61,214 bases of DNA from a virus (Duplodnaviria; Caudoviricetes). Positions 1 through 61,214 of the stretch are shown piece by piece. Location of the stretch: positions 1 through 61,214 of IMG/VR virus record IMGVR_UViG_3300049733_000144. One strand, written 5' to 3'. Position numbers and translations under genes: made by a program. Below the pieces are notes generated by a model. It was not told where the DNA came from, searched no databases, and saw only the letters and a program-made list of their open reading frames with translations. Positions within the stretch are counted from its first letter, which is position 1. Each line of letters opens with the position of its first letter.

Positions 1-58
1 GTTTCCCAAACGCGACCCCGCGTGTTTTTTCTACCCCCCCACATAATAAAAAATTTTA

Positions 59-838
59 TCACGCCGGCCAACCATCAAGTCCGATGCGACTATGTCTGAT
101 TATTTTTTTTTCAGTGCGCGGAGACCACACCTGCTTTGCATGGCGATACCATCGTTCGATCCCTGCTATGGCATGAGGTGTGCCGCGTGCCAGGGCTCTT
201 GTTTTACACACTTGTGGTCCTGGATCGAGTAGCACCACAGTGCCACCAAGTTTGCGGGCCCACCAACGACGCTCATTAAGGAATGGAGCAGATACCACGA
301 ACCAAGCTGCCACGCCTGCGACGGCAGGAGTGGAATGGAGGGAACCTAATCTCGAATTACGGATGCGCAAAGCAGGTTCCAATATATTCCTGCGGGTGGA
401 CTGATCACCACTCCATGGACGCCACTGTTGGGATATGCTGGCGCAGATATCATCGAGGTCTATGGTGATGTCACCAGGAGCGGCATGGTCGCGCACGTAG
501 GTGGATTTTCCTGCACCAGGCGGACCACACACGATGGTGATAGGTATTTGAGACTGGCGTAGCCATGCCGGATGAGGTGCCGACGCTTGATTGGACATAT
601 CTTCGATTACGGTTTTCCGCGCGTGACATTCATGGCAAAGGCCCTGGACATTGTCGTCGGCGTCGGTTCCTCCCATGGTGAGCGGAATGATGTGATCAAT
701 TTCGGCGGTAGGAGTGATGAATCCTTGGCGGTCGCATTCGGCGCAGATTGGGTGAATCCTGAGACGCCGAGCGCGCTGATGCACGGCGGCGCGACCTTTG
801 AGCCTCTTGTGCGCTGAATTCCGGAAATCGAAAGCCAT
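59..838 (-). CDS. HNH endonuclease (terminase-associated type) fused to a P-loop kinase/AAA_33-like domain
   Basis: CAEC...EIDHIIPLTMGG...NVQGLCHECHARKT HNH motif, then Walker A GPPGAGKST and DLDD. It lies directly upstream of terS if the genome is circularised. Confidence 0.85.
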   Translation of the reverse strand: MAFDFRNSAHKRLKGRAAVHQRARRLRIHPICAECDRQGFITPTAEIDHIIPLTMGGTDADDNVQGLCHECHARKTVIEDMSNQASAPHPAWLRQSQIPITIVCGPPGAGKSTYVRDHAAPGDITIDLDDICASISQQWRPWSGDQSTRRNILEPALRIRNSRLGSLHSTPAVAGVAAWFVVSAPFLNERRWWARKLGGTVVLLDPGPQVCKTRALARGTPHAIAGIERWYRHAKQVWSPRTEKKIIRHSRIGLDGWPA

Positions 839-927
839 ATCATCCTGCAGCGTGCCATAGCTGACGCAGCCATGGTCAAGACCATGGTAGCCGAGGAGCG
901 ATTCAATCCTGGAATTTACAGAAGCCT

Positions 928-1395
928 TCAGACTTCAACCAGATCGCCCTCTAGAGCTTCGATAATCCGCTCCGATCCAAACATCTCTAACAAAACGCGA
1001 ACCCTGTTGACGCTGATCTTGTCGTAGAAAGAGCAAATCGCGTGATCCAGCCTGGACAGCTTGACTTTCTGTCCTTTCTTGAACCTGGAACGAAGCAATA
1101 CAACAATTCCGTGCTTGTTTTCCATCCTGCGAAGGCCTTCCACGAAGGAATCGGGAACATTCCTGGAAAGAACCTGGATGACGCCGAGCGTTTCTTTGAG
1201 GGCCCTGATCCCGTTGATCAGCGTTCTGACGAACACGTACTCGTAGAACAGAGGAATGATTCTTCGCTTTTTTCCATTTTTCGGCGGCTTGCTGCTCAGA
1301 ACAAGAGGCTGGTAGTGTTCGACCTCCTGATCATTGAATCTCTTGATCGCCAGTTTCATGACCCGGCGATCGATCCGAACGACCGTCCAAGACAA
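928..1395 (-). CDS. NusG/RfaH-family transcription antitermination factor
   Basis: N-terminal W-x-VV, PLFYEYVFV (NGN motif PLFPGYVFV), GVIQVL, and a KOW-like FKKGQKVK...RVRVLLEMFG C-terminus. Confidence 0.85.
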   Translation of the reverse strand: MSWTVVRIDRRVMKLAIKRFNDQEVEHYQPLVLSSKPPKNGKKRRIIPLFYEYVFVRTLINGIRALKETLGVIQVLSRNVPDSFVEGLRRMENKHGIVVLLRSRFKKGQKVKLSRLDHAICSFYDKISVNRVRVLLEMFGSERIIEALEGDLVEV

Positions 1396-1519
1396 GGGCC
1401 TTCTCCACTAATCCGATCTAATCGCTTTTTGACCACAAGAAAATCGCGGATGCCAGAGTGTACCGTCGTACAACTCGCTGACCATTTTCAGGCCAGAAAA
1501 CAAAACGATGAACTGTGAT

Positions 1520-1746
1520 CGAGAAATTTGACAATTGACAATTTTATTGTTAAAACAGGGAAGCATAGGAACGAAAGTCAAAGTCTTATATTATGACTAT
1601 TGTCTATTTTTACCCCTATTTTAACCTTTATAAAAATAAGGATATATATATAGTAGAGTTATAAAGAGTAGGAAACGCATCCCAAATTTGACAATTGTCA
1701 AAAAAAAACAAGAAAAACATAACAAAATCAACAAACCAAAAAATCT
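1520..1746. other. AT-rich intergenic region, putative replication origin
   Basis: Very low GC relative to the genome. AAATTTGACAATTG direct repeat at 1524-1537 and 1684-1697, perfect palindrome TTTGACAATTGTCAAA at 1687-1702, and a TATATATATA tract. Lies immediately downstream of the primase-helicase. Confidence 0.55.
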
Positions 1747-3975
1747 TCAAAATTCCATCCATTCTTTGGCGAGGGCTTCAACGTCCAAAACCCTGGTAGT
1801 TTTCAGCAGCTCCTTGATCGGAATCTCAGTCATGGATTTGCTGCTGCACAGCACCCTTCCGTGCCTCCAGGTGGCATCCACGGCTACCTGATCAGGGTGC
1901 ACGAACCATCCTTTGGCTTTGGCAACTTTCCGGATAGTAAGGGGTTTTTCCAGCCTGTCGTTCTGGCGTCCGTCGTAGATGATGGCTCTGATCAATTTTA
2001 CGAACTTGACGTCGTAGATCGCCACTCCTGGGCTCTTCCACTCTCCGTTCGTGGCGGTCTGCGGCCTGGTGTTCCTGGCGATCCAGTCCTGGTCCTGCAT
2101 GTTGTCTGCTATCTTGTCCAGGAGGCCCGAGACCAGCGATTGCCCAGGCGAATATCCTTCTTCTATGACTTCCTTCTTCTGCGTGCTCCACGGAGCCGAA
2201 GAAGACCTGTCCACGGCGTCGTTCGTCTTGAGCCAAGTCTCGGCCCAGTGCTTGATTGCCTCCAGGCCACCGCCGTCGGTCAGCCACCTGTTGAGCTCGT
2301 TCCAGTATTCCGGAGTCTTTTTCTCGTCCGTGACCTTGGGAACGAACCAGCGCCTGTCGTCGCCGGACAGCTGGATGGCCCGCATGGAGTTGCTGCAAGC
2401 GAACACGTGAAGCCAGTTGTCGATGTCGTAGTCAGCGAGATATTTCTTGCGAACAGAGCACTCCTTGTCGGTGAGCACGGACTTGAGCTTGTTGTATGCC
2501 TTGCTGCTGTGGCCGGCGTAGATCTCGTGAACGACGGCCAGCCGCTTGTGGGCCTGCCAGTAATTGAAATTGGAATCGACGATGTCCGACTCGGAAGGAA
2601 ACGACGCGTTATTGCGCCCGACCAGAGGGCACAAGATCCGCTCTCCGAGCGTTCCTTTGCCGACGCCCTGCGTCTCGCTGATGAGGAGAACGCCGTAATT
2701 CATCTTGATTTCCGGCTTCGCTATCAGCGTCGCGATCCAGCGGAGAATCTCCGTCCTGTCGGACTCGACGGGAATCAAGTTCGCCACGAATTCCAGGAAC
2801 GGTCCGGGATCACCGGCTTCTGCTTTCACCGAGCTCGGAACGTGCGTGTTGATGAATCGCCCCGAATCTCCAGAGCCGTATATTCCCGGTTTCTTCGAAG
2901 GATCGTACTTGATCACGGCAGTCTTGCTGGCTCCGTCGACGCGCATCAGCCTAGCCGTGTCTTCGACGTCGGAGAACGGCCGCACGGTGTTGTTGAACTC
3001 GCGATCCGACAGCATGCGGTCCGGCCAGTCTCGGTGGACGAACACCTCCGGCCTGACGCAGTGGAGCCACTCTTCCTTGAACGCCCTCCTGATGACGTGA
3101 TATGTCCGGCGGCCGTTCAGAAGAGTCTCCGTGGCGTGAGTCGCCGGCACCATCAAGTCGCGGAGTCTCGGTCCGATCCAGCGGTTTCTGACGAACAAAT
3201 TTTCGGGCATGTCGTCGGCCATGTCCCAGGCCAGAGGCCAGCGGCCGTCGAACCGAACTCCCTTCAGGGCTCCGCCGTACGCCTTGGAGACGATCTGGAG
3301 GGCCGCCTGGCCCTCCCAGTCGTTGTCGCAGACGTACACCACCTCCGTCGGCCTGGCCCGCCTGAGCTCGCTGTAGTCGGTCCTGTGCGGCGCCAAGGCT
3401 CCGCCGATCATTCCCCAGTGGGCGTACTGAGCCAGCTCGTCGCGCCACGGGTGCCGGTCTCCGACGCGATCAGCCGCCATGGCCGCCTTCGCGCCTTCGT
3501 GGATCATGATCCGAGGTCTGGTGACCTCTGGCTTCCAGAACGGCAGGCTGCCGTCTGGCTCCATGGCTCGCCACTCGCCGTCAGAGAACAGAGTCCAGGA
3601 AACGTACTTTTTCCTGCCGTCGCCTTCGCGTCGCTCCTGGAGCATCACGATGCCGTCGCGGGCCAGGTTCCAGAACGCGGCGACCTGAGTCATCCCGCGT
3701 CGCTGCTCCAATTCCCGCGCGTTGGCGCTTGTGGCCAGGACCGCCCGCGGCCAGTTCGCCGTCAGGACGGCCGTCCGGATCGCCGTCGCCTCGTCCTCCG
3801 TGGGCTCGAGCGATGGATCGGTTACTGTCACCGATCCATCAATTCCAATTCTTATGATGGCTTTCTCTGTGTAATAGTTCCTGTCGTGGTTGTACTCTTT
3901 CACCATGTACTTGCGAAAGTTGATTTGCTCCGCGCCGATCCTGTCCGCGTAGGCCTCGAGTGCCGGCAGTCGCAT
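1747..3975 (-). CDS. Primase-helicase (TOPRIM-like domain plus SF3/DUF5906-type NTPase)
   Basis: IMIHEGAKAA and YVCDND TOPRIM-like motifs; Walker A QGVGKGT, Walker B VVHE, ACSN motif C, DDRRWFV. Confidence 0.85.
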   Translation of the reverse strand: MRLPALEAYADRIGAEQINFRKYMVKEYNHDRNYYTEKAIIRIGIDGSVTVTDPSLEPTEDEATAIRTAVLTANWPRAVLATSANARELEQRRGMTQVAAFWNLARDGIVMLQERREGDGRKKYVSWTLFSDGEWRAMEPDGSLPFWKPEVTRPRIMIHEGAKAAMAADRVGDRHPWRDELAQYAHWGMIGGALAPHRTDYSELRRARPTEVVYVCDNDWEGQAALQIVSKAYGGALKGVRFDGRWPLAWDMADDMPENLFVRNRWIGPRLRDLMVPATHATETLLNGRRTYHVIRRAFKEEWLHCVRPEVFVHRDWPDRMLSDREFNNTVRPFSDVEDTARLMRVDGASKTAVIKYDPSKKPGIYGSGDSGRFINTHVPSSVKAEAGDPGPFLEFVANLIPVESDRTEILRWIATLIAKPEIKMNYGVLLISETQGVGKGTLGERILCPLVGRNNASFPSESDIVDSNFNYWQAHKRLAVVHEIYAGHSSKAYNKLKSVLTDKECSVRKKYLADYDIDNWLHVFACSNSMRAIQLSGDDRRWFVPKVTDEKKTPEYWNELNRWLTDGGGLEAIKHWAETWLKTNDAVDRSSSAPWSTQKKEVIEEGYSPGQSLVSGLLDKIADNMQDQDWIARNTRPQTATNGEWKSPGVAIYDVKFVKLIRAIIYDGRQNDRLEKPLTIRKVAKAKGWFVHPDQVAVDATWRHGRVLCSSKSMTEIPIKELLKTTRVLDVEALAKEWMEF

Positions 3976-4111
3976 CGCGTTCTCTCCGATTTGATTTCAC
4001 TTTAATTTGACTATTTCGCCTTGAAAATAGTATTTTGACACACTACTCAAATAATTGTTTTTCTGTCTCTTTTTCTCTGGTACAGATGCCTCAGCACATC
4101 ACGGTGAACGC

Positions 4112-4657
4112 ATGACAGATCGCCTCGAAGACATAACGCGCCTCGCGTCCGCGGCCCGCGTCCTGGAAGCGGAGATCCTCCGCGACGAAATCGCTCTCTC
4201 CCACAAGAAGGCTCGACTCCAGCGCGTCCTCCATGACCAGCTGCCGAGCCTGATGTCGGCCGCCGGCGTCGACGACCTGTCGCTTCAGGCCAGCGACGAC
4301 CTGCCGGCGACTGATTTCTCCCTCGGCGGCTACTACAGGGCCTCGATTCCGGTCTCGTGGTCGGCGGAGCGGCGCCAGGAAGCATTTTCCACGCTTCGCG
4401 CCCGCGGAGCCGACGGCCTGATCAAGACCAACGTTCAAGTTCAGTTCGCCAGAGGCTCTTCCCTGGAAGCCCGCGTCCTGGCCGACTCGCTCGCGGCCAG
4501 AGGCTATGAACCGTCGCTCTCAGAGACGGTTCACTCTTCCACCTTGTCCGCGTGGCTCCGCGAGCTCTACTCCAGCGGCCTGTCGCTGACCCAGGACGAC
4601 CTGGACAGGATCGGAGGCAATGTCGGTCAGATCGTTCGCATGAAACCAAGGGAGTGA
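4112..4657 (+). CDS. Conserved phage replication-module protein, unknown function
   Basis: First gene of the plus-strand operon, tightly coupled to the next gene; N-terminal coiled coil and VHSSTLSAWLRE motif. Confidence 0.6.
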   Translation: MTDRLEDITRLASAARVLEAEILRDEIALSHKKARLQRVLHDQLPSLMSAAGVDDLSLQASDDLPATDFSLGGYYRASIPVSWSAERRQEAFSTLRARGADGLIKTNVQVQFARGSSLEARVLADSLAARGYEPSLSETVHSSTLSAWLRELYSSGLSLTQDDLDRIGGNVGQIVRMKPRE

Positions 4658-4658
4658 C

Positions 4659-5465
4659 ATGACCAAAGAGATCAAGACGACGACGACGCCGCCGTCCGTT
4701 CCCGATTACCTCAAGGGCCACGTTCCCACCGGCGCGGGAGTTCCCACCAAGTCCAGCGACTTCCTGATTCCCATAGCCAAGGTCCTCGATCCGAAGTCAC
4801 CGGAAGTCGAGCGCAGAGGCCCGTCCTACGTCAAGGGCGCGGAGCCCGGCGACGTCCTGATCAAGTCCGGACCCATTCCCCTGATCAAGGGCGAAGTTGG
4901 TTTCCTGTTCCAGCTCTGCCACATAGAAGAGGCCGCGATCGAGTGGCTGCCCAGGACCAGGGGCGGCGGCGGCGGAGGTGGCTTCGTGGCCAGGCATCCC
5001 GTGGAAGCTCTGCGGACGGCTAAGCAGGAAACCGCGGAAGGCGGCAAGATTGTCTGGATCAACGACCGAGGCAATTTCCTGGTGCACACCCGCTACTACA
5101 CGGGATACATGCTGGCCGCCGACGCCGGGCCTCTGGCCATGGTGATACCGTTCGCGTCCACCGGCCACACGGTGGCCAAGGGCTGGAACCTCCTGATCGC
5201 CAACCAGGTCCTCAACGGCCACACCGCCGACGTCTGGATGGTGTACTACCGACTCAGGACGCGACTCCGCACCAGGGCCGACCAGGCCTGGTACGTGTTC
5301 GAAGTCTCCAACGCTGGTCCGGACCATCCCACCTACGGCACGCCGACCGCCATGTGGGCTCCGACTCCGGCCGACCTGGCCAGAGGCCAGACGCTGAACA
5401 GGGAGATGGAAGCCGGCCACAGGCAGCCCGACCCAGCCGCCGTCACCGAGGAGGCTCCGTTTTGA
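4659..5465 (+). CDS. Putative single-stranded DNA-binding/annealing protein
   Basis: GAEPGD and EWLPR..GGGFV motifs, acidic tail ending EEAPF typical of phage SSBs, GGAG RBS. Confidence 0.55.
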   Translation: MTKEIKTTTTPPSVPDYLKGHVPTGAGVPTKSSDFLIPIAKVLDPKSPEVERRGPSYVKGAEPGDVLIKSGPIPLIKGEVGFLFQLCHIEEAAIEWLPRTRGGGGGGGFVARHPVEALRTAKQETAEGGKIVWINDRGNFLVHTRYYTGYMLAADAGPLAMVIPFASTGHTVAKGWNLLIANQVLNGHTADVWMVYYRLRTRLRTRADQAWYVFEVSNAGPDHPTYGTPTAMWAPTPADLARGQTLNREMEAGHRQPDPAAVTEEAPF

Positions 5466-6427
5466 TCATCGTCGGCGCCGGCATGGCGGGCCTCCTGGCC
5501 GCCAACATGCTCAGGCACAGGGACCCGATCGTCGTCGAGTCTCAGTCGGAGTTGCCGAACAACCACTCGGCGGTTCTTCGCTTTCGCTCCTCCGTGATCG
5601 GAGACCTGCTCGGGATACCGTTCAAAAAAGTGAAAGTCCTGCGATGCGTGGCGACGTCGCAGGACAACGTCGTCGCGCACTCCCTGGCATATTCCCAGAA
5701 AACTCTCGGCGTCATCATGTCGGATCGGTCGGTCGGATCGGTGGAAGCCGTCGATCGATACATCGCTCCGCCAAATTTAGTCATGCGGATGTCGAGAGGC
5801 ATCCGCATAAAGTGCGACACGAATTTCGATTTCAAGGCCGCGAAGGAAAAAGTCATCTCCACTGTTCCGATGTCGTATCTGCATCGCGCCCTGATGCCTG
5901 AATCGAAAATCCATGATCTGGATTTTCGATACGCCCACGGCTTCAACATATCGGCGGTGATCGAGAGCTGCGACGCCTACGCGTCCGTCTACGTGCCGGA
6001 CCCGCGTCATCCGTTCAGCAGAGTCTCGATCACCGGCCACGATCTGATCATCGAGTATGCGTTTCCAGGCAAGACTTACGATCAGGTTCAGAAGCTGGCC
6101 GCGATCAAGGCCATGGGCAAGGCCGTCACCGACGACGTCGAGGCCGCGATGCTCCTCCTTGGCCTCCGCCCCGAGATCGCGACGTTTCCAGTCATCCGCC
6201 CCCAGCGGTTCGCGAAGATCCTTCCCATCGACGATCGCAAGCGGAAGGCTTTCATCTACTGGGCTTCGACGGCGAAGGGCATCGCGTACCAGCTCGGTCG
6301 ATATGCCACGTGGCGTCCGGGACTCTTGCTCGACGACCTGGTCAACGACGTTCGCACGATCGACGGCTGGATCAGCCAGGGCGAAGCCCAGGGCTACGCC
6401 ATGGACATCCACGAGGCCAGGCAGTGA
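5462..6427 (+). CDS. FAD-dependent oxidoreductase (Rossmann fold, UDP-galactopyranose-mutase-like C-terminus)
   Basis: TTG start overlapping the previous stop; IIVGAGMAGLLAA dinucleotide-binding motif; C-terminal LGRYATW. Confidence 0.75.
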   Translation: MIIVGAGMAGLLAANMLRHRDPIVVESQSELPNNHSAVLRFRSSVIGDLLGIPFKKVKVLRCVATSQDNVVAHSLAYSQKTLGVIMSDRSVGSVEAVDRYIAPPNLVMRMSRGIRIKCDTNFDFKAAKEKVISTVPMSYLHRALMPESKIHDLDFRYAHGFNISAVIESCDAYASVYVPDPRHPFSRVSITGHDLIIEYAFPGKTYDQVQKLAAIKAMGKAVTDDVEAAMLLLGLRPEIATFPVIRPQRFAKILPIDDRKRKAFIYWASTAKGIAYQLGRYATWRPGLLLDDLVNDVRTIDGWISQGEAQGYAMDIHEARQ

Positions 6428-7131
6428 TCACGCATTATCGCCGCGGCACGGCAGACGAGAACGCCATGCGAGAGGTGAGATCATATTTCAGAATCATGGG
6501 AGCCAACGGCCTTTCCCTGGCTGGCAAGAGAGTCCTCGACATCGGAGCCCACATCGGCTGCTTCACCAGGGCGGCCCTGGACGCCGGCGCCGACAGAGTG
6601 CTGGCTTTCGAGCCCCACCCGAAGAATTACGAGCTTCTGACCATGAACTGCCAGGACGCGAGAGCCGACCTGAGGCAGGCCGCTCTGGTGTCCGACAACA
6701 GGACTGAAACTAGTCTGGTGGTGGGCAGGAGACATAATCCCGACGTCGGAACGGAAAGGTTCTCCACGTCCAGGAGACAGAAAGGCAATCTCCACGTGGC
6801 CACAGTCGAGTGTCAGAAATTCAGCGCAGTGCTGCGAGATTTCAATCCGCAGGTGATCAAGCTCGACGCCGAGGGAGCCGAGTACGACCTGCTCAATTCT
6901 CAGCAGCTGCCTGACGACGTCGAGTTCCTGGTCGGAGAGTTCGACTGCTCCGGCAGCTTTCGCCTGCCAGACGGCGGCATGACCGGGACCGTCGGGCTCA
7001 AGAACTACGAGCCTCTGTGGGCCCTGATCACCAACTTGGAAAAGCAAAGGTTCAGGTACATCGGCAGGACTGACATGCGACTGCCGAAGAAGATTTTCCT
7101 GATCCACGTGCTGTTCATCAAAATAGCGTGA
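6424..7131 (+). CDS. FkbM-family SAM-dependent methyltransferase
   Basis: GTGA overlap; VLDIGAHIG, AFEP, IKLDAEGAEY motifs. Confidence 0.85.
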   Translation: MITHYRRGTADENAMREVRSYFRIMGANGLSLAGKRVLDIGAHIGCFTRAALDAGADRVLAFEPHPKNYELLTMNCQDARADLRQAALVSDNRTETSLVVGRRHNPDVGTERFSTSRRQKGNLHVATVECQKFSAVLRDFNPQVIKLDAEGAEYDLLNSQQLPDDVEFLVGEFDCSGSFRLPDGGMTGTVGLKNYEPLWALITNLEKQRFRYIGRTDMRLPKKIFLIHVLFIKIA

Positions 7132-7157
7132 AATAAACATGGCCAAGCGCGGAACAA

Positions 7158-7169
7158 TTACTTACTTAC
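7158..7169 (+). promoter_or_regulatory. TTACTTACTTAC box (phage promoter motif) upstream of pentamer array 1
   Basis: Same box as in the early promoter cassettes at 14313, 14737, 15740, 18286, 19261, 19459 and 19724; the -10 element is weak here. Confidence 0.55.
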
Positions 7170-7198
7170 AGAATTTGTGACAAAGCAGTGAACGCAGA

Positions 7199-7263
7199 GG
7201 CCGGGCCGGGCGTGGCTGGGCGCGGCTCGGCTGGGCTAGGCCGGGCGAGGCAAGGCAAGGCAA
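7199..7263 (+). repeat. GGC-NN pentamer array 1 (13 units), candidate guide ncRNA
   Basis: GGC every 5 nt with no phase break; NN = CG CG GT TG GC TC TG TA CG GA AA AA AA; intergenic. Confidence 0.9.
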
Positions 7264-7287
7264 GCAAGACAATGATGGAGCACGACG

Positions 7288-7906
7288 ATGCTGGACAAGA
7301 CAGTGATCGCGACCAAAGCGACGGAGATCCAGACCAGAAGCGTGATGCTTCGGGGACTGACGGATATCATGTTCGACCGCTACCCGGGAGACAACAACAC
7401 CAAGCTGGAGCCGTGGCAGAAGCTCTACCTGGAACCTGGCGGGTCACGGGTTATTGGGCTGCCGGCGCTGAACATCATGTCGTTTCTTTCGGCCCACAAC
7501 ACAAATTCCGCTCCTAAGCGGCTGCGCGACAAGCGCAAGTACAAAGACCTGGCTAACGCGATGCTGTCGTTCGTCAGCATCAGGGAGCAGTTCATTCCTC
7601 TGCTCCGCAACAACGCTCCGATCGTGTTCGGCAAGTTCGACGGAGACAGAGATGCGGTCAGCGGCGCTTACGTGGCCTATCACGTCGCGCGGCTCGACAA
7701 GGGCGTGCCCAACCCGAAGGTCCGTCCCGTGGTGCCTCTGGACTGGGCCGTTCGCTTCACGGTCGACATCTTTCCCAATCGGGGAGATCAAGGAAACCGA
7801 CATCACCAACCTGATGGAAGAAGGCGGGCGAGCCATTGGCCTCGGGACTTTCCGCGGCGTGTTCGGCAAGTTCCGCATCGAAGAGTGGAACGAGATCAAG
7901 AGCTGA
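7288..7906 (+). CDS. Stand-alone Cas7/RAMP-like protein (~205 aa if repaired), split by a 1-nt frameshift at 7781-7784
   Basis: GGAG RBS; beta1 VMLRGLTDIMF, LYL..G..IGLPALNIMSFL (cf. RAMP xIPGSSxKG), VRPVVPLDWAVRFTVDI; in the +1 frame, the G-rich loop EEGGRAIGLGTFRGVFGKFRIEEW. Confidence 0.75.
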
Positions 7907-7911
7907 AATTC

Positions 7912-8031
7912 GGCGTGGCCGGGCTCGGCCAGGCGCGGCGGGGCGCGGCTGGGCATGGCGTGGTGCGGCCAGGCTGGGCACGGCGTGGCACGGCAGGGCA
8001 TGGCATGGTAGGGCCGGGCAAGGCGAGGCGA
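7912..8031 (+). repeat. GGY-NN pentamer array 2 (24 units), candidate guide ncRNA
   Basis: 22 GGC and 2 GGT at exact 5-nt period; NN = GT CG TC CA GC GG GC TG AT GT GC CA TG AC GT AC AG AT AT AG CG AA GA GA; starts 5 nt after the RAMP stop. Confidence 0.92.
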
Positions 8032-8042
8032 GGAAATAAATC

Positions 8043-8801
8043 ATGCGCGTCACACTGATCGACTACACCGGCAAGGGCTCTCCGAGCGAGCGCTGGAGGG
8101 CCGCGGACCTGATGATCTTCACCAAGAGCACCAGGGTCGCGATGTCGCCGTCTCTCCTCGACGAGATCACCGCGTGGCCAGAGGACAAGAAGCTCGCCGA
8201 GCTCCAGTACATGGCCAACACCATTCCCAGCTCGTGGGAGTTCTGCGACTACACGTTCATGGTGGAAGGAGTCACCCGCGCGCTGACGCACCAGCTGGTG
8301 CGGCACCGCCACATGTCGTTCGCCCAGCAGACCATGCAGATCCTCGACATGAGCCAAGGTCCGGGGTGGACCTATGAAGAGGGCCCTTCTCTCAGGGCTT
8401 CTTCATCTGGAAGTTCTTTGTATCAAAGGACCATGGAGAACGTGGCCAAGGGATACGCCCTGCTTGTCAAGACACCCGGCGTGCGGATAGAGGACGCCAG
8501 AGGAGTTTTACCAACCAACATCCACACCAACATCGTGGTCAAGGCCAACATGCGCTCCCTCGTGGAGCTGTTCCACAAGCGCGACAGTCCCAGGAACCTG
8601 TGGGAGATATCAGCCTTGATGGATCTCATCAAGGCCGAGGTTCTCAAGGCTCACTCGTGGATGGATTTGTTCATCAACAGAACATTCGACCAGGCGGCCA
8701 AGGACCTCGACAAGGAGCTCCGCTCGCTCGACGGCGTGGCTCCAGACAAAGTTAATCGCATGATGAAGCTGGTCGATCAGATGAGGATGAAATCGTCGTG
8801 A
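8043..8801 (+). CDS. thyX: Flavin-dependent thymidylate synthase-like protein (divergent active site)
   Basis: EFCDYTFMVEGVTRALTHQLVRHRHMSFAQQT and EDARGVLP...NMRSL. Confidence 0.85.
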   Translation: MRVTLIDYTGKGSPSERWRAADLMIFTKSTRVAMSPSLLDEITAWPEDKKLAELQYMANTIPSSWEFCDYTFMVEGVTRALTHQLVRHRHMSFAQQTMQILDMSQGPGWTYEEGPSLRASSSGSSLYQRTMENVAKGYALLVKTPGVRIEDARGVLPTNIHTNIVVKANMRSLVELFHKRDSPRNLWEISALMDLIKAEVLKAHSWMDLFINRTFDQAAKDLDKELRSLDGVAPDKVNRMMKLVDQMRMKSS

Positions 8802-9232
8802 CGTTCGTTGTTCTCTGCGACCTAGACCACACCGTCAGCGACGCCTCCTGGAGGGACGCCATGATCGACGGCAAGAACTGGGACGCCTACCACCAGGCCG
8901 GCTTCGAGGACAAGCCTCTGACTAAGATCATCGCTGTCGTCAGGGCCCTTCGAAACAGCGGCGCCACCGTGATCGGGCTCACCGCGCGACCAGAAAAATG
9001 GCGACAAGAAACAATCCGTTGGTTAGTGACCAACGGATGTCCCATGGACGAGATACTGATGCGGCCCGAAGGCAACCACATGCCGTCGCCTCAGGTCAAA
9101 GTCATGCTGGCCAGGCAGCGCTTCGGAGATCTGTCTGAGATCACCGTGGTGATCGACGACAGGGAGGACGTGTGCTCGGCGTTCGTCGCCGAAGGCGTCT
9201 CGGCCTTCCGCTGCGTGGCGGTGCCGCGATGA
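8798..9232 (+). CDS. HAD-superfamily phosphatase (PNK 3'-phosphatase-like)
   Basis: DLDHT motif I, LTARPE, ILMRP, K, IDDR. Confidence 0.85.
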   Translation: MTFVVLCDLDHTVSDASWRDAMIDGKNWDAYHQAGFEDKPLTKIIAVVRALRNSGATVIGLTARPEKWRQETIRWLVTNGCPMDEILMRPEGNHMPSPQVKVMLARQRFGDLSEITVVIDDREDVCSAFVAEGVSAFRCVAVPR

Positions 9233-9774
9233 ACAAGACCGTGCCCGACAGGCTCGCGGCCCTGGCCGACATATATCGGAGCAGAAACACTCTCTATTCC
9301 GACAACTACAAGCGCCTCGGCGACGCGCTGATCGCGATCTGGCCGAAAGGATTGTTCCTGCGCACGCCGCAAGATTTTCTGCGCTTCAGCATGTTCAACA
9401 TGCTGATCCACAAAATTTCCAGATACGGCGTCAACGTCCTGGCAGGCGGCCACGCCGACAGCTTGGACGACCTGGCCGTGTACGCCGTGATGATCAGAGA
9501 GTTGGACGATGAGCTCAACGTTCCTGTTCGATCTAGAAACCACAGGCCTGATGGCCAACCGCACCATGGCGCTGTCGCGGCAGCCCGAGGTGATCGAAGT
9601 CTACGCGTGCCTGGCAAGCCTGGAAACAGGAGAAACGAAGGCCGAAGTCGCGAGCCTGATCAGGCCGCTGGGCAAGCTGCCGGAAAGAGTCACCAAGATA
9701 ACCGGGATAACAAACGACATGGTGTTCGCGGAAGGCGTACCGGTGCTGGCAAAGCTGATCGGAGGCCTGATTGA
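9229..9774 (+). CDS. Alpha-helical nucleotide-modification-associated / pyrophosphatase-like protein
   Basis: RNTLYSDNY...KISRY...HADSLDDLAVYA pattern; the 3' 266 nt overlap the exonuclease gene. Confidence 0.55.
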   Translation: MNKTVPDRLAALADIYRSRNTLYSDNYKRLGDALIAIWPKGLFLRTPQDFLRFSMFNMLIHKISRYGVNVLAGGHADSLDDLAVYAVMIRELDDELNVPVRSRNHRPDGQPHHGAVAAARGDRSLRVPGKPGNRRNEGRSREPDQAAGQAAGKSHQDNRDNKRHGVRGRRTGAGKADRRPD

Positions 9775-10051
9775 CATGATCCACAGTTCCGACCTGGTGA
9801 TCAGCCACAACGCGTCGTTCGACACGGAAGTCCTCGAAGTGGAGGCCGAGCGCTGCGGCAAAAGGATCATCTGGCCCAGGGTCCTGTGCACCGTGGAGCA
9901 AACGATATCACTGAGAGGATATCGCTTGTCTCTCGGCGAGCTCCACGAGCACTGCTTCGGCGTCAAGTTCACCGGAGCCCACAGAGCCAGGGACGACGTC
10001 CAGGCCCTTCTTCGCTGCTGCGTTCACCTCAGGGCCGAGGGCGTGATATGA
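9509..10051 (+). CDS. DEDDh 3'-5' exonuclease (Pol III epsilon-like)
   Basis: FDLETTG, SHNASFD, AHRARDD. Confidence 0.9.
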   Translation: MSSTFLFDLETTGLMANRTMALSRQPEVIEVYACLASLETGETKAEVASLIRPLGKLPERVTKITGITNDMVFAEGVPVLAKLIGGLIDMIHSSDLVISHNASFDTEVLEVEAERCGKRIIWPRVLCTVEQTISLRGYRLSLGELHEHCFGVKFTGAHRARDDVQALLRCCVHLRAEGVI

Positions 10052-10524
10052 CGATGATCCTGATCGGCATGAACAACCCGCACGCCGACGAGGCCCTGGT
10101 GCCGACTCGCAGAGGAGACGCCGCGTCTCGACTCGAAGCCATAACCGGCGTCACCATCAAGGACCACTTCGATTGCCTGAACATGTGCTGCGATCGATAC
10201 TGGAACCCCGCGGCGGCTCGCAGGCGAGGCGTCATCATTCGCCAGATAGTCACCGAGGCAGGCGTCGACAAGGTGGTCGTCCTGGGCAGAGATGCCTGGC
10301 GAGCCCTGGGTTTCAAGGCCGCCGAGAGCGCGATAGTGATAGTGGCCAACAAGTGGCACCGAGTGCCTCACCCGTCGGGGAAGAACCTGTGGTACAACTC
10401 GCAAGCGAACAGAACGAAAGTCAAGAGGCTATTCGAAGCGCTCGTCAAATCGAGCGAGAGCTCATCGACGCCTTTCGTCGCGTCGGCGTCGATGTCAAGT
10501 TTGGAAGCGGAGAGTGCTTCGTAG
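10048..10524 (+). CDS. Uracil-DNA glycosylase superfamily protein
   Basis: ILIGMNNP, VVVLGRDA, VPHPSGKN motifs. Confidence 0.7.
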   Translation: MTMILIGMNNPHADEALVPTRRGDAASRLEAITGVTIKDHFDCLNMCCDRYWNPAAARRRGVIIRQIVTEAGVDKVVVLGRDAWRALGFKAAESAIVIVANKWHRVPHPSGKNLWYNSQANRTKVKRLFEALVKSSESSSTPFVASASMSSLEAESAS

Positions 10525-10607
10525 AGCTGAGCGACGACAAGGAGCTTCGAATCTCTGACCTGGTGTCAGCCCTTACTGATCACGTCACGCCACGGAGGTG
10601 AAACGCA

Positions 10608-10958
10608 ATGACCGAGCTCAGAAACCACCGCATCATCGAGTACAGGGACAAGAAAAGCGACAGGATGATCAAGGCCCTCCTCTGCGTGTCGCGCAACGAC
10701 AAGTACAGAGACTCGGTGGCCCTGACCATCCAGACGTTCAAGGACGCCATCGCCGCCTACGGCATCGAGCAGGTCTGCGTCGAGCTCCCTGGCAACAGGA
10801 GATACCGACTCGCCCTCGATCTCGTGTGGGAGAAGATCAACAGCGCGGACCGCATCCACGTCGGCGGCGACGGCAGCGAGTTCCTGATCCTCCGCTTCGA
10901 GGACGACGACGAGTGGAACTCCGCGGAGCTCAAGCACTCCTCGAGGCACCAGCGATGA
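10608..10958 (+). CDS. Hypothetical protein
   Basis: GGAGG RBS; ATGA coupling to dnaE. Confidence 0.6.
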   Translation: MTELRNHRIIEYRDKKSDRMIKALLCVSRNDKYRDSVALTIQTFKDAIAAYGIEQVCVELPGNRRYRLALDLVWEKINSADRIHVGGDGSEFLILRFEDDDEWNSAELKHSSRHQR

Positions 10959-13822
10959 GGGTCAGGACGGGCTACTCGTTCCGGGCGGCCGTAGGCCACC
11001 TCGAGGAAGTAATCAATCGCCTACAGGCGATCGATTATCCCGCAGCTCCGATCTCTGACCGCTGCTCGACGTTCGGGTTCTCGAAGTGGGACAAGCTGAC
11101 GCGGAAAGCCGGCCTCCGCCCCGTCTTCGGCGTCGAGCTGGCGGTCGTGCCAGAACTGGGACAGAAAAGACCAGTGGTAGATCACTGGTCGTTCTTCGCC
11201 AAGGAGTCTCTGCGACCCCTCCACGACTTGATCGCCAAGGCCACGTCCAACCACGGCAAGGAGCCCAGCGTCCTCTACGGCCAGGCCCTCGCCGCCGCTG
11301 GCCTGATCAAAGTGGCCGGCGCCAGGGTTCTGATCAACAAGGTGCCGACCGACTCGACAGACTTCTATGTCGCGTTGTCTCCTTCCACTCCAAAATTCCT
11401 CTACACTGCCGCCACGCGAAATGGATTTCGCATGGTCGCTTCGTCGGACAACTACCACACGCTTCGCTCCGATCTGGAATTCTACCGCGTCGCACTCGGC
11501 TCCAGGTCCAGCACGCAGACTTACCCGACCCACATATTGTCGGACCAGGAGTGGCGCGACTCGGTGGCTTGGTTCGCCGACGAAGATGTCGTGACCAGAG
11601 CTCTGGCCACGAGAAACGACCTGCTGGCCGCGTGCCGAGCCGAGATCATCAAGGCCGACCTGCTGGTGCCAGCCAAGCCCAAGTCTCTGCGGCAGATGTG
11701 CCAAGAAGGAGCCGAAATAAGAGGAATAAATTTGAGTGATCAAATTTATTCCTCTCGCCTCGACCGAGAGCTCTCGATCATAGCCGAGAAAAAATTCGAG
11801 GACTACTTCTACATCCTGGCGGACATGGTGGCGTGGGCCAGGGAGCGGATGGTCGTCGGCCCGGCGCGAGGCTCCTCTTGCGGGTCGCTCGTTTGCTACT
11901 TGATCGGCATCACGGCCATCGATCCGATCCCGTTCAAGCTGGTGTTCGAGCGGTTCATCGACGTGACCAGGGCCGACTTGCCGGACATCGACGTGGATTT
12001 CAGCGACGCCAATCGCCACCTCGTTTTCGAGTACGCGGAGCAGAAGTACGGCAAAGACAGAGTCGCAAGGCTCGGCTCCGTCGGCACGTTCCAGCCGGCA
12101 TCTGTGTTCAACCGGCTGTCCGACGCGCTCAGGATACCGTCGCATGAGATCGAAAAAGTCACCAACAGCCTGATCAAGCGATCGAGGGGAGACTCGCGCG
12201 CCAGCCAAACCATAGAAGACACGTTCAACGACACCGAGGCCGGCAAGGAGCTGGTTCGCGATCACCCGGAAGTCAAGATCGCCTTCAGGCTTGAGGACCA
12301 TCCCACCAACGCCGGCCAGCACGCCGCCGGAGTGGTGATCACGAACACTCCGGTCGCGGACCACGTCGCGGTCGACATGCGAACGGGCGCGATCATGGCC
12401 GACAAGAAAGACGCGGAAGAGCTCGGCCTGCTCAAGATCGACGCGCTCGGCCTGACTCAGCTTTCCACGTTCGAGCGGACGATGGAGCTGATAGGCAAAC
12501 GTCCCGTCTCGGGTTGGCTCGAGACTCTGCCGATCGACGACCAGTCGGCGTTCGACGTCCTCAACAGGAAGCACTTCGCCGGAGTGTTCCAGTTTATCGG
12601 CAAATCCGTCAGGTCTCTGGCAGAGGAAATTAAGATCGACCGCTTCGGAGACTTAGCCGACATAACAGCCCTGGCCAGGCCTGGCCCTATAGGCGGCGGC
12701 GGAGCCGACGACTGGGTGGCCCGCCGAACCGGAAAGAGACCAGTGACCTACGTCCACCAGGCGTTCGAGCCTTACCTCAAGGACACATACGGCGTGGTGG
12801 TGTACCAGGAGCAGGTCCTGGCCATAGGTCGCGAGATCGGAGACTTGTCGTGGGAGGAAGTAACCGGCCTTCGCAAAGCGATGTCCCGTTCCCTGGGCAA
12901 AGAATACTTCGACGCCAACGGCGGCAACAAGTGGAAGGACGTGGCCACGGCCAAGGGCATTCCCAGGGAGACCGCCGAGAAGATGTGGGACGAGATCTGC
13001 TCGTTCGGTCTGTGGGCATTCAACCTGGCGCACTCGGTGGCGTACGGCATGGTGAGCTACTGGTGCTGCTGGCTCAAGGCCCATCACCCGCTCGAGTTCG
13101 CCGCCGCCACGCTCGATGCCGAGTCGGACCCGACGCGCCAGGTCACCGTCCTCCGCGAGCTCGCCGAGGAAGGCGTCGAGTATCTACCCGTCGATCCAAA
13201 CTTGTCGACGGATAGATGGACGGTTCAGCGCGGCGACAGGCCGCGGCTGATCGGCCCGCTGACGGCGATCAAAGGCATAGGTCCGGCGAATGTCCTCACC
13301 ATCCTGGACGCCAGGAAGAACGGAGTCGAGCTGACACCTGGCCTCCGCAAGAAGCTCGAGTCGCCGAAAACCGAGATCGACAGCTTGTATCCGATCAGCA
13401 AAGCCGCGTCGCCGTTGATGGAAAAGAAAAAAATCGAGACTCCGCGCTGGGACATCAAAGACGTTCAGCCCAGCGTGGCCCAAGAAGTCATGATCGTCGG
13501 CGTCGTGACCAAGATCAACCCGTCGAACGAGAATGCTCCCATCAAAGTCGCGCGACGCAACGGCCAAAAGGTCTACCCTGAGATGGCCCTCAACATGTTC
13601 GTCAAGGACGACACGGACGAGATCTTCTGCAAAGTCCACCGCAACAGCTACGAGCGAATAGGCAAAGAGATAGCGGCCGAGAGCCGCGTTGGCAAATCGA
13701 TTTACGCCATCAAGGGCAGACCCCAGGCCGGAGATTTCCGAATGATCTGGGTCAGGGCAGTTCGCTACCTCGGAGAGATCGATGGCAAAGAGAAAAACCC
13801 GGTGCTGGAGCAGAGCGGCTGA
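10955..13822 (+). CDS. dnaE: DNA polymerase III alpha subunit (family C)
   Basis: PHP-like N-terminus (RTGYSF, PVFGVE), GPARGSSCGSLV, LPDIDVDF, HAAGVVI, KIDALGL, VYQEQV, FNLAHSVAY. Confidence 0.95.
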   Translation: MRVRTGYSFRAAVGHLEEVINRLQAIDYPAAPISDRCSTFGFSKWDKLTRKAGLRPVFGVELAVVPELGQKRPVVDHWSFFAKESLRPLHDLIAKATSNHGKEPSVLYGQALAAAGLIKVAGARVLINKVPTDSTDFYVALSPSTPKFLYTAATRNGFRMVASSDNYHTLRSDLEFYRVALGSRSSTQTYPTHILSDQEWRDSVAWFADEDVVTRALATRNDLLAACRAEIIKADLLVPAKPKSLRQMCQEGAEIRGINLSDQIYSSRLDRELSIIAEKKFEDYFYILADMVAWARERMVVGPARGSSCGSLVCYLIGITAIDPIPFKLVFERFIDVTRADLPDIDVDFSDANRHLVFEYAEQKYGKDRVARLGSVGTFQPASVFNRLSDALRIPSHEIEKVTNSLIKRSRGDSRASQTIEDTFNDTEAGKELVRDHPEVKIAFRLEDHPTNAGQHAAGVVITNTPVADHVAVDMRTGAIMADKKDAEELGLLKIDALGLTQLSTFERTMELIGKRPVSGWLETLPIDDQSAFDVLNRKHFAGVFQFIGKSVRSLAEEIKIDRFGDLADITALARPGPIGGGGADDWVARRTGKRPVTYVHQAFEPYLKDTYGVVVYQEQVLAIGREIGDLSWEEVTGLRKAMSRSLGKEYFDANGGNKWKDVATAKGIPRETAEKMWDEICSFGLWAFNLAHSVAYGMVSYWCCWLKAHHPLEFAAATLDAESDPTRQVTVLRELAEEGVEYLPVDPNLSTDRWTVQRGDRPRLIGPLTAIKGIGPANVLTILDARKNGVELTPGLRKKLESPKTEIDSLYPISKAASPLMEKKKIETPRWDIKDVQPSVAQEVMIVGVVTKINPSNENAPIKVARRNGQKVYPEMALNMFVKDDTDEIFCKVHRNSYERIGKEIAAESRVGKSIYAIKGRPQAGDFRMIWVRAVRYLGEIDGKEKNPVLEQSG

Positions 13823-13877
13823 TCGAGCATTTCCCGCGGCCGCCGAACAGCGGGTTCGATTCCCGCGACCGGGGCCG
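13798..13877 (+). ncRNA. Degenerate tRNA-like element
   Basis: Perfect T-arm GCGGG-TTCGATT-CCCGC; CCCGGT/ACCGGG acceptor-like pairing; TGGAGCAG..CGG D-arm-like segment; no clear anticodon arm; ends CCG. Confidence 0.4.
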
Positions 13878-13894
13878 AGTGATACGATCGTCGT

Positions 13895-14284
13895 GTGCGC
13901 GATGGCAATCTCAGATCGATTTTCGCCAGGAATATCACAGAGGCCCACTGGCAGCCGGTGGAGACCTGGAGCACCGGCCAGGGCGTGCCGGACACCGAGT
14001 ACTGCCTCGACGGCGCGACGGGATGGATCGAGTTCAAGAGGGTCACCGGCTGGCGCGTGGACCTGGCTCCATTCCAGGTGGCGTGGCTCCTGAGGCGGCA
14101 TCGAGCCGGTGGTACTGTCCTAGTGGCCTCCAGGAAAGACGAAACGCTGTGGCTCCACTGCGGCAGCCAGGCGGCATTCCTGGCCAAAGAAAGGGTTGAC
14201 CAGGTGCCTCCGGTCCTGGTCACCACTGGAGGGCCCGCGGCCTGGGACTGGCAAGCCGTCAAAGAGGCGATGAAAAAGAAATAA
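13895..14284 (+). CDS. VRR-NUC / PD-(D/E)XK nuclease (resolvase-like)
   Basis: GVPD...WIEFK...LAPFQVAWL...GG. Confidence 0.8.
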   Translation: MRDGNLRSIFARNITEAHWQPVETWSTGQGVPDTEYCLDGATGWIEFKRVTGWRVDLAPFQVAWLLRRHRAGGTVLVASRKDETLWLHCGSQAAFLAKERVDQVPPVLVTTGGPAAWDWQAVKEAMKKK

Positions 14285-14365
14285 AATTTCGCCAAAACAA
14301 CGCGCTTTCCTATTTACTTACTTACTCTTTGTGGTACAATGGTCTCACGATCAGGGAGACGGAAA
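14273..14365 (+). promoter_or_regulatory. Early promoter/RBS cassette, copy 1
   Basis: AAAAAGAAATAAAATTTCG, TTTACTTACTT, TGGTACAAT, GGTCTCACGATCAGGGAG before the ATG. Confidence 0.75.
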
Positions 14366-14518
14366 ATGAAAACCTTCATCGTGCGATATCAGGACCCCAA
14401 GAAGCCTTGGGAAGACAAAGTTGAAAAGTTCAAGGACGAGACCAAGGCGATCGCGCGGATGCGCAAGCTGATCGCGCAGAAGGTGCAGGACGTAACGATC
14501 ATGTCATATCAAGCCTGA
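14366..14518 (+). CDS. Small early protein (50 aa, MKTFIVRYQDPKKPW...)
   Basis: Translated by hand; directly after the cassette with GGGAG RBS. Confidence 0.7.
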   Translation: MKTFIVRYQDPKKPWEDKVEKFKDETKAIARMRKLIAQKVQDVTIMSYQA

Positions 14519-14524
14519 CGGGAG

Positions 14525-14719
14525 ATGAAAATAACCAGCATGCCACTGAAATGCTCGATCTGCCGCCAGGAGATACCGCCGTACCACGGCTGGAGGCACG
14601 GCTGCAGCGCCTGGCCGATCAACCTGGGCCGCTGCTGCCACGACTGCGACCAGAAGGTGGTCCTGCCCGAGAGGATCAGGCGCCTAGCCGCCCAGATCGC
14701 CGCCGAAAAAAAGAAATAA
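14525..14719 (+). CDS. Small Zn-finger protein
   Basis: CSIC...AWP...GRCCHDCD; GGGAG RBS. Confidence 0.65.
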   Translation: MKITSMPLKCSICRQEIPPYHGWRHGCSAWPINLGRCCHDCDQKVVLPERIRRLAAQIAAEKKK

Positions 14720-14788
14720 AATTTCGTCTTTTCCTATTTACTTACTTACTCTTTTTGGTAAGATGGTCTCACGATCAGGGAGACGAAA
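14706..14788 (+). promoter_or_regulatory. Early promoter/RBS cassette, copy 2
   Basis: Near-identical to copy 1 (-10 TGGTAAGAT). Confidence 0.75.
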
Positions 14789-14947
14789 ATGACCACCGAC
14801 AAGAAAATCTTTGCTGAAATCGATTCGATCCTGAAACGGGCCGAAGAATTGGAAAAAAATCCGCCCAAGAAAACGATTTCTTATGCGGAATTTTTGGCCA
14901 AGCGAGGTATCGACATCGATAAAATCATCAAGGAAACTCCCTGCTGA
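14789..14947 (+). CDS. Small early protein (52 aa, MTTDKKIFAEID...)
   Basis: Translated by hand; follows the cassette. Confidence 0.7.
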   Translation: MTTDKKIFAEIDSILKRAEELEKNPPKKTISYAEFLAKRGIDIDKIIKETPC

Positions 14948-14991
14948 TGGGATTTTCCTTTTTCCACTCACTCACATCACAGGAGCCTACC

Positions 14992-15477
14992 ATGTTCGAC
15001 GATCTCGACCACGACCTGGACTGCCAGGAAACTACCGCTGACATTCTGACTGGCAAATTCGACTGCGCCGTCAAGGTCCGCCAGTTCATGCGGGCCGGCA
15101 AGGCGGTCGTGACCCTGAAGAGCCTCAAGTCAGGCGCCAGGTTCACGTACCGGCTGACCGTGTCAGAGGACAAGCAGGCCATCTTCGTCGGCCTGATGAG
15201 CGGGCCCGACAACAATTCACACTACAAGTACATCGGCCGCGTCGCCCGCGACATCTTCTGGGCAGGCCGCAAGGTTCCCCGCCCGGGCGACATCAGCCCG
15301 GACGCGCCGGGATCGGTGGCGTTCGCCTGGGCCTGGCGCCAGCTGGCCACGGGCAACATGCCCGCCACCCTGGAAGTCTGGCACGAAGGACGATGCGGCC
15401 GCTGCGCCAGGAGGCTCACGGTTCCCGAGTCGATCGCCTCTGGCTTCGGCCCGGAGTGCGCAGGGCGGATGGGCTGA
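14992..15477 (+). CDS. DUF6011-like Zn-ribbon protein
   Basis: WHEGRCGRCARRLTVPESIASGFGPECA; AGGAG RBS. Confidence 0.7.
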   Translation: MFDDLDHDLDCQETTADILTGKFDCAVKVRQFMRAGKAVVTLKSLKSGARFTYRLTVSEDKQAIFVGLMSGPDNNSHYKYIGRVARDIFWAGRKVPRPGDISPDAPGSVAFAWAWRQLATGNMPATLEVWHEGRCGRCARRLTVPESIASGFGPECAGRMG

Positions 15478-15483
15478 AAAATA

Positions 15484-15518
15484 AAGGGTGCCAAAATCTG
15501 TTTTGTTTTGGCACCCTT
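15484..15518. other. 13-bp inverted repeat (hairpin: terminator or operator)
   Basis: AAGGGTGCCAAAA ... TTTTGGCACCCTT, intergenic. Confidence 0.55.
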
Positions 15519-15566
15519 AGCACTCAAGTTGATTCGGCGAAACACATCACCATCACGGAGGCTACC

Positions 15567-15737
15567 ATGTTGAGAAACCTGACTTCGTTCGAGCTGGCCG
15601 TGCTCGAGGGCAGCGGCCAGATGCTCCCGGACGATCCGTACGAGCGCGAGGAGGAGATCAACCGACTCGCCCGCCAAGCGCTTCGCGATTACGATCGCGC
15701 GTTCAGCTCGATCCTTGACGTTGATGACGACTACTGA
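15567..15737 (+). CDS. Small acidic hypothetical protein
   Basis: GGAGG RBS, 56 aa. Confidence 0.6.
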   Translation: MLRNLTSFELAVLEGSGQMLPDDPYEREEEINRLARQALRDYDRAFSSILDVDDDY

Positions 15738-15780
15738 CATTACTTACTTACCATTCTGTGGTAAGATGAAACAGGAGGCG

Positions 15781-16140
15781 ATGATGATCACTGACAAGCA
15801 ACTCAAAGACTGGATCGCGGCCCTCAGGTCTGGCGACTATAAGCAGGGCTGCAAGGCCCTGTGCGTCGAGGACGATCACGGCCAGCGATCGTACTGCTGC
15901 CTTGGAGTCCTGGCCGACTTAGTCGATTCAACCTGGAACAAGCAGAGAGACGAAGAAGACGTCGTGACCTGGCTGTCTCGAGGCGAGCACCACGACCAGT
16001 TCCTGCCAGGAGACATGGTCGACGACGATGTCCAGGCCTTGCTAAGCGAGCTCAATGATTTCGGCTCGACATTCGAAGAAATAGCCGACAGGATCGAGCG
16101 CGACGGCATCGTTGATATCAAGCCGTGGCTCAAGCCATGA
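15781..16140 (+). CDS. Hypothetical phage protein
   Basis: TTACTTACTT promoter box and AGGAGG RBS; WIAALRSGDYKQG...YCCLGV...ND...TFEEIAD pattern common in phage early proteins. Confidence 0.7.
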   Translation: MMITDKQLKDWIAALRSGDYKQGCKALCVEDDHGQRSYCCLGVLADLVDSTWNKQRDEEDVVTWLSRGEHHDQFLPGDMVDDDVQALLSELNDFGSTFEEIADRIERDGIVDIKPWLKP

Positions 16141-16829
16141 CCGGAAACAACCAGTTCAAGAATTTCAAGGACAAGCCAGTCGTAGAGACAGTCAAGCTGG
16201 CGATGGAATGCTATCCTGACGACAACAGGATCGCTGCCCAGAGCATCGGCATGAGCGACAAGTCGTACCGATATATCAAGAAGGCTTTGACTCTGAGAAA
16301 CAACAACGGTCTGCCGACTGAGCTCAAGGAAAAGATCGATGAGGCCATGGCCACCATCGACGAGAAAAAAGGCATGGCGGATGCCCAGCGAATGCTGGCG
16401 TTCGCCGGCATCATGTTTCCCGAGCCGTGCGTCCAGAGCAAGATATACCGGACCATAGAGAGCGCCGAGCAGCGCGCCGAACTAGTGGCCAAGAGCGAGC
16501 AGCTGCGCATCGAGCGATCACAGATGCGCGCGGTGAAGAGCTCGCTGTCGCGAGCCGACAGGATAGCAGAGAGCCGGAAAAAGTACGAGGCCAAGAGGCG
16601 GCATAAAGCCCAGGAACCCAAGCGACAGAAGCGACTGGACCAGACGCTGATCCACATCCGCGAGAGCTGCGAGAGCACCCGCGACATGGAGATGCCGACG
16701 CGACTGGACGACGCGGAGATCAGGAAGGCCGTGGCCACGCTGTCGGTCAGCATAGAGCTGATCGGCCAGCTCATGAAGCGACTGCTAGGAGAGGGAGACG
16801 ACGATGACCACATCAACGGTAAAGGCTGA
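16137..16829 (+). CDS. Hypothetical helical/coiled-coil protein
   Basis: ATGA overlap with the upstream gene; long ORF. Confidence 0.6.
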   Translation: MTGNNQFKNFKDKPVVETVKLAMECYPDDNRIAAQSIGMSDKSYRYIKKALTLRNNNGLPTELKEKIDEAMATIDEKKGMADAQRMLAFAGIMFPEPCVQSKIYRTIESAEQRAELVAKSEQLRIERSQMRAVKSSLSRADRIAESRKKYEAKRRHKAQEPKRQKRLDQTLIHIRESCESTRDMEMPTRLDDAEIRKAVATLSVSIELIGQLMKRLLGEGDDDDHINGKG

Positions 16830-17616
16830 CATCACTTACATTCCAGTCAAAAATCTGTCGGTGGTCTGGGTCCAGTCCCAGAGACCGTACAATCCCAAGT
16901 GGGCGAAAGCGATCGCCGACGACTTCGATCCGGACATGTTCGATCCGCTGATCGTGACCAAGCCCAACGGCCACGGCATCTATCACATCATCGAGGGCCA
17001 GCACAGGCGTCACGCCCTGGAGATGTACGCCGCCAAGCACAACGCCAGCGGCAAGGGCGACAACGAGCACGCGCCGTGCCGAATCGTGGCCGAGGCTGAC
17101 CCGGCCAGGGCCGCCGAGATCTGGCTGGGCATCAACAGTGGCCGCAAGGCCATCAAGCCGATCCACGGCTTCCTGGTCGCGGTGGTGGCAGGCCACGAGC
17201 CGCAGGTCTCGATCAACAAGCTGGTCACGACCAACAACTTCAAGATCTCCGGCGAGAAGAAACGAGACTGCATCGCTGCTGTCAAAGCCCTCGAGGTGGT
17301 CTACGTCAGGCACGGCCAGATGACGCTGAGCAGCGTCCTGCGACTGCTCCGCATGATGTGGCACGGCGATCCGGCCGCGATGTCCACGGCGCTCCTCAGG
17401 GGGTTCGGGATATTCGTCAACGAGTTCGGGCCGCACATCGACAACAAGCGACTGGTCCAGAAGGTTGCGACCAAGTGGTCGCCGTACGATCTCAGCCAGG
17501 CGGCTGAAGCCCGCAAGCAATCCAGCCTGGAGAAGCTGGACGAGGCCATCTCGGAGCTGCTGATCCGAGAGTACAACAAGGGTCTCAAGGACGGCAAGCT
17601 CAGGCACAAAGAGTGA
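16804..17616 (+). CDS. ParB/Srx-like (DUF6551-like) protein
   Basis: QRPYN...IADDFDP...PLIV...YHIIEGQHR. Confidence 0.7.
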   Translation: MTTSTVKADITYIPVKNLSVVWVQSQRPYNPKWAKAIADDFDPDMFDPLIVTKPNGHGIYHIIEGQHRRHALEMYAAKHNASGKGDNEHAPCRIVAEADPARAAEIWLGINSGRKAIKPIHGFLVAVVAGHEPQVSINKLVTTNNFKISGEKKRDCIAAVKALEVVYVRHGQMTLSSVLRLLRMMWHGDPAAMSTALLRGFGIFVNEFGPHIDNKRLVQKVATKWSPYDLSQAAEARKQSSLEKLDEAISELLIREYNKGLKDGKLRHKE

Positions 17617-17619
17617 GAT

Positions 17620-17838
17620 ATGATCATGACCAGGAGACTGGACCCGGAGCTGCTGGAGCTGCTTCGCAGCTCCGGAGCTGAGTGGCGGATCGTCGCGGGA
17701 TCGAAGCACAAGAAAATCTTGATCAACGGCAGAGTGGCATCCATCCTGCCGCTGAACGGAGGTCACGAGATCGGTCGCCGAGACATCAACATCAGGAAGC
17801 ACATCGAGCGATTTCTGCGACGAGAGAAAGGACACTGA
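17620..17838 (+). CDS. Small basic protein, possibly HicA-like fold
   Basis: W-R-I-V-A-G-S-K-H-K-K-I motif, 72 aa. Confidence 0.4.
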   Translation: MIMTRRLDPELLELLRSSGAEWRIVAGSKHKKILINGRVASILPLNGGHEIGRRDINIRKHIERFLRREKGH

Positions 17839-17840
17839 GC

Positions 17841-18272
17841 GTGACGAAAATTCCGATGCCGAGAGTTCTCACCGACAGAGGCGACGTGGTCAATCCGCCT
17901 TATCCGCCGCCTTACCCTCCGCAACCGACGACGAAGCAGATGTCAGACATAGCAGCGCGAGCGGCTCAGCACGTCTTCGATCTCGAAGAAGCCAACGAGC
18001 GCCTCGTCAGAGAGCTCGCCGAGACCAAAAACCACTTCCACCTCTCCGAGGAGCGCAACAAGGAGCTGAGCGCCGACCTGCGCTCGGTTCGTCTCGAGAT
18101 GGAATTCTACCAGCGGAGGTTCATAGAAGTTCAGACCAAGCTCAAGACAGCCGGATCGATCATCCTAGACGCCATGAAAGAACCGGCCGACAGCAGGGGA
18201 GTCGTGACCATAGCCGAGGCCCTGGCCTCCAGGAAAAGTGATATCGAAGAAATCGAGAGCGATCACAAATAA
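17841..18272 (+). CDS. Hypothetical coiled-coil protein
   Basis: GTG start after the upstream stop; Pro-rich N-terminus, then heptad-like region. Confidence 0.55.
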   Translation: MTKIPMPRVLTDRGDVVNPPYPPPYPPQPTTKQMSDIAARAAQHVFDLEEANERLVRELAETKNHFHLSEERNKELSADLRSVRLEMEFYQRRFIEVQTKLKTAGSIILDAMKEPADSRGVVTIAEALASRKSDIEEIESDHK

Positions 18273-18341
18273 ATTTCGCCTCCTATTTACTTACTTACTT
18301 TTCGTGATATGATGCCAGGGTCAACGAAACAGGAGAGTGCC

Positions 18342-19175
18342 ATGAAGAAATTCGAAGCTGCGGTCGACATCAGGGCCGAGGAAGGCAAGTCTTTGACCCT
18401 GGATGAGATGAAAGCCAAGCTGCCTAGCATCTTCGCCGACGGTCCGAGCGAAAACAGGAGCCCGCGATACCGCCACATCGCGACCAACAGGGTCGTGGAG
18501 AAGCTGATGGAGTGCGGCTACAAGCCGGTGGCCGCATCGGCGATCGGGACCATCGATCCAGTTCACGCTCGGCACCTGATCCGGTTCAGGACCGACAACG
18601 ACAAGCTCAGGGTCGGAGACTCGATTTTCGAGATCGTCCTCCGCAACTCCCACGACGGCTCGGCGTACTACGAGTTCCTCGGCGGCCTCTATCGCCTGGC
18701 GTGCCTCAACGGCATGACTGTCAGCCAGGGCGTCCTGGCGGACGTCAGGATCAAGCACACCGGCCGCTGGATCATGGACCGGGTCTTGGCCGGAGCGGAA
18801 CAGATCGTCAAGGCCGCTCCTCTGGCCATCGAGGCTCCCAAGCGCTGGAGCAAGATCGAGCTCACCGACCACGAGCGCGAGGCCTTCGCGGCCAGGGCTC
18901 TGGCCATCAGGTACGGCGACGACCACCACTTCCAGCCGTTCCAGGTCCTCGAGCCGCGGCGCGCCGACGACGTCGGTAACGACCTGTGGCTCACGTTCCA
19001 GCGCATCCAGGAGAACATCATCAAGGGCGGCGCCAGGGTAAAGTTCGTGGACGCCAATGGCGCGTCGCACCACAGGACCATGCGGCCGATCAAGGCCATC
19101 GACAAAGACGTCAATATCAACATGGCGATGTGGCAAGTCGCCGACGACATGGCCAAGCTGAAGGAAGCTGCCTGA
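18342..19175 (+). CDS. DUF932/DUF945-family protein
   Basis: PSIFA...RSPRY, HLIRFR, NSHDGS, GLYRLACLNGM, RRADD.GNDLW..FQRIQEN; promoter box and AGGAG RBS. Confidence 0.85.
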   Translation: MKKFEAAVDIRAEEGKSLTLDEMKAKLPSIFADGPSENRSPRYRHIATNRVVEKLMECGYKPVAASAIGTIDPVHARHLIRFRTDNDKLRVGDSIFEIVLRNSHDGSAYYEFLGGLYRLACLNGMTVSQGVLADVRIKHTGRWIMDRVLAGAEQIVKAAPLAIEAPKRWSKIELTDHEREAFAARALAIRYGDDHHFQPFQVLEPRRADDVGNDLWLTFQRIQENIIKGGARVKFVDANGASHHRTMRPIKAIDKDVNINMAMWQVADDMAKLKEAA

Positions 19176-19225
19176 CCAGCTTGGCCAGGGAGGGGATCGG
19201 TCCCGCGTTCCCCTCCCGCCCCTTC

Positions 19226-19458
19226 AAAAAAGAAATAAAATTTCGCCGATTCGCCTGGACTTACTTACTTTATCTGGTATGATGGTCTCACGATCAGGGA
19301 GGGGAAAATGACCGAAGCTCGCAAACTGAAAATCAAAGCCGCAAAGCAGGCTCTCCAGCAAATGCTGGATGCAGGTCACAGCTACCAATACGCGCTGAGG
19401 GCTGTGGCGAAGAAACACGGGTTCAGTGCACGCGAACTAGACCGGTGGATCGACTGAT
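19226..19458 (+). repeat. ~233-bp direct repeat, copy A (promoter cassette plus 49-aa gene)
   Basis: Nearly identical to 19689-19921. Confidence 0.92.
19308..19457 (+). CDS. 49-aa basic HTH-like protein, copy A
   Basis: MTEARKLKIKAAKQALQQMLDAGHSYQYALRAVAKKHGFSARELDRWID; strong RBS. Confidence 0.75.
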   Translation: MTEARKLKIKAAKQALQQMLDAGHSYQYALRAVAKKHGFSARELDRWID

Positions 19459-19507
19459 CTTACTTACTTTTATGTGATACACTGGTCTCACGATCAGGGA
19501 GGGGAAA

Positions 19508-19690
19508 ATGGAAACGAACCGGGAAAAACTACTGAAAGCCAAGTTTCTCAGGAACCTCAGGCGCCGGGCAGAAAAGTCTCAAAGCGCCCTCTGGGTTCTC
19601 ACGGAAATCAACGCCGGCCGTGTCGTCATGGACGTCGATCCGGACTACGACCTGGTGGCCCTTGACACCAGCGGAACTCTGGCACGCTAA
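19508..19690 (+). CDS. Small early hypothetical protein
   Basis: Preceded by a shortened cassette at 19459-19507. Confidence 0.7.
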   Translation: METNREKLLKAKFLRNLRRRAEKSQSALWVLTEINAGRVVMDVDPDYDLVALDTSGTLAR

Positions 19691-19921
19691 AAAAGAAATA
19701 AAATTTCGCCGATTCGCCTGGACTTACTTACTTTATCTAGTAAGATGGTCTCACGATCAGGGAGGGGAAAATGACCGAAGCTCGCAAACTGAAAATCAAA
19801 GCCGCAAAGCAGGCTCTCCAGCAAATGCTGGATGCAGGTCACAGCTACCAATACGCGCTGAGGGCTGTGGCGAAGAAGCACGGGTTCAGCGCGCGCGAAC
19901 TAGACCGGTGGATCGACTGAT
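19689..19921 (+). repeat. ~233-bp direct repeat, copy B
   Basis: Nearly identical to 19226-19458. Confidence 0.92.
19771..19920 (+). CDS. 49-aa basic HTH-like protein, copy B
   Basis: Same protein as copy A, with three synonymous differences. Confidence 0.75.
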   Translation: MTEARKLKIKAAKQALQQMLDAGHSYQYALRAVAKKHGFSARELDRWID

Positions 19922-19970
19922 CCAGTTCAGGCTGAACAGTAGCAACTTATCTGATATGATGGAGGGGAAA

Positions 19971-20270
19971 ATGACCACGACGATCACTCGCACCGAAATC
20001 GAAATGTCGATCAAGGCACAGGAAGTGAAGTCCGCGCACGAAGCAGGTCTCGAATGGATCGATCAGCGCATCGAGCAGTACGAGCGCGCGGTAATCGAGA
20101 TGAAGCGACGACGCGAGCAGTACGTGATCGCCACGACGAAGCCCGACCGCAACTGCACTCCGGTCAACGTGCTGGAATGGAGCGCGAACGAGATCAACAA
20201 CGTCTCGATGAACAGCAATTTGTCCGACGTCGTGCGCATCGCGGCGCGCATCGCGACATCGTCTCAGTAG
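19971..20270 (+). CDS. Hypothetical protein
   Basis: GGAGGGGAAAATG start context shared with the cassette genes. Confidence 0.65.
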   Translation: MTTTITRTEIEMSIKAQEVKSAHEAGLEWIDQRIEQYERAVIEMKRRREQYVIATTKPDRNCTPVNVLEWSANEINNVSMNSNLSDVVRIAARIATSSQ

Positions 20271-20411
20271 GAAGGTTTGCACCCGCGAGCCTGACTAGCA
20301 ACACTGCCGCTGTGGGGGCGGGATAACCACGGGGCGGCGGGCCGGAGAATAACCGGGGCGGGTGCCGAGATGCGAAACCCCGCACCACACATCACTCAAC
20401 AGGAGAGCAAA

Positions 20412-20996
20412 ATGACCACGACTTACGAGGGCAAAACGGGACCGGAGCTGGTGTCCCTGTTCAACAAGATGGCCAACTCAGCCGAGGGCCAGGAGCTCGG
20501 CATGCGGCCGGTCACGAAATTCCAGACCATCGATGTCGGCGTCCAGCGATGCCAGAAGGCCGAGTCGTCGATCAAGGCATTCCGCAGCGGCCAAGCCGAG
20601 GCGGAGGCAGACATCGTGCCGTCCCGGCTGGTCCAGTCGGACGAAACCATCGCTACGCCTGCGAAAGCGAAGAAAGCGAAAGAGCCGAGCGTCGAGATCG
20701 TTGGTCTCGCCGAAAGGCTCGGCATCAAGCGGGCCGGTACGTTTCTCCACCGGCTGGTCGCGGAATTGGAGAAGAACCTCGACAGTCAGATGGCCATGAT
20801 CAGCCTGTGCGAGGCGGTCTACGAAGTCAAGATCGATCCGACCGACAAGAAATCGATCCTCAATTTCGAAGGCAAGCTGCTGAATGTCAGGAAAGGCGTC
20901 GACTACCACATATCCAAGCAAGGACTCAAGTATGTCACCAAAGTCGAAAAAGATCAGGAAGGAAACCCATCCCTTGGACTTCACTCTCAGGGATGA
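20412..20996 (+). CDS. Hypothetical protein
   Basis: AGGAG RBS; 194 aa. Confidence 0.65.
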   Translation: MTTTYEGKTGPELVSLFNKMANSAEGQELGMRPVTKFQTIDVGVQRCQKAESSIKAFRSGQAEAEADIVPSRLVQSDETIATPAKAKKAKEPSVEIVGLAERLGIKRAGTFLHRLVAELEKNLDSQMAMISLCEAVYEVKIDPTDKKSILNFEGKLLNVRKGVDYHISKQGLKYVTKVEKDQEGNPSLGLHSQG

Positions 20997-21249
20997 TCCG
21001 AAAGTCGCCTACAGCGACAGAGAGCGCAAGGTCCTTCTCCTGCTGCCGGTGGGAGAAGGATCGGCTCGCTCGACGACGCAGCTCGCCAAGATGCTGTTCG
21101 GCAAAGTCCGGCCGTGGAACAGCCAGCGCATGATGGTCGGACTGATCAACAGCATTCGCAAGAAGGCAGAGCACAACGGAGAGGAGTTCGCCGTTAGGAC
21201 CGGAGGCCGGATAGGCCCTTCGCCCATGATGGTATGGATCGAGGTTTGA
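20884..21249 (+). CDS. Hypothetical, possibly winged-helix protein (start uncertain)
   Basis: YSDRERKVLLLL...STTQLAKMLFG...INSIRKK resembles wHTH; fills the gap before the helicase. Confidence 0.4.
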   Translation: MSGKASTTTYPSKDSSMSPKSKKIRKETHPLDFTLRDDPKVAYSDRERKVLLLLPVGEGSARSTTQLAKMLFGKVRPWNSQRMMVGLINSIRKKAEHNGEEFAVRTGGRIGPSPMMVWIEV

Positions 21250-21253
21250 CGCC

Positions 21254-22714
21254 ATGCTCGACACATCACGTCACAGCTACTCTCCCAGGATGGCCGCCTT
21301 CGCCCACCAGGACGAGGCCCTGGCCAAGATGCTGGGTCGAGAGAATTTCGCCTTATTGATGGCCATGCGAACAGGCAAGACGAAAGTCATCCTGGACGAA
21401 TTCGGGACCATGGAGCTGGACGGCAGGGTCTCCGACTTGCTGGTCGTGGCTCCTGGAGGGGCATACCGGACCTGGGTCCAGGCGATGGAAGATCATTTGT
21501 CCGTCGACCTGCGGTCGCGGATAGACGTCCACGTCTGGCGGTCAGGGAAACCCGCTGGTCGCAGAGAATTCCTGGCCAGTACTGACAGGCCCAGGGCTCT
21601 CCTGATGAACGTGGAGGCCCTTTCTAGGCCGGGAGAGGCCCGCCAGACGGCCATCCAGTTCCTGGCCAGAGGCAGGAATGTCGTGGTGATCGACGAGTCG
21701 ACGGTCATCAAGAACAACAGCAAGCGGACCCAGTTCGTGCTCAGGCAGATCAGACCCCTGGCCACGTACCGCCGCGTCCTGTCCGGCCTGGCGACGCCGC
21801 GAAGCCCGCTTGACCTGTACTACCAGTTCGCTTTCCTGACGGAATACATCTTGGGCTTCAATTCCTGGCACGTGTTCAGGAGCGTGATCGCCCACGTCAA
21901 GACCGAGCACTTCGGAGGCAGGTCAGTCCAGGTCGTGAACACGGCGCTCGGCGACCGCGGGTTCAGGCGGTCCGAAGTCGAGGCCGCTCGTCGCCGGATC
22001 GAGCCTCACAGCTACCGGATCGAGTTCAGACCCAAGATGCCATCGACGTACACGTTCCGCGACGTCGACCTGACGCCTGAGCAGCAGGCTGCTTATTCGG
22101 ACATGCGAGCGATGGCGACCCACGCCCTGTCGGCAACCGAGCACGTCACGGCCACGGTAGTGATCGCCCAGCTGATTCGGATGCACCAGATACTCCTCGG
22201 CCACGTCAGAGACGAGTCGGGAGCGGAGCACGTCCTGCCGGAGAACCGGACGGCCGCGCTCCTCGAGCTCATGGAAGATTACGCTGGCAAGGCGATCGTC
22301 TGGTGCAGCTACGACCACGATGTCAGGAAAGTCTCCAAGGCTCTGGCGGAAGAGTATGGTCCTCGGTCCGTGGCTCGCTTCTGGGGCGGCAACACCGCGA
22401 CCAGAGAAGACGAGGAGAAAAAATTCGTGTCAGAGCCCGAGTGCCGCTTCATGGTGGCGACTCCGTCGGCCGGCGGCCGCGGTCGCACTTGGCACGTCGC
22501 CGACCTGGTCGTGTACTACAGCAACACAGATAACCTGGAGCACCGCGACCAGTCCGAGCAGAGAGCCATGGGCATGACCAAGTCCAGGCAAGTTGACTTC
22601 GTGGACATGATCGTCCGCGGCACGGTGGAGGAGAAAATCATAAATTCGCTGAGATCGAAAATCGACATGGCGTCGATCATCAACGGAGACAACTATAAGG
22701 AATGGCTGGTGTGA
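21254..22714 (+). CDS. SNF2-family helicase
   Basis: HQDEAL, MAMRTGKT, VIDES, LSGLA, KAIVW, QSEQRA. Confidence 0.9.
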   Translation: MLDTSRHSYSPRMAAFAHQDEALAKMLGRENFALLMAMRTGKTKVILDEFGTMELDGRVSDLLVVAPGGAYRTWVQAMEDHLSVDLRSRIDVHVWRSGKPAGRREFLASTDRPRALLMNVEALSRPGEARQTAIQFLARGRNVVVIDESTVIKNNSKRTQFVLRQIRPLATYRRVLSGLATPRSPLDLYYQFAFLTEYILGFNSWHVFRSVIAHVKTEHFGGRSVQVVNTALGDRGFRRSEVEAARRRIEPHSYRIEFRPKMPSTYTFRDVDLTPEQQAAYSDMRAMATHALSATEHVTATVVIAQLIRMHQILLGHVRDESGAEHVLPENRTAALLELMEDYAGKAIVWCSYDHDVRKVSKALAEEYGPRSVARFWGGNTATREDEEKKFVSEPECRFMVATPSAGGRGRTWHVADLVVYYSNTDNLEHRDQSEQRAMGMTKSRQVDFVDMIVRGTVEEKIINSLRSKIDMASIINGDNYKEWLV

Positions 22715-22760
22715 AAAACAAAAAGGCCTCCCGAGGGGAGGGCATTCCCCCCGAGAGGCC
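22714..22760 (-). terminator. Intrinsic terminator for minus-strand (late) transcripts
   Basis: GGCCTC...GAGGCC GC-rich hairpin followed on the minus strand by TTTTTGTTTTT. Confidence 0.6.
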
Positions 22761-22872
22761 AGTCTACAGGGAGCACACGGGAGCGCTCGAGCCAGGACGC
22801 GCTCCCTCCCAGCTGGCCCGGAGGCCCGGGCCAGAGGTTCATTTGTCCCGCGACGGCGACGAGACTGAAACC

Positions 22873-23109
22873 ATGACGTGGAATTATCGCGTGGTCCGCT
22901 ACCGCGACGGTACCGGATATGGACTGCACGAGGTCCATTACGACGACGAAGGCGAGCCGTGGTCCATGACGCAGCGGCCGGCATCCTTCGCCTGCGACGC
23001 GGCCGAAGGCCCAGAAGGCATCCGTGACAGTCTGCTCGCGGCCCTAGTCGATACTAAACAGCCGGTGTTTGACGAACCAGAGCGCTGGCCAGGCAAGCGG
23101 CCGTCATGA
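22873..23109 (+). CDS. Hypothetical phage protein
   Basis: MTWNYRVV...YGLHEVHYD. Confidence 0.6.
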   Translation: MTWNYRVVRYRDGTGYGLHEVHYDDEGEPWSMTQRPASFACDAAEGPEGIRDSLLAALVDTKQPVFDEPERWPGKRPS

Positions 23110-23279
23110 ACGCATTCCCCAACTGGTCCGATCTGACAATGAGGCTCGCCGAAGCGGAGCGGGAGATCGAGCGGCTGCGGGACGAGTTACACTATGCCAA
23201 CGGCGTCGTAGAGTTGGCGATGAAGCACCGCGATATCGCTGAAGCTAGACTGAGCCTGGAGCGCTGGTGCCGCGAATAA
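23106..23279 (+). CDS. Small coiled-coil protein (57 aa)
   Basis: ATGA overlap; translated by hand. Confidence 0.45.
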   Translation: MNAFPNWSDLTMRLAEAEREIERLRDELHYANGVVELAMKHRDIAEARLSLERWCRE

Positions 23280-23289
23280 TGGCCTTGGT

Positions 23290-23493
23290 TCAGAGGCGCA
23301 AAATTCCTGCGCCCGGCAGCAGAATGCGCAGGATCAGCAGCAGGGCGACCAGCACGAACACGACCCAGATGATCTTGATGACCTTGTCCGGCAGGGCCAC
23401 GCCAGCCACCGTCTGCAGCGCCCATATGATCAGATAGATCACAGCTGCCACGATCAGCAGATAGATCAATGCCATGATCAGAGATTCAAGCAT
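23290..23493 (-). CDS. Two-TM small membrane protein (lysis-associated)
   Basis: Two hydrophobic helices; last gene of the lysis cassette. Confidence 0.7.
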   Translation of the reverse strand: MLESLIMALIYLLIVAAVIYLIIWALQTVAGVALPDKVIKIIWVVFVLVALLLILRILLPGAGILRL

Positions 23494-23671
23494 CGGTGCC
23501 TCCTGTCAGTTCGGCGATGATATCGCTCGGATTGCCGCGCACGACCTGCATGGCCCCGCCCAAGGTGAGATGCGTCAGTGCCGGCTTGTCGGCCGCGGCC
23601 ACCGTGCTGATGCAGGCCGGATTGACCCAAACGTCGCTACCGTCCGGCCGTTCGAACCGGACGAACTTCAC
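23486..23671 (-). CDS. Small hypothetical protein
   Basis: GTGA overlap; VKFVRFERPDGSDVWVNP... Confidence 0.5.
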   Translation of the reverse strand: MKFVRFERPDGSDVWVNPACISTVAAADKPALTHLTLGGAMQVVRGNPSDIIAELTGGTDA

Positions 23672-23901
23672 GGCTTTGGCTGCGCCGGGAAGCAGCGGAT
23701 TATCAGGTCCTGCATGCGGTTCTGATTTTCCAGCAGGTGCTTGGCGATCTCGGTCTGCTGCTCGCGCTGGCTCTTGCTGTTGTAGTAGACCGCCACGATG
23801 AAACCGGCATTGAACAGCAGCAGCACCAGCAGCAACGGCGATTGCTTGAGCGCCTCTACAACACCAAGGGCCGCCTTGCCACCGTTGGCTGGTAGATTCA
23901 T
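23668..23901 (-). CDS. Putative holin / single-TM protein
   Basis: One TM helix plus coiled coil, directly after the endolysin. Confidence 0.55.
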   Translation of the reverse strand: MNLPANGGKAALGVVEALKQSPLLLVLLLFNAGFIVAVYYNSKSQREQQTEIAKHLLENQNRMQDLIIRCFPAQPKP

Positions 23902-25514
23902 TCCACCACCGTCTGCCCGTTGATGGTGACCTTGACCGGCCCGTTCGCCGTGAGCGTGATGTTGACCTCGGCCTGCTCGCCGGGCGGCACTGGCTCCGGA
24001 TCAGGCGGCTCGGGATCGGGCGCGCTGTCCATGATCGCCTGCACGTCCTGCAGGAGGATGTCAGCCTCATCCCGCAATTCAAGTTCTTTCCGGTTCACGG
24101 GTCCCCAGTGCTGCCGGCGCTTTCTGAGCCCGATCGCCGTGACCATGACAGCAAAGGCCGGCGAGTGCTTGGCCAGGAATTGATAGCGCGCGCCGTCCCC
24201 GGCGCCATACGAGCCGATATCGCCGGCGTTCGGACTCGCGGCGCCCTCCTTGAATTGTGGCCAGAAGCCGTTCGGGTCGCCCCAGTAGCCCGCGAGAAGC
24301 GGCGGAATGGTCGGATCAGCCGTGTTGATGTTCCACGACGTCTGGAACAGTCCGGCCTCGGCCGTATCGCTCTCGACGTTGCTTGCGGTCGTGTCGCGGC
24401 CTTCCCAGTACACTCCAGAAGACTCTCGCACGCCGAGGCCTATCATCAGCACGAACAGATGCCGCAGCGTATCGAGCCCAGCCTGCGAGTTGTCCCAGCC
24501 CTTGGCCTGCATTTCCGACCGATACCAGGTCAGCACGTCGGTATCGGCATTGTTGCGGTCGGCCTGTGCCATGGCGGCGGCACTCGCACTGCCGGTCTTG
24601 TACCAATCGAGCGCGAGCGCGAAGCTGCAGGCCATGCCCGCGAGGTAGCCGGGCGGAGCCTTGCCGCGATCCTTCCATGAGTAGTCGACCAGCGGGCTTT
24701 CGTCGACAGCTTCGATGACGTCGGCGATCATGGCGTCCGACAGTCCTGACTCGCCGTCCTTCTGCTTCTGGTCGAGCTCGTCGATCGCGGTCCACGTGTT
24801 GGGTCCAACCTGGCCGTCAGCCGGCAGGCCGGCCGCGGCCTGGAAACTCTTGACCACTGCATCCGTGGTCGGGCCGAAATCGCCATCAGCCGGAACCTGC
24901 AGGATGCGCTGCACCTCGGCGACGTCGGCGCCGCTGTCGCCCTGCGCGATTGTGCGCTCGGGCATCGGCGCGCCCTTCGGCCACACATATTTGATGACAT
25001 CGGATTTCGAATAGGTCGCCACATTGACCATATCCGATTGGTTGCCACCCCTGCACTTGTTGCTACCGTTGGTTTCACCCTCCCACAACGTCACGTGGCC
25101 GCCTCCTGAGCGCGTCATCACGACGAGGCACCCGAGGATAGGGTCGTCGATTTCAACGAACCCTGGGTCATTTGCGAAGGATTGCGCCCACAAATAGCGA
25201 TCGGTGTCGGTCGGGCCAAACGGCGGGCGGACGTCTGCAACGGCGCAGCAGAACGCGGCTGTCAGGCCGCACCAGGCGATATCGTCCCCAGTGTAGACTG
25301 CTGCATAAGAAGCCATCTCCGGATACTTGCGCGCGATGTAATCGCTCATCGCGAGGATCTTCGGATTGCTCCCGCTGCCGGGTTCCTCAGTCAGCCCTGT
25401 GATCGCGCGCATAGTGAGCAACCACGGCGGCGCACCATCGGATGATGGCGATGCTAGCGCGGCCTGCACATCGGCCTTGGTTGGTTGCCGCTTCGCCGTC
25501 TGCTTCTTAGCCAT
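23898..25514 (-). CDS. Modular endolysin (CHAP/NlpC-like, PG-binding and lysozyme-like domains)
   Basis: AWCG...GGHV...GGNQSD; GDSG.DV..VQ..L...ADGDFGP.T...VK.FQ...GL.ADG.VGP.TW; RESSG...EAGLFQ. Confidence 0.85.
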   Translation of the reverse strand: MAKKQTAKRQPTKADVQAALASPSSDGAPPWLLTMRAITGLTEEPGSGSNPKILAMSDYIARKYPEMASYAAVYTGDDIAWCGLTAAFCCAVADVRPPFGPTDTDRYLWAQSFANDPGFVEIDDPILGCLVVMTRSGGGHVTLWEGETNGSNKCRGGNQSDMVNVATYSKSDVIKYVWPKGAPMPERTIAQGDSGADVAEVQRILQVPADGDFGPTTDAVVKSFQAAAGLPADGQVGPNTWTAIDELDQKQKDGESGLSDAMIADVIEAVDESPLVDYSWKDRGKAPPGYLAGMACSFALALDWYKTGSASAAAMAQADRNNADTDVLTWYRSEMQAKGWDNSQAGLDTLRHLFVLMIGLGVRESSGVYWEGRDTTASNVESDTAEAGLFQTSWNINTADPTIPPLLAGYWGDPNGFWPQFKEGAASPNAGDIGSYGAGDGARYQFLAKHSPAFAVMVTAIGLRKRRQHWGPVNRKELELRDEADILLQDVQAIMDSAPDPEPPDPEPVPPGEQAEVNITLTANGPVKVTINGQTVVE

Positions 25515-25517
25515 ATG

Positions 25518-27950
25518 TCATCCAAAGTTACCGAACCCTGATGGCGGCGTGTGCGCGAACGCAGTCGCGCCAAAGTTCGCTGTGATCGTGTCCCCGAATG
25601 CTCCGCACGTCCAGATCACGAAATAGGGTCCGGCATCGAGGCCGCTGATGTCAAAGCCTCCGGTGTTGGTCGCTGGATTGGCAGATCCGTTGTTGTTCCA
25701 GTTGCCGTTGTTCTTGCGGAACCACACTCGCGCGTTGTCCAGATCGAGCGCCATGTCAATCAGGCTGCCCGTCGTGTATGTCGCGACCGTTCCGATGCTG
25801 CCTGAGTTTAGGAACACGTCGCCGAGCACGCTGTAGTAGCCGAAGGAGTCAGCAGCCTGTCCAGCAAAGCCGCCGCTTTCAACAACCAAGCTGGAATTCG
25901 CAGCCCCGATGAACAGATTTCCACCAACAACTAGGCTAGAAAATTCACAGTAGTATTTTCCCGACGATTTGCCGGCTACGGTGCGGACAGAATTGCTGCC
26001 ACTTAGCGCCCCAGCTGTGGCTGTCAGGTCACCGTTGCTCAGAGTGATGATCGAGGACTTGTCAGCCGAGTTCCAGGTCGTCGCTGGCACCGACAGCACG
26101 ACTGACGGGGCGGTCGCACTCAGCGTCAGGTTGGCGGCCGCAGGCAACGCGGTGACGCCGATCTGCGGCGCTGTGGCGCTCAATGTCAGGTCGCCGGCGG
26201 CTGGGTTCTTGTTGACGCTTGGTCCCTGAACTTCGATCTGCGGCGATGATGCGCTCAGCATCAAGTTGGCTGTCGTCGGATTGCGAATAAGTCCAATCTG
26301 CGTGGCAGTCGCGCTCAGTGTCAGGTTGGCGGCGGCTGGCGTGATGTTGAAGCTGACAGTCTCGACAACAACCGTTGGTGCCGCGGACGACAGAGAGACG
26401 TTGCCGGCGCTCGGCGACCGAGATTGCGCGCTGATGATGACGCTCGCCTCGTAGCCGTAGAGCGTCAGGCTGCCGCTGTCGAACGCGCTCGAGGCTCCGA
26501 AGCGGAACTGTAATCCAGTGACCACGCCGAGGTTGCGCAGCCGGCCAGAGCCTTTCGCCGAAGCCAGGCCGCCAGGCGTGTTGGCAGCGATCTGCCAGTC
26601 GAACAGGACGTATGCCGTGGCTCCGTTGGTCGGCGTGCTGAACCTGAGCCAGCCGTTCAGCGCGACATCATCGTCGGCGCTCGAGTACAGGACGATCTCG
26701 TCGTCGGCAGACGAGCCTGACGCGGTGAGAGAGAACTGAGTGCCCTCGGTTCTGTTCCAGGCGTAGTCGGAAGCGCCATCGTTGAAGCCTGGGCTGTTGC
26801 CGCTGGCAATCCTCAAGTTGAACGACTGGCCGGTGAACTGCGGCGTCAGGCTGCTGAAGCGCACCTCGTATGAGTTGAACGAACTGTCGAGGTTCTCCGT
26901 GAACTCCGCAGATGTGTCTCCGCTGTCGACGTTGACAGTTTCCAGCTTGCGGCAGCCGTTATCGTACGGAATCGGGCTTTCCCCCGGCAGGAATTCCGCG
27001 TCGATCTCTCCGCCCGTGCCAATCGGCACGTAGCGGCGAATCCTGGATGTCACGCCATCGGTCACGTCGATCCGATAAGAGCCGCCGGCGACGTGGAAAA
27101 AATACGGACCGTCGGCAGCATCGTATGGTTCTGTCGGCGGCGTAAAATTCGACGTGTGGCGCGCCGTTCCGATGGAAAGACGAAATTCGTCGATGTTCCC
27201 TGTCCACAGCTCGGTGAACTCTGTCAGGCCGCCAACGCGCACCTCGGTCGCGCCTGGGTTTACCGTTCCGGAGAAGGCAACATCGCCGCCTTGCTGAGCA
27301 CCATCGATGAAGAGCTTGAGCGTGTTGCCGGTGCGAACGAACTCTACGTGATGCCAGCCAGGGTTCAGGCCGCTGGTGTACTGAGTCGTGCCAGTGACAG
27401 TCGTCGCCGTCGCGATCGACACCACGCTGGCCGCGATGACGTTGCCGGCGGTTTTCCTTATCTGCCAGGACGAGTTGCCGTGCGCCAGCGTGCTGAACGC
27501 CACTTGATTAGCAAGGACGCGGGCCGCGCCGCCTGAGTCTTCGGCCAGGAATCTCAGGTCGATCGTGAAGTCGCCCGCGCCGAGATCGAGATCGTCGTAC
27601 TCGTCGGTCTCGATCGTGTCGTTGAACGATGTGCCCAGCAACAGCGAGGTCCCGAACGCGCCTTCGCTGTCGATCTGCGCCGCGCCGGTTGCCGTCCACG
27701 CGCGCGTGACAAGCGCGCCATCGTCCACGATTGACTGCGAGCCAATCGCGCCTTCGAAATGCAGGAGCACGTTGGTAAAAGCGTCGCTGCCGCCGGCTGG
27801 AGCAAACGGATTAGATCTGCTTACCAGTCCGTCTCGGTCGCTGAACAGGCTAGTTGAGCCACCGTCCTCGTCAGTGACCGTGACGCTGGTCGGGACGATG
27901 ACGTCTCCATCGTCGTCGAACTCGCACTCGGTGAATCGCGCCAGCGTCAC
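25518..27950 (-). CDS. Tail fibre/adhesin with LamG and SPRY-like domains
   Basis: GTG start coupled to the upstream stop; LLHFEG...GDFTID...WHHV...IDEFR (LamG); SGKYYCE...MALDLDN..VWF.KN (SPRY). Confidence 0.75.
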   Translation of the reverse strand: MTLARFTECEFDDDGDVIVPTSVTVTDEDGGSTSLFSDRDGLVSRSNPFAPAGGSDAFTNVLLHFEGAIGSQSIVDDGALVTRAWTATGAAQIDSEGAFGTSLLLGTSFNDTIETDEYDDLDLGAGDFTIDLRFLAEDSGGAARVLANQVAFSTLAHGNSSWQIRKTAGNVIAASVVSIATATTVTGTTQYTSGLNPGWHHVEFVRTGNTLKLFIDGAQQGGDVAFSGTVNPGATEVRVGGLTEFTELWTGNIDEFRLSIGTARHTSNFTPPTEPYDAADGPYFFHVAGGSYRIDVTDGVTSRIRRYVPIGTGGEIDAEFLPGESPIPYDNGCRKLETVNVDSGDTSAEFTENLDSSFNSYEVRFSSLTPQFTGQSFNLRIASGNSPGFNDGASDYAWNRTEGTQFSLTASGSSADDEIVLYSSADDDVALNGWLRFSTPTNGATAYVLFDWQIAANTPGGLASAKGSGRLRNLGVVTGLQFRFGASSAFDSGSLTLYGYEASVIISAQSRSPSAGNVSLSSAAPTVVVETVSFNITPAAANLTLSATATQIGLIRNPTTANLMLSASSPQIEVQGPSVNKNPAAGDLTLSATAPQIGVTALPAAANLTLSATAPSVVLSVPATTWNSADKSSIITLSNGDLTATAGALSGSNSVRTVAGKSSGKYYCEFSSLVVGGNLFIGAANSSLVVESGGFAGQAADSFGYYSVLGDVFLNSGSIGTVATYTTGSLIDMALDLDNARVWFRKNNGNWNNNGSANPATNTGGFDISGLDAGPYFVIWTCGAFGDTITANFGATAFAHTPPSGFGNFG

Positions 27951-28780
27951 TTTAGGAAACCGTAAAGCGAGACCGAGCCGGAGGTGATCGTGCCGGTGCT
28001 GGGCAACAGTCGCACGGCAGTGATCGCATCGAGCGCGGCGATGTATCGGCCCGATCCGAACGTGGTCACGATCTCGGGATGCGGGCTCAGGTAGACGCCC
28101 TGCCACCCGAACATCTTGTAGATCGTCGTCGACTCTGGATTGCTGAAGAAGATGTTGAAATTGAAACTTTCTGACGCGTCGTTGCCGATCGAGTTAGCAA
28201 GCTTGATCTGGTTGTCGGCGCTGTCCCCGCTGGCCGTGATCGCCGGCGACACGGTGCCGTCGTTGAGCTGCCACGCGTAGTCAGAGGCTCCGGCTTGATA
28301 CGTCGGCCCTCCGCCGGTGCCGATTCGCAGCCAGAACGCCGCTCCGTCGCTCGACGGCCTGATGCTGCTGCCTCGCAGCTCGAACGAGTCAAAGTAGGTG
28401 TCGTAATCAGAGAGCAGGAAATCGAGCTGGGCGCTGGCGCTGGCGGTCTGCGTGTCGAGCAAATAAATCGCGGCCTGGCCGGCCGCCGCGGCCGCTGCCG
28501 TGATGTCGAACTCAGCCGCCGTGCCGATGCCCTTGTAGCGCACGACGCGACGGAAATTTCCCTTTGTCGCGATGATTCGGTAAGCGCCGCCCAGGACGTG
28601 AAACGCGAACGAGCCATCGGCGTTGCCGGTGAACGGATTGGTGATCGGCGTTGCGCCGGCCCGGTCGCTGTAGAGCGCGGCCAACGCGCCCGTGAGCTCC
28701 GAGCGCACTTCGATCGTCGGGCTGGCCTGCACGTTGCCCGACGAGTCGACCACGAAGCTCTGATAGCGCGCCAGTGCCAT
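27947..28780 (-). CDS. Tail fibre-associated virion protein
   Basis: LYSDRAG..NPF N-terminal domain; C-terminal ITAVRL..STGTITSGSVSLYG. Confidence 0.7.
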   Translation of the reverse strand: MALARYQSFVVDSSGNVQASPTIEVRSELTGALAALYSDRAGATPITNPFTGNADGSFAFHVLGGAYRIIATKGNFRRVVRYKGIGTAAEFDITAAAAAAGQAAIYLLDTQTASASAQLDFLLSDYDTYFDSFELRGSSIRPSSDGAAFWLRIGTGGGPTYQAGASDYAWQLNDGTVSPAITASGDSADNQIKLANSIGNDASESFNFNIFFSNPESTTIYKMFGWQGVYLSPHPEIVTTFGSGRYIAALDAITAVRLLPSTGTITSGSVSLYGFLK

Positions 28781-28783
28781 GGA

Positions 28784-31072
28784 TCAAACCTGCGGCCCGA
28801 TGATGTCGCCCGTGACGGTGAATGTCACGAAGGCGACTCCGTCGATCGCGTTGCCGGCGGCGCCGCCCGATCCAAAATATCCGCCGGCCAGAGCCGCACC
28901 GGTCTGGCCCGCGACCCCAGGGCCGCCGCCGTAACCGCCGTTGCAGTTGACCTCGAACCCAGGGCTGCCGCCCGTGGTGAACGTTCCGGCCTGGCCGAGA
29001 GATGTGCCGCCGCCGCCGAGGCCAGGAACTCGGCCTGCGCCGCCGCCCCCGCCGCCGACGCGACTGCCGCCAGGACCGACACCCATGCCGCCGCCGCCGC
29101 CGCCGCCCCAGATCGATCCGTTGTTTTCCAGGCTGAATGCGACCGTGGTCTTGAGTGCGGTCCCGCCGGGCTGGCCATCATTCGCGAATGCCAGACCGCC
29201 TGCACGGCCGCCGGCTCCTGCGATCATGCCGTTGTTGATCAGGACGCGTGTCACGCCGGCCGGCCAGGATCCCCAATCGAGCGACACCAATTCGCTGGAA
29301 GTCGATCCGATGTTGATCGATGTGTTCACGTAGACGGTGACAGTGTCGCCAGAGATCGGCTCCGGAAACAGCTCGTCGTGCCGAGTTCTGATGTTGACGT
29401 TGTTCTCGTCGGAATCAAAAATGATCGTGTGCTGCGTCGGGTCGACGATCGCGCCTTCGTACTCAGTGAACAGCATCTCCTCTGCCTCGACCGCGTATTC
29501 CTCGGCCTTCGGCTTGATGCGCGTGACGGTGATCGGGGTGGTCGTCTCCGCGCCGGTGTCGTCCTGGATCATCCAGCCGCCGAGCTGGTAGCCGCCGCCG
29601 AGCGTCGGATCTGTGCCAGCGTCGCGCGCCAGCGCCAGCGTGAAGCGCCGCGGCGCCGTGACGTAGCGGCTCAGATACGCATAGCCCAGGCGCTCTGCGA
29701 CCGCGCGACCGCCAGTCGCGACGCCGTCAGCCAGGATGCGCGCGATCGATGCGCCGCCAAAAGTTTCCTCGGCTTCCTCGTCGTACACCTCGACCATTGA
29801 TCGGTAATTTTCGAGCTCGTCGTAGCGCTTCAGCGGATTGACTTGCCCGAAATAGACCTGCACGCGGGTGACGCGTTTCTCGGGCTGCTCCTTGGCCTCG
29901 AGCGTTCCAGACTTGATGTTTCCGCCGTCGTAAACATCGGCTTCTGTTCCGATCGCGCGCAGCACCTGAAACCGTATCTGCTGAGTAATCTCGTCCTGCC
30001 AGACTGCAGCGCCCATCTGCTTCAACAGGCGACTGATCAGCGTGTTGACGCCGGTCGGCTCCGCGACGTTGACTGTGTAAACGTTGCCGATGAAACTCGC
30101 CGACTCGGCCTGCCATTCCGAGAGATTTATCAGACCGGCGCTCACGCCCGCGTAGTTGACCAGCCAGTCCCATATGATGTCGGCGCCGTCCTGGCCCACC
30201 GCCCGGTAGACGACCTGCACGCGGTCGCCGGCCGAATGCGCCACGGCCTCGGTATTCAGTTGAGCGCGCACGATCGTCAGCGTGTCGCTGGCGCGCGTGA
30301 ACGAGACAATTTCCTTGCCGCCAATGTTGGCATAGCCAGATGCGGGATAGGTCGCGCCGATGCCGGCCTCTGAGAGCACCAGCGATAGCGAGCCAGAGGT
30401 GATGTCAGATTGCAGAAAGCCGTTGCTCGCCGCCGGCGCCTGAGATCGATCAGAGTCAGCCAGCTTGAGAGTGTCCTTGGCAATGATCGAGAAGAAACCA
30501 GCCGGCGTTGGCCCGTCCGTGCTTTCTATGACGTAGTGCCGCGTCTCCATGTCCTCGAGCTCATCGCCCAGGACGCCTCGGATCAGGCGCAGCGCTCTGC
30601 CTCGCAAGGATGGATGACGGAAACGAAATTTGCCCCAGAACGTGCCTTGCTCGAACGGGTCGTAGTCGCGCTCGGAAAGATACTTGTCGAAGCCAACGCC
30701 GGTGTCCGAGTGCTTGCTGTCGCGCATCGTGACGCGGATTGAGCCGCGCGTGCCGAGGTCCTGCCCGAGCGATACGGTCTGCGGCGTTACGTCCACATCT
30801 TCTGGCCGCTGAATGAATGGCAGGCAGTCGATGTCGGTCGGCAGATAGGCCGTGTCCAGCGCGAAGCGCAGCGTAGTGGGGACTTGAGGACAATCACCTG
30901 GCTCATCCAGGTCGCTGTAGTTTGCCAGGTCCTGACAGGTGCCACGCGAGTTGAAGCACTTGCGCGTGCCAGTTGGTGGTGAGCTAGTCAGGGACGCTGT
31001 GCACGGCGAAACGCCATAGGTGAGCGAGCAATATGATATGTCGATTTCAACGTAGATCAGAACCTCGCTCAT
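28784..31072 (-). CDS. Tail tip/baseplate hub protein with Gly-rich C-terminus
   Basis: Two genes downstream of the tape measure; N-terminal Cys cluster; GGGGGG-rich tail. Confidence 0.7.
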   Translation of the reverse strand: MSEVLIYVEIDISYCSLTYGVSPCTASLTSSPPTGTRKCFNSRGTCQDLANYSDLDEPGDCPQVPTTLRFALDTAYLPTDIDCLPFIQRPEDVDVTPQTVSLGQDLGTRGSIRVTMRDSKHSDTGVGFDKYLSERDYDPFEQGTFWGKFRFRHPSLRGRALRLIRGVLGDELEDMETRHYVIESTDGPTPAGFFSIIAKDTLKLADSDRSQAPAASNGFLQSDITSGSLSLVLSEAGIGATYPASGYANIGGKEIVSFTRASDTLTIVRAQLNTEAVAHSAGDRVQVVYRAVGQDGADIIWDWLVNYAGVSAGLINLSEWQAESASFIGNVYTVNVAEPTGVNTLISRLLKQMGAAVWQDEITQQIRFQVLRAIGTEADVYDGGNIKSGTLEAKEQPEKRVTRVQVYFGQVNPLKRYDELENYRSMVEVYDEEAEETFGGASIARILADGVATGGRAVAERLGYAYLSRYVTAPRRFTLALARDAGTDPTLGGGYQLGGWMIQDDTGAETTTPITVTRIKPKAEEYAVEAEEMLFTEYEGAIVDPTQHTIIFDSDENNVNIRTRHDELFPEPISGDTVTVYVNTSINIGSTSSELVSLDWGSWPAGVTRVLINNGMIAGAGGRAGGLAFANDGQPGGTALKTTVAFSLENNGSIWGGGGGGGMGVGPGGSRVGGGGGGAGRVPGLGGGGTSLGQAGTFTTGGSPGFEVNCNGGYGGGPGVAGQTGAALAGGYFGSGGAAGNAIDGVAFVTFTVTGDIIGPQV

Positions 31073-31075
31073 CGC

Positions 31076-31915
31076 TCACGCAATGCCTCGCATTGCCAAG
31101 GTGGTGTGCACGCGCTGCGTGATGGTGCTGGTCACGGCGTCAGGGTTGTTAGTAAGCCAAGCGTATGACGCTTCAAGCGGATATGTTTCCGGATGCCAGG
31201 CGAAGAAGAACGGTTTGGTGCGGGCGAACTGCAGGAACGGGTCCATGTAGGTACGCCACCAGTCTGGCTCGAAGTGCTCGAAGCGCGCCTCGGACTCGCG
31301 CCACTCCTGCAGCAGCGTGCGGCCCAGGAAGTTACCGGTCTCGCTCATGCCGTTGACGACGATCGAGCGGCGGCCGTACTTCATGGGAACATGGTCAGAC
31401 TCGACCGTGATGCTGCGCTGAGGCACCAGCAGCTTGCCGACGTACATCGAGCCGATCCGCGGCGTCTCGGTGCCGCCCTGGATGCGCAGGCGGATGTGGG
31501 TGAGCGGCTGAGGCTCGAAACGGAAGATCGTCGGCGAGTCGTCTGGCAGGATCATCTCGTCGATCAGCGTGACATAAGGCTGATCAGGCGAGTCCGGCGC
31601 CACATCGATCTTGCCCTCGACTGAAACCATGAACCCGCCGGTGCCCAGGTTGTGGGCGGCGATCGCCAGATAGTCGATATCGTCGCCATAGGTGATGCCG
31701 CTGACCGACACATACTCGTCGGAAGCGGTGTTGGCGCCGCCCATCCAGTACAGGTGGGTCGCAGGATTGGCAATATTGGTCACTGGGTGCGATGAATCCT
31801 CGGTGGTGCTGTCTACATTGCTGCTGGTCGCGAGCTGATGGTAGCCGATCCACGGGCATCCTGGCGGCCCTTCGTCGACCTCGGCCAGCACGAGCGAGCT
31901 GCTCATGACGATCAT
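31076..31915 (-). CDS. Distal tail protein (putative)
   Basis: Directly follows the tape measure gene with ATGA overlap. Confidence 0.6.
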   Translation of the reverse strand: MIVMSSSLVLAEVDEGPPGCPWIGYHQLATSSNVDSTTEDSSHPVTNIANPATHLYWMGGANTASDEYVSVSGITYGDDIDYLAIAAHNLGTGGFMVSVEGKIDVAPDSPDQPYVTLIDEMILPDDSPTIFRFEPQPLTHIRLRIQGGTETPRIGSMYVGKLLVPQRSITVESDHVPMKYGRRSIVVNGMSETGNFLGRTLLQEWRESEARFEHFEPDWWRTYMDPFLQFARTKPFFFAWHPETYPLEASYAWLTNNPDAVTSTITQRVHTTLAMRGIA

Positions 31916-33894
31916 GCGCGGCCCGCATCGAACAAGACGCGCCCTCCGCTGTCGCGCTGCCAATCTAGGATGCCGTTGACGATGTCGCGCACCACGTCGC
32001 CGCGGAAGTAGTCGCCCGACCGCACTCCAGTCACATTGAGCGTGGCGCTGTCCTGCCTCCTTGGCTTGCCGGGCGTCTCGACCGTGACCCGTTCGCCGGC
32101 CGTGGCCATGAACGAGACAGGCACGCGGTCGATGCCGGCCGGACCAGCGATGTTGAACGAACCGCCATGAGCCATGCCGATCGGCGTGCCCTTGATGGCA
32201 GCGACCAGCGACAGGCCCTTGGCGAGCACCACCGCGGCGGCGGCGAGGTTGGCAGGAAACGGACCGACCAGCGCCTCGGCGGAAGCGGCAAATGCTGAGA
32301 ACAGCGCTTGCGCGGCCATCGCTATCTTGGAAGCCCTGACCCAGTCTTTTTGATCACCGCCGATCGCCGTGAACATTTCGCCGAACGCACCGGCGATTTG
32401 CCCGGCCGCGCTGGAATAGGTCGCGGCTATCGTCATGGCGGCCTTTTGGCTCGCTGCGGCACGCACTTCTTCGGTGATCTTTCCTTTCTGGTGCAGAAGA
32501 TCAATCTGGTCCAGCTTGAGCGCGTACTGATCCCAGGGGGTCAAGAACTCCTGCGTCAGCTTCATGCCCTGCAGACCGAGCATGGCTTCATTCAATTTCT
32601 GCACGGCTGGCGGCAAAACAAGAATAGCCTTGTTGCCTTCGAAGAAGGATGCCTCGACGAGCTTCATCTGAACGGCGGTCTGCGCCAGACCTGGTGCTAA
32701 CTGACGAGAGAAAACGTTAGACGCTTCGATTGTTTCGACCCGCAGACTCTCGAGCTTCTTCCTCAGAGCCTCGGCAATCTGCGCCTGCTCTTTCGATTGC
32801 ATCTCGCGCTTGAGCTTGGCCTCAGCGTCCGCCTGCTCCAGCAGCGATTTCTTCAGGCGGTCAGTCTGATCGGTCAGTGCGGCAGTGCTGATACCGACAG
32901 ACTGCAGCAGCGCCGAGAAGTCCTTCATGAAGGTCTCGGACTCGCTCAGCTGCCCGAGCGCCTTGGCAGCAAATATGATACCGGCGGCGATCAGAGTGAA
33001 CTTGAGCAGCAGCGGAGACAGTATGGCAACGATCGCACCCATCGCGATCAAGAACGGAGTGGAGTTGTCGGCGACAAACCTGAGTGCCCTGCCTATGGCT
33101 TCTGCTGTCGATCGGAAGCCGTCAGAGTCAAGCGTGGCCTTGACTATCTTGTTGCTCAAATCCTCGAGCCGCGGCAGCACCAGGCTAGCAATGACATTGT
33201 AGAACCCCTGACTGGCGGCGGACATCCGCTTCAGGTTGTCCTGAAAATTCTCTGCCTGCTTGGCCGTGTCTTTGCTGATGACGAGGTTCAGCTTCTGCGC
33301 CTGCTCGTAGACTTCCTGAATGCCCTTGGCTCCGCTGTTCAGCAGCGGAATGAGCTGCTGACCTACGCGTGCGCCGAACGCTCCTATCGCGATGGCGGTC
33401 TTGGTAGCTCCGTCCTCGGTGCGCGCGAACTCGAACGCCAGCTTCTCGAGCTGCTTCTCCGGCGTCAAGTCCTTGAACGCTTTGGCATCGATGCCGAGAG
33501 CCTTCAAGGCTCTGGCCATCTCTCCAGTCTCTTTGTCAGCGTCGGTCATGCCCTTGGCGAGCTTGCCCATCGCCTTGGTTAACGACTCGATGCTTAGGTC
33601 AGACAGGCCAGCGGCCAGCGACAAGGCCGACATGGCTTCGGTGGTGACGCCGACTTTCTGGGCTTCCTTGCCGAGCTTGTCCATCGAGTCGATGGCTCGC
33701 CCGACGCCCTTGATCATGTCTCCGATGGCGCTGCCGACCTTGTCGAATATCTCAGCAAGTTTTATTCCGGCAGCAACAGCAGTGGCGTCGCGCGCGAAAC
33801 TCTTGAGGCCTCCGCTGGCCTTCTTGATGCCGTCCTCGAACTCGCCTGTGTCGGCGCCGAGAACGACGCGAAGTGCGCCGATGATGGCGGCCAT
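31912..33894 (-). CDS. Tape measure protein
   Basis: IGALRVVLGADT..F N-terminus, Ala-rich helical body, follows the tail chaperones. Confidence 0.9.
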   Translation of the reverse strand: MAAIIGALRVVLGADTGEFEDGIKKASGGLKSFARDATAVAAGIKLAEIFDKVGSAIGDMIKGVGRAIDSMDKLGKEAQKVGVTTEAMSALSLAAGLSDLSIESLTKAMGKLAKGMTDADKETGEMARALKALGIDAKAFKDLTPEKQLEKLAFEFARTEDGATKTAIAIGAFGARVGQQLIPLLNSGAKGIQEVYEQAQKLNLVISKDTAKQAENFQDNLKRMSAASQGFYNVIASLVLPRLEDLSNKIVKATLDSDGFRSTAEAIGRALRFVADNSTPFLIAMGAIVAILSPLLLKFTLIAAGIIFAAKALGQLSESETFMKDFSALLQSVGISTAALTDQTDRLKKSLLEQADAEAKLKREMQSKEQAQIAEALRKKLESLRVETIEASNVFSRQLAPGLAQTAVQMKLVEASFFEGNKAILVLPPAVQKLNEAMLGLQGMKLTQEFLTPWDQYALKLDQIDLLHQKGKITEEVRAAASQKAAMTIAATYSSAAGQIAGAFGEMFTAIGGDQKDWVRASKIAMAAQALFSAFAASAEALVGPFPANLAAAAVVLAKGLSLVAAIKGTPIGMAHGGSFNIAGPAGIDRVPVSFMATAGERVTVETPGKPRRQDSATLNVTGVRSGDYFRGDVVRDIVNGILDWQRDSGGRVLFDAGRA

Positions 33895-34250
33895 CAGCCG
33901 ACCTTAGCTTTCCGAGCGGCCTCAACGCGCTCCATGGCCTTGACCCACTTGTTCATGATTTCGGCTTGCTCCTCCAGCGTCTGCTTGCGCTTCTTTTGCG
34001 GCGCGCCATCCTTGAGCAGGAGACGATTGAGCTTTGGCATGGCCTTCGTTCTGCTCAGCGCCGCGACGTGCCAGGCCAGCCAGGCGCGCTCGTTGTGCTC
34101 GCGCCGTCGCTTTACCTCGTGGGCTCGAAAGGTCGCGTTGATCTGGCGCGGCGTGCGACGCCAGAAGACGTCGGCGTCTAGCCCTAGAGATTCCCAGAGG
34201 GCGAGGAGTGCTTCCCATTGGGACCTTGCGTCGCCGTCTGCTGCGGAGGG
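33894..34250 (-). CDS. Tail assembly chaperone frameshift extension (gpT-like), no start codon of its own
   Basis: The -1 frame reads QWEALLALWESLGLDADVFWRRTPRQ...AWLAWHVAAL...MPKL and stops at the tape measure ATG. Confidence 0.75.
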   Translation of the reverse strand, partial: PSAADGDARSQWEALLALWESLGLDADVFWRRTPRQINATFRAHEVKRRREHNERAWLAWHVAALSRTKAMPKLNRLLLKDGAPQKKRKQTLEEQAEIMNKWVKAMERVEAARKAKVG

Positions 34251-34573
34251 CGGGCAGAACTGTCCTCCGGCTCGAACGTGGCATTCAGCGCCTTGGTGAT
34301 GATTTCGCTGGTCTCGTTCGGCAGTTGATACTTCCAGATCTCAGTCACGTCATCCATCGTCAGGCCAGGATGGTGATCCTGCAAGCCAGCCCAGAATATT
34401 TTTTGCAACGTGCTCAGGCGGAAGTTCTCTGGATCGTTCGCCAGCTTGACGATCTTGGTCGTGCTCATGTCCAGCATCTCTTCCAATTGCCGCAGCGCGT
34501 TGGTGGAAAAGTGCATGGTGTAACTGGACGCACCAGCCTTGAACTCGATATCTCCGCGCAAAGAGTTCGCCAT
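34184..34573 (-). CDS. Tail assembly chaperone (gpG-like)
   Basis: MANSLRG...FSTNALRQLEE...FWAGL; lies between the major tail gene and the tape measure. Confidence 0.8.
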   Translation of the reverse strand: MANSLRGDIEFKAGASSYTMHFSTNALRQLEEMLDMSTTKIVKLANDPENFRLSTLQKIFWAGLQDHHPGLTMDDVTEIWKYQLPNETSEIITKALNATFEPEDSSARPPQQTATQGPNGKHSSPSGNL

Positions 34574-34580
34574 CGCTACC

Positions 34581-35042
34581 TCAGTAATTGGTTGTGATCA
34601 GACCGGTCACCTTGATCGTGACCGTGGCCGTCATCTTGTCGTCTACGGGCGCTTCCGGCTCGTAGCCAGTGATCTCCCCGTTGAACGTCCAAGACATGCC
34701 ATTGGAGAAGATGATCTGACAGCTGCGACGGCGACTCTCAGTGACCGGCGTGTTCATCCAGTCGAACAGGATTTGGTCAGTCTCGCTGCCTGGTATGAAG
34801 TTCATCTCGAACGAAGTCTCGCCTGGGTCGATCAACCCGCTGATGAACTCGCGGATGCGGCCTGGTGACTGCATGTGCGTGACGTCGACCTGATCCACCG
34901 TCAGCGACGGCGGAGTGATATTGCTGACTTCCGACAAGTACATGTAGTCAGTCGGCGACGAGCCGCTGTTGCCAACGCGAAAGAACGAGCCATAGCCAAG
35001 CAACGCGCTGCTTGCTTGACCTTCAGGAGGGGAGTTAGCCAT
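34581..35042 (-). CDS. Major tail tube protein
   Basis: EVSNITPP...VDVTHMQSP..REFISGLIDPGE.SF. Confidence 0.9.
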   Translation of the reverse strand: MANSPPEGQASSALLGYGSFFRVGNSGSSPTDYMYLSEVSNITPPSLTVDQVDVTHMQSPGRIREFISGLIDPGETSFEMNFIPGSETDQILFDWMNTPVTESRRRSCQIIFSNGMSWTFNGEITGYEPEAPVDDKMTATVTIKVTGLITTNY

Positions 35043-35060
35043 CGGGTTGCTCCTTTGTGA

Positions 35061-35510
35061 TCACTTCTTTGCAGCCAATCGAGCAGCCTTGCGCGCCGCC
35101 CGCGCCGCGGCTTTCTCTATCTCGATCCAGATATCGTCAGCCACGCTTTTCAACGCCGTCTGTTTGTTGGCGTCCCACGCTGGTCGTAGCGTCGGATGCG
35201 GCGTCATATTGACGGTTCCGAATTCTTCAGTGATTGCTTGTTTAAGCGCGCCGGGGCCGGCAAAGACTTCCACTTCGGATTCTTTTTGATGCTGCGACCG
35301 CTGACGCTTTGATAGCTTGTCGCTCACGCCAAAGGATCGTTGCAGCCGACCCGTCAATACCCGTGATGCCGCCCTGGCCTCATCGGCTATCGGTTGACCA
35401 GCCTTGATCAGTGCCCGCTTGATTACATTCTTCTGAGTGGCTCTCGGCAACTCGCCAAGCGCTTCCAGCGTATCGCTCAATCCTTCTACGATGAAAGCCT
35501 TTTTCGCCAT
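35061..35510 (-). CDS. HK97 gp10-like tail component
   Basis: VEGL..., TGRLQRS, EFGT..M.PHP.LRPAWD. Confidence 0.85.
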   Translation of the reverse strand: MAKKAFIVEGLSDTLEALGELPRATQKNVIKRALIKAGQPIADEARAASRVLTGRLQRSFGVSDKLSKRQRSQHQKESEVEVFAGPGALKQAITEEFGTVNMTPHPTLRPAWDANKQTALKSVADDIWIEIEKAAARAARKAARLAAKK

Positions 35511-35511
35511 A

Positions 35512-35934
35512 TCAGTATTCGGCGAACTTGAAGAAATAGTCTCTCCGGCGGGCAAACAGTTTCGCGGTCGAATCATACTCGTCGCGACCTATGTCATGGA
35601 ACACGCCATGGATGTTCACGGTTGACTGCGGCGAATTCGATCCATATGCGACCACGCCGCGAAACCCGCTCAGCGCATCAAAGCAGGCGTCTCCAAGCTG
35701 AGCCGACAAGTCGGCCGTTAGCGCCCAGCCGTCGATCTGATAGCGCGCACTGATCAGATTATCTGAGCTTCGCATGTTATAAGTCGTGTCTTCAGTCACC
35801 AGGAAATACACCACGCTTGGACTTGTGATGCCCTGCGGCAGCAATATCGGATAGACGCGCGAACCGCCGACCAGGCCGGACACAGTGGCGTTGTTGAGCA
35901 GTATCTGCCTGATTGCCGGGCGGATGTCTTTCAT
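35512..35934 (-). CDS. Tail terminator (DUF3168-like)
   Basis: VGGSRVYP..LPQ....P.VVY, RYQIDGWA. Confidence 0.8.
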   Translation of the reverse strand: MKDIRPAIRQILLNNATVSGLVGGSRVYPILLPQGITSPSVVYFLVTEDTTYNMRSSDNLISARYQIDGWALTADLSAQLGDACFDALSGFRGVVAYGSNSPQSTVNIHGVFHDIGRDEYDSTAKLFARRRDYFFKFAEY

Positions 35935-37947
35935 TTATGCGCCATTGCTGGAGCGAGCGATCTCGAGCCACTTGTTGAGCGCCCCACTGAAGAACAGCGT
36001 GATGGTGTCAGCTTCGTTGTCCAGGCTCATGTCGCCATTGAGTAGAAGATTGCCAGTGCCGTTCTTGACTACGACTGTGCGCGCGCTATTGATCGCGCGC
36101 AGTACCAGAAACTCACCAGCTACGCTTAGGCTAGGGTTGATCGTGTCTAGATCGTCCGAAGCGGCATCGCCCTCAGTATCAACGGTGTGAAAAGAACATG
36201 AAGCCGAGATAACACCAGATGCTATAGTTCTTTCTGTCTCACCCTGATATGCGAAGGTCGCCATTCCTATGCACAATAGTCGGCCTGAGACTATCGTATT
36301 AGTCGGCATTATGTTCAGTATCGTGCCGCCAGCCGTGAAGATGTCCATATCGCCAAGAGCCATAGTCGCCGACGGTACAGCATCATCGTAAACGCGGAAC
36401 TTACTGGTGCCGCCCTTTTTGACATTGATGTAGTCAAATGCATTATTTCCAGCGCCCGTGGCCGCAGCGGCTTCGATCAACAAAAATCCGGTTGTATTGT
36501 TTGGTGGTGGCGTCGCGCTATCGCCCGCCGCACCATCGTCGATAAACGATGGCGTTGTTGGCGTCAGGGGTGCATTGAGTAAAAACGGGTATGTGTCTTG
36601 CGCAGCAGTCCCGATCAATCCCGTGGTGTTGGTCACGGAACCGCCCGCGACAGTGCGATAAACTCTGTAGCCCCCAACCGCGCCTTCTACAGGCGTCCAG
36701 GTAACCAGGTTATTATGTTCATCTACCGACAGATCATCAAATCCGGTAGTCGTAGACATGGCGTTGGATGCTTCCGACGTGATACCGTCCGCGAGCACCG
36801 CAACCACCTTATATGTATATGTCTTGCTGCCTCCCCCCGTGCATAGGTATTGCCCAAGACACCCACTTTGAACGCTGGTGATGGTGGGCGCGGCCACGGC
36901 CCGAATGTGCACGCGACCATTGATGCCGTCGCCAAGCGTAAGGTTATCCTTAAACTGCACCACGCCATCGCCTGTACGGATGGCCATGGTGAGATTAGTG
37001 GCCTCCTGCATGTCCTTTACGTTGAGGCCGATGTTGTTGACAGTATCCGCTTCAATTTTATTTTCGGCCCATAATGCGATGGCGTTTGCGGTAATAGCCT
37101 CTACTTTAATGCAGCCCGCAACACCGACTACTGTCTTTGATGCGATGTTTGCGACTACATCTTGATTGATATAAACGCGGCCGATAACACCTGAAACACC
37201 ACCTGCCGTGTCAATCGGGTCAAATTCGTTTCCGGATGAATACCTGTTTGTAAAGACCGTAAACAGCCCACCGATGGCGCCATCGCCAACCACACCCGAG
37301 CCGCCAGGGTTGCCCATGGACGCGGTGCCCATCACCGCGCATACTGGATTGGTGCTTCCCGCAGCTCCCGTGCGATGCAGGCGATATGCGGAAAATCGCC
37401 CGCCAACTAGCCAGCCCAGAACAGTATCACTGTCTGACGATACCGTTGCGGAGACCCCGCAATACATTGAGGCATGATTGTCAACGTCGGTGCTAGGTGT
37501 GACCTCCGTATGAAACGATGGGCCAATAAATGCGATTTCCTCAGGCGTTGGGGCCGGGCCAGTATATTCCCAACGCAGGTCGAATGGAGATTTTATAATT
37601 TGGTCGCCAGCAAATTGGGTGCCCACATTGTCAAACGAGATTACATATTGAGTTGGGCTATCTTCGACATACAGCGCCCCAGTGCCGCCGTTGTCAGCTT
37701 CGGCGGAATTTCCCCAACCGGATGCAGAGCGGATCGCAAACCCGCCAGGAGTATTGCCAAGCGCCGTGTCGAGATCGGCGTCGAGATTATCGAGGCGGCC
37801 GTCGAGCGTAGTCGCCGCAGTCTCAAGAGCGCCAAGCCGATTCTCAGCATCCGAGAATCCGGCGTTGATCTTACCGCCCGCAACCCTGAGCGTGTCGCCG
37901 GTGTCGTCGTCCGGAGCCGCGCCGATGTTGATTGGATCGTAGCTCAT
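35935..37947 (-). CDS. Fibre/spike-like virion protein
   Basis: INIGAAPDDDTGDTLR..KIN.F N-terminus typical of fibre/baseplate proteins; G/T/V-rich; lower GC. Confidence 0.65.
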   Translation of the reverse strand: MSYDPINIGAAPDDDTGDTLRVAGGKINAGFSDAENRLGALETAATTLDGRLDNLDADLDTALGNTPGGFAIRSASGWGNSAEADNGGTGALYVEDSPTQYVISFDNVGTQFAGDQIIKSPFDLRWEYTGPAPTPEEIAFIGPSFHTEVTPSTDVDNHASMYCGVSATVSSDSDTVLGWLVGGRFSAYRLHRTGAAGSTNPVCAVMGTASMGNPGGSGVVGDGAIGGLFTVFTNRYSSGNEFDPIDTAGGVSGVIGRVYINQDVVANIASKTVVGVAGCIKVEAITANAIALWAENKIEADTVNNIGLNVKDMQEATNLTMAIRTGDGVVQFKDNLTLGDGINGRVHIRAVAAPTITSVQSGCLGQYLCTGGGSKTYTYKVVAVLADGITSEASNAMSTTTGFDDLSVDEHNNLVTWTPVEGAVGGYRVYRTVAGGSVTNTTGLIGTAAQDTYPFLLNAPLTPTTPSFIDDGAAGDSATPPPNNTTGFLLIEAAAATGAGNNAFDYINVKKGGTSKFRVYDDAVPSATMALGDMDIFTAGGTILNIMPTNTIVSGRLLCIGMATFAYQGETERTIASGVISASCSFHTVDTEGDAASDDLDTINPSLSVAGEFLVLRAINSARTVVVKNGTGNLLLNGDMSLDNEADTITLFFSGALNKWLEIARSSNGA

Positions 37948-38360
37948 GTCTCGGCATCCATGGTTATCTCGGTGGAATCGAACGTCGTGTCTTCCGAGTC
38001 GAATGTCACAGAGGCTTCACCCTCAGCTATAGGAATTTCTCCAGCAGCATAAGCATCAACTTCGATGCCAACGCGACGGCCTATTTCACGAACGTCAGTG
38101 ATGTTAAAATAACGGCCGTCGAACAGGATGCGGTCTTCGACTGTCACGCCCTTCACTGCATTAGACCAACGGAAAGCAAACGTCTTGACCGCATAGCCGA
38201 CGTTCTGACGCGCCGCGAAACGCTCGGCCCCGGCGTTCTCGCGCTTCTCTGCCCACACTGTCGCCACATCCTCCCACGTCACGACCTCCTCGCCGCTGTC
38301 GCTGTGCGAGAGAGACTGCCCCTGGATCGTGATGCGGCGATCGAGATTCTCAAATCGCAT
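37944..38360 (-). CDS. Head closure (head-tail adaptor) protein
   Basis: LDRRITIQ...GE...W.DVATVWA...RILFDGRYFNI. Confidence 0.88.
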   Translation of the reverse strand: MRFENLDRRITIQGQSLSHSDSGEEVVTWEDVATVWAEKRENAGAERFAARQNVGYAVKTFAFRWSNAVKGVTVEDRILFDGRYFNITDVREIGRRVGIEVDAYAAGEIPIAEGEASVTFDSEDTTFDSTEITMDAET

Positions 38361-38364
38361 TGGG

Positions 38365-39930
38365 CTATCCTACTCGCGGTCGACGGCCAGACTGCGTGTT
38401 GCGACGCGAGCCTGCTTGCGTGTTGCTGCGCAAGCCAGCCTGCACGTTGCTGCGCGAGCCCAGCGGTTTGTTGAAGCGAACGGAAGCCTGCTGATTGTAC
38501 CGAACAGGATTTGGATACTGCGGCCCGAGTATTGTTCCTGTTCTGCGGACTGCAATTCGTATTGTGGGCGCGAAAGTCGTGAGCGTGAGATCGGCCGCGG
38601 CTGGCGCGTAGGTCACCAGCGTCGGCGCGATAGTAGATAGCGTCAGTTGCCCAGCATCAGGCGAAACCGAAAGCGTCGCTGTTACTGACGGCGCAACCGA
38701 CGTGAGCGTGAGTTGCGACGACGCCGGGGTCTGATTGACCTTAATGTCGACTGACGGCGCAAAAGTCGAGAGCGAAAGCTGCGCCGCAACTGGCTGGAAC
38801 GTGATTGCGACGATTACTGACGGCGCAACGGAGGTAAGCGTAAGCTGCGCCGCATCGGGTGTTTGGTTAACCTTGATGTCGGCAGACGGAGCGACAGTCG
38901 AGAGTGTAAGGTTGGCAGTGGCAGGAACGATCGGCCCTGCAACAGTGGATAGCGTCAGCTGACCAGCGGCTGGCTGGATCGATATCGCCGCAGCGGCCGG
39001 CGCGCGCACCCTGATCCAGGAGACGACCGCGCGCGAGCCGGCCCCGCCCAAAACAACAACAGGCGCAGTGCCTGAGAATACAAACTGCGCCGCATCGGGA
39101 GTCTGGAAATAATCAACGTCGACGGACGGAGTGGACGGCGAGAGCACAAGATCGGCGCGCGCCGGTGACAGTAGCGTTGCGAGCACCGCGCTCGGCGCGA
39201 CTGTCGAGAGCAGGAGATCGACACGTGCAGGAGAAATTGTTTGAGCGTAAACAACGCTCGGCGCGGCCGTCGAAAGAGTGCTGTCAACTCTGGCCGGCGA
39301 GATATTTGTGTCTTGAACGAAGTTAGCTGAGACAACACGCGTGCCGGCGCCAGACGCATTGCCGACGCGCATGTTAACATCGGAATTATTGTGACCGCCT
39401 GCGCCTGTCCTTTCCCAGGCAAGCTGAATGAAAATATATTCGTTGGTAACCGAGAATGCGCCGGGATTGAATGTCGCGACCGTAGTCTGCGTCGTGCCGG
39501 TTTGCAGACTGCTGATCGACGTGCCGGCAGTCTGTTGACCTGAGGTTATCTCAGTTGCGCTGCTGCCATTTGCGTTCGCACTTCGCAGCAAACGGCATCG
39601 GATGCGGCCTGAACAGCCGGTTGCCGTAGTCGCCCGCGCAGCAAAGCGGACTTCCCAATTCGCCGACGCAAATGAGCCTGTGTATGTGTTCGCAGAACGA
39701 AAACAGTCGCCTGTCGTTGTGTCGATTGTGCCGTCAGGATCGGTTGTCGCCGTGAATGTAGCGAGCGCCTGCTCAACCTGCGAATTTAGCGGTGAGTGAT
39801 TACCAGTAGCGTTACCGGCAATCCATCCTGTTACCGGCGATGCGGTGACCTCGGTCCCCGGATCGGTTTCCGACATCTGTTGATGGACATCGGCCAAGGA
39901 CGAAGTTGCGTACCAAGTTAATGCGGCCAT
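38365..39930 (-). CDS. Ser/Thr/Ala-rich repeat virion protein
   Basis: About ten ~20-23 aa repeats of P.AAQLTL(S/T)(T/S)VAPSV. Confidence 0.7.
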   Translation of the reverse strand: MAALTWYATSSLADVHQQMSETDPGTEVTASPVTGWIAGNATGNHSPLNSQVEQALATFTATTDPDGTIDTTTGDCFRSANTYTGSFASANWEVRFAARATTATGCSGRIRCRLLRSANANGSSATEITSGQQTAGTSISSLQTGTTQTTVATFNPGAFSVTNEYIFIQLAWERTGAGGHNNSDVNMRVGNASGAGTRVVSANFVQDTNISPARVDSTLSTAAPSVVYAQTISPARVDLLLSTVAPSAVLATLLSPARADLVLSPSTPSVDVDYFQTPDAAQFVFSGTAPVVVLGGAGSRAVVSWIRVRAPAAAAISIQPAAGQLTLSTVAGPIVPATANLTLSTVAPSADIKVNQTPDAAQLTLTSVAPSVIVAITFQPVAAQLSLSTFAPSVDIKVNQTPASSQLTLTSVAPSVTATLSVSPDAGQLTLSTIAPTLVTYAPAAADLTLTTFAPTIRIAVRRTGTILGPQYPNPVRYNQQASVRFNKPLGSRSNVQAGLRSNTQAGSRRNTQSGRRPRVG

Positions 39931-39933
39931 GGC

Positions 39934-40239
39934 TCATTTTTCCAACTGCCATGCCTTGGCATCCTGCGCCGCGCGCCGCCCCGCTTCCTCGAACTTCACA
40001 TGCGAAGTCCAGCGGCCGAACTTGATGCCCCACCTCCGCAACAGCGGCCCAATGTCGTGGGTCGAAATAATTTCGCCGTCGATCATGAAATAATGATCGG
40101 AACCGCAGTGCGAATTAATCGTGTCCCCAATCTTCTGGATAATGAATAGCACACCATCGCTCGGCGCGCTCTCGAACGGGCCGTCGGTCGACTCGAACGT
40201 GCGACCGTCGTCATAATAGATGCGCCACCTATCGGTCAC
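39934..40239 (-). CDS. Hypothetical protein
   Basis: Coupled ORF in the late operon. Confidence 0.6.
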   Translation of the reverse strand: MTDRWRIYYDDGRTFESTDGPFESAPSDGVLFIIQKIGDTINSHCGSDHYFMIDGEIISTHDIGPLLRRWGIKFGRWTSHVKFEEAGRRAAQDAKAWQLEK

Positions 40240-40703
40240 GGTACATCCGCCTCAATCTCGATCAGCAGATCGTCCATGTTGCCGATGGACAGGAATTCCG
40301 GCGTGGTCAAAGTATACAGTCCATCTGTGAACCCGACCGACACATTGAGATGGCTCCACGAGGCCCTGGTGTTGGTCAGCTCCTTCAGTCGGAAATAGAG
40401 ATCAATCGTGTCGGTGTTGATGTCCTTGCCATACCGATAGAATATTTCGAAAGGCTCAGTGATCGGGCCGCCGGGATTGCTCAGCGTCATCCGGCAAATA
40501 TCGTTGACCGGCGTGATGCTCGACTTGATATAGTCGAGATCGCTGGCGACCGCCTCGTCAACCGCAGCGTATAGATCCGGGCCGCCGTCCTGATCGGTCC
40601 ATCCGCCGTCGAGATCGTCGCCGTCAGGGTAAAGGTAGACGTAGAGCTGCGAGACCAGCGAGCCGCCAAGCGGAGCACCACCTAGCGGCGCAAAGCCCGG
40701 CAT
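40236..40703 (-). CDS. Hypothetical virion protein
   Basis: MPGFAPLGGAPLG N-terminus; coupled ORF. Confidence 0.6.
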   Translation of the reverse strand: MPGFAPLGGAPLGGSLVSQLYVYLYPDGDDLDGGWTDQDGGPDLYAAVDEAVASDLDYIKSSITPVNDICRMTLSNPGGPITEPFEIFYRYGKDINTDTIDLYFRLKELTNTRASWSHLNVSVGFTDGLYTLTTPEFLSIGNMDDLLIEIEADVP

Positions 40704-40718
40704 CGCCTAGAACTCCCA

Positions 40719-40988
40719 TCAGCCAACTGGACCAGGACCGCCAAGACCAGGACGCATCGGCCGACCGGCGCGCAACTGCTTGATCATCTGCAACGCCATC
40801 TGCGCCTTCATCGTGTCGGCCGGCTTCAGTTGCTTTTCGATTTCGCGAATCTGATTCTGCAACGTGTTGCGCTGCGCAACCAACGCATCGTATTGCTTCT
40901 GCAAATCCTCCGTGCCCGGCTTTGGCTCCGCGAGCGCAGCAAGATCGGCTTCAGCTTTCGCGAGGATCGCGTCAACTTCCGTGCTCAT
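40719..40988 (-). CDS. Small coiled-coil protein
   Basis: GGAGG-type RBS; heptad pattern. Confidence 0.55.
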   Translation of the reverse strand: MSTEVDAILAKAEADLAALAEPKPGTEDLQKQYDALVAQRNTLQNQIREIEKQLKPADTMKAQMALQMIKQLRAGRPMRPGLGGPGPVG

Positions 40989-40996
40989 GTTCCCTC

Positions 40997-43900
40997 CTAA
41001 GTCAGCGCTGCGCTCTTGACCAGCGTGCCGCTTTTGTTCGCATAAAGCCTTACATCGGTCCCGTCGTCGATGACTGACCACGACCCAGGAACAAGGTCAT
41101 CAGCAATAACGGCGCCAGACTTCACCTTGGTAGCGAACATATCCATGATTCTAGAGTTTGTTCCGATAAAACTGTTTGGAATATCTATGATATCATTCAG
41201 GGGCACACCACCACCGAAATCAGTGATTGCACTATTTAGGTCACAATATGAGTCACCCTTGGTAAGTGTAAACCCATTAAGGGTGATCCCATCTAATGAC
41301 ATACCTGCAAAGGCATCTGAATAAGAATAAATCAACGGCGTTGTGTCGTCCGCCAATTCGATAGTTGAGCCACTCACAGTCAGTATTGCTTTGTACTCAG
41401 CATCAAGAATATAAGGACTACCTCCGTTCAGAATAAACTGATGGCTTTCATGGTAACTGAACGAATTAAAATAAGATACTATGCCAGCGCCACCTGATTG
41501 AACGACGCTTGTGCAATTAACCGTATACAAAAAGGACTGCGCCAATGATTTCCAGCAACCATAAGGACCAGACGCTTCCGTTTCATCAGCAGTTATTCCA
41601 AAAATTTGCCAAGCACCACCCTGCACAGAAACGACACCAGAAAGCACCGTACTAGGCGGAGTAGTAGTCGGCTTGATCACAACATCTGCCGCATTTAGCG
41701 TAGACGAGTGAATCGTGACTATAAAGGAAAATATTGGAGTTGTTTGCAAATCGGACGGAAAGCCGATGTAAGGATAGAGGACTACGAACTCATCATAAAT
41801 CCCAGGCGCGACGGATATTCTTATATTAGCGTGATACTGAATGATAATCGCGATGCAGACTTCGTTTACGGCTCGCTGGATGGTAGCGAACGCAGTACCG
41901 GTCGTGAGACCGTCGTTGCCGTCATCTCCCGTCGAGCCATCGACGTGGTAAGTGCGATCGGACGTGACGACCTCTTGTCCGATAACGCGCAGCACACCAC
42001 TATCGTTAGCGTAGAGCGCGTGGGTATCTGCACTCGTGTTATGAATGATCTGCGACGTGTTCGGAGCAATGTCACCAACCACGACCGCACCGGACTTCTG
42101 CCGAACCGTGGTCATGCCGTTGAAGTTGGAATTTTTCGTTGTCGTAATCGTGGACAGATCGACTAGATCAGCGATGAATGTTCCGGACTCCTGCGTGAAA
42201 GTAGAATTTAGATCAAGTTCCGACGCCGCCTTCGTGAGCGTGAACCCATTCAGCGTCAGACTGTTTAGCGATGCAATACAGGCTGTGTCGTAGTAATTCT
42301 CAAGCGCCTTGATCGTGGCATTGCCAGTCAGTTCCAAATCTATAAAAGCGTGCAAGATTCCACGGAACGCCGCTGAGAGCAGTACGAAGCTGCCCTCGCC
42401 GAACACAGTAACTGCCGCGTAGATGTACGAGTTGAAGTAACAGAGGAACGCATAGGCTCCGTCCGTGCGAACACGACAGGCTGTCATGTAGAGGAATGCC
42501 TGATCCTCACCTAGCACGCAGTAGAACGCAGGTGTTCCTGTCGCATCCATTGTTATAGAATCTAGATTCCATACTCCGCTCTGCGCAGTGACCACGGCAC
42601 CTAGAGTATTTATCGGAGCAGTGGTCGGCTTGATTATAACATCCGCCGCATCCAACGTGGACGAGACGATGTACACCATGTAGGTATTTTCATAGGCTGG
42701 ATAGCCCATGTACTGATAAAGAACGAGCCACTCGTCATACGTTCCTGGAGCTACGCTTATTCCCACCACGGCCGGATATCGGATCACGATTCTGGTGCAG
42801 ACTTCGTCGACCGCACGCTGAATTGTTGCAAACGCCGTGCCGGTCGTGAGGCCGTCGTTGGCGTCATCGCCAGTAGAACCATCGACATGGTAAAGGCGGT
42901 CGGACGTGACGACCTCCAGACCGATAACGCGCAGCACACCACCATCGTTAGCGTAGAGTGCATGGGTATCTGCACTTGTGTTGTGAATAATCTGCGATGT
43001 ACCCGGTGGCAGATCGCCGACAACAACAGCGCCGGCCTTAGTCCTAATGCCCTGAGCGCCGTTGAACACAGAGGTCGCATCACAATAAACCAGTGACTCG
43101 TCCAGCCCGGAAGCGTAATCCGTAACAACGCTCGACCCAATAATATAGCAAACATTGCCGGCGATCGTGTATGCTCCTGAGATTCCGGTTATTCCAACTT
43201 CTGAGGAATTTTCGCAATCAATCAGATAATCTATGGACGGCGAGTCCTCGAATGTCACGAAGCCAGTGAACAAAATTGCACACCGCGCATATGATGCAAA
43301 GATGACGTAGTGAGGACCACCATAAATTGTCGGGGCTTGAATGTTGCACAGGCTGCCGTCCTCGATGTCAATCACATAAGTGTAGTCGGCTGTGCACCGG
43401 AAGCCGGCGCTGAAATAATTCCGGGTGCGTCCAAGATTTAGCACGCAGCCGCCCTTACAGCCAACCGCAAAAGCGCCACCGCCGCCTGTCACGGGATCGA
43501 AATCAACGTTTGCGAAACTCCAGATCGTTTGACCAACGACGGTAAGAACACCCATCGTACCGGTTGGCGGCGATCCAGTAGGCTGAATGATCGGCATCGA
43601 GGTTCCCGTGCCCACAATAGAGACACCGAAACCGTCGCCTGTCGTGCCGACCGTTTCTCCGCAACTGAGATATTCGTCATAGATGTTGCCATCGCCCGCC
43701 ACGAACACTTGCAACGTTTGGCAGGACGGTTCGATGGCGATGCCGTTGACGATCAGATCGATGGCGCGATTGATGGTTGCAAATGCTGTCAGCGCCGTCA
43801 GACCGTCGTTGTCGTCATCGCCAGTCGCGGCATCGACAAAATAATCACGATTCTCAGAAAGCGTCTGTCGGAAATCTCGCGACAGGTCGGTCATCATGAC

Positions 43901-44176
43901 CTTGGGCGCGGCCGAGAAATTGACCTTGGCGTTGGCGTTCGATGAACTCGTTACGTTGCGGACGATCGTGTCGGTCCCAGTGTCCCAGACTCCAAAGCCT
44001 TCTTCGTGCTGCGTCTCGTCATCGCTGGTGGCGACATAACTATAGATGAGGCCATCAAAGACGGCCGGATTTACGCAATCAGCCGGCGCATAATATCCGG
44101 TCAGCGCCGACGCGACGACGAAATCGCCCAGACCATTGGACGTTGCGCGCCACCAGCACCTGTTGAGCAGAGGCAT
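40997..44176 (-). CDS. Large tailspike-like protein with three tandem beta-helix-like modules
   Basis: Three copies of R.Y.VD..TGDD.NDGLT..TAFATI.RA...G.YDE (pectin-lyase-type N-cap). Confidence 0.75.
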   Translation of the reverse strand: MPLLNRCWWRATSNGLGDFVVASALTGYYAPADCVNPAVFDGLIYSYVATSDDETQHEEGFGVWDTGTDTIVRNVTSSSNANAKVNFSAAPKVMMTDLSRDFRQTLSENRDYFVDAATGDDDNDGLTALTAFATINRAIDLIVNGIAIEPSCQTLQVFVAGDGNIYDEYLSCGETVGTTGDGFGVSIVGTGTSMPIIQPTGSPPTGTMGVLTVVGQTIWSFANVDFDPVTGGGGAFAVGCKGGCVLNLGRTRNYFSAGFRCTADYTYVIDIEDGSLCNIQAPTIYGGPHYVIFASYARCAILFTGFVTFEDSPSIDYLIDCENSSEVGITGISGAYTIAGNVCYIIGSSVVTDYASGLDESLVYCDATSVFNGAQGIRTKAGAVVVGDLPPGTSQIIHNTSADTHALYANDGGVLRVIGLEVVTSDRLYHVDGSTGDDANDGLTTGTAFATIQRAVDEVCTRIVIRYPAVVGISVAPGTYDEWLVLYQYMGYPAYENTYMVYIVSSTLDAADVIIKPTTAPINTLGAVVTAQSGVWNLDSITMDATGTPAFYCVLGEDQAFLYMTACRVRTDGAYAFLCYFNSYIYAAVTVFGEGSFVLLSAAFRGILHAFIDLELTGNATIKALENYYDTACIASLNSLTLNGFTLTKAASELDLNSTFTQESGTFIADLVDLSTITTTKNSNFNGMTTVRQKSGAVVVGDIAPNTSQIIHNTSADTHALYANDSGVLRVIGQEVVTSDRTYHVDGSTGDDGNDGLTTGTAFATIQRAVNEVCIAIIIQYHANIRISVAPGIYDEFVVLYPYIGFPSDLQTTPIFSFIVTIHSSTLNAADVVIKPTTTPPSTVLSGVVSVQGGAWQIFGITADETEASGPYGCWKSLAQSFLYTVNCTSVVQSGGAGIVSYFNSFSYHESHQFILNGGSPYILDAEYKAILTVSGSTIELADDTTPLIYSYSDAFAGMSLDGITLNGFTLTKGDSYCDLNSAITDFGGGVPLNDIIDIPNSFIGTNSRIMDMFATKVKSGAVIADDLVPGSWSVIDDGTDVRLYANKSGTLVKSAALT

Positions 44177-44185
44177 CGAGCAGCC

Positions 44186-44638
44186 TCAATTCAATTCGAA
44201 GATACCGTTGGCGCTCGGCGTGATCGTCAGCGTGTTGCCGGTCGTGATCGTGAATTGCGCCGTGGACAATTGCGATTCGACCAAGAGCTTGCGATTGGCT
44301 GATGTGCCGTCGGCGCGCCAGATCACTGCGAACTTTACGTTCGCGATGTTACCGCCAGCCGCCGTCCAAACCAGTGCCGCCGCATTGAAGCGATATTCAG
44401 ACGTTGAGGCACCGGTTGTCCAGGTGACGCTCGTCAGCGGCTTGCCGGATGACGAATAGCCGTTCGCCTCCGATACCTCATTGCTGACCGATCCTTTGAC
44501 AGTCAGGTTGCCGACTGACGCGGCATTAGATGCCGACGTGTGCAGCGACATATTGAATGTGTGACCGTTCAAGTCGATGTCGGCGCTGCCGATGTATTTC
44601 TTCGCGGTGTAGTAAAACGTCCACGCGCCCGCCGCCAT
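44186..44638 (-). CDS. Conserved virion structural protein
   Basis: NEVSEANGYSSSG..L...W; first gene after the glyco island. Confidence 0.65.
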   Translation of the reverse strand: MAAGAWTFYYTAKKYIGSADIDLNGHTFNMSLHTSASNAASVGNLTVKGSVSNEVSEANGYSSSGKPLTSVTWTTGASTSEYRFNAAALVWTAAGGNIANVKFAVIWRADGTSANRKLLVESQLSTAQFTITTGNTLTITPSANGIFELN

Positions 44639-44641
44639 GAT

Positions 44642-45517
44642 TCAGTCCTCCTGCTCGATTTGCAGCTCAGCTCCGGCCTGCATGATTGCGGCGAGCAAGC
44701 CATCGCCGTGGATGCTCAACCGGAACATGTCGCCGCGCTTCCGGATCAAGTCCAGGAACGTATGCGCTTGCTTGATGTGCCAGCCCGAACACCAGAACAT
44801 CTTGGCCTTGTCATCGCGATACTCGGCATCGCGACCGCGCGGCCGCAGATAGGCTTTCAGCCTGCGATCCTTGTCATTCTCGGTCTGCTCATAGGCATGG
44901 TGCTCGTCGCCGAACCAGCACGAGTCCAGTCCGAAGATTTCCATCGAGCAGAAGCCGAGCATGCGCAGCAGCGTGATTGCGCGAATGCCGGCCGTCACGC
45001 CGATGTCGACCGCGTAGAAGTTTCCGAAATAGAATTCCCTCAACAGAGCTTCCTCGCCCTCGCAGCCGCACGCGTGCCAGATATAGAGATCACGATCCTT
45101 GCAAACCTCGAACGCCTTCGGATGGCATTGGCCGGCCAGCAAATAGCGGCAGCCCTCGACTGGCGTCGCAAAGAAGCGCGCGTTGAATTCGCGCGCATCG
45201 AGCATGATCGCGGCCGATGGCTTGATGTTCCGATCAATGCACCATTGATATGCGCCGTTGACCGCGCACACCTTACCGCCATTCCAGACTGCCTCGACCA
45301 ACTCCCGCTCGGTATGCGCGAGCGATGGGCCGCCGCACACGATGATAGCCGTTTCCTGATTCAGATCGAACGGCCTGACCTGCGGATATCCAAGCCGGAT
45401 GTTGTGGGCCACGTTGGCCAGCATGAATTCGTCGGTAACGTTGACGCCGCTCTTTGATTCGTCAAAAATGATCGGCCTGGTGTCAGTCAGATCAAGCACG
45501 CTTGCGCTCCACAACAA
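44642..45517 (-). CDS. DUF115/Maf-like (MptE-like) protein, putative glycosyltransferase
   Basis: IIVCGGPSL, AVNGA, MLD, LGF..MEIFGLDS..HAY. Confidence 0.7.
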   Translation of the reverse strand: MLWSASVLDLTDTRPIIFDESKSGVNVTDEFMLANVAHNIRLGYPQVRPFDLNQETAIIVCGGPSLAHTERELVEAVWNGGKVCAVNGAYQWCIDRNIKPSAAIMLDAREFNARFFATPVEGCRYLLAGQCHPKAFEVCKDRDLYIWHACGCEGEEALLREFYFGNFYAVDIGVTAGIRAITLLRMLGFCSMEIFGLDSCWFGDEHHAYEQTENDKDRRLKAYLRPRGRDAEYRDDKAKMFWCSGWHIKQAHTFLDLIRKRGDMFRLSIHGDGLLAAIMQAGAELQIEQED

Positions 45518-46079
45518 ACAACGCGTCGTTGATCAGATCGCGCGCGTCCAGGACGTTGCCGAGCAACGCCATCCGCGTCTTCCACCAGTTGAATGGACGC
45601 ACGGTCAGATGAAGCTGCTCGCCGATCAGGGCACCCTTGGCATCTGGCCGCAGGCAGACAGAGAACCACGTCACGCGACACGCTGACAGGATGCGGTCGA
45701 TACACAACATCACGCATTCGGGCGGGATGTGCTCCATGACATCGACGCAATAGCCGTAGTGATAATCCCACTCACGCGGCCAATGATCCCAGAGCGCGGA
45801 CTGAATGAAGCGAGCGCGCGGCACCGCCGGAAACAATCCAGCATCAGTGATGTCGAGCCATGTGACATTCAGCCGAGCATCTTTTCCCAGTTTCAGTCCA
45901 GCAATTCCGCTGCCGCAGCCTAGATCGATCAACGACTGCCCGGCGCGCGGCTCTATAGTTGAGATGAACCGCTCGACATCGCGCTCGCCCGGCGAGTATT
46001 TTGCATAATCCGGCAGCGCCCATAAATCGCTGTAGCGTCGACGCTCGTCCAGCGCCAAGTCCAGGATATGCAGCGTCAA
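45492..46079 (-). CDS. Class I SAM methyltransferase
   Basis: LIDLGCGSG, CVDVMEHIP. Confidence 0.85.
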   Translation of the reverse strand: MTLHILDLALDERRRYSDLWALPDYAKYSPGERDVERFISTIEPRAGQSLIDLGCGSGIAGLKLGKDARLNVTWLDITDAGLFPAVPRARFIQSALWDHWPREWDYHYGYCVDVMEHIPPECVMLCIDRILSACRVTWFSVCLRPDAKGALIGEQLHLTVRPFNWWKTRMALLGNVLDARDLINDALFVVERKRA

Positions 46080-46399
46080 GGGCGCTCCGCTTCGCGAATC
46101 TGTTGGGACAATTCCTTGATCTTGTCGGCGGCAACATTGGATATCGCCGTCAGCTTGGTGCGATCCTTTGCCAGTTGCTCCATGGCCGCGTTCTGTTGCT
46201 CGCTGCGGTTGGCGATGACCTGCAACTCGGCGAGCCGCTTGCCCTTTTCGGCAATTACCGGCTTGAGCTCGGCGACCCTCTTGTTCAATGCGTCGCGCAT
46301 CTTGCGCAGTTCGGTTGCCGGCTTGATCTCCTTTGGGGCCTGATCGCTCGGCACAATGCCGACTACCGGCGGCCGGCCCGAGAAGCCTCCACGCGTCAT
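46076..46399 (-). CDS. Hypothetical coiled-coil protein
   Basis: Coupled ORF. Confidence 0.55.
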   Translation of the reverse strand: MTRGGFSGRPPVVGIVPSDQAPKEIKPATELRKMRDALNKRVAELKPVIAEKGKRLAELQVIANRSEQQNAAMEQLAKDRTKLTAISNVAADKIKELSQQIREAERP

Positions 46400-46650
46400 T
46401 TCAGTGTGACCTCGCTCGGGATAATGATCAGGTGCGAGTTGCGGTTCTTGGAGAACTTCAGCAACTCTTTCTCAGTCTCGCGCATCATCTGCAGCGCCTT
46501 CGCGCCTGGGAATAGGCCATAAGCGATCGGCTGATCCTGCGTGTCACACATGATGATGACAAGTTCGCCGTTCGACGTGAACGCGGTCTTAACGGTGTGT
46601 GCACGCTGCGTCCGAGCCAGCGGCAACAAATCCTTGATCAGCACGCCCAT
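46396..46650 (-). CDS. Hypothetical protein
   Basis: Coupled ORF. Confidence 0.5.
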   Translation of the reverse strand: MGVLIKDLLPLARTQRAHTVKTAFTSNGELVIIMCDTQDQPIAYGLFPGAKALQMMRETEKELLKFSKNRNSHLIIIPSEVTLK

Positions 46651-46651
46651 T

Positions 46652-47272
46652 TCATCGCCAGTTCGCTCGCACCCATTGCACGTGGCCAAGATCGTGCATC
46701 TTCGGATTGCCGTGGAAATATACCACGCGGGCCTCGTGGATGTCGCGCTTGGCCAGATCGTGCAGCTTGTACGACCGTATCTGATTTGGCCACATGCTGT
46801 CGGTCTTGATGTGCGGCTGCCACTTCAGCCATTCCATGTCGTTCTCGCCGCGGTGCTCGTCGTAGACTCGCCGGTGACCGCGCGGCACGAACACGATCGG
46901 ATTGATCGTCACACCAGGTCGGCTCGGATGCGCCGGCAGCGCGATCCCATCTCCTTCCAGGCAGTATCTTGCCATATGATCGATGGGCTCCAGGATCAGC
47001 GTGTCGAGGCCAACGATTATCGTTGGCTCATTAAGCCGGAACGGCTCGATCATGCAGCCGTAGTCAGGCGGATCGGCAACGAGGCGCTCTTGTTCGATCG
47101 GTTCGCTGAATTCGTACTCGCGATCCGTGAAGCACACGAAGCGAAATGGAGTCGATCTCAGATTGCGTCTAAAACCGCGGTAAAGTCTCTCTACCCAGGT
47201 GACATCGTAGCACCAGCTGAAGTCAAATGACTTCTCATTCGGCTGCCACAGGCAGCAAGCCACGTGAAGCAT
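46652..47272 (-). CDS. GT-A-fold glycosyltransferase-like protein
   Basis: FVCFTD, GLD (DxD-like), VVYFHGNPK. Confidence 0.7.
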   Translation of the reverse strand: MLHVACCLWQPNEKSFDFSWCYDVTWVERLYRGFRRNLRSTPFRFVCFTDREYEFSEPIEQERLVADPPDYGCMIEPFRLNEPTIIVGLDTLILEPIDHMARYCLEGDGIALPAHPSRPGVTINPIVFVPRGHRRVYDEHRGENDMEWLKWQPHIKTDSMWPNQIRSYKLHDLAKRDIHEARVVYFHGNPKMHDLGHVQWVRANWR

Positions 47273-47792
47273 GACGCATTCGCTGCTTTGTGCATTTGAT
47301 CTTCAGCACCGCGCCATCGCGGTGCAGGATGTGTCGCGCCATCAGATCGCGGGTCACGGTCGCACCGGCTGCCACTACTGCGCCCTGACCGATGCAGACG
47401 CCCGGTAGCACAATTGCGCCCGCCCCAATGCTCACGCCGGGCTCGACCACCGTGACGATGAATTCCCCGTTGATAAGCGGTTGCAAATCGAAGCCGTCTT
47501 TGCCGACCGTTGGCCAGGCATCATTGCAGAAGATGACGGCGGGTCCGATGAACACGTCATGGCCGATCAGCATGCCGGGATGGATTTGCGCGCCGGCCCC
47601 GATACAACAGCGATCGCCGATGCGCGATCCGTCGACGATGGCGTTGGCTCCGACCGAGCAACTGTTGCCGATCTCAGCCTTGCGAATGATGCTGGCGCCC
47701 TGCCAAACCTTGGTGCGCGCTCCGATGGTTGAATCCTCGACGATCGCCTGCGGATGCACGTACGCGTGCGGGTCTATGTTATGAGCCGCCAT
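47235..47792 (-). CDS. Hexapeptide-repeat (LbH) acyltransferase
   Basis: Repeated [IV]Gxxxx hexapeptides; IGPAVIFCND; IGAGAIVLPGV.IG.GAVVAAGATVT. Confidence 0.88.
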   Translation of the reverse strand: MAAHNIDPHAYVHPQAIVEDSTIGARTKVWQGASIIRKAEIGNSCSVGANAIVDGSRIGDRCCIGAGAQIHPGMLIGHDVFIGPAVIFCNDAWPTVGKDGFDLQPLINGEFIVTVVEPGVSIGAGAIVLPGVCIGQGAVVAAGATVTRDLMARHILHRDGAVLKIKCTKQRMRHASRGLLPVAAE

Positions 47793-48583
47793 ACTGTCCC
47801 GTCTATGAGTTCGCGCTCATCGAATTGGGAATAGCTGATAGCATTCAGCCATGGTTGCCGATCCGGATAGATCGGAGTCTCGATCTTCTTCAAGTCGGTC
47901 TGCCCGACCAGCGCCGCCGCACTGTCTGGATGCACGAACACCGGGCAACCGAGGATCACGCTCTCGACCGCCGCGTTACTGGCGTGCGTGACTAGGCAAT
48001 GCGCACCCTTGATGTCCATCTGAATAGGCCGGCGCTTGTATTGTTCCTTGTCTCTGATCACCAATTGCCGATCGGTCACGCGCGCGAGTGCATCAATGGT
48101 GTCGGCGATCCATGTCTGGCAGTTGTGGAAACGCGCGTAGGTCCGCGTCGGCGCCGCGATGACGATGTGCCAGCCGCCTTTCTGCCAAGGCTCGATGGCG
48201 ATCTGCAGTGCGCGCCAGCGATCATCAACCATAGGACGAATGTTGCGGAGCTGATAAGCATTGCGGTGCCAGCGGTAATAACCGCCATTGTTACCAGTAG
48301 GGAGGCAAGTTGCGAAGATGCGTCTGGCATAGCCGCGGTCCCAGTAAATCCACTCCCGCTTGCGCGCGATCCATTCGTCGATGATCGGCCGGCATTCCGG
48401 CATGCAGCCGACAACCGGGATGACATCATTGGGCAGTGTGCGCAGTTCCTCGTGCTTGTAGCGGATGACGCGCCCGACATGCTTACCGATGCGCTCGAAC
48501 AGCGTGTTCTTGAATGGGCTCAGGTTCGGCGGGATGTAGAGTGCGACATTGCGCGGATCGATCATTGCCACGTCAGACAACAA
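47774..48583 (-). CDS. GT-B-like / capsule-modification-like glycosyltransferase
   Basis: DRGY, IRDK, VTHASNAAVESVILGCPVF. Confidence 0.65.
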   Translation of the reverse strand: MLSDVAMIDPRNVALYIPPNLSPFKNTLFERIGKHVGRVIRYKHEELRTLPNDVIPVVGCMPECRPIIDEWIARKREWIYWDRGYARRIFATCLPTGNNGGYYRWHRNAYQLRNIRPMVDDRWRALQIAIEPWQKGGWHIVIAAPTRTYARFHNCQTWIADTIDALARVTDRQLVIRDKEQYKRRPIQMDIKGAHCLVTHASNAAVESVILGCPVFVHPDSAAALVGQTDLKKIETPIYPDRQPWLNAISYSQFDERELIDGTVWRLIT

Positions 48584-49215
48584 TCGCCCTTGATCTCGAA
48601 CTGCTGTCTTGCTCCCCAGGATACCAGCAGGTCGCGCGCATCATATCGCTTACGACCGTACCATTCGACCTTGCCAGGCTTTTGCTCCAAGATGATGATT
48701 GGCTTGTGCGCCTTGATGGTCTGCTCGCCACCCTGCACTACAAAATATTCGTAACCCTCGACGTCGATCTTGATGAAATCGATTGCCTCGAATTTGAAAT
48801 AGTCCAGCGGATACATTGGATATTTCGGACCGTCGTTCTCTGTGACTGCAATATGGGTACTGCCGGTACTTCCGTTTAGAATGCCGAGTCCAGTCCAGTC
48901 GTGGCGGTCGCCGAGCACACAAGCGTGCACCTCGTAGTTCTTGAAATCCTTCATGTTCAGCAGCAGACATTCACGATGCAACGCCACTGGCTCGAAGCCG
49001 CATACCCGTTCGAACATCCTTGCGAGGTGCATTGCCCACAAGCCGACGTGCATGCCGATGTCCAGTGCAAAGCGCCGCCGCTTTACATACTTCATCGCGG
49101 CCGTCAGTTTGTGATATTGATATGTTCCTTTCCCATCGATCTGCGGCGAGCCCTTGAGCATATCAACTAGATGCTTTTCATCATCTGGAAACCAGATGCC
49201 CTCGGCGCATTTCAT
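48562..49215 (-). CDS. FkbM-family methyltransferase
   Basis: ALDIGMHVGLW, GFEP, IKIDVEGYE...KPIIILE. Confidence 0.9.
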   Translation of the reverse strand: MKCAEGIWFPDDEKHLVDMLKGSPQIDGKGTYQYHKLTAAMKYVKRRRFALDIGMHVGLWAMHLARMFERVCGFEPVALHRECLLLNMKDFKNYEVHACVLGDRHDWTGLGILNGSTGSTHIAVTENDGPKYPMYPLDYFKFEAIDFIKIDVEGYEYFVVQGGEQTIKAHKPIIILEQKPGKVEWYGRKRYDARDLLVSWGARQQFEIKGDCCLTWQ

Positions 49216-49745
49216 GGATGCCGCCAGACCGCAGTGACTGCCGTTGGGTGCCGCGTCAGCCGAGACCAGTGAGCGAGCGTCATGCCGGTGAGAATTCCAG
49301 CGATCTCCGCGTGCTCCTCAGCCGCGCCGTTCCACGCGAACAGCGTGCTTTTCACGGCCAGCGCTTCGATCAGCTGCTCAAGCCGATCCGTCGGCATGAC
49401 GCGCTTGAGCTTGTGGTACATGCCGAGCAGCAGCACGATGTCGTAATTGGGCAGGCACCAATCGAGCGCATCCGGGTCGGCCAGGTTTTTTACGTGAAAC
49501 TCGGATTGCGCATCGACATCGTAGAACAGATAACGCGCGCACTTGATCGCTTCCGGATCGAGATCGCAGCCGTGAACCAGCACAGCGCCGAGCTTGACGA
49601 ATTCGTAACCCACGAGGCCGCGATGGCATCCGATGTCGAGCACGCGCGCCATCGGCGCATAGGCCAGCAAATCGGTCAGGCCGTCGAGCCGTTCGCGTCG
49701 TCGAAGCGCCCACTCAGCGACCATAGCGCAAGCTGCCGCCCGCAA
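49212..49745 (-). CDS. Class I SAM methyltransferase
   Basis: VLDIGCHRG, HGCD, YDIVLLL; paralog of 50956-51522. Confidence 0.8.
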   Translation of the reverse strand: MRAAACAMVAEWALRRRERLDGLTDLLAYAPMARVLDIGCHRGLVGYEFVKLGAVLVHGCDLDPEAIKCARYLFYDVDAQSEFHVKNLADPDALDWCLPNYDIVLLLGMYHKLKRVMPTDRLEQLIEALAVKSTLFAWNGAAEEHAEIAGILTGMTLAHWSRLTRHPTAVTAVWRHP

Positions 49746-50275
49746 TCATTCAGGCTATAAATGGGAAGCGGAAAGCCGAACGGCGGCCGGCACAGATTGA
49801 GCGGGCGAAAATCGCCATCCTTGTGGATGTCAGTGTTGTACAGGTTGTCATGCGATGTCGCGATCAGCCAGTCGGCTTTAGTGGCGCGGAAGTTGTCGAG
49901 CAGCTTGATGACGCGCGAATTCGGCAGGTGCTGCATGAAGTCCCGGCACAGGATCGCGTCAACACGCATCGGCAGTACGTGGCGAACCAGATCAATGCAG
50001 ACGACGCTTTTGTATTTGGGCTCGAAACCAGCAACCGAAATCTTTTCCTTGGCCAGCAGGACGTGCTCCTTGTCGTTGTCAGCGCCGAAATAGTGGCTCA
50101 GGCTGCTGAGGTCGGTGTGAGCCATCCAGTTGAAGTCGCCGCACGGCGCATCAAGCAGAACCCTGATACCGAGCTTTCGCAGGATGATGGGCAGCCACGC
50201 GCGAATTACTACTGTCGCCTTGAGCGTCGATCCTGCGCCGCATGGTGTCTCAGGCAATCCCCCGCTGAATTGCAT
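49676..50275 (-). CDS. Class I SAM methyltransferase
   Basis: CGAGS, LLDAPCGDFNWM, CRDFMQHL, RPLNL..PPF. Confidence 0.8.
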   Translation of the reverse strand: MQFSGGLPETPCGAGSTLKATVVIRAWLPIILRKLGIRVLLDAPCGDFNWMAHTDLSSLSHYFGADNDKEHVLLAKEKISVAGFEPKYKSVVCIDLVRHVLPMRVDAILCRDFMQHLPNSRVIKLLDNFRATKADWLIATSHDNLYNTDIHKDGDFRPLNLCRPPFGFPLPIYSLNDCGRQLALWSLSGRFDDANGSTA

Positions 50276-50956
50276 TCAGTGACGCCAGTGCTTCTTGATC
50301 CAGTTGAGATGCTTGAACTGCTTCGGGTCGCGCCAACCTGGAAACACAACCATGCGGGCGTCATCGGGAAGTACATTAGATTGCGGCCATCCAGGTTTCT
50401 GAAACGCGTAAATGCCAGAAGGAGAACCGACTTGCCAACCGATCGCGTTCGGTAATTTGTAAGCCAACCAACCTTGATCGTCGGGAAATTCGAAGTAAGG
50501 TATTTTGCGAGCGGCTTCCAGAGAAAAATCTTTCCACACATCTGGGCGGTAACCGGCGCGAAACATCCACACGCTGCCATTATACGGACATGGATTGACT
50601 GAATTCGCTCCTCTCAAAATCATAAAAGGTTCAGGCCGATAAAACAACGCGTCGAGTGATCCAGTGATCACCACATCAAGATCGATGCATACTATGCGAT
50701 CGCCAGAACAAGCGCCGATGTCAGACTGAATTTCTGGATCGAACAATCTCAGCCTAGCGAAACATCCCTTCACCTTCAATAAATCGAGATTACGAATCGG
50801 ACGATATTCCGTGTCTGACAATCCATGCTTGCTGTCGCTGAACACGGTGAAATAATGCTCGTCCTGAAGATGACGATCAAGGCCCGCGCGCAATTTTCTC
50901 ACGTCATCGAGCGAATACTTATTGCCCCATTTCCAGGTCGTGATCAGCAGCGCCAT
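50276..50956 (-). CDS. GT-A-fold glycosyltransferase
   Basis: WKWGNKY, CIDLDVVI (DxD), NGSV, DQGW, VVFPG..DP. Confidence 0.8.
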   Translation of the reverse strand: MALLITTWKWGNKYSLDDVRKLRAGLDRHLQDEHYFTVFSDSKHGLSDTEYRPIRNLDLLKVKGCFARLRLFDPEIQSDIGACSGDRIVCIDLDVVITGSLDALFYRPEPFMILRGANSVNPCPYNGSVWMFRAGYRPDVWKDFSLEAARKIPYFEFPDDQGWLAYKLPNAIGWQVGSPSGIYAFQKPGWPQSNVLPDDARMVVFPGWRDPKQFKHLNWIKKHWRH

Positions 50957-51522
50957 CAGCGCGCCCAGATCGCAGCAACACCGAGTTGCTGCGATATGTA
51001 ACTGGTATGAATGCGCTTGAGGCCGCATTCCTTCATGTCGGCATCGACGCGCTTCATCTCGTCCTCGTTTTCTTGCAACTTTTCCGAAGTCGCGCGCCAA
51101 GCAAAATAACTGGTAGTGCGCCGGCCGATGTCCTGCATAAGAGCGCTGAGATCACCAGGTGTCATGACGCGTTTCAATTTGTGAAACGTAGCTAGCATGA
51201 CAATTATGTCATATTTGCTGTCGCCGAATTTGCCGAGCGCACCGCGCTTCGTGAGGTCAACGACCTCGAATCGGCTTTCGCAGTTGCGCAAGTCCATGAA
51301 CAGGTGGCGCGCCACCTCAATGCCATTTTCATAGTTATCGCAGCCGTGACAAGCCACCGCACCATTATTCGCGAACTCGAAAGCGACCAGGCCACGATTA
51401 CAGCCGATATCCATGATGCGGGCGCCGCGGGAGCGCAGCAACAAATCGCTAATCCCGTCCATACGAAGGTCATGGTAACCCACGACGCGCCGCATCATTT
51501 TTTCTTCAGGAGTGACGGCCAT
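50956..51522 (-). CDS. Class I SAM methyltransferase
   Basis: IMDIGCNRG, HGCD, YDIIVML. Confidence 0.8.
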   Translation of the reverse strand: MAVTPEEKMMRRVVGYHDLRMDGISDLLLRSRGARIMDIGCNRGLVAFEFANNGAVACHGCDNYENGIEVARHLFMDLRNCESRFEVVDLTKRGALGKFGDSKYDIIVMLATFHKLKRVMTPGDLSALMQDIGRRTTSYFAWRATSEKLQENEDEMKRVDADMKECGLKRIHTSYISQQLGVAAIWAR

Positions 51523-52306
51523 TACGCAAATGTTCGAGTGCGGCTGTCACCACCTCATCGACGCTGATCGCCTTCATGGCTGCTATGCAATGCTCGCAAT
51601 ACCGAAACGAACCACAGGCGAATTCGGCGCCACCAGTGAGATTGGTATGGCTATCATAACCTGTGACGGCGGGCGGAACGAAACCGCCGAACAGCACAAC
51701 GGCAGGAATATTCATGGCGGCGGCGCCGTGATGCATGCCGCCTTCGGCTCCGATATAGAGCAGCGAGTTGCCAAGCGCGCTGATTGCCTGCCGGAACGAT
51801 TTTGTCACCACCTGGCGCGCGCCGGGAATATTGTGCCTCGTTGTCATGTGGCTGAACTGCATGATCGAATAGCCTTCAATCATCAACAGTCTGGCGACGT
51901 CGTCATAGCGTTCGACCGGCCATTGCTTATTTGGCGCACAAGTTTTGAAAGACGGTACCGATGGCTCGATCACCACGTGACCAGCAGCTATCGCGCCGAA
52001 GTGCTGCTCGCTCGGAAGCAGAAACACTTCACCAGGCGTCGCGCGAAAATCATAGTTCCAGTGCCAGTTGGTCGGCCCTTGCCTGTTGTAGAGCCGATGA
52101 CCCTTGTAGTGCGGTATCCATTCCAGGTCGAAGCGCCGCCGCTCCTCCGGACGCGCTACGTTTGGGTTGCCACGGAAAATGACATCGGAATACTGATCCC
52201 AGATGATCTTCCGGCCATCACCGAACGCGATCTTCTTGCCGCGCGCGATTGCGCCGCGCGCCATGCCAGAAGCCATCAAGTTGTCCCCGATACCTATGAC
52301 GCCCAC
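51506..52306 (-). CDS. GT9 (heptosyltransferase-like) glycosyltransferase
   Basis: GIGDNLM, NKQWP, IGAEGGMHHGAAA...VVLFG, C..AM.AISVDEV; start approximate. Confidence 0.8.
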   Translation of the reverse strand: MGVIGIGDNLMASGMARGAIARGKKIAFGDGRKIIWDQYSDVIFRGNPNVARPEERRRFDLEWIPHYKGHRLYNRQGPTNWHWNYDFRATPGEVFLLPSEQHFGAIAAGHVVIEPSVPSFKTCAPNKQWPVERYDDVARLLMIEGYSIMQFSHMTTRHNIPGARQVVTKSFRQAISALGNSLLYIGAEGGMHHGAAAMNIPAVVLFGGFVPPAVTGYDSHTNLTGGAEFACGSFRYCEHCIAAMKAISVDEVVTAALEHLRNGRHS

Positions 52307-53055
52307 TCGCAATGCGCGGCGCGCCACTCGTCGGCGTAAGGCACGTGCTCATAGCCGTGCATCCACGGGCCTCCGTTCGTGAAATGCACGAGCTTCGGAT
52401 CGACGCTGCCGTTGTATTCTCCAACCAAATGATTCCACGCTATGTCCAACTCACCAATCTCATCATCGTCGAGCCAGCAAAAGCGATGCAGGTCGCGGCC
52501 CGGCAACGAGTTGACGAGTTCAGGTATGAGCGCCTTGTTGGCCGGATGATCGCAGTTGAAAAAGCAAACGCTCGACCAGTTCTTGCGGCCATATGAACTT
52601 TGGATTTGGCCATCCATCTTGCGCTCGTGCTTCGGATCGTAATTGTGCTTCACCACCAGTACGGCGTATTGCGATTGCGTGGCGGCGTACTCGAACAAGC
52701 GCGTCAAGTTGGCGCGGATCAACACGTCGCAATCCATGAACAGTGCCCAGCCCTCGCGCGCCAGGTGCGGAACTAAAAATCGACTGATGGCAAACTCGGT
52801 TGCCATGGTAAATTGCGAGATGGTATCCCACAACAGAGGTTCGCTGCTGTACCACGGGGTTCCGTCGGCTCCTTTCCACGTGCCGACTCTGATCTCTGTC
52901 GGACGGGTGTAGAGGCCTTTCTTGCGCAGCTCATCGAGCACCAGGCCGCGAATTGGTATCGGCGCAGTGAGGTGCTTGCGAGCCGAAGCCCGCGCCACCG
53001 CGAAAGCCGCGCTCTCCCGTGGATCGAAACCAATCCAGATCGATGGCTGATGCAT
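52294..53055 (-). CDS. GT8-like glycosyltransferase
   Basis: IGFDPRE, TEFAISRF, FMDCD, RKNWSS, WNHL, HFTNGGPW. Confidence 0.85.
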   Translation of the reverse strand: MHQPSIWIGFDPRESAAFAVARASARKHLTAPIPIRGLVLDELRKKGLYTRPTEIRVGTWKGADGTPWYSSEPLLWDTISQFTMATEFAISRFLVPHLAREGWALFMDCDVLIRANLTRLFEYAATQSQYAVLVVKHNYDPKHERKMDGQIQSSYGRKNWSSVCFFNCDHPANKALIPELVNSLPGRDLHRFCWLDDDEIGELDIAWNHLVGEYNGSVDPKLVHFTNGGPWMHGYEHVPYADEWRAAHCEWAS

Positions 53056-53705
53056 CAAGCCGCTATCCCGATGTCGCACAGTCCGCCGAAGCGAAAGCAC
53101 TTGAGTTCTGAGCCACGCGACGCGTTGATGATGTCGAAACCAAGATCGCGGGCTCTCCCTGAAGCCTCATTCATAGCTTTTTGCCAGTCGCGAAAATTCA
53201 GCAGCATCGGATTGGACATGCCCTTGGCGTTGTTGCGACCGTACCAGTGAACGCCGCCTCGGTCGTGGAAGTCAAACCCGATGAGCAAGATCGGATTGGC
53301 GCCGAACTGCATGGCGAGATTGAGCGCCTGAAAACCTGAATTCTTGCCACTGCCGATGCGAAGCGGCCGATCGAGCAAGAAGCGGTGCTGCTTGGTGTCG
53401 ATGTCGACCTTGTGGATGTCCTTGAATTTACTCGTTGCCTTGTCGCCGTACGCCAACTTGATTCCTTTGAAATCAACGAGGCCGTTGCGCGACAACCACC
53501 ACGCGTCGTCGCAGCCGTAAACCACGTCGGCGAACGGCGCCTTGTCAACGTTCGTCTTGATGGCGAGAACTTTGACAGCGTCCCGCAGGCGTTCGACTGG
53601 AAAATTTCCTGTCGACGGTCCCGACGCGACGATCGCCGCGGGATGGCCGCGCCAATCCGGCCACCACGCAAACGTCTGCGGCCCGATCGAGGCAGCCAGA
53701 TTCAA
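53055..53705 (-). CDS. DUF115/Maf-like protein, putative glycosyltransferase
   Basis: AIVASGPS, YGCD..WW, NSGFQALNLA, LIGFD..HW, INAS; TTG start coupled to the connector stop. Confidence 0.7.
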   Translation of the reverse strand: MNLAASIGPQTFAWWPDWRGHPAAIVASGPSTGNFPVERLRDAVKVLAIKTNVDKAPFADVVYGCDDAWWLSRNGLVDFKGIKLAYGDKATSKFKDIHKVDIDTKQHRFLLDRPLRIGSGKNSGFQALNLAMQFGANPILLIGFDFHDRGGVHWYGRNNAKGMSNPMLLNFRDWQKAMNEASGRARDLGFDIINASRGSELKCFRFGGLCDIGIAA

Positions 53706-54313
53706 GCCATGCCTCTCAGGACGCGATACTTGCGCAGCAGCGGCTCGACGCCTGTCGGCAAGCCCTGCATTTTGTCCAAATCCATCTCGCCGTCGTACCA
53801 GTACTTCACGCACAGCACGATTGCCTGCTTGATGCTCTCCGGAATCAGGCGCGTGAGATTTTCTGGCGATTCGGCCGCTGGCGCATAGCCGGCAACAAAC
53901 CGGATGCGCACCGCGTTGATGGCTTCCAGCGGCGTTGGCCATTCCGAGTCGATGTTCGGCACGACCCAGCCGGGTCCCTCCGCGCCGGCTGTGCCGGTCG
54001 ATGCGTCGACCGTGTAATCAGCTGAATCGATCGTGATCTCGTCGCCGATGCTGTCGATGTACTTGATGCTCTCGACCGACTGCAGCGGCGGCATCGGGAT
54101 CGCGATCTCGTGCTCCGGAAACTCGTCGAGCAGGAGCTCCCAGGTCTGCGTGACGATGGCGCGGCCCATGAATTCCTGCGCCAGATCGGTCGCCGCGTTG
54201 ATGTACGCTTCGAGGTCGTCGTCGCTGTCGCTGTGATCGATCCGCAATTTGGTCTTGACGTAATCGATGCTGACCGGCGGCACTGCGGGCGGGGTGATCA
54301 GAATTCTCGACAT
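53702..54313 (-). CDS. Head-tail connector protein
   Basis: ITPPA..PVS...K..LRID...DD....I.AA; TQTW; IPESIKQAI. Confidence 0.88.
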   Translation of the reverse strand: MSRILITPPAVPPVSIDYVKTKLRIDHSDSDDDLEAYINAATDLAQEFMGRAIVTQTWELLLDEFPEHEIAIPMPPLQSVESIKYIDSIGDEITIDSADYTVDASTGTAGAEGPGWVVPNIDSEWPTPLEAINAVRIRFVAGYAPAAESPENLTRLIPESIKQAIVLCVKYWYDGEMDLDKMQGLPTGVEPLLRKYRVLRGMA

Positions 54314-54316
54314 GGC

Positions 54317-55240
54317 TCACCACTTGCCGTCTCGGCCGGGCGGGCCGGCCGGACCCTGGGCGCCGTCCTTGCCGTCCTTGCCGTCCTTGCCGTTCCTTCC
54401 CCGCTTGACCATCAGAACCCAGTCCTTCGTCTCTGGCTTGGCCCGCGTGTCAGCCACGCACAAGAACGTTCCGCCGTCCCAGGTCGCCGTGTCGCCTCGC
54501 TTGTACTCTTCGCCGAACTTCCAGACGCCCCTGAAGCAGTCGGCGAAAGTCAATGGCTTTTCTTTCGGCCAGCGCCACTCGCCGACCAGCTTGCCGTCGC
54601 GCGTCATCCGAAGGCCGAAGTGCTCTGGCTCGCTGAACTGCTCCACGTCGCTGAATCCCAGGCCGTCCTTGCCCGGAGAACCCTGTTCTCCCGGCCGCCC
54701 GTCGGTTCCATCGCGGCCAGGTGTGCCATCGCGACCATCGCGTCCCGTCGCACCAGCGGAGCCTTGTGGGCCGTCTTGGCCGTCTTTACCGTCGAGCCCA
54801 TCCAAGCCGCGCTCTCCTTGGGGACCAGGAGCGCCGTCGCGACCGTCTTGACCAGGAGGGCCCTGCTGGCCGGTCGGTCCTGGCTGGCCGTCTTGACCGC
54901 TCAATCCCCGTTCGCCTTGCTGACCCATCAGACCTTGCGATCCGCGTTCGCCTGGCAAGCCGTCGGTCCCGTCCTGGCCATCTTCGCCCCGCTCGCCCTT
55001 TTCTCCCTGCTCGCCCTTTTCTCCGCGTTCGCCCTTTTCTCCGCGCTCTCCGGGTTCTCCCTGAGATCCATCCAGGCCGCGCTCTCCTGGATCGCCTTTG
55101 TCGCCCTTTTCGCCTTTCACCGGCGGCGCCCGTTCAAGTTCTTCGATCCTGGCGAGCAAAGGCCGCTGGGCAGAGTCGATGGCCTCGCGCAGGACGGGCA
55201 ATATCGCGTCCGCGAACGCCACGATCATTCGAGGATTCAT
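54317..55240 (-). CDS. Collagen-like (Gly-X-Y) virion protein
   Basis: Long uninterrupted G-X-Y run; FRGVW..G..Y..GD.ATW.G domain. Confidence 0.88.
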   Translation of the reverse strand: MNPRMIVAFADAILPVLREAIDSAQRPLLARIEELERAPPVKGEKGDKGDPGERGLDGSQGEPGERGEKGERGEKGEQGEKGERGEDGQDGTDGLPGERGSQGLMGQQGERGLSGQDGQPGPTGQQGPPGQDGRDGAPGPQGERGLDGLDGKDGQDGPQGSAGATGRDGRDGTPGRDGTDGRPGEQGSPGKDGLGFSDVEQFSEPEHFGLRMTRDGKLVGEWRWPKEKPLTFADCFRGVWKFGEEYKRGDTATWDGGTFLCVADTRAKPETKDWVLMVKRGRNGKDGKDGKDGAQGPAGPPGRDGKW

Positions 55241-55259
55241 CGGATGCGTCCTTGCCGGC

Positions 55260-56675
55260 TCAGGTTGTCATCAAGAGCTGCCCGCGAACCATCCCTGCGA
55301 AGACCTTCGCCGCGGCTTCGACTTCGGCGTCGTCTTCTTCTTCTGTATTTTGTTGTTGTTCTGAATCGGCCGGTTCCTCGGCGGCTGGACTCGGCGCTGT
55401 CGCGAATGGATTTTCCTGACTGTCGCGCTTGTCGAGCGCCGCCAGGCTGTAATTTTGCTGCTGCAGGTACGGAGTGTCGCCGCCTTTGACTGGCTTGAGA
55501 TCGAATTTCTTTCGCGCCTCGTTAGGAGCAATGATACCGGCCCTGACTCCGTCGCCGGCAGTTTTCACTTTGGTCGGGGTGTCCATTCGCAGCAAATCAT
55601 CGAGATCAAACTCAGTGCCATATGTTTTGCCGACTATCGTCGTCAGACCAAGTCCCTCGTCTAGGCACAATTCAAGCGCTTCGATCATGCCTTGCAGGCA
55701 CTGAGTGTAATACTGAATTTGCAGAGCTTCGATGTTGTTGTACGTCGGCATGTCGCCTATGCCGATCATGTACGGAGGCACGTGAAAACAAGTGCAAACG
55801 GTTTCGGACGTCCATTTCAACTGATCAACGAGTTGACTGTCGACGGCGTTGACCGTCATCGACTCGTACTTGAGCCCGTCGCCGAGCACGGCGACTTTGC
55901 CGACTTTGTCTCCGCTGTAATTTTCTTCCCAGTATCTCTTCAGTCGCTCGGCGGTTTCCTCAGGAATGTTCGCTGGAGCGGTCAAGATGCCACCGGGTTG
56001 AGATCCGTTGGCAAAAAATTTCATCGAGTTGCCCTGGATGTTCAGACCTTGCAGAGCCGCGAGTGCGCAGGCGCTGATTGGACTGACGCCGCACAGCGGG
56101 TGGTAAAGCGGGCACATCACGTCGTGAATGATCTCTGACGCCGGCACCTCTATGCTTTCAAACTCTTGACCGGACAAATAGTCGCGCCCGATGGAATAAT
56201 ACACGGAACCATCCGGCGACGTGAGCACGCGCGTGCGACACGGATCCAAGACATACATACGAACGACAATGCCGCGCAAGTCGCGTTCCAGCAGCACATA
56301 GGTGTTGCCGTGCAGCAATTTCGAGACGATCCACTGCTGAAAAAATTGAAACCTGTTCTGATAGCGATTCGGCTTGCGAAGCACGGGACTGAACGCGTTC
56401 GAATAAATCTCGCTCCAGATGCCGTTGTCGTCCTGCTCGACGAGCTTGCAGCGCAATTTGGCGACATCGGACGCGATCAGCGTGACGCAGGCGTAGATCG
56501 CGTGGAAGCGCGTCAGGCCAGGCGCGCGCTCCTCCATGTTCTGCTGCCACGCGCCGGTGAACGGCTCGCGCACGGGTGGCCAGTACCAGCCAGGATAAGG
56601 TCCACCGACAACGTTGAGCGGCTGGGTCGGCACGGCCTTGCTGGCGCGCGTTATGTCGAATCCAAACAAGCGCAC
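55260..56675 (-). CDS. HK97-family portal protein
   Basis: AIYACV..IASDVAKL, KPN, LLHGN.Y, GVSPI, FF.NG..PGGIL, PNEAR. Confidence 0.95.
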   Translation of the reverse strand: MRLFGFDITRASKAVPTQPLNVVGGPYPGWYWPPVREPFTGAWQQNMEERAPGLTRFHAIYACVTLIASDVAKLRCKLVEQDDNGIWSEIYSNAFSPVLRKPNRYQNRFQFFQQWIVSKLLHGNTYVLLERDLRGIVVRMYVLDPCRTRVLTSPDGSVYYSIGRDYLSGQEFESIEVPASEIIHDVMCPLYHPLCGVSPISACALAALQGLNIQGNSMKFFANGSQPGGILTAPANIPEETAERLKRYWEENYSGDKVGKVAVLGDGLKYESMTVNAVDSQLVDQLKWTSETVCTCFHVPPYMIGIGDMPTYNNIEALQIQYYTQCLQGMIEALELCLDEGLGLTTIVGKTYGTEFDLDDLLRMDTPTKVKTAGDGVRAGIIAPNEARKKFDLKPVKGGDTPYLQQQNYSLAALDKRDSQENPFATAPSPAAEEPADSEQQQNTEEEDDAEVEAAAKVFAGMVRGQLLMTT

Positions 56676-56680
56676 GCGGG

Positions 56681-56926
56681 TCAGTCCTCAGCTTTCATGT
56701 CGCGACGGCGATACTGATGCCGACGGACTGTCTCGGCGAGCGTGGCTCTTTCTTCTGGCGACGGCTCTTTCTTCGGAGGCGGCTGCGGCGCTGGCTTGTC
56801 GCGTTTTGGCTTGGTGATGCGCGCGAACAGCTTGGCTTCGGTCGGCGTGACATCGATCTCGTCGCCCTGGCCGTAGTACACGCCGCGATGCTTGAGGCGC
56901 TTCTTGCTGGTGACCACGACTTTCAT
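56681..56926 (-). CDS. Small basic head-associated protein
   Basis: Between capsid and portal; C-terminal YRRRDMKAE. Confidence 0.65.
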   Translation of the reverse strand: MKVVVTSKKRLKHRGVYYGQGDEIDVTPTEAKLFARITKPKRDKPAPQPPPKKEPSPEERATLAETVRRHQYRRRDMKAED

Positions 56927-57132
56927 GGGAAAGGCTCCTCCGAGATTTTTGCCTCGCGTTCGAGATAAAACACCTCATAACGTGACCTCTGATACACGCC
57001 CTCGACCACGGCAACCGTAATCAGACGCCAGCCATCAACCGCGAAATCATTCAACACGTTGTCGGCCGAATGATAAGCGGCACCATACTCGTGCTCGCGG
57101 TAGAACGACTTGTATTCTTTGAGCGTCGACAT
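56923..57132 (-). CDS. Small hypothetical (DUF4177-like) protein
   Basis: EYK...LN.FA.DGWRLI...YLERE. Confidence 0.5.
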   Translation of the reverse strand: MSTLKEYKSFYREHEYGAAYHSADNVLNDFAVDGWRLITVAVVEGVYQRSRYEVFYLEREAKISEEPFP

Positions 57133-57151
57133 GTCACAGCACTCGTCTTAG

Positions 57152-57186
57152 AAAAAGTGGACAGCAGCGGGCTCACCGCTGTCCAC
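57152..57186 (-). terminator. Intrinsic terminator after the major capsid gene
   Basis: GTGGACAGC/GCTGTCCAC 9-bp stem followed by TTTTT on the minus strand. Confidence 0.75.
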
Positions 57187-57194
57187 CTTCCGCA

Positions 57195-59225
57195 CTACTC
57201 GGCATATTTCGCGTTCTGGATGTAGCCGACCGCGTTGTCGCGGGCCTTCTTCCAGGTGATCCAGCGCTCGCCCTTGACCGCGACCATGTTGTGCTGCCAC
57301 AAGCTGACGAGTACAGTAGACGCGGTGGCCGGCGAATCTGGCGCCGAATCCATCTGCAGCGACGCTTCGCGCGAAACATCGATGCTGACCGTGCCGTCGT
57401 CGGCCAGCATGATCTGGTTGGCGATGGCGAAGATCAGCGGATAGCCGTCCGTCGGGCTGCCGCCGGTGGCCGGGATGTTCTCCGATGCCACCACGGGGAA
57501 ACCGTAGAACGAGCCGCCGCGCGGCGTCACTCCGGGGAACTCCGGATTACCCAGCGTGTTAACCATCATGGAGATCGCGATGGCCTGCTGCTCGGTCATG
57601 ATCCAGTGACCGGTCGACGTGGACAGGTTGTTGGACGCGATGGTCGAGAACAAAGTCTTGACGTCGGTGCGAAGCGCCGCGGCGGTCGTGCCGGTAGCGG
57701 TAACTGCCGAAACGCCGTTGGTGATCGACGCCGGGCTGACGCCGCTCTCTTCGGCCTTGGTCGGATCGATGAAATCGCGGTCCATTTTCTCCGTGATCTC
57801 GTTGACCAAGTTGTTGCGGATCAGGCCCTCGGCCGCCGGGTTGCTCAGCCGCCAGAGCTCCTCGGTCAGCGGCACGATGCCGGCGATCTTGTGGTGCTCC
57901 ATCGTGACAGTGTCGAACGCAAGCTGGCTGACAGGCTTGACTTTGCCTTCTCCGACCCAGTTCACGGTCGCGCCGCCGGTCTGCCGCGGAACTTTGACCT
58001 TGAACGGGACGCGGAGGAGCCCAGAGATGCGGCCGATGATCGACTGCGCGAACAGCAGCTCGATCAGCGCGTTCTGCATGTTCTGGTACACGACCAGCGG
58101 TCCGGCCCACGTCGAGTCAGTCGTGGTGCCCGGGTTCTGAGCCGCGCGAAGCTGAGTGACGAGCTCGATTTCAGGACAGTGCGGATACAGGAACCGAGCC
58201 TGCTCGCTGGCGGAGATGCCCTCGAGGCGAGCTCCGAACTTGGCGAGCGCGAGCCGGAACAGTCCGAGGCTCATGTCCATCGGCGGCCGTGCGGAGATGA
58301 CGCGGTTGTCGCCGTTGGATTTGCCGGAGCGCGCGTCGGAAGCCTTCTGAGCGTCGTCGACGCGACCGATCGCGATGGCTTGCTTCTTGTTGTGCTCTTC
58401 CTGGCGCCGCAGCCGCACCAGGTGCTCGTCGATCTTCTTGACATCCAGCTCGAGCGCGTCGTATTCCTGCGACTGCTCGTCGTCCAGGGTCACCTGCTCT
58501 TCGGCAGCCTTGTTCATCAGCGCGGCCATGCGCTCGGACTTCGCCAGTCGCGTGGCCTCGTAAGCCGAGATCTGCTCGGCGATCGTCTGTTTCATGACGA
58601 TACCTTTCTTGACAGACGGATTCGTTGATGCCGCGACGCCGGCGGATTTGGCGACACCGCGCTGCTTGCCTGACGCGGCCAGCTTGGCGTCGTGGTCAGA
58701 ACGCAAGGCAACGTAATCAAAGCCGTCGTCCTTGTCGCGCGACGCCGCGTCGACTGCTTTGAGTGCCGTTATGCTCGCGTCAGAGTTGGCTGGTATGGTG
58801 ACCAGGCTGAGCTCGAGAACTTCGGTCTCGACGAACCGGATGCCTCGGCCATCGGCCTCGTCCATGAAGTTGAACTCGATCGGCCTGAAGCCGATGGACA
58901 CGCCGCGAACCAGGCCGAGCTTGACGGACTGCCAGGCCTCGTCCAGGCGGTCTTTCAAGTTTCCGGCATCTTCGGTGTCGGCGATCCTGGCTCGAAATCT
59001 GATGCCGTCCTTCGTGGCCTTCGCGAACGTGGCGTGGCCCACCGGTTGAGTGCGGTCGTGCTGCCACAGCAGAGGGAGGGGGTTCTTGAACTGCACTCCC
59101 AGTGGTTCTATGATGTCGCCGAGGCGGTCCGGCGTCGGCGTCGTGGCCACGCCTTCGATGACTCGCTGATCTTCCTTGATCGCCTTGACTTCGAGAACGC
59201 TGTAAGCTCTGCCGATCTGTGTCAT
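57195..59225 (-). CDS. Prohead protease-major capsid fusion (HK97 fold)
   Basis: DRLGD, LLWQHD..PVG, GVSIGF, ELSLVTIPAN (protease); coiled coil; VPRQ..GA..WVGEG..KP (capsid); TGATG coupling with terL. Confidence 0.93.
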   Translation of the reverse strand: MTQIGRAYSVLEVKAIKEDQRVIEGVATTPTPDRLGDIIEPLGVQFKNPLPLLWQHDRTQPVGHATFAKATKDGIRFRARIADTEDAGNLKDRLDEAWQSVKLGLVRGVSIGFRPIEFNFMDEADGRGIRFVETEVLELSLVTIPANSDASITALKAVDAASRDKDDGFDYVALRSDHDAKLAASGKQRGVAKSAGVAASTNPSVKKGIVMKQTIAEQISAYEATRLAKSERMAALMNKAAEEQVTLDDEQSQEYDALELDVKKIDEHLVRLRRQEEHNKKQAIAIGRVDDAQKASDARSGKSNGDNRVISARPPMDMSLGLFRLALAKFGARLEGISASEQARFLYPHCPEIELVTQLRAAQNPGTTTDSTWAGPLVVYQNMQNALIELLFAQSIIGRISGLLRVPFKVKVPRQTGGATVNWVGEGKVKPVSQLAFDTVTMEHHKIAGIVPLTEELWRLSNPAAEGLIRNNLVNEITEKMDRDFIDPTKAEESGVSPASITNGVSAVTATGTTAAALRTDVKTLFSTIASNNLSTSTGHWIMTEQQAIAISMMVNTLGNPEFPGVTPRGGSFYGFPVVASENIPATGGSPTDGYPLIFAIANQIMLADDGTVSIDVSREASLQMDSAPDSPATASTVLVSLWQHNMVAVKGERWITWKKARDNAVGYIQNAKYAE

Positions 59226-60796
59226 CACAGGACCATCATTTGAAACTCGGGGACCCTCTCCGGCACAGTGGCTGGCACGGCTCCAAGAGCCATGGCCAGA
59301 GCCACCATGCCGTCTATGCTGCCGCTGGACTTGTCTTTGGCCAGCTTCCTGTTCCCTGCCGCGTCTGTGGTGACCACGCTGTTGACGGCGCACATGGTCA
59401 TGATCGGGTGGTTGCCGTGAGCGATTCTCTTGTTGAGCATCTCGGCCTCGAGGTCGCGAAGCGCCGGACTCATCGACTTGAATCCCTGGCCGAACTCCAC
59501 GAAGTGATCTTCGATCATCTTCTCCGTGAAGCCGGACATCAGGAGCCACGGCTTGAGATGCTTGAAGTTCCAGATGTCGAACGCGATCTTGTCGATCTTG
59601 TGCGAGTCGAACAGCTTCCTGAGGCACGACGCGACGAAGCTGTAGTCCACGGACTTGCCGGGAGCGAGGAGGAGGTGGCCCTCTCTGGCCCACACGTCGT
59701 ACGGAACTCTGTCGCTCCTGGCCTTGTCTGTCAGGCCCTCCGACGGCAGCCAGAACGACGGGTGAACTTGCCAGACACCTCCGACGTTGCCGATCAGAAC
59801 CAGCGCCGTCAGGTCTTTGACTGACGACAGATCGAGGCCGCCGTAGACTCTCACTTTGTCTATCGACTTCGGCGCGTCTCCGCAGGATTTCCACAGCGAC
59901 GGCGACACGAACGGCGACGTGGCGTCGACGCGCTGGTTCAGGATCAGGTTGCGATATTCTGACTCGCGGGCCGGCATGCGTTCGGCGTCTCGAGCCATGG
60001 CCATGACTTCGTCGCGGTTGAGAAAATAATCGAACGCCGGATTAGCTAGCCTGATAGAGTCCTCAGAGAACGGATCGGCGTCCTCTGGCACGGTGTCCAG
60101 CCTGAGCACAACTCTGGGATCGTGGGCGGCGGTGGCGTCGTCGATCAGGATGGAAAGAAGGTCAGCGTCGGTCGGCGCCTGAGTGGAGATGACGATCGAC
60201 AGAGGCGCCTCTTGCGCGGCCGTCGCGGTCTCGAGAGCCTCGTAGAGCTCGGATCGCGGGCCGCGGACCTGGCCCAGCTCGTCGTGAACTATCAGAGCCG
60301 GAGACAGGCCGTACGCGGTGGTGGCCTCTGCCGACAGGGCTCTGTACTGAGTGCCGAGCATGGGACAGAGGAGCTGCTTGGCCGTGTCTCTGATCTGGAT
60401 CACGTCGCTGAGGTCTTGGCTCATGCGGACGATCTTGGCCGCGAGCGCGAACAGGAGGGCCGCCTGATCTCTGGACTGGGCCGCGCTGTACAAGTTGCTG
60501 TTGGGCCTGTGCTCCGGGCCGCAGAGGTGAAGGAGAACTATGATCGCGGCCTCGAACGTCTTTGCGTTCTTGCGGGCTCGGCTTATGATGGCGCGGCGCG
60601 TGCCGGCGGGGTTGTCGTAGATCTGGCGGAAATCCTCCGCCATGTAAGGCGCCAGGACCAGTTGATTTCCGACGAAGCGCCCCTCCGGTATCCGGCAGAA
60701 TCTCTGGACCCAGCGGGCGTTGCGCTCGGATCTGGATTCACTCGTTTTCTTCTTGCCAGGGGGCTTTCTTCTTCCTGCCGCCGACCGGATGGCCAT
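59225..60796 (-). CDS. terL: Terminase large subunit
   Basis: ARKNAKT Walker A, VHDE, ISTQ, ANPA, GGLDLS..DLTA, IDGMVALAMA. Confidence 0.95.
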   Translation of the reverse strand: MAIRSAAGRRKPPGKKKTSESRSERNARWVQRFCRIPEGRFVGNQLVLAPYMAEDFRQIYDNPAGTRRAIISRARKNAKTFEAAIIVLLHLCGPEHRPNSNLYSAAQSRDQAALLFALAAKIVRMSQDLSDVIQIRDTAKQLLCPMLGTQYRALSAEATTAYGLSPALIVHDELGQVRGPRSELYEALETATAAQEAPLSIVISTQAPTDADLLSILIDDATAAHDPRVVLRLDTVPEDADPFSEDSIRLANPAFDYFLNRDEVMAMARDAERMPARESEYRNLILNQRVDATSPFVSPSLWKSCGDAPKSIDKVRVYGGLDLSSVKDLTALVLIGNVGGVWQVHPSFWLPSEGLTDKARSDRVPYDVWAREGHLLLAPGKSVDYSFVASCLRKLFDSHKIDKIAFDIWNFKHLKPWLLMSGFTEKMIEDHFVEFGQGFKSMSPALRDLEAEMLNKRIAHGNHPIMTMCAVNSVVTTDAAGNRKLAKDKSSGSIDGMVALAMALGAVPATVPERVPEFQMMVL

Positions 60797-61169
60797 TCAG
60801 ATTCACCAGTGACTGTTGAGTGAGCCTCATCTTCGTGGCTAACATGGCGATGGTCCTGGACTCACGCTCCTGCATGGCCAGCATGACGTTCCGCTCTTCC
60901 ATCGTCGTCGGCGGCGCGTCAGCCAGCTGTTCCGCTATCCTCCTGGCCTGGACCACGTGACGGCAGAACTGGACCAGGACGGGATAAGTTCCTGGCGTGA
61001 ACCACTCTGCCGGAGCGGCGTCAACCACCAGGTGCCACGTGTCGCGCTCTTCTCTGCTGGTGAGCTCGCGCGGCGGCTGCGGGCGCTCGATCCGCTCGAG
61101 GACGTCGGTCCGCGGGCCTCCGATCATCATGTTCAAGGCCGCCGCACTTATTCTGCCGCGCTGCTTCAC
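60738..61169 (-). CDS. Terminase small subunit
   Basis: Upstream of terL; P.PP..L....W...........L.QFC....LATKMRLT..S (P27-type pattern). Confidence 0.75.
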   Translation of the reverse strand: MKQRGRISAAALNMMIGGPRTDVLERIERPQPPRELTSREERDTWHLVVDAAPAEWFTPGTYPVLVQFCRHVVQARRIAEQLADAPPTTMEERNVMLAMQERESRTIAMLATKMRLTQQSLVNLNGHPVGGRKKKAPWQEENE

Positions 61170-61214
61170 GTTAGCCCCTGATCTCGGCGGAAATGCACAT
61201 TAAAGTTTTTGTGG

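Follow-up and report, generated by a model that had tools for sequence, protein, structure and literature searches.

What is encoded by an array of five-nucleotide units, with three letters fixed and two that change from unit to unit, placed directly upstream of a RAMP protein gene in an uncultured soil phage, is the question raised by this locus. The stretch of DNA analysed (the window) is an IMG/VR virus record of 61,214 bases, rated 91% complete. Array 1 (7199-7263, + strand) consists of 13 exact GGC-NN units, and parsing in 5-mers returned the NN series CG CG GT TG GC TC TG TA CG GA AA AA AA followed by a degenerate GCAAG, exactly as listed in an earlier, sequence-only reading of the locus. 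From GCAAG the 3' flank (7264-7287, + strand) passes into an A-rich stretch that holds the GGAG ribosome-binding site of vipr (7288-7906, + strand), a gene for a single-RRM RAMP protein of ~205 aa with its frame broken by one extra base. Array 2 (7912-8031, + strand) has 24 GGY-NN units, 22 with GGC and two with GGT (both conforming to GGY), ends with the NN AA GA GA and occupies the whole gap between the vipr stop codon and thyX. Array 1 is very probably the guide-encoding vrRNA array of a VIPR system, made up of vipr and the two arrays that flank it.

The arrays stand out clearly from the rest of the window. A pattern of four GGCNN units followed by GGC was found 19 times, in all cases on the + strand and within 7199-7261 or 7912-8004, compared with 0.00 expected for this five-unit pattern from 100 dinucleotide-preserving shuffles. 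At the window's own GGC frequency (0.027 per position), 13 units in phase would arise somewhere on the two strands by chance with a probability of ~5.5e-16. When scanning both strands, runs of at least four phased GGC were exclusive to arrays 1 and 2, and the remaining phased GGC runs, situated near 12672-12687, are three units long.

A Pfam search gave no family for the vipr product, and PHROG 4652 (of unknown function) matches its C-terminal piece only. The family is nevertheless large, with 1832 of 2011 candidate proteins at E<=1e-3 and 266 cluster representatives at the same threshold in a 50%-clustered library; all 120 members listed are unnamed or called 'hypothetical protein' and carry no Pfam domain, and a close vipr relative occurs in one of 50,697 isolate phage records. 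Comparison of profile A1, built from 92 members of the family, with the PDB gave a match to chain 36pp_D, the 'SUSP1 Vipr protein', at E 1.3e-9 and 41.5 bits, in an alignment limited to the C-terminal ~115 residues (profile 73-187, chain 80-190 of 202) that spans the thumb Arg (..RP..) and the G-loop. In SUSP1 the GGY bases are held by R138, D177, W178, R179 and H17. The equivalents of R138 and R179 are invariant or nearly so in the profile (R144 and R187 in P0007 numbering), and H17 of SUSP1 is located outside the aligned part. The G-loop, D177-W178-R179 in SUSP1, reads T-F-R in the clade of the window, with D177 replaced by T, W178 by F and R179 kept, a change in two of the three G-loop residues in contact with GG in SUSP1.

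In place of the broken gene of the window a close homologue (P0007, 84% identical to the restored protein P0006) was modelled with AlphaFold (AF2), giving a mean pLDDT of 95.5 and a pTM of 0.88. The model has the minimal RAMP fold, that is one RRM core, a thumb and a glycine-rich loop within ~20 kDa, with the G-loop (GLGTFRGVFGKF) positioned C-terminally. Foldseek revealed 76 matches in the PDB at E<=1e-3, the best being Csm3/Cas7 RAMP subunits of type III CRISPR complexes (E 3e-6, prob 1.00, TM ~0.5). The label of RAMP gene, given before any database search, is therefore correct, since both the profile match to 36pp_D and the structural matches to Csm3/Cas7 agree with it.

The likeness to the backbone of Class 1 CRISPR complexes (Cas7/Csm3/Cmr4) concerns the RAMP fold and the principle that each protomer takes up a constant number of guide nucleotides, bases being flipped periodically. 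The Class 1 CRISPR period is 6 with one base flipped, whereas that of VIPR is 5 with three bases buried, and the noncontiguous guide of VIPR also sets it apart from the CRISPR guide. A tandem-repeat scan of the window showed no repeat-spacer array, and neither other cas genes nor an adaptation module were found in it. Class 1 CRISPR-Cas was thus rejected as a candidate, only the RAMP fold being common and the neighbours encoding a methyltransferase, ThyX, a PNKP-type phosphatase, an exonuclease and DnaE. TRAP of Bacillus, which binds 11 (G/U)AG triplets 2-3 nt apart, is a ring of beta-sandwich subunits with a role in attenuation and not as a guide partner. A phased triplet motif, a period of ~5 nt and an oligomeric RNA-binding protein are shared features, but the fold is unrelated; a TRAP-like ring binder was dropped after the Vipr profile match, and no homology was found.

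VIPR, the subject of preprints from 2026, combines a ~20-kDa Vipr RAMP protein with vrRNAs of 9-16 GGY/NN (YNNGG) repeats with a 3' tail (10.64898/2026.04.26.720920), commonly with one array upstream and further arrays downstream of vipr (10.64898/2026.04.26.720920; 10.64898/2026.04.26.720927). One Vipr protomer binds each repeat with GGY buried and NN available for pairing with DNA, and R-loops extend 3' to 5' along the guide (10.64898/2026.04.26.720920; 10.64898/2026.04.26.720927). The rule by which one target nucleotide is skipped per repeat is experimental for type II VIPR, in SUSP1 and P. fulva (10.64898/2026.04.26.720920), and has structural support (10.64898/2026.04.26.720927); in published VIPR the skipped base is mostly the wobble position of a codon, and in SUSP1 a change of NN alone reprograms DNA targeting (10.64898/2026.04.26.720920). 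The code on which the sequence-only reading had speculated, each NN being read with the following base skipped, is the published VIPR code. Seven types with varied array layouts are distinguished, an accessory vap gene typically adjoins vipr, and six such genes are named (10.64898/2026.04.26.720920); as there are more types than named vap genes, a type without vap is probable. The 3' tail is described for type II, other types being variable (10.64898/2026.04.26.720920).

When comparing the locus with type II VIPR (Escherichia phage SUSP1 and a Pseudomonas fulva prophage), the shared features are a single-RRM RAMP protein of ~200 aa that has the thumb Arg and a G-loop, one GGY-NN array on either side of vipr and on the strand of the gene, a fixed GGY scaffold with hypervariable NN, a phage-borne location and, for the window by comparison with shuffles, no self-target. 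The sequence similarity is only distant, being confined to the profile match in the C-terminal part (E 1.3e-9). The G-loop is D-W-R in SUSP1 and T-F-R in the clade of the window, and type II has a vap gene whereas the clade has none. Where SUSP1 has a pseudoknot tail, the arrays of the clade finish with about three A-rich cap units, and AT-rich sequence comes next. Type II vrRNAs have 9-16 repeats, compared with 24 units in array 2 and up to 69 in arrays of the clade. The vipr of the window is frameshifted, unlike that of the characterised type II systems, and the skip rule is applied to it here by analogy.

A search of IMG/VR with P0006 returned 16 relative loci. In 14 of these, clear arrays of 9-69 units are situated directly upstream and/or downstream of vipr, in the remaining two (L024 and L026) the arrays are short or degenerate, and arrays are also present in five out of five full-length MAG relatives. 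Every array detected in the relatives lies on the strand of the gene and none on the opposite strand, and within 15 complete or partial kin records together with the window the arrays adjoin vipr and occur nowhere else. Conservation over 1028 units from 41 arrays is 97.6% for G1, 98.3% for G2 and 95.5% for C3 (T 3.0%), and unit positions 4 and 5 take all four bases with a bias towards purines/A, CT being rare. Between the arrays of a near-identical pair of relatives (L020 and L021) the differences are one indel of 25 nt (5 units) and five substitutions, all of the latter at NN. It is on the Vipr homology, the array statistics, the linkage and common orientation of gene and arrays, the conserved GGY with hypervariable NN and the match to the literature that the locus is identified as a further example of VIPR, of the kind described in 2026, in a clade that is vap-less, tail-less and has long arrays.

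The lack of a vap gene follows from an all-against-all BLASTP of the ORFs of 23 loci, where none was found and only vipr was shared by more than four loci, apart from ORFs overlapping vipr or the arrays, which this level of sharing also took in. The MAG relatives of vipr are spread over unrelated phyla, and the hosts of the nearest isolate phages are Pseudomonas, Klebsiella, Ralstonia, Burkholderia and Xanthomonas. In Burkholderia phage vB_E436 the homologue is intact (63% identity), and upstream of it there is a degenerate array of the NNNGG type. In Mycobacterium phage Philus (L002, PP208935.1) a GGY-NN array of ~250 nt (2410-2660), with occasional units of 4 or 6 nt, forms the start of gene 52 in the annotation, and behind it an ORF for a Vipr-like protein of ~200 aa (2798-3397) carries a D-W-R G-loop like that of SUSP1 and aligns with the family in hhalign (prob 88%, E 2.8e-6). 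Using blastn, array 2 matched 14 Mycobacterium phage records, and arrays of ~250 nt are carried by Cluster F mycobacteriophages, namely Philus and 13 further records; the string 'Mycobacter' does not appear in the body of the first preprint on VIPR (bioRxiv 10.64898/2026.04.26.720920).

Some relatives carry arrays in tandem, up to five in L011 (3115-3935) and up to eight in L015 (1968-3909), separated by conserved, AT-rich spacers of ~22-30 nt (..ATTTGTT(G/A)(A/G)TT..). The layout is like that of repeats and spacers, but here the 'spacers' are constant and the arrays variable. These AT-rich spacers may be processing sites or promoters.

Natural VIPR targets are satellites, prophages and rival VIPR loci, with no self-targets among them (10.64898/2026.04.26.720920). 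When searching the window itself with zero to three bases skipped against 100 shuffles of unit order, a self-target was not found, and with one base skipped the best NN match of either array was no better than with shuffled order. A match of 19/24 to units 1-12 of array 2 appeared in the window with three bases skipped, was equalled by 1 of 100 shuffles and is read as multiple-testing noise. Among 15 kin virus records (without L022), array 1 in the NNx register gave no match at <=3 mismatches. IMG/VR and the JGI metagenomes were scanned by exact seeds. The exact ten units of array 1 gave no match in IMG/VR, and three eight-unit seeds (u1-8, u3-10 and u6-13) gave 6, 11 and 19. Three eight-unit seeds tiling the 24 units of array 2, used as an empirical null for these counts, gave 15, 7 and 16 matches in IMG/VR, with 4-11 of 32 matching outside the seed, which is chance level.

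Over the first ten units the best IMG/VR matches of array 1 reach 19/20 (L062 and L065) and, in a homologous contig (L067), 18/20. In three homologous contigs of 47% GC (L125, L132 and L135) units 4-13 are matched exactly inside the Walker-A motif of an AAA ATPase. Relative to the evident gene, the skip falls on the second codon position both in L062/L065 and in L125/L132/L135. The JGI metagenome contigs gave one match to the exact ten units (L085, 168-1168, - strand), in a gene for an Xre-type antitoxin beside one for a RES-domain toxin, with the skip again on codon position 2; with 20 fixed bases and a roughly estimated collection size about one match is expected by chance, and we judged it to be a chance match.

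An all-against-all comparison within the clade, with 42 arrays (676 ten-unit segments) against 1.2 Mb of kin genomes, gave segments with a best match of at least 17/20 in 27 cases for skip 0, 50 for skip 1, 46 for skip 2, 29 for skip 3 and 36 for the reversed guide, and thus no advantage of skip 1 over skip 0, 2 or 3 or over the reversed guide. The single match of 19/20 was to a GAx-rich stretch of low complexity and mismatches after ten units. Nor did NN composition separate the registers, a sense model with the wobble base skipped scoring -3.983 and the dinucleotide background of the genome -3.984 bits per unit.

A natural target was thus found for neither array in the window, the 15 kin genomes, IMG/VR or the JGI metagenomes, and all matches look like chance. 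NN identities of 80% or more do occur outside the window, at the level of chance and with the skip on codon position 2. The pattern search proposed for array 1 gave no excess over shuffled strings or other gap registers in any collection searched, the comparison being with shuffled unit order in the window, with other registers and a reversed guide in the kin genomes and with the array 2 seeds in IMG/VR. As to the earlier idea of a coding target for a CxxC Zn-finger, nothing was found in its support, and the expected fall of the skipped bases on third codon positions did not appear, the best near-matches placing the skip on codon position 2 of their evident genes. What stands of the proposal that a skipped wobble base blunts synonymous escape is the reading of NN with one base skipped, in agreement with the published rule; the target that array 1 would recognise in this way was not recovered. 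The failed search is absence of evidence only and does not refute the mechanism, the big collections having been searched with exact seeds only.

What is specific to the window is that vipr is frameshifted while the arrays on either side of it are perfect. The ORF that starts at 7288 is homologous to proteins of ~200 aa up to about residue 164 and then continues as a low-complexity tail through array 2. Frame 1 of vipr extends from 7288 to ~7780, and the conserved C-terminus (..GEIKETDITNLMEEGGRAIGLGTFRGVFGKFRIEEW..) with the G-loop sits in the next frame and ends with TGA at 7904-7906. A DNA alignment with three relatives located one extra base in a run of four G (7781-7784, + strand), which is one base shorter in the relatives, whose proteins read ..FPNREIKE.. 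at this place; a single four-letter step in the reading restores the 205-aa protein P0006. Identical letters without gaps were found in contigs from other soil samples, two from DNA runs (X6, 6900-8049, and X7, 7565-7873) and one from a metatranscriptome-library run (X18, 7574-7805), these runs possibly belonging to one sampling campaign and therefore not being fully independent, and the frameshifted 256-aa product is recorded from 7 contigs. The break is thus a trait of the phage population rather than a one-off assembly error.

With the insertion placed ahead of the G-loop, the system may have been inactivated recently, or its arrays may be served only by Vipr in trans. The stronger form of this reading, that the VIPR of this phage is genetically dead and that its arrays are relics or act as solo vrRNAs on the Vipr of co-infecting or resident relatives, is a serious possibility that we place somewhat below an even chance. 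Besides the break itself and its recurrence in the contigs, it draws on the perfect state of arrays 1 and 2 and on the solo vrRNAs known from VIPR-null SUSP1-like phages, which load onto the Vipr of relatives (10.64898/2026.10.15.759431). Those phages resemble the window in having intact arrays without an apparently working vipr of their own, but they have lost vipr and vap1 by deletion (1,114 bp; 10.64898/2026.10.15.759431), whereas in the window the gene is present with a single-base insertion. The 41 out-of-frame codons of the C-terminus are, however, still open and close to those of relatives, so the break is recent or tolerated; contigs drop minority alleles, so that an intact allele may persist as a rare variant, and no donor of Vipr in trans is known.

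The arrays are also placed where they could act in cis. Array 1 ends 24 nt ahead of the vipr ATG, and the GGAAA that follows array 2 (8032-8036) overlaps the ribosome-binding site of thyX, the ATG of which is at 8043. A scan of 6900-8300 showed no σ70-like promoter sites and no terminator on the + strand. A leader in which Vipr coats arrays within the mRNA and controls translation of the next gene (vipr or thyX), the NN being irrelevant, would agree with these positions, with the lack of such promoters and terminators between arrays and genes and with the failure to find a target. We nevertheless hold it to be improbable, as arrays of relatives precede unrelated genes or none and occur in tandem sets of up to eight per locus, as NN changes alone reprogram DNA targeting in SUSP1 (10.64898/2026.04.26.720920), and as a quick turnover of NN on a fixed GGY is guide-like and for an operator neutral at best.

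Least probable is a DNA-level element (G-quadruplex, R-loop, origin or iteron) or a translated repeat such as ORF 7188-7517, for although the strands are strictly asymmetric, with GG at intervals of 5 nt, and although an ORF spans array 1 and an annotated 256-aa product spans array 2, a period of 5 is no multiple of 3 and relatives differ by indels in multiples of 5 nt, so that any reading frame would break, the read-through ORFs are low-complexity strings of Gly/Ala/Arg, and in every relative examined the arrays are linked to a Vipr homologue. Earlier candidates, namely a translational operator, a coding repeat and G-quadruplex or bent DNA, were dropped or demoted after the 36pp_D match and the VIPR preprints.

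GGY-NN arrays create spurious ORFs on both strands and are in this sense an annotation trap. The recorded gene call of the window (P0001, 256 aa, 7288-8058) runs through the frameshift and array 2 into a tail rich in Gly/Ala/Arg.

Returning to the VIPR guide array, the end of the array shows a regular structure throughout the clade. In 42 clade arrays, units ending with AA, GA, TA or CA make up 83% at each of the last three positions, compared with 21-45% at positions 5-8 from the end, and an AT-rich stretch follows this A-rich terminal cap. The earlier suspicion that the A-rich final units carry little information is borne out by this, and judging from the sequences the final three units of array 1 (AA AA AA) are part of the A-rich 3' cap that is constant in the clade. 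Directly downstream of array 1 the flank (7264-7320) does not fold better than shuffles (z -0.58), and a structured tail or pseudoknot like that of SUSP1 was not found there; array 1 itself could form an imperfect hairpin (z -2.49). Searches with Rfam gave no matches in the window at gathering thresholds, none in 7100-8100 at E<=5 and none in 17 related loci, where a hammerhead was likewise not found, and no tRNA genes were found in the window.

With no promoter or terminator detected nearby and the arrays abutting vipr and thyX, the sequence context indicates that the arrays are probably excised from a longer transcript. One metatranscriptome library has contigs over parts of vipr and over the junction of array 2 and thyX (7994-8216), and array 1 lies outside the contigs of two such libraries; contigs of this kind neither prove nor exclude RNA.

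The genes around the locus can be described in their own right. Upstream of array 1 (4055-7131) there are genes for DUF7307 (Pam3 gp33-like), a Pam3_Gp34-like protein, PHROG 4828 and an FkbM-type methyltransferase, and these four are not conserved beside vipr in relatives. Downstream of array 2 (8043-13822) ThyX, a PNKP-type HAD phosphatase, an RNase T/DEDDh exonuclease and a DnaE-type DNA polymerase III alpha subunit (1074 aa) form a nucleotide/replication module. An ORF at 59-838 (- strand) combines an HNH endonuclease with a small terminase, and an ORF of 899 aa at 57195-59894 (- strand) matches families of both head maturation protease and major head protein, which suggests a fused or overlapping protease-capsid gene. 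Two tandem repeats, one of 9 bp at 54362-54398 (4 copies, 96% matches) and one of 18 bp at 54983-55060 (3.7 copies, 87% matches), are located in overlapping ORFs of the structural region and may encode a collagen-like or other peptide repeat.

By analogy with the published systems, array 1 would be transcribed on the + strand, probably within a long rightward early/replication operon, and then trimmed. Each 5-nt unit would be bound by one Vipr protomer with GGY buried and the two N bases presented. The NN dinucleotides of the resulting filament would pair with double-stranded DNA in the register NNx NNx, one target base being skipped per unit, and the R-loop formed in this way would silence transcription of a competing mobile element. 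Transcription, filament formation, the one-base skip and silencing are all carried over here from the VIPR literature.

A more specific picture, which we regard as rather unlikely when taken as a whole, is that the lineage represents a tail-less and vap-less VIPR variant with vrRNAs cut from long, uninterrupted arrays (24-69 units), in which about three A-rich cap units replace the pseudoknot and in which vipr has been knocked out in this phage with the guides still perfect. If true, it would mark an intermediate on the way to 'guide-only' parasitism of the Vipr of relatives, or a vipr regulated by frameshifting.

As presented in the 2026 preprints, VIPR is a minimal system for RNA-guided binding of DNA, its code is noncontiguous, and it has been proposed as an ancestor of the CRISPR RAMPs. 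For annotation, the locus shows that gene callers read through such arrays, as in the 256-aa product here and in gene 52 of Mycobacterium phage Philus. The window adds an example from an uncultured soil phage, belonging to a large family, and the long arrays, A-rich cap, lack of an accessory gene and T-F-R G-loop of the clade indicate that the architecture drifts while the GGY-NN scaffold remains fixed. The frameshifted vipr with intact guides has a bearing on the published arms race of 'solo vrRNAs'.
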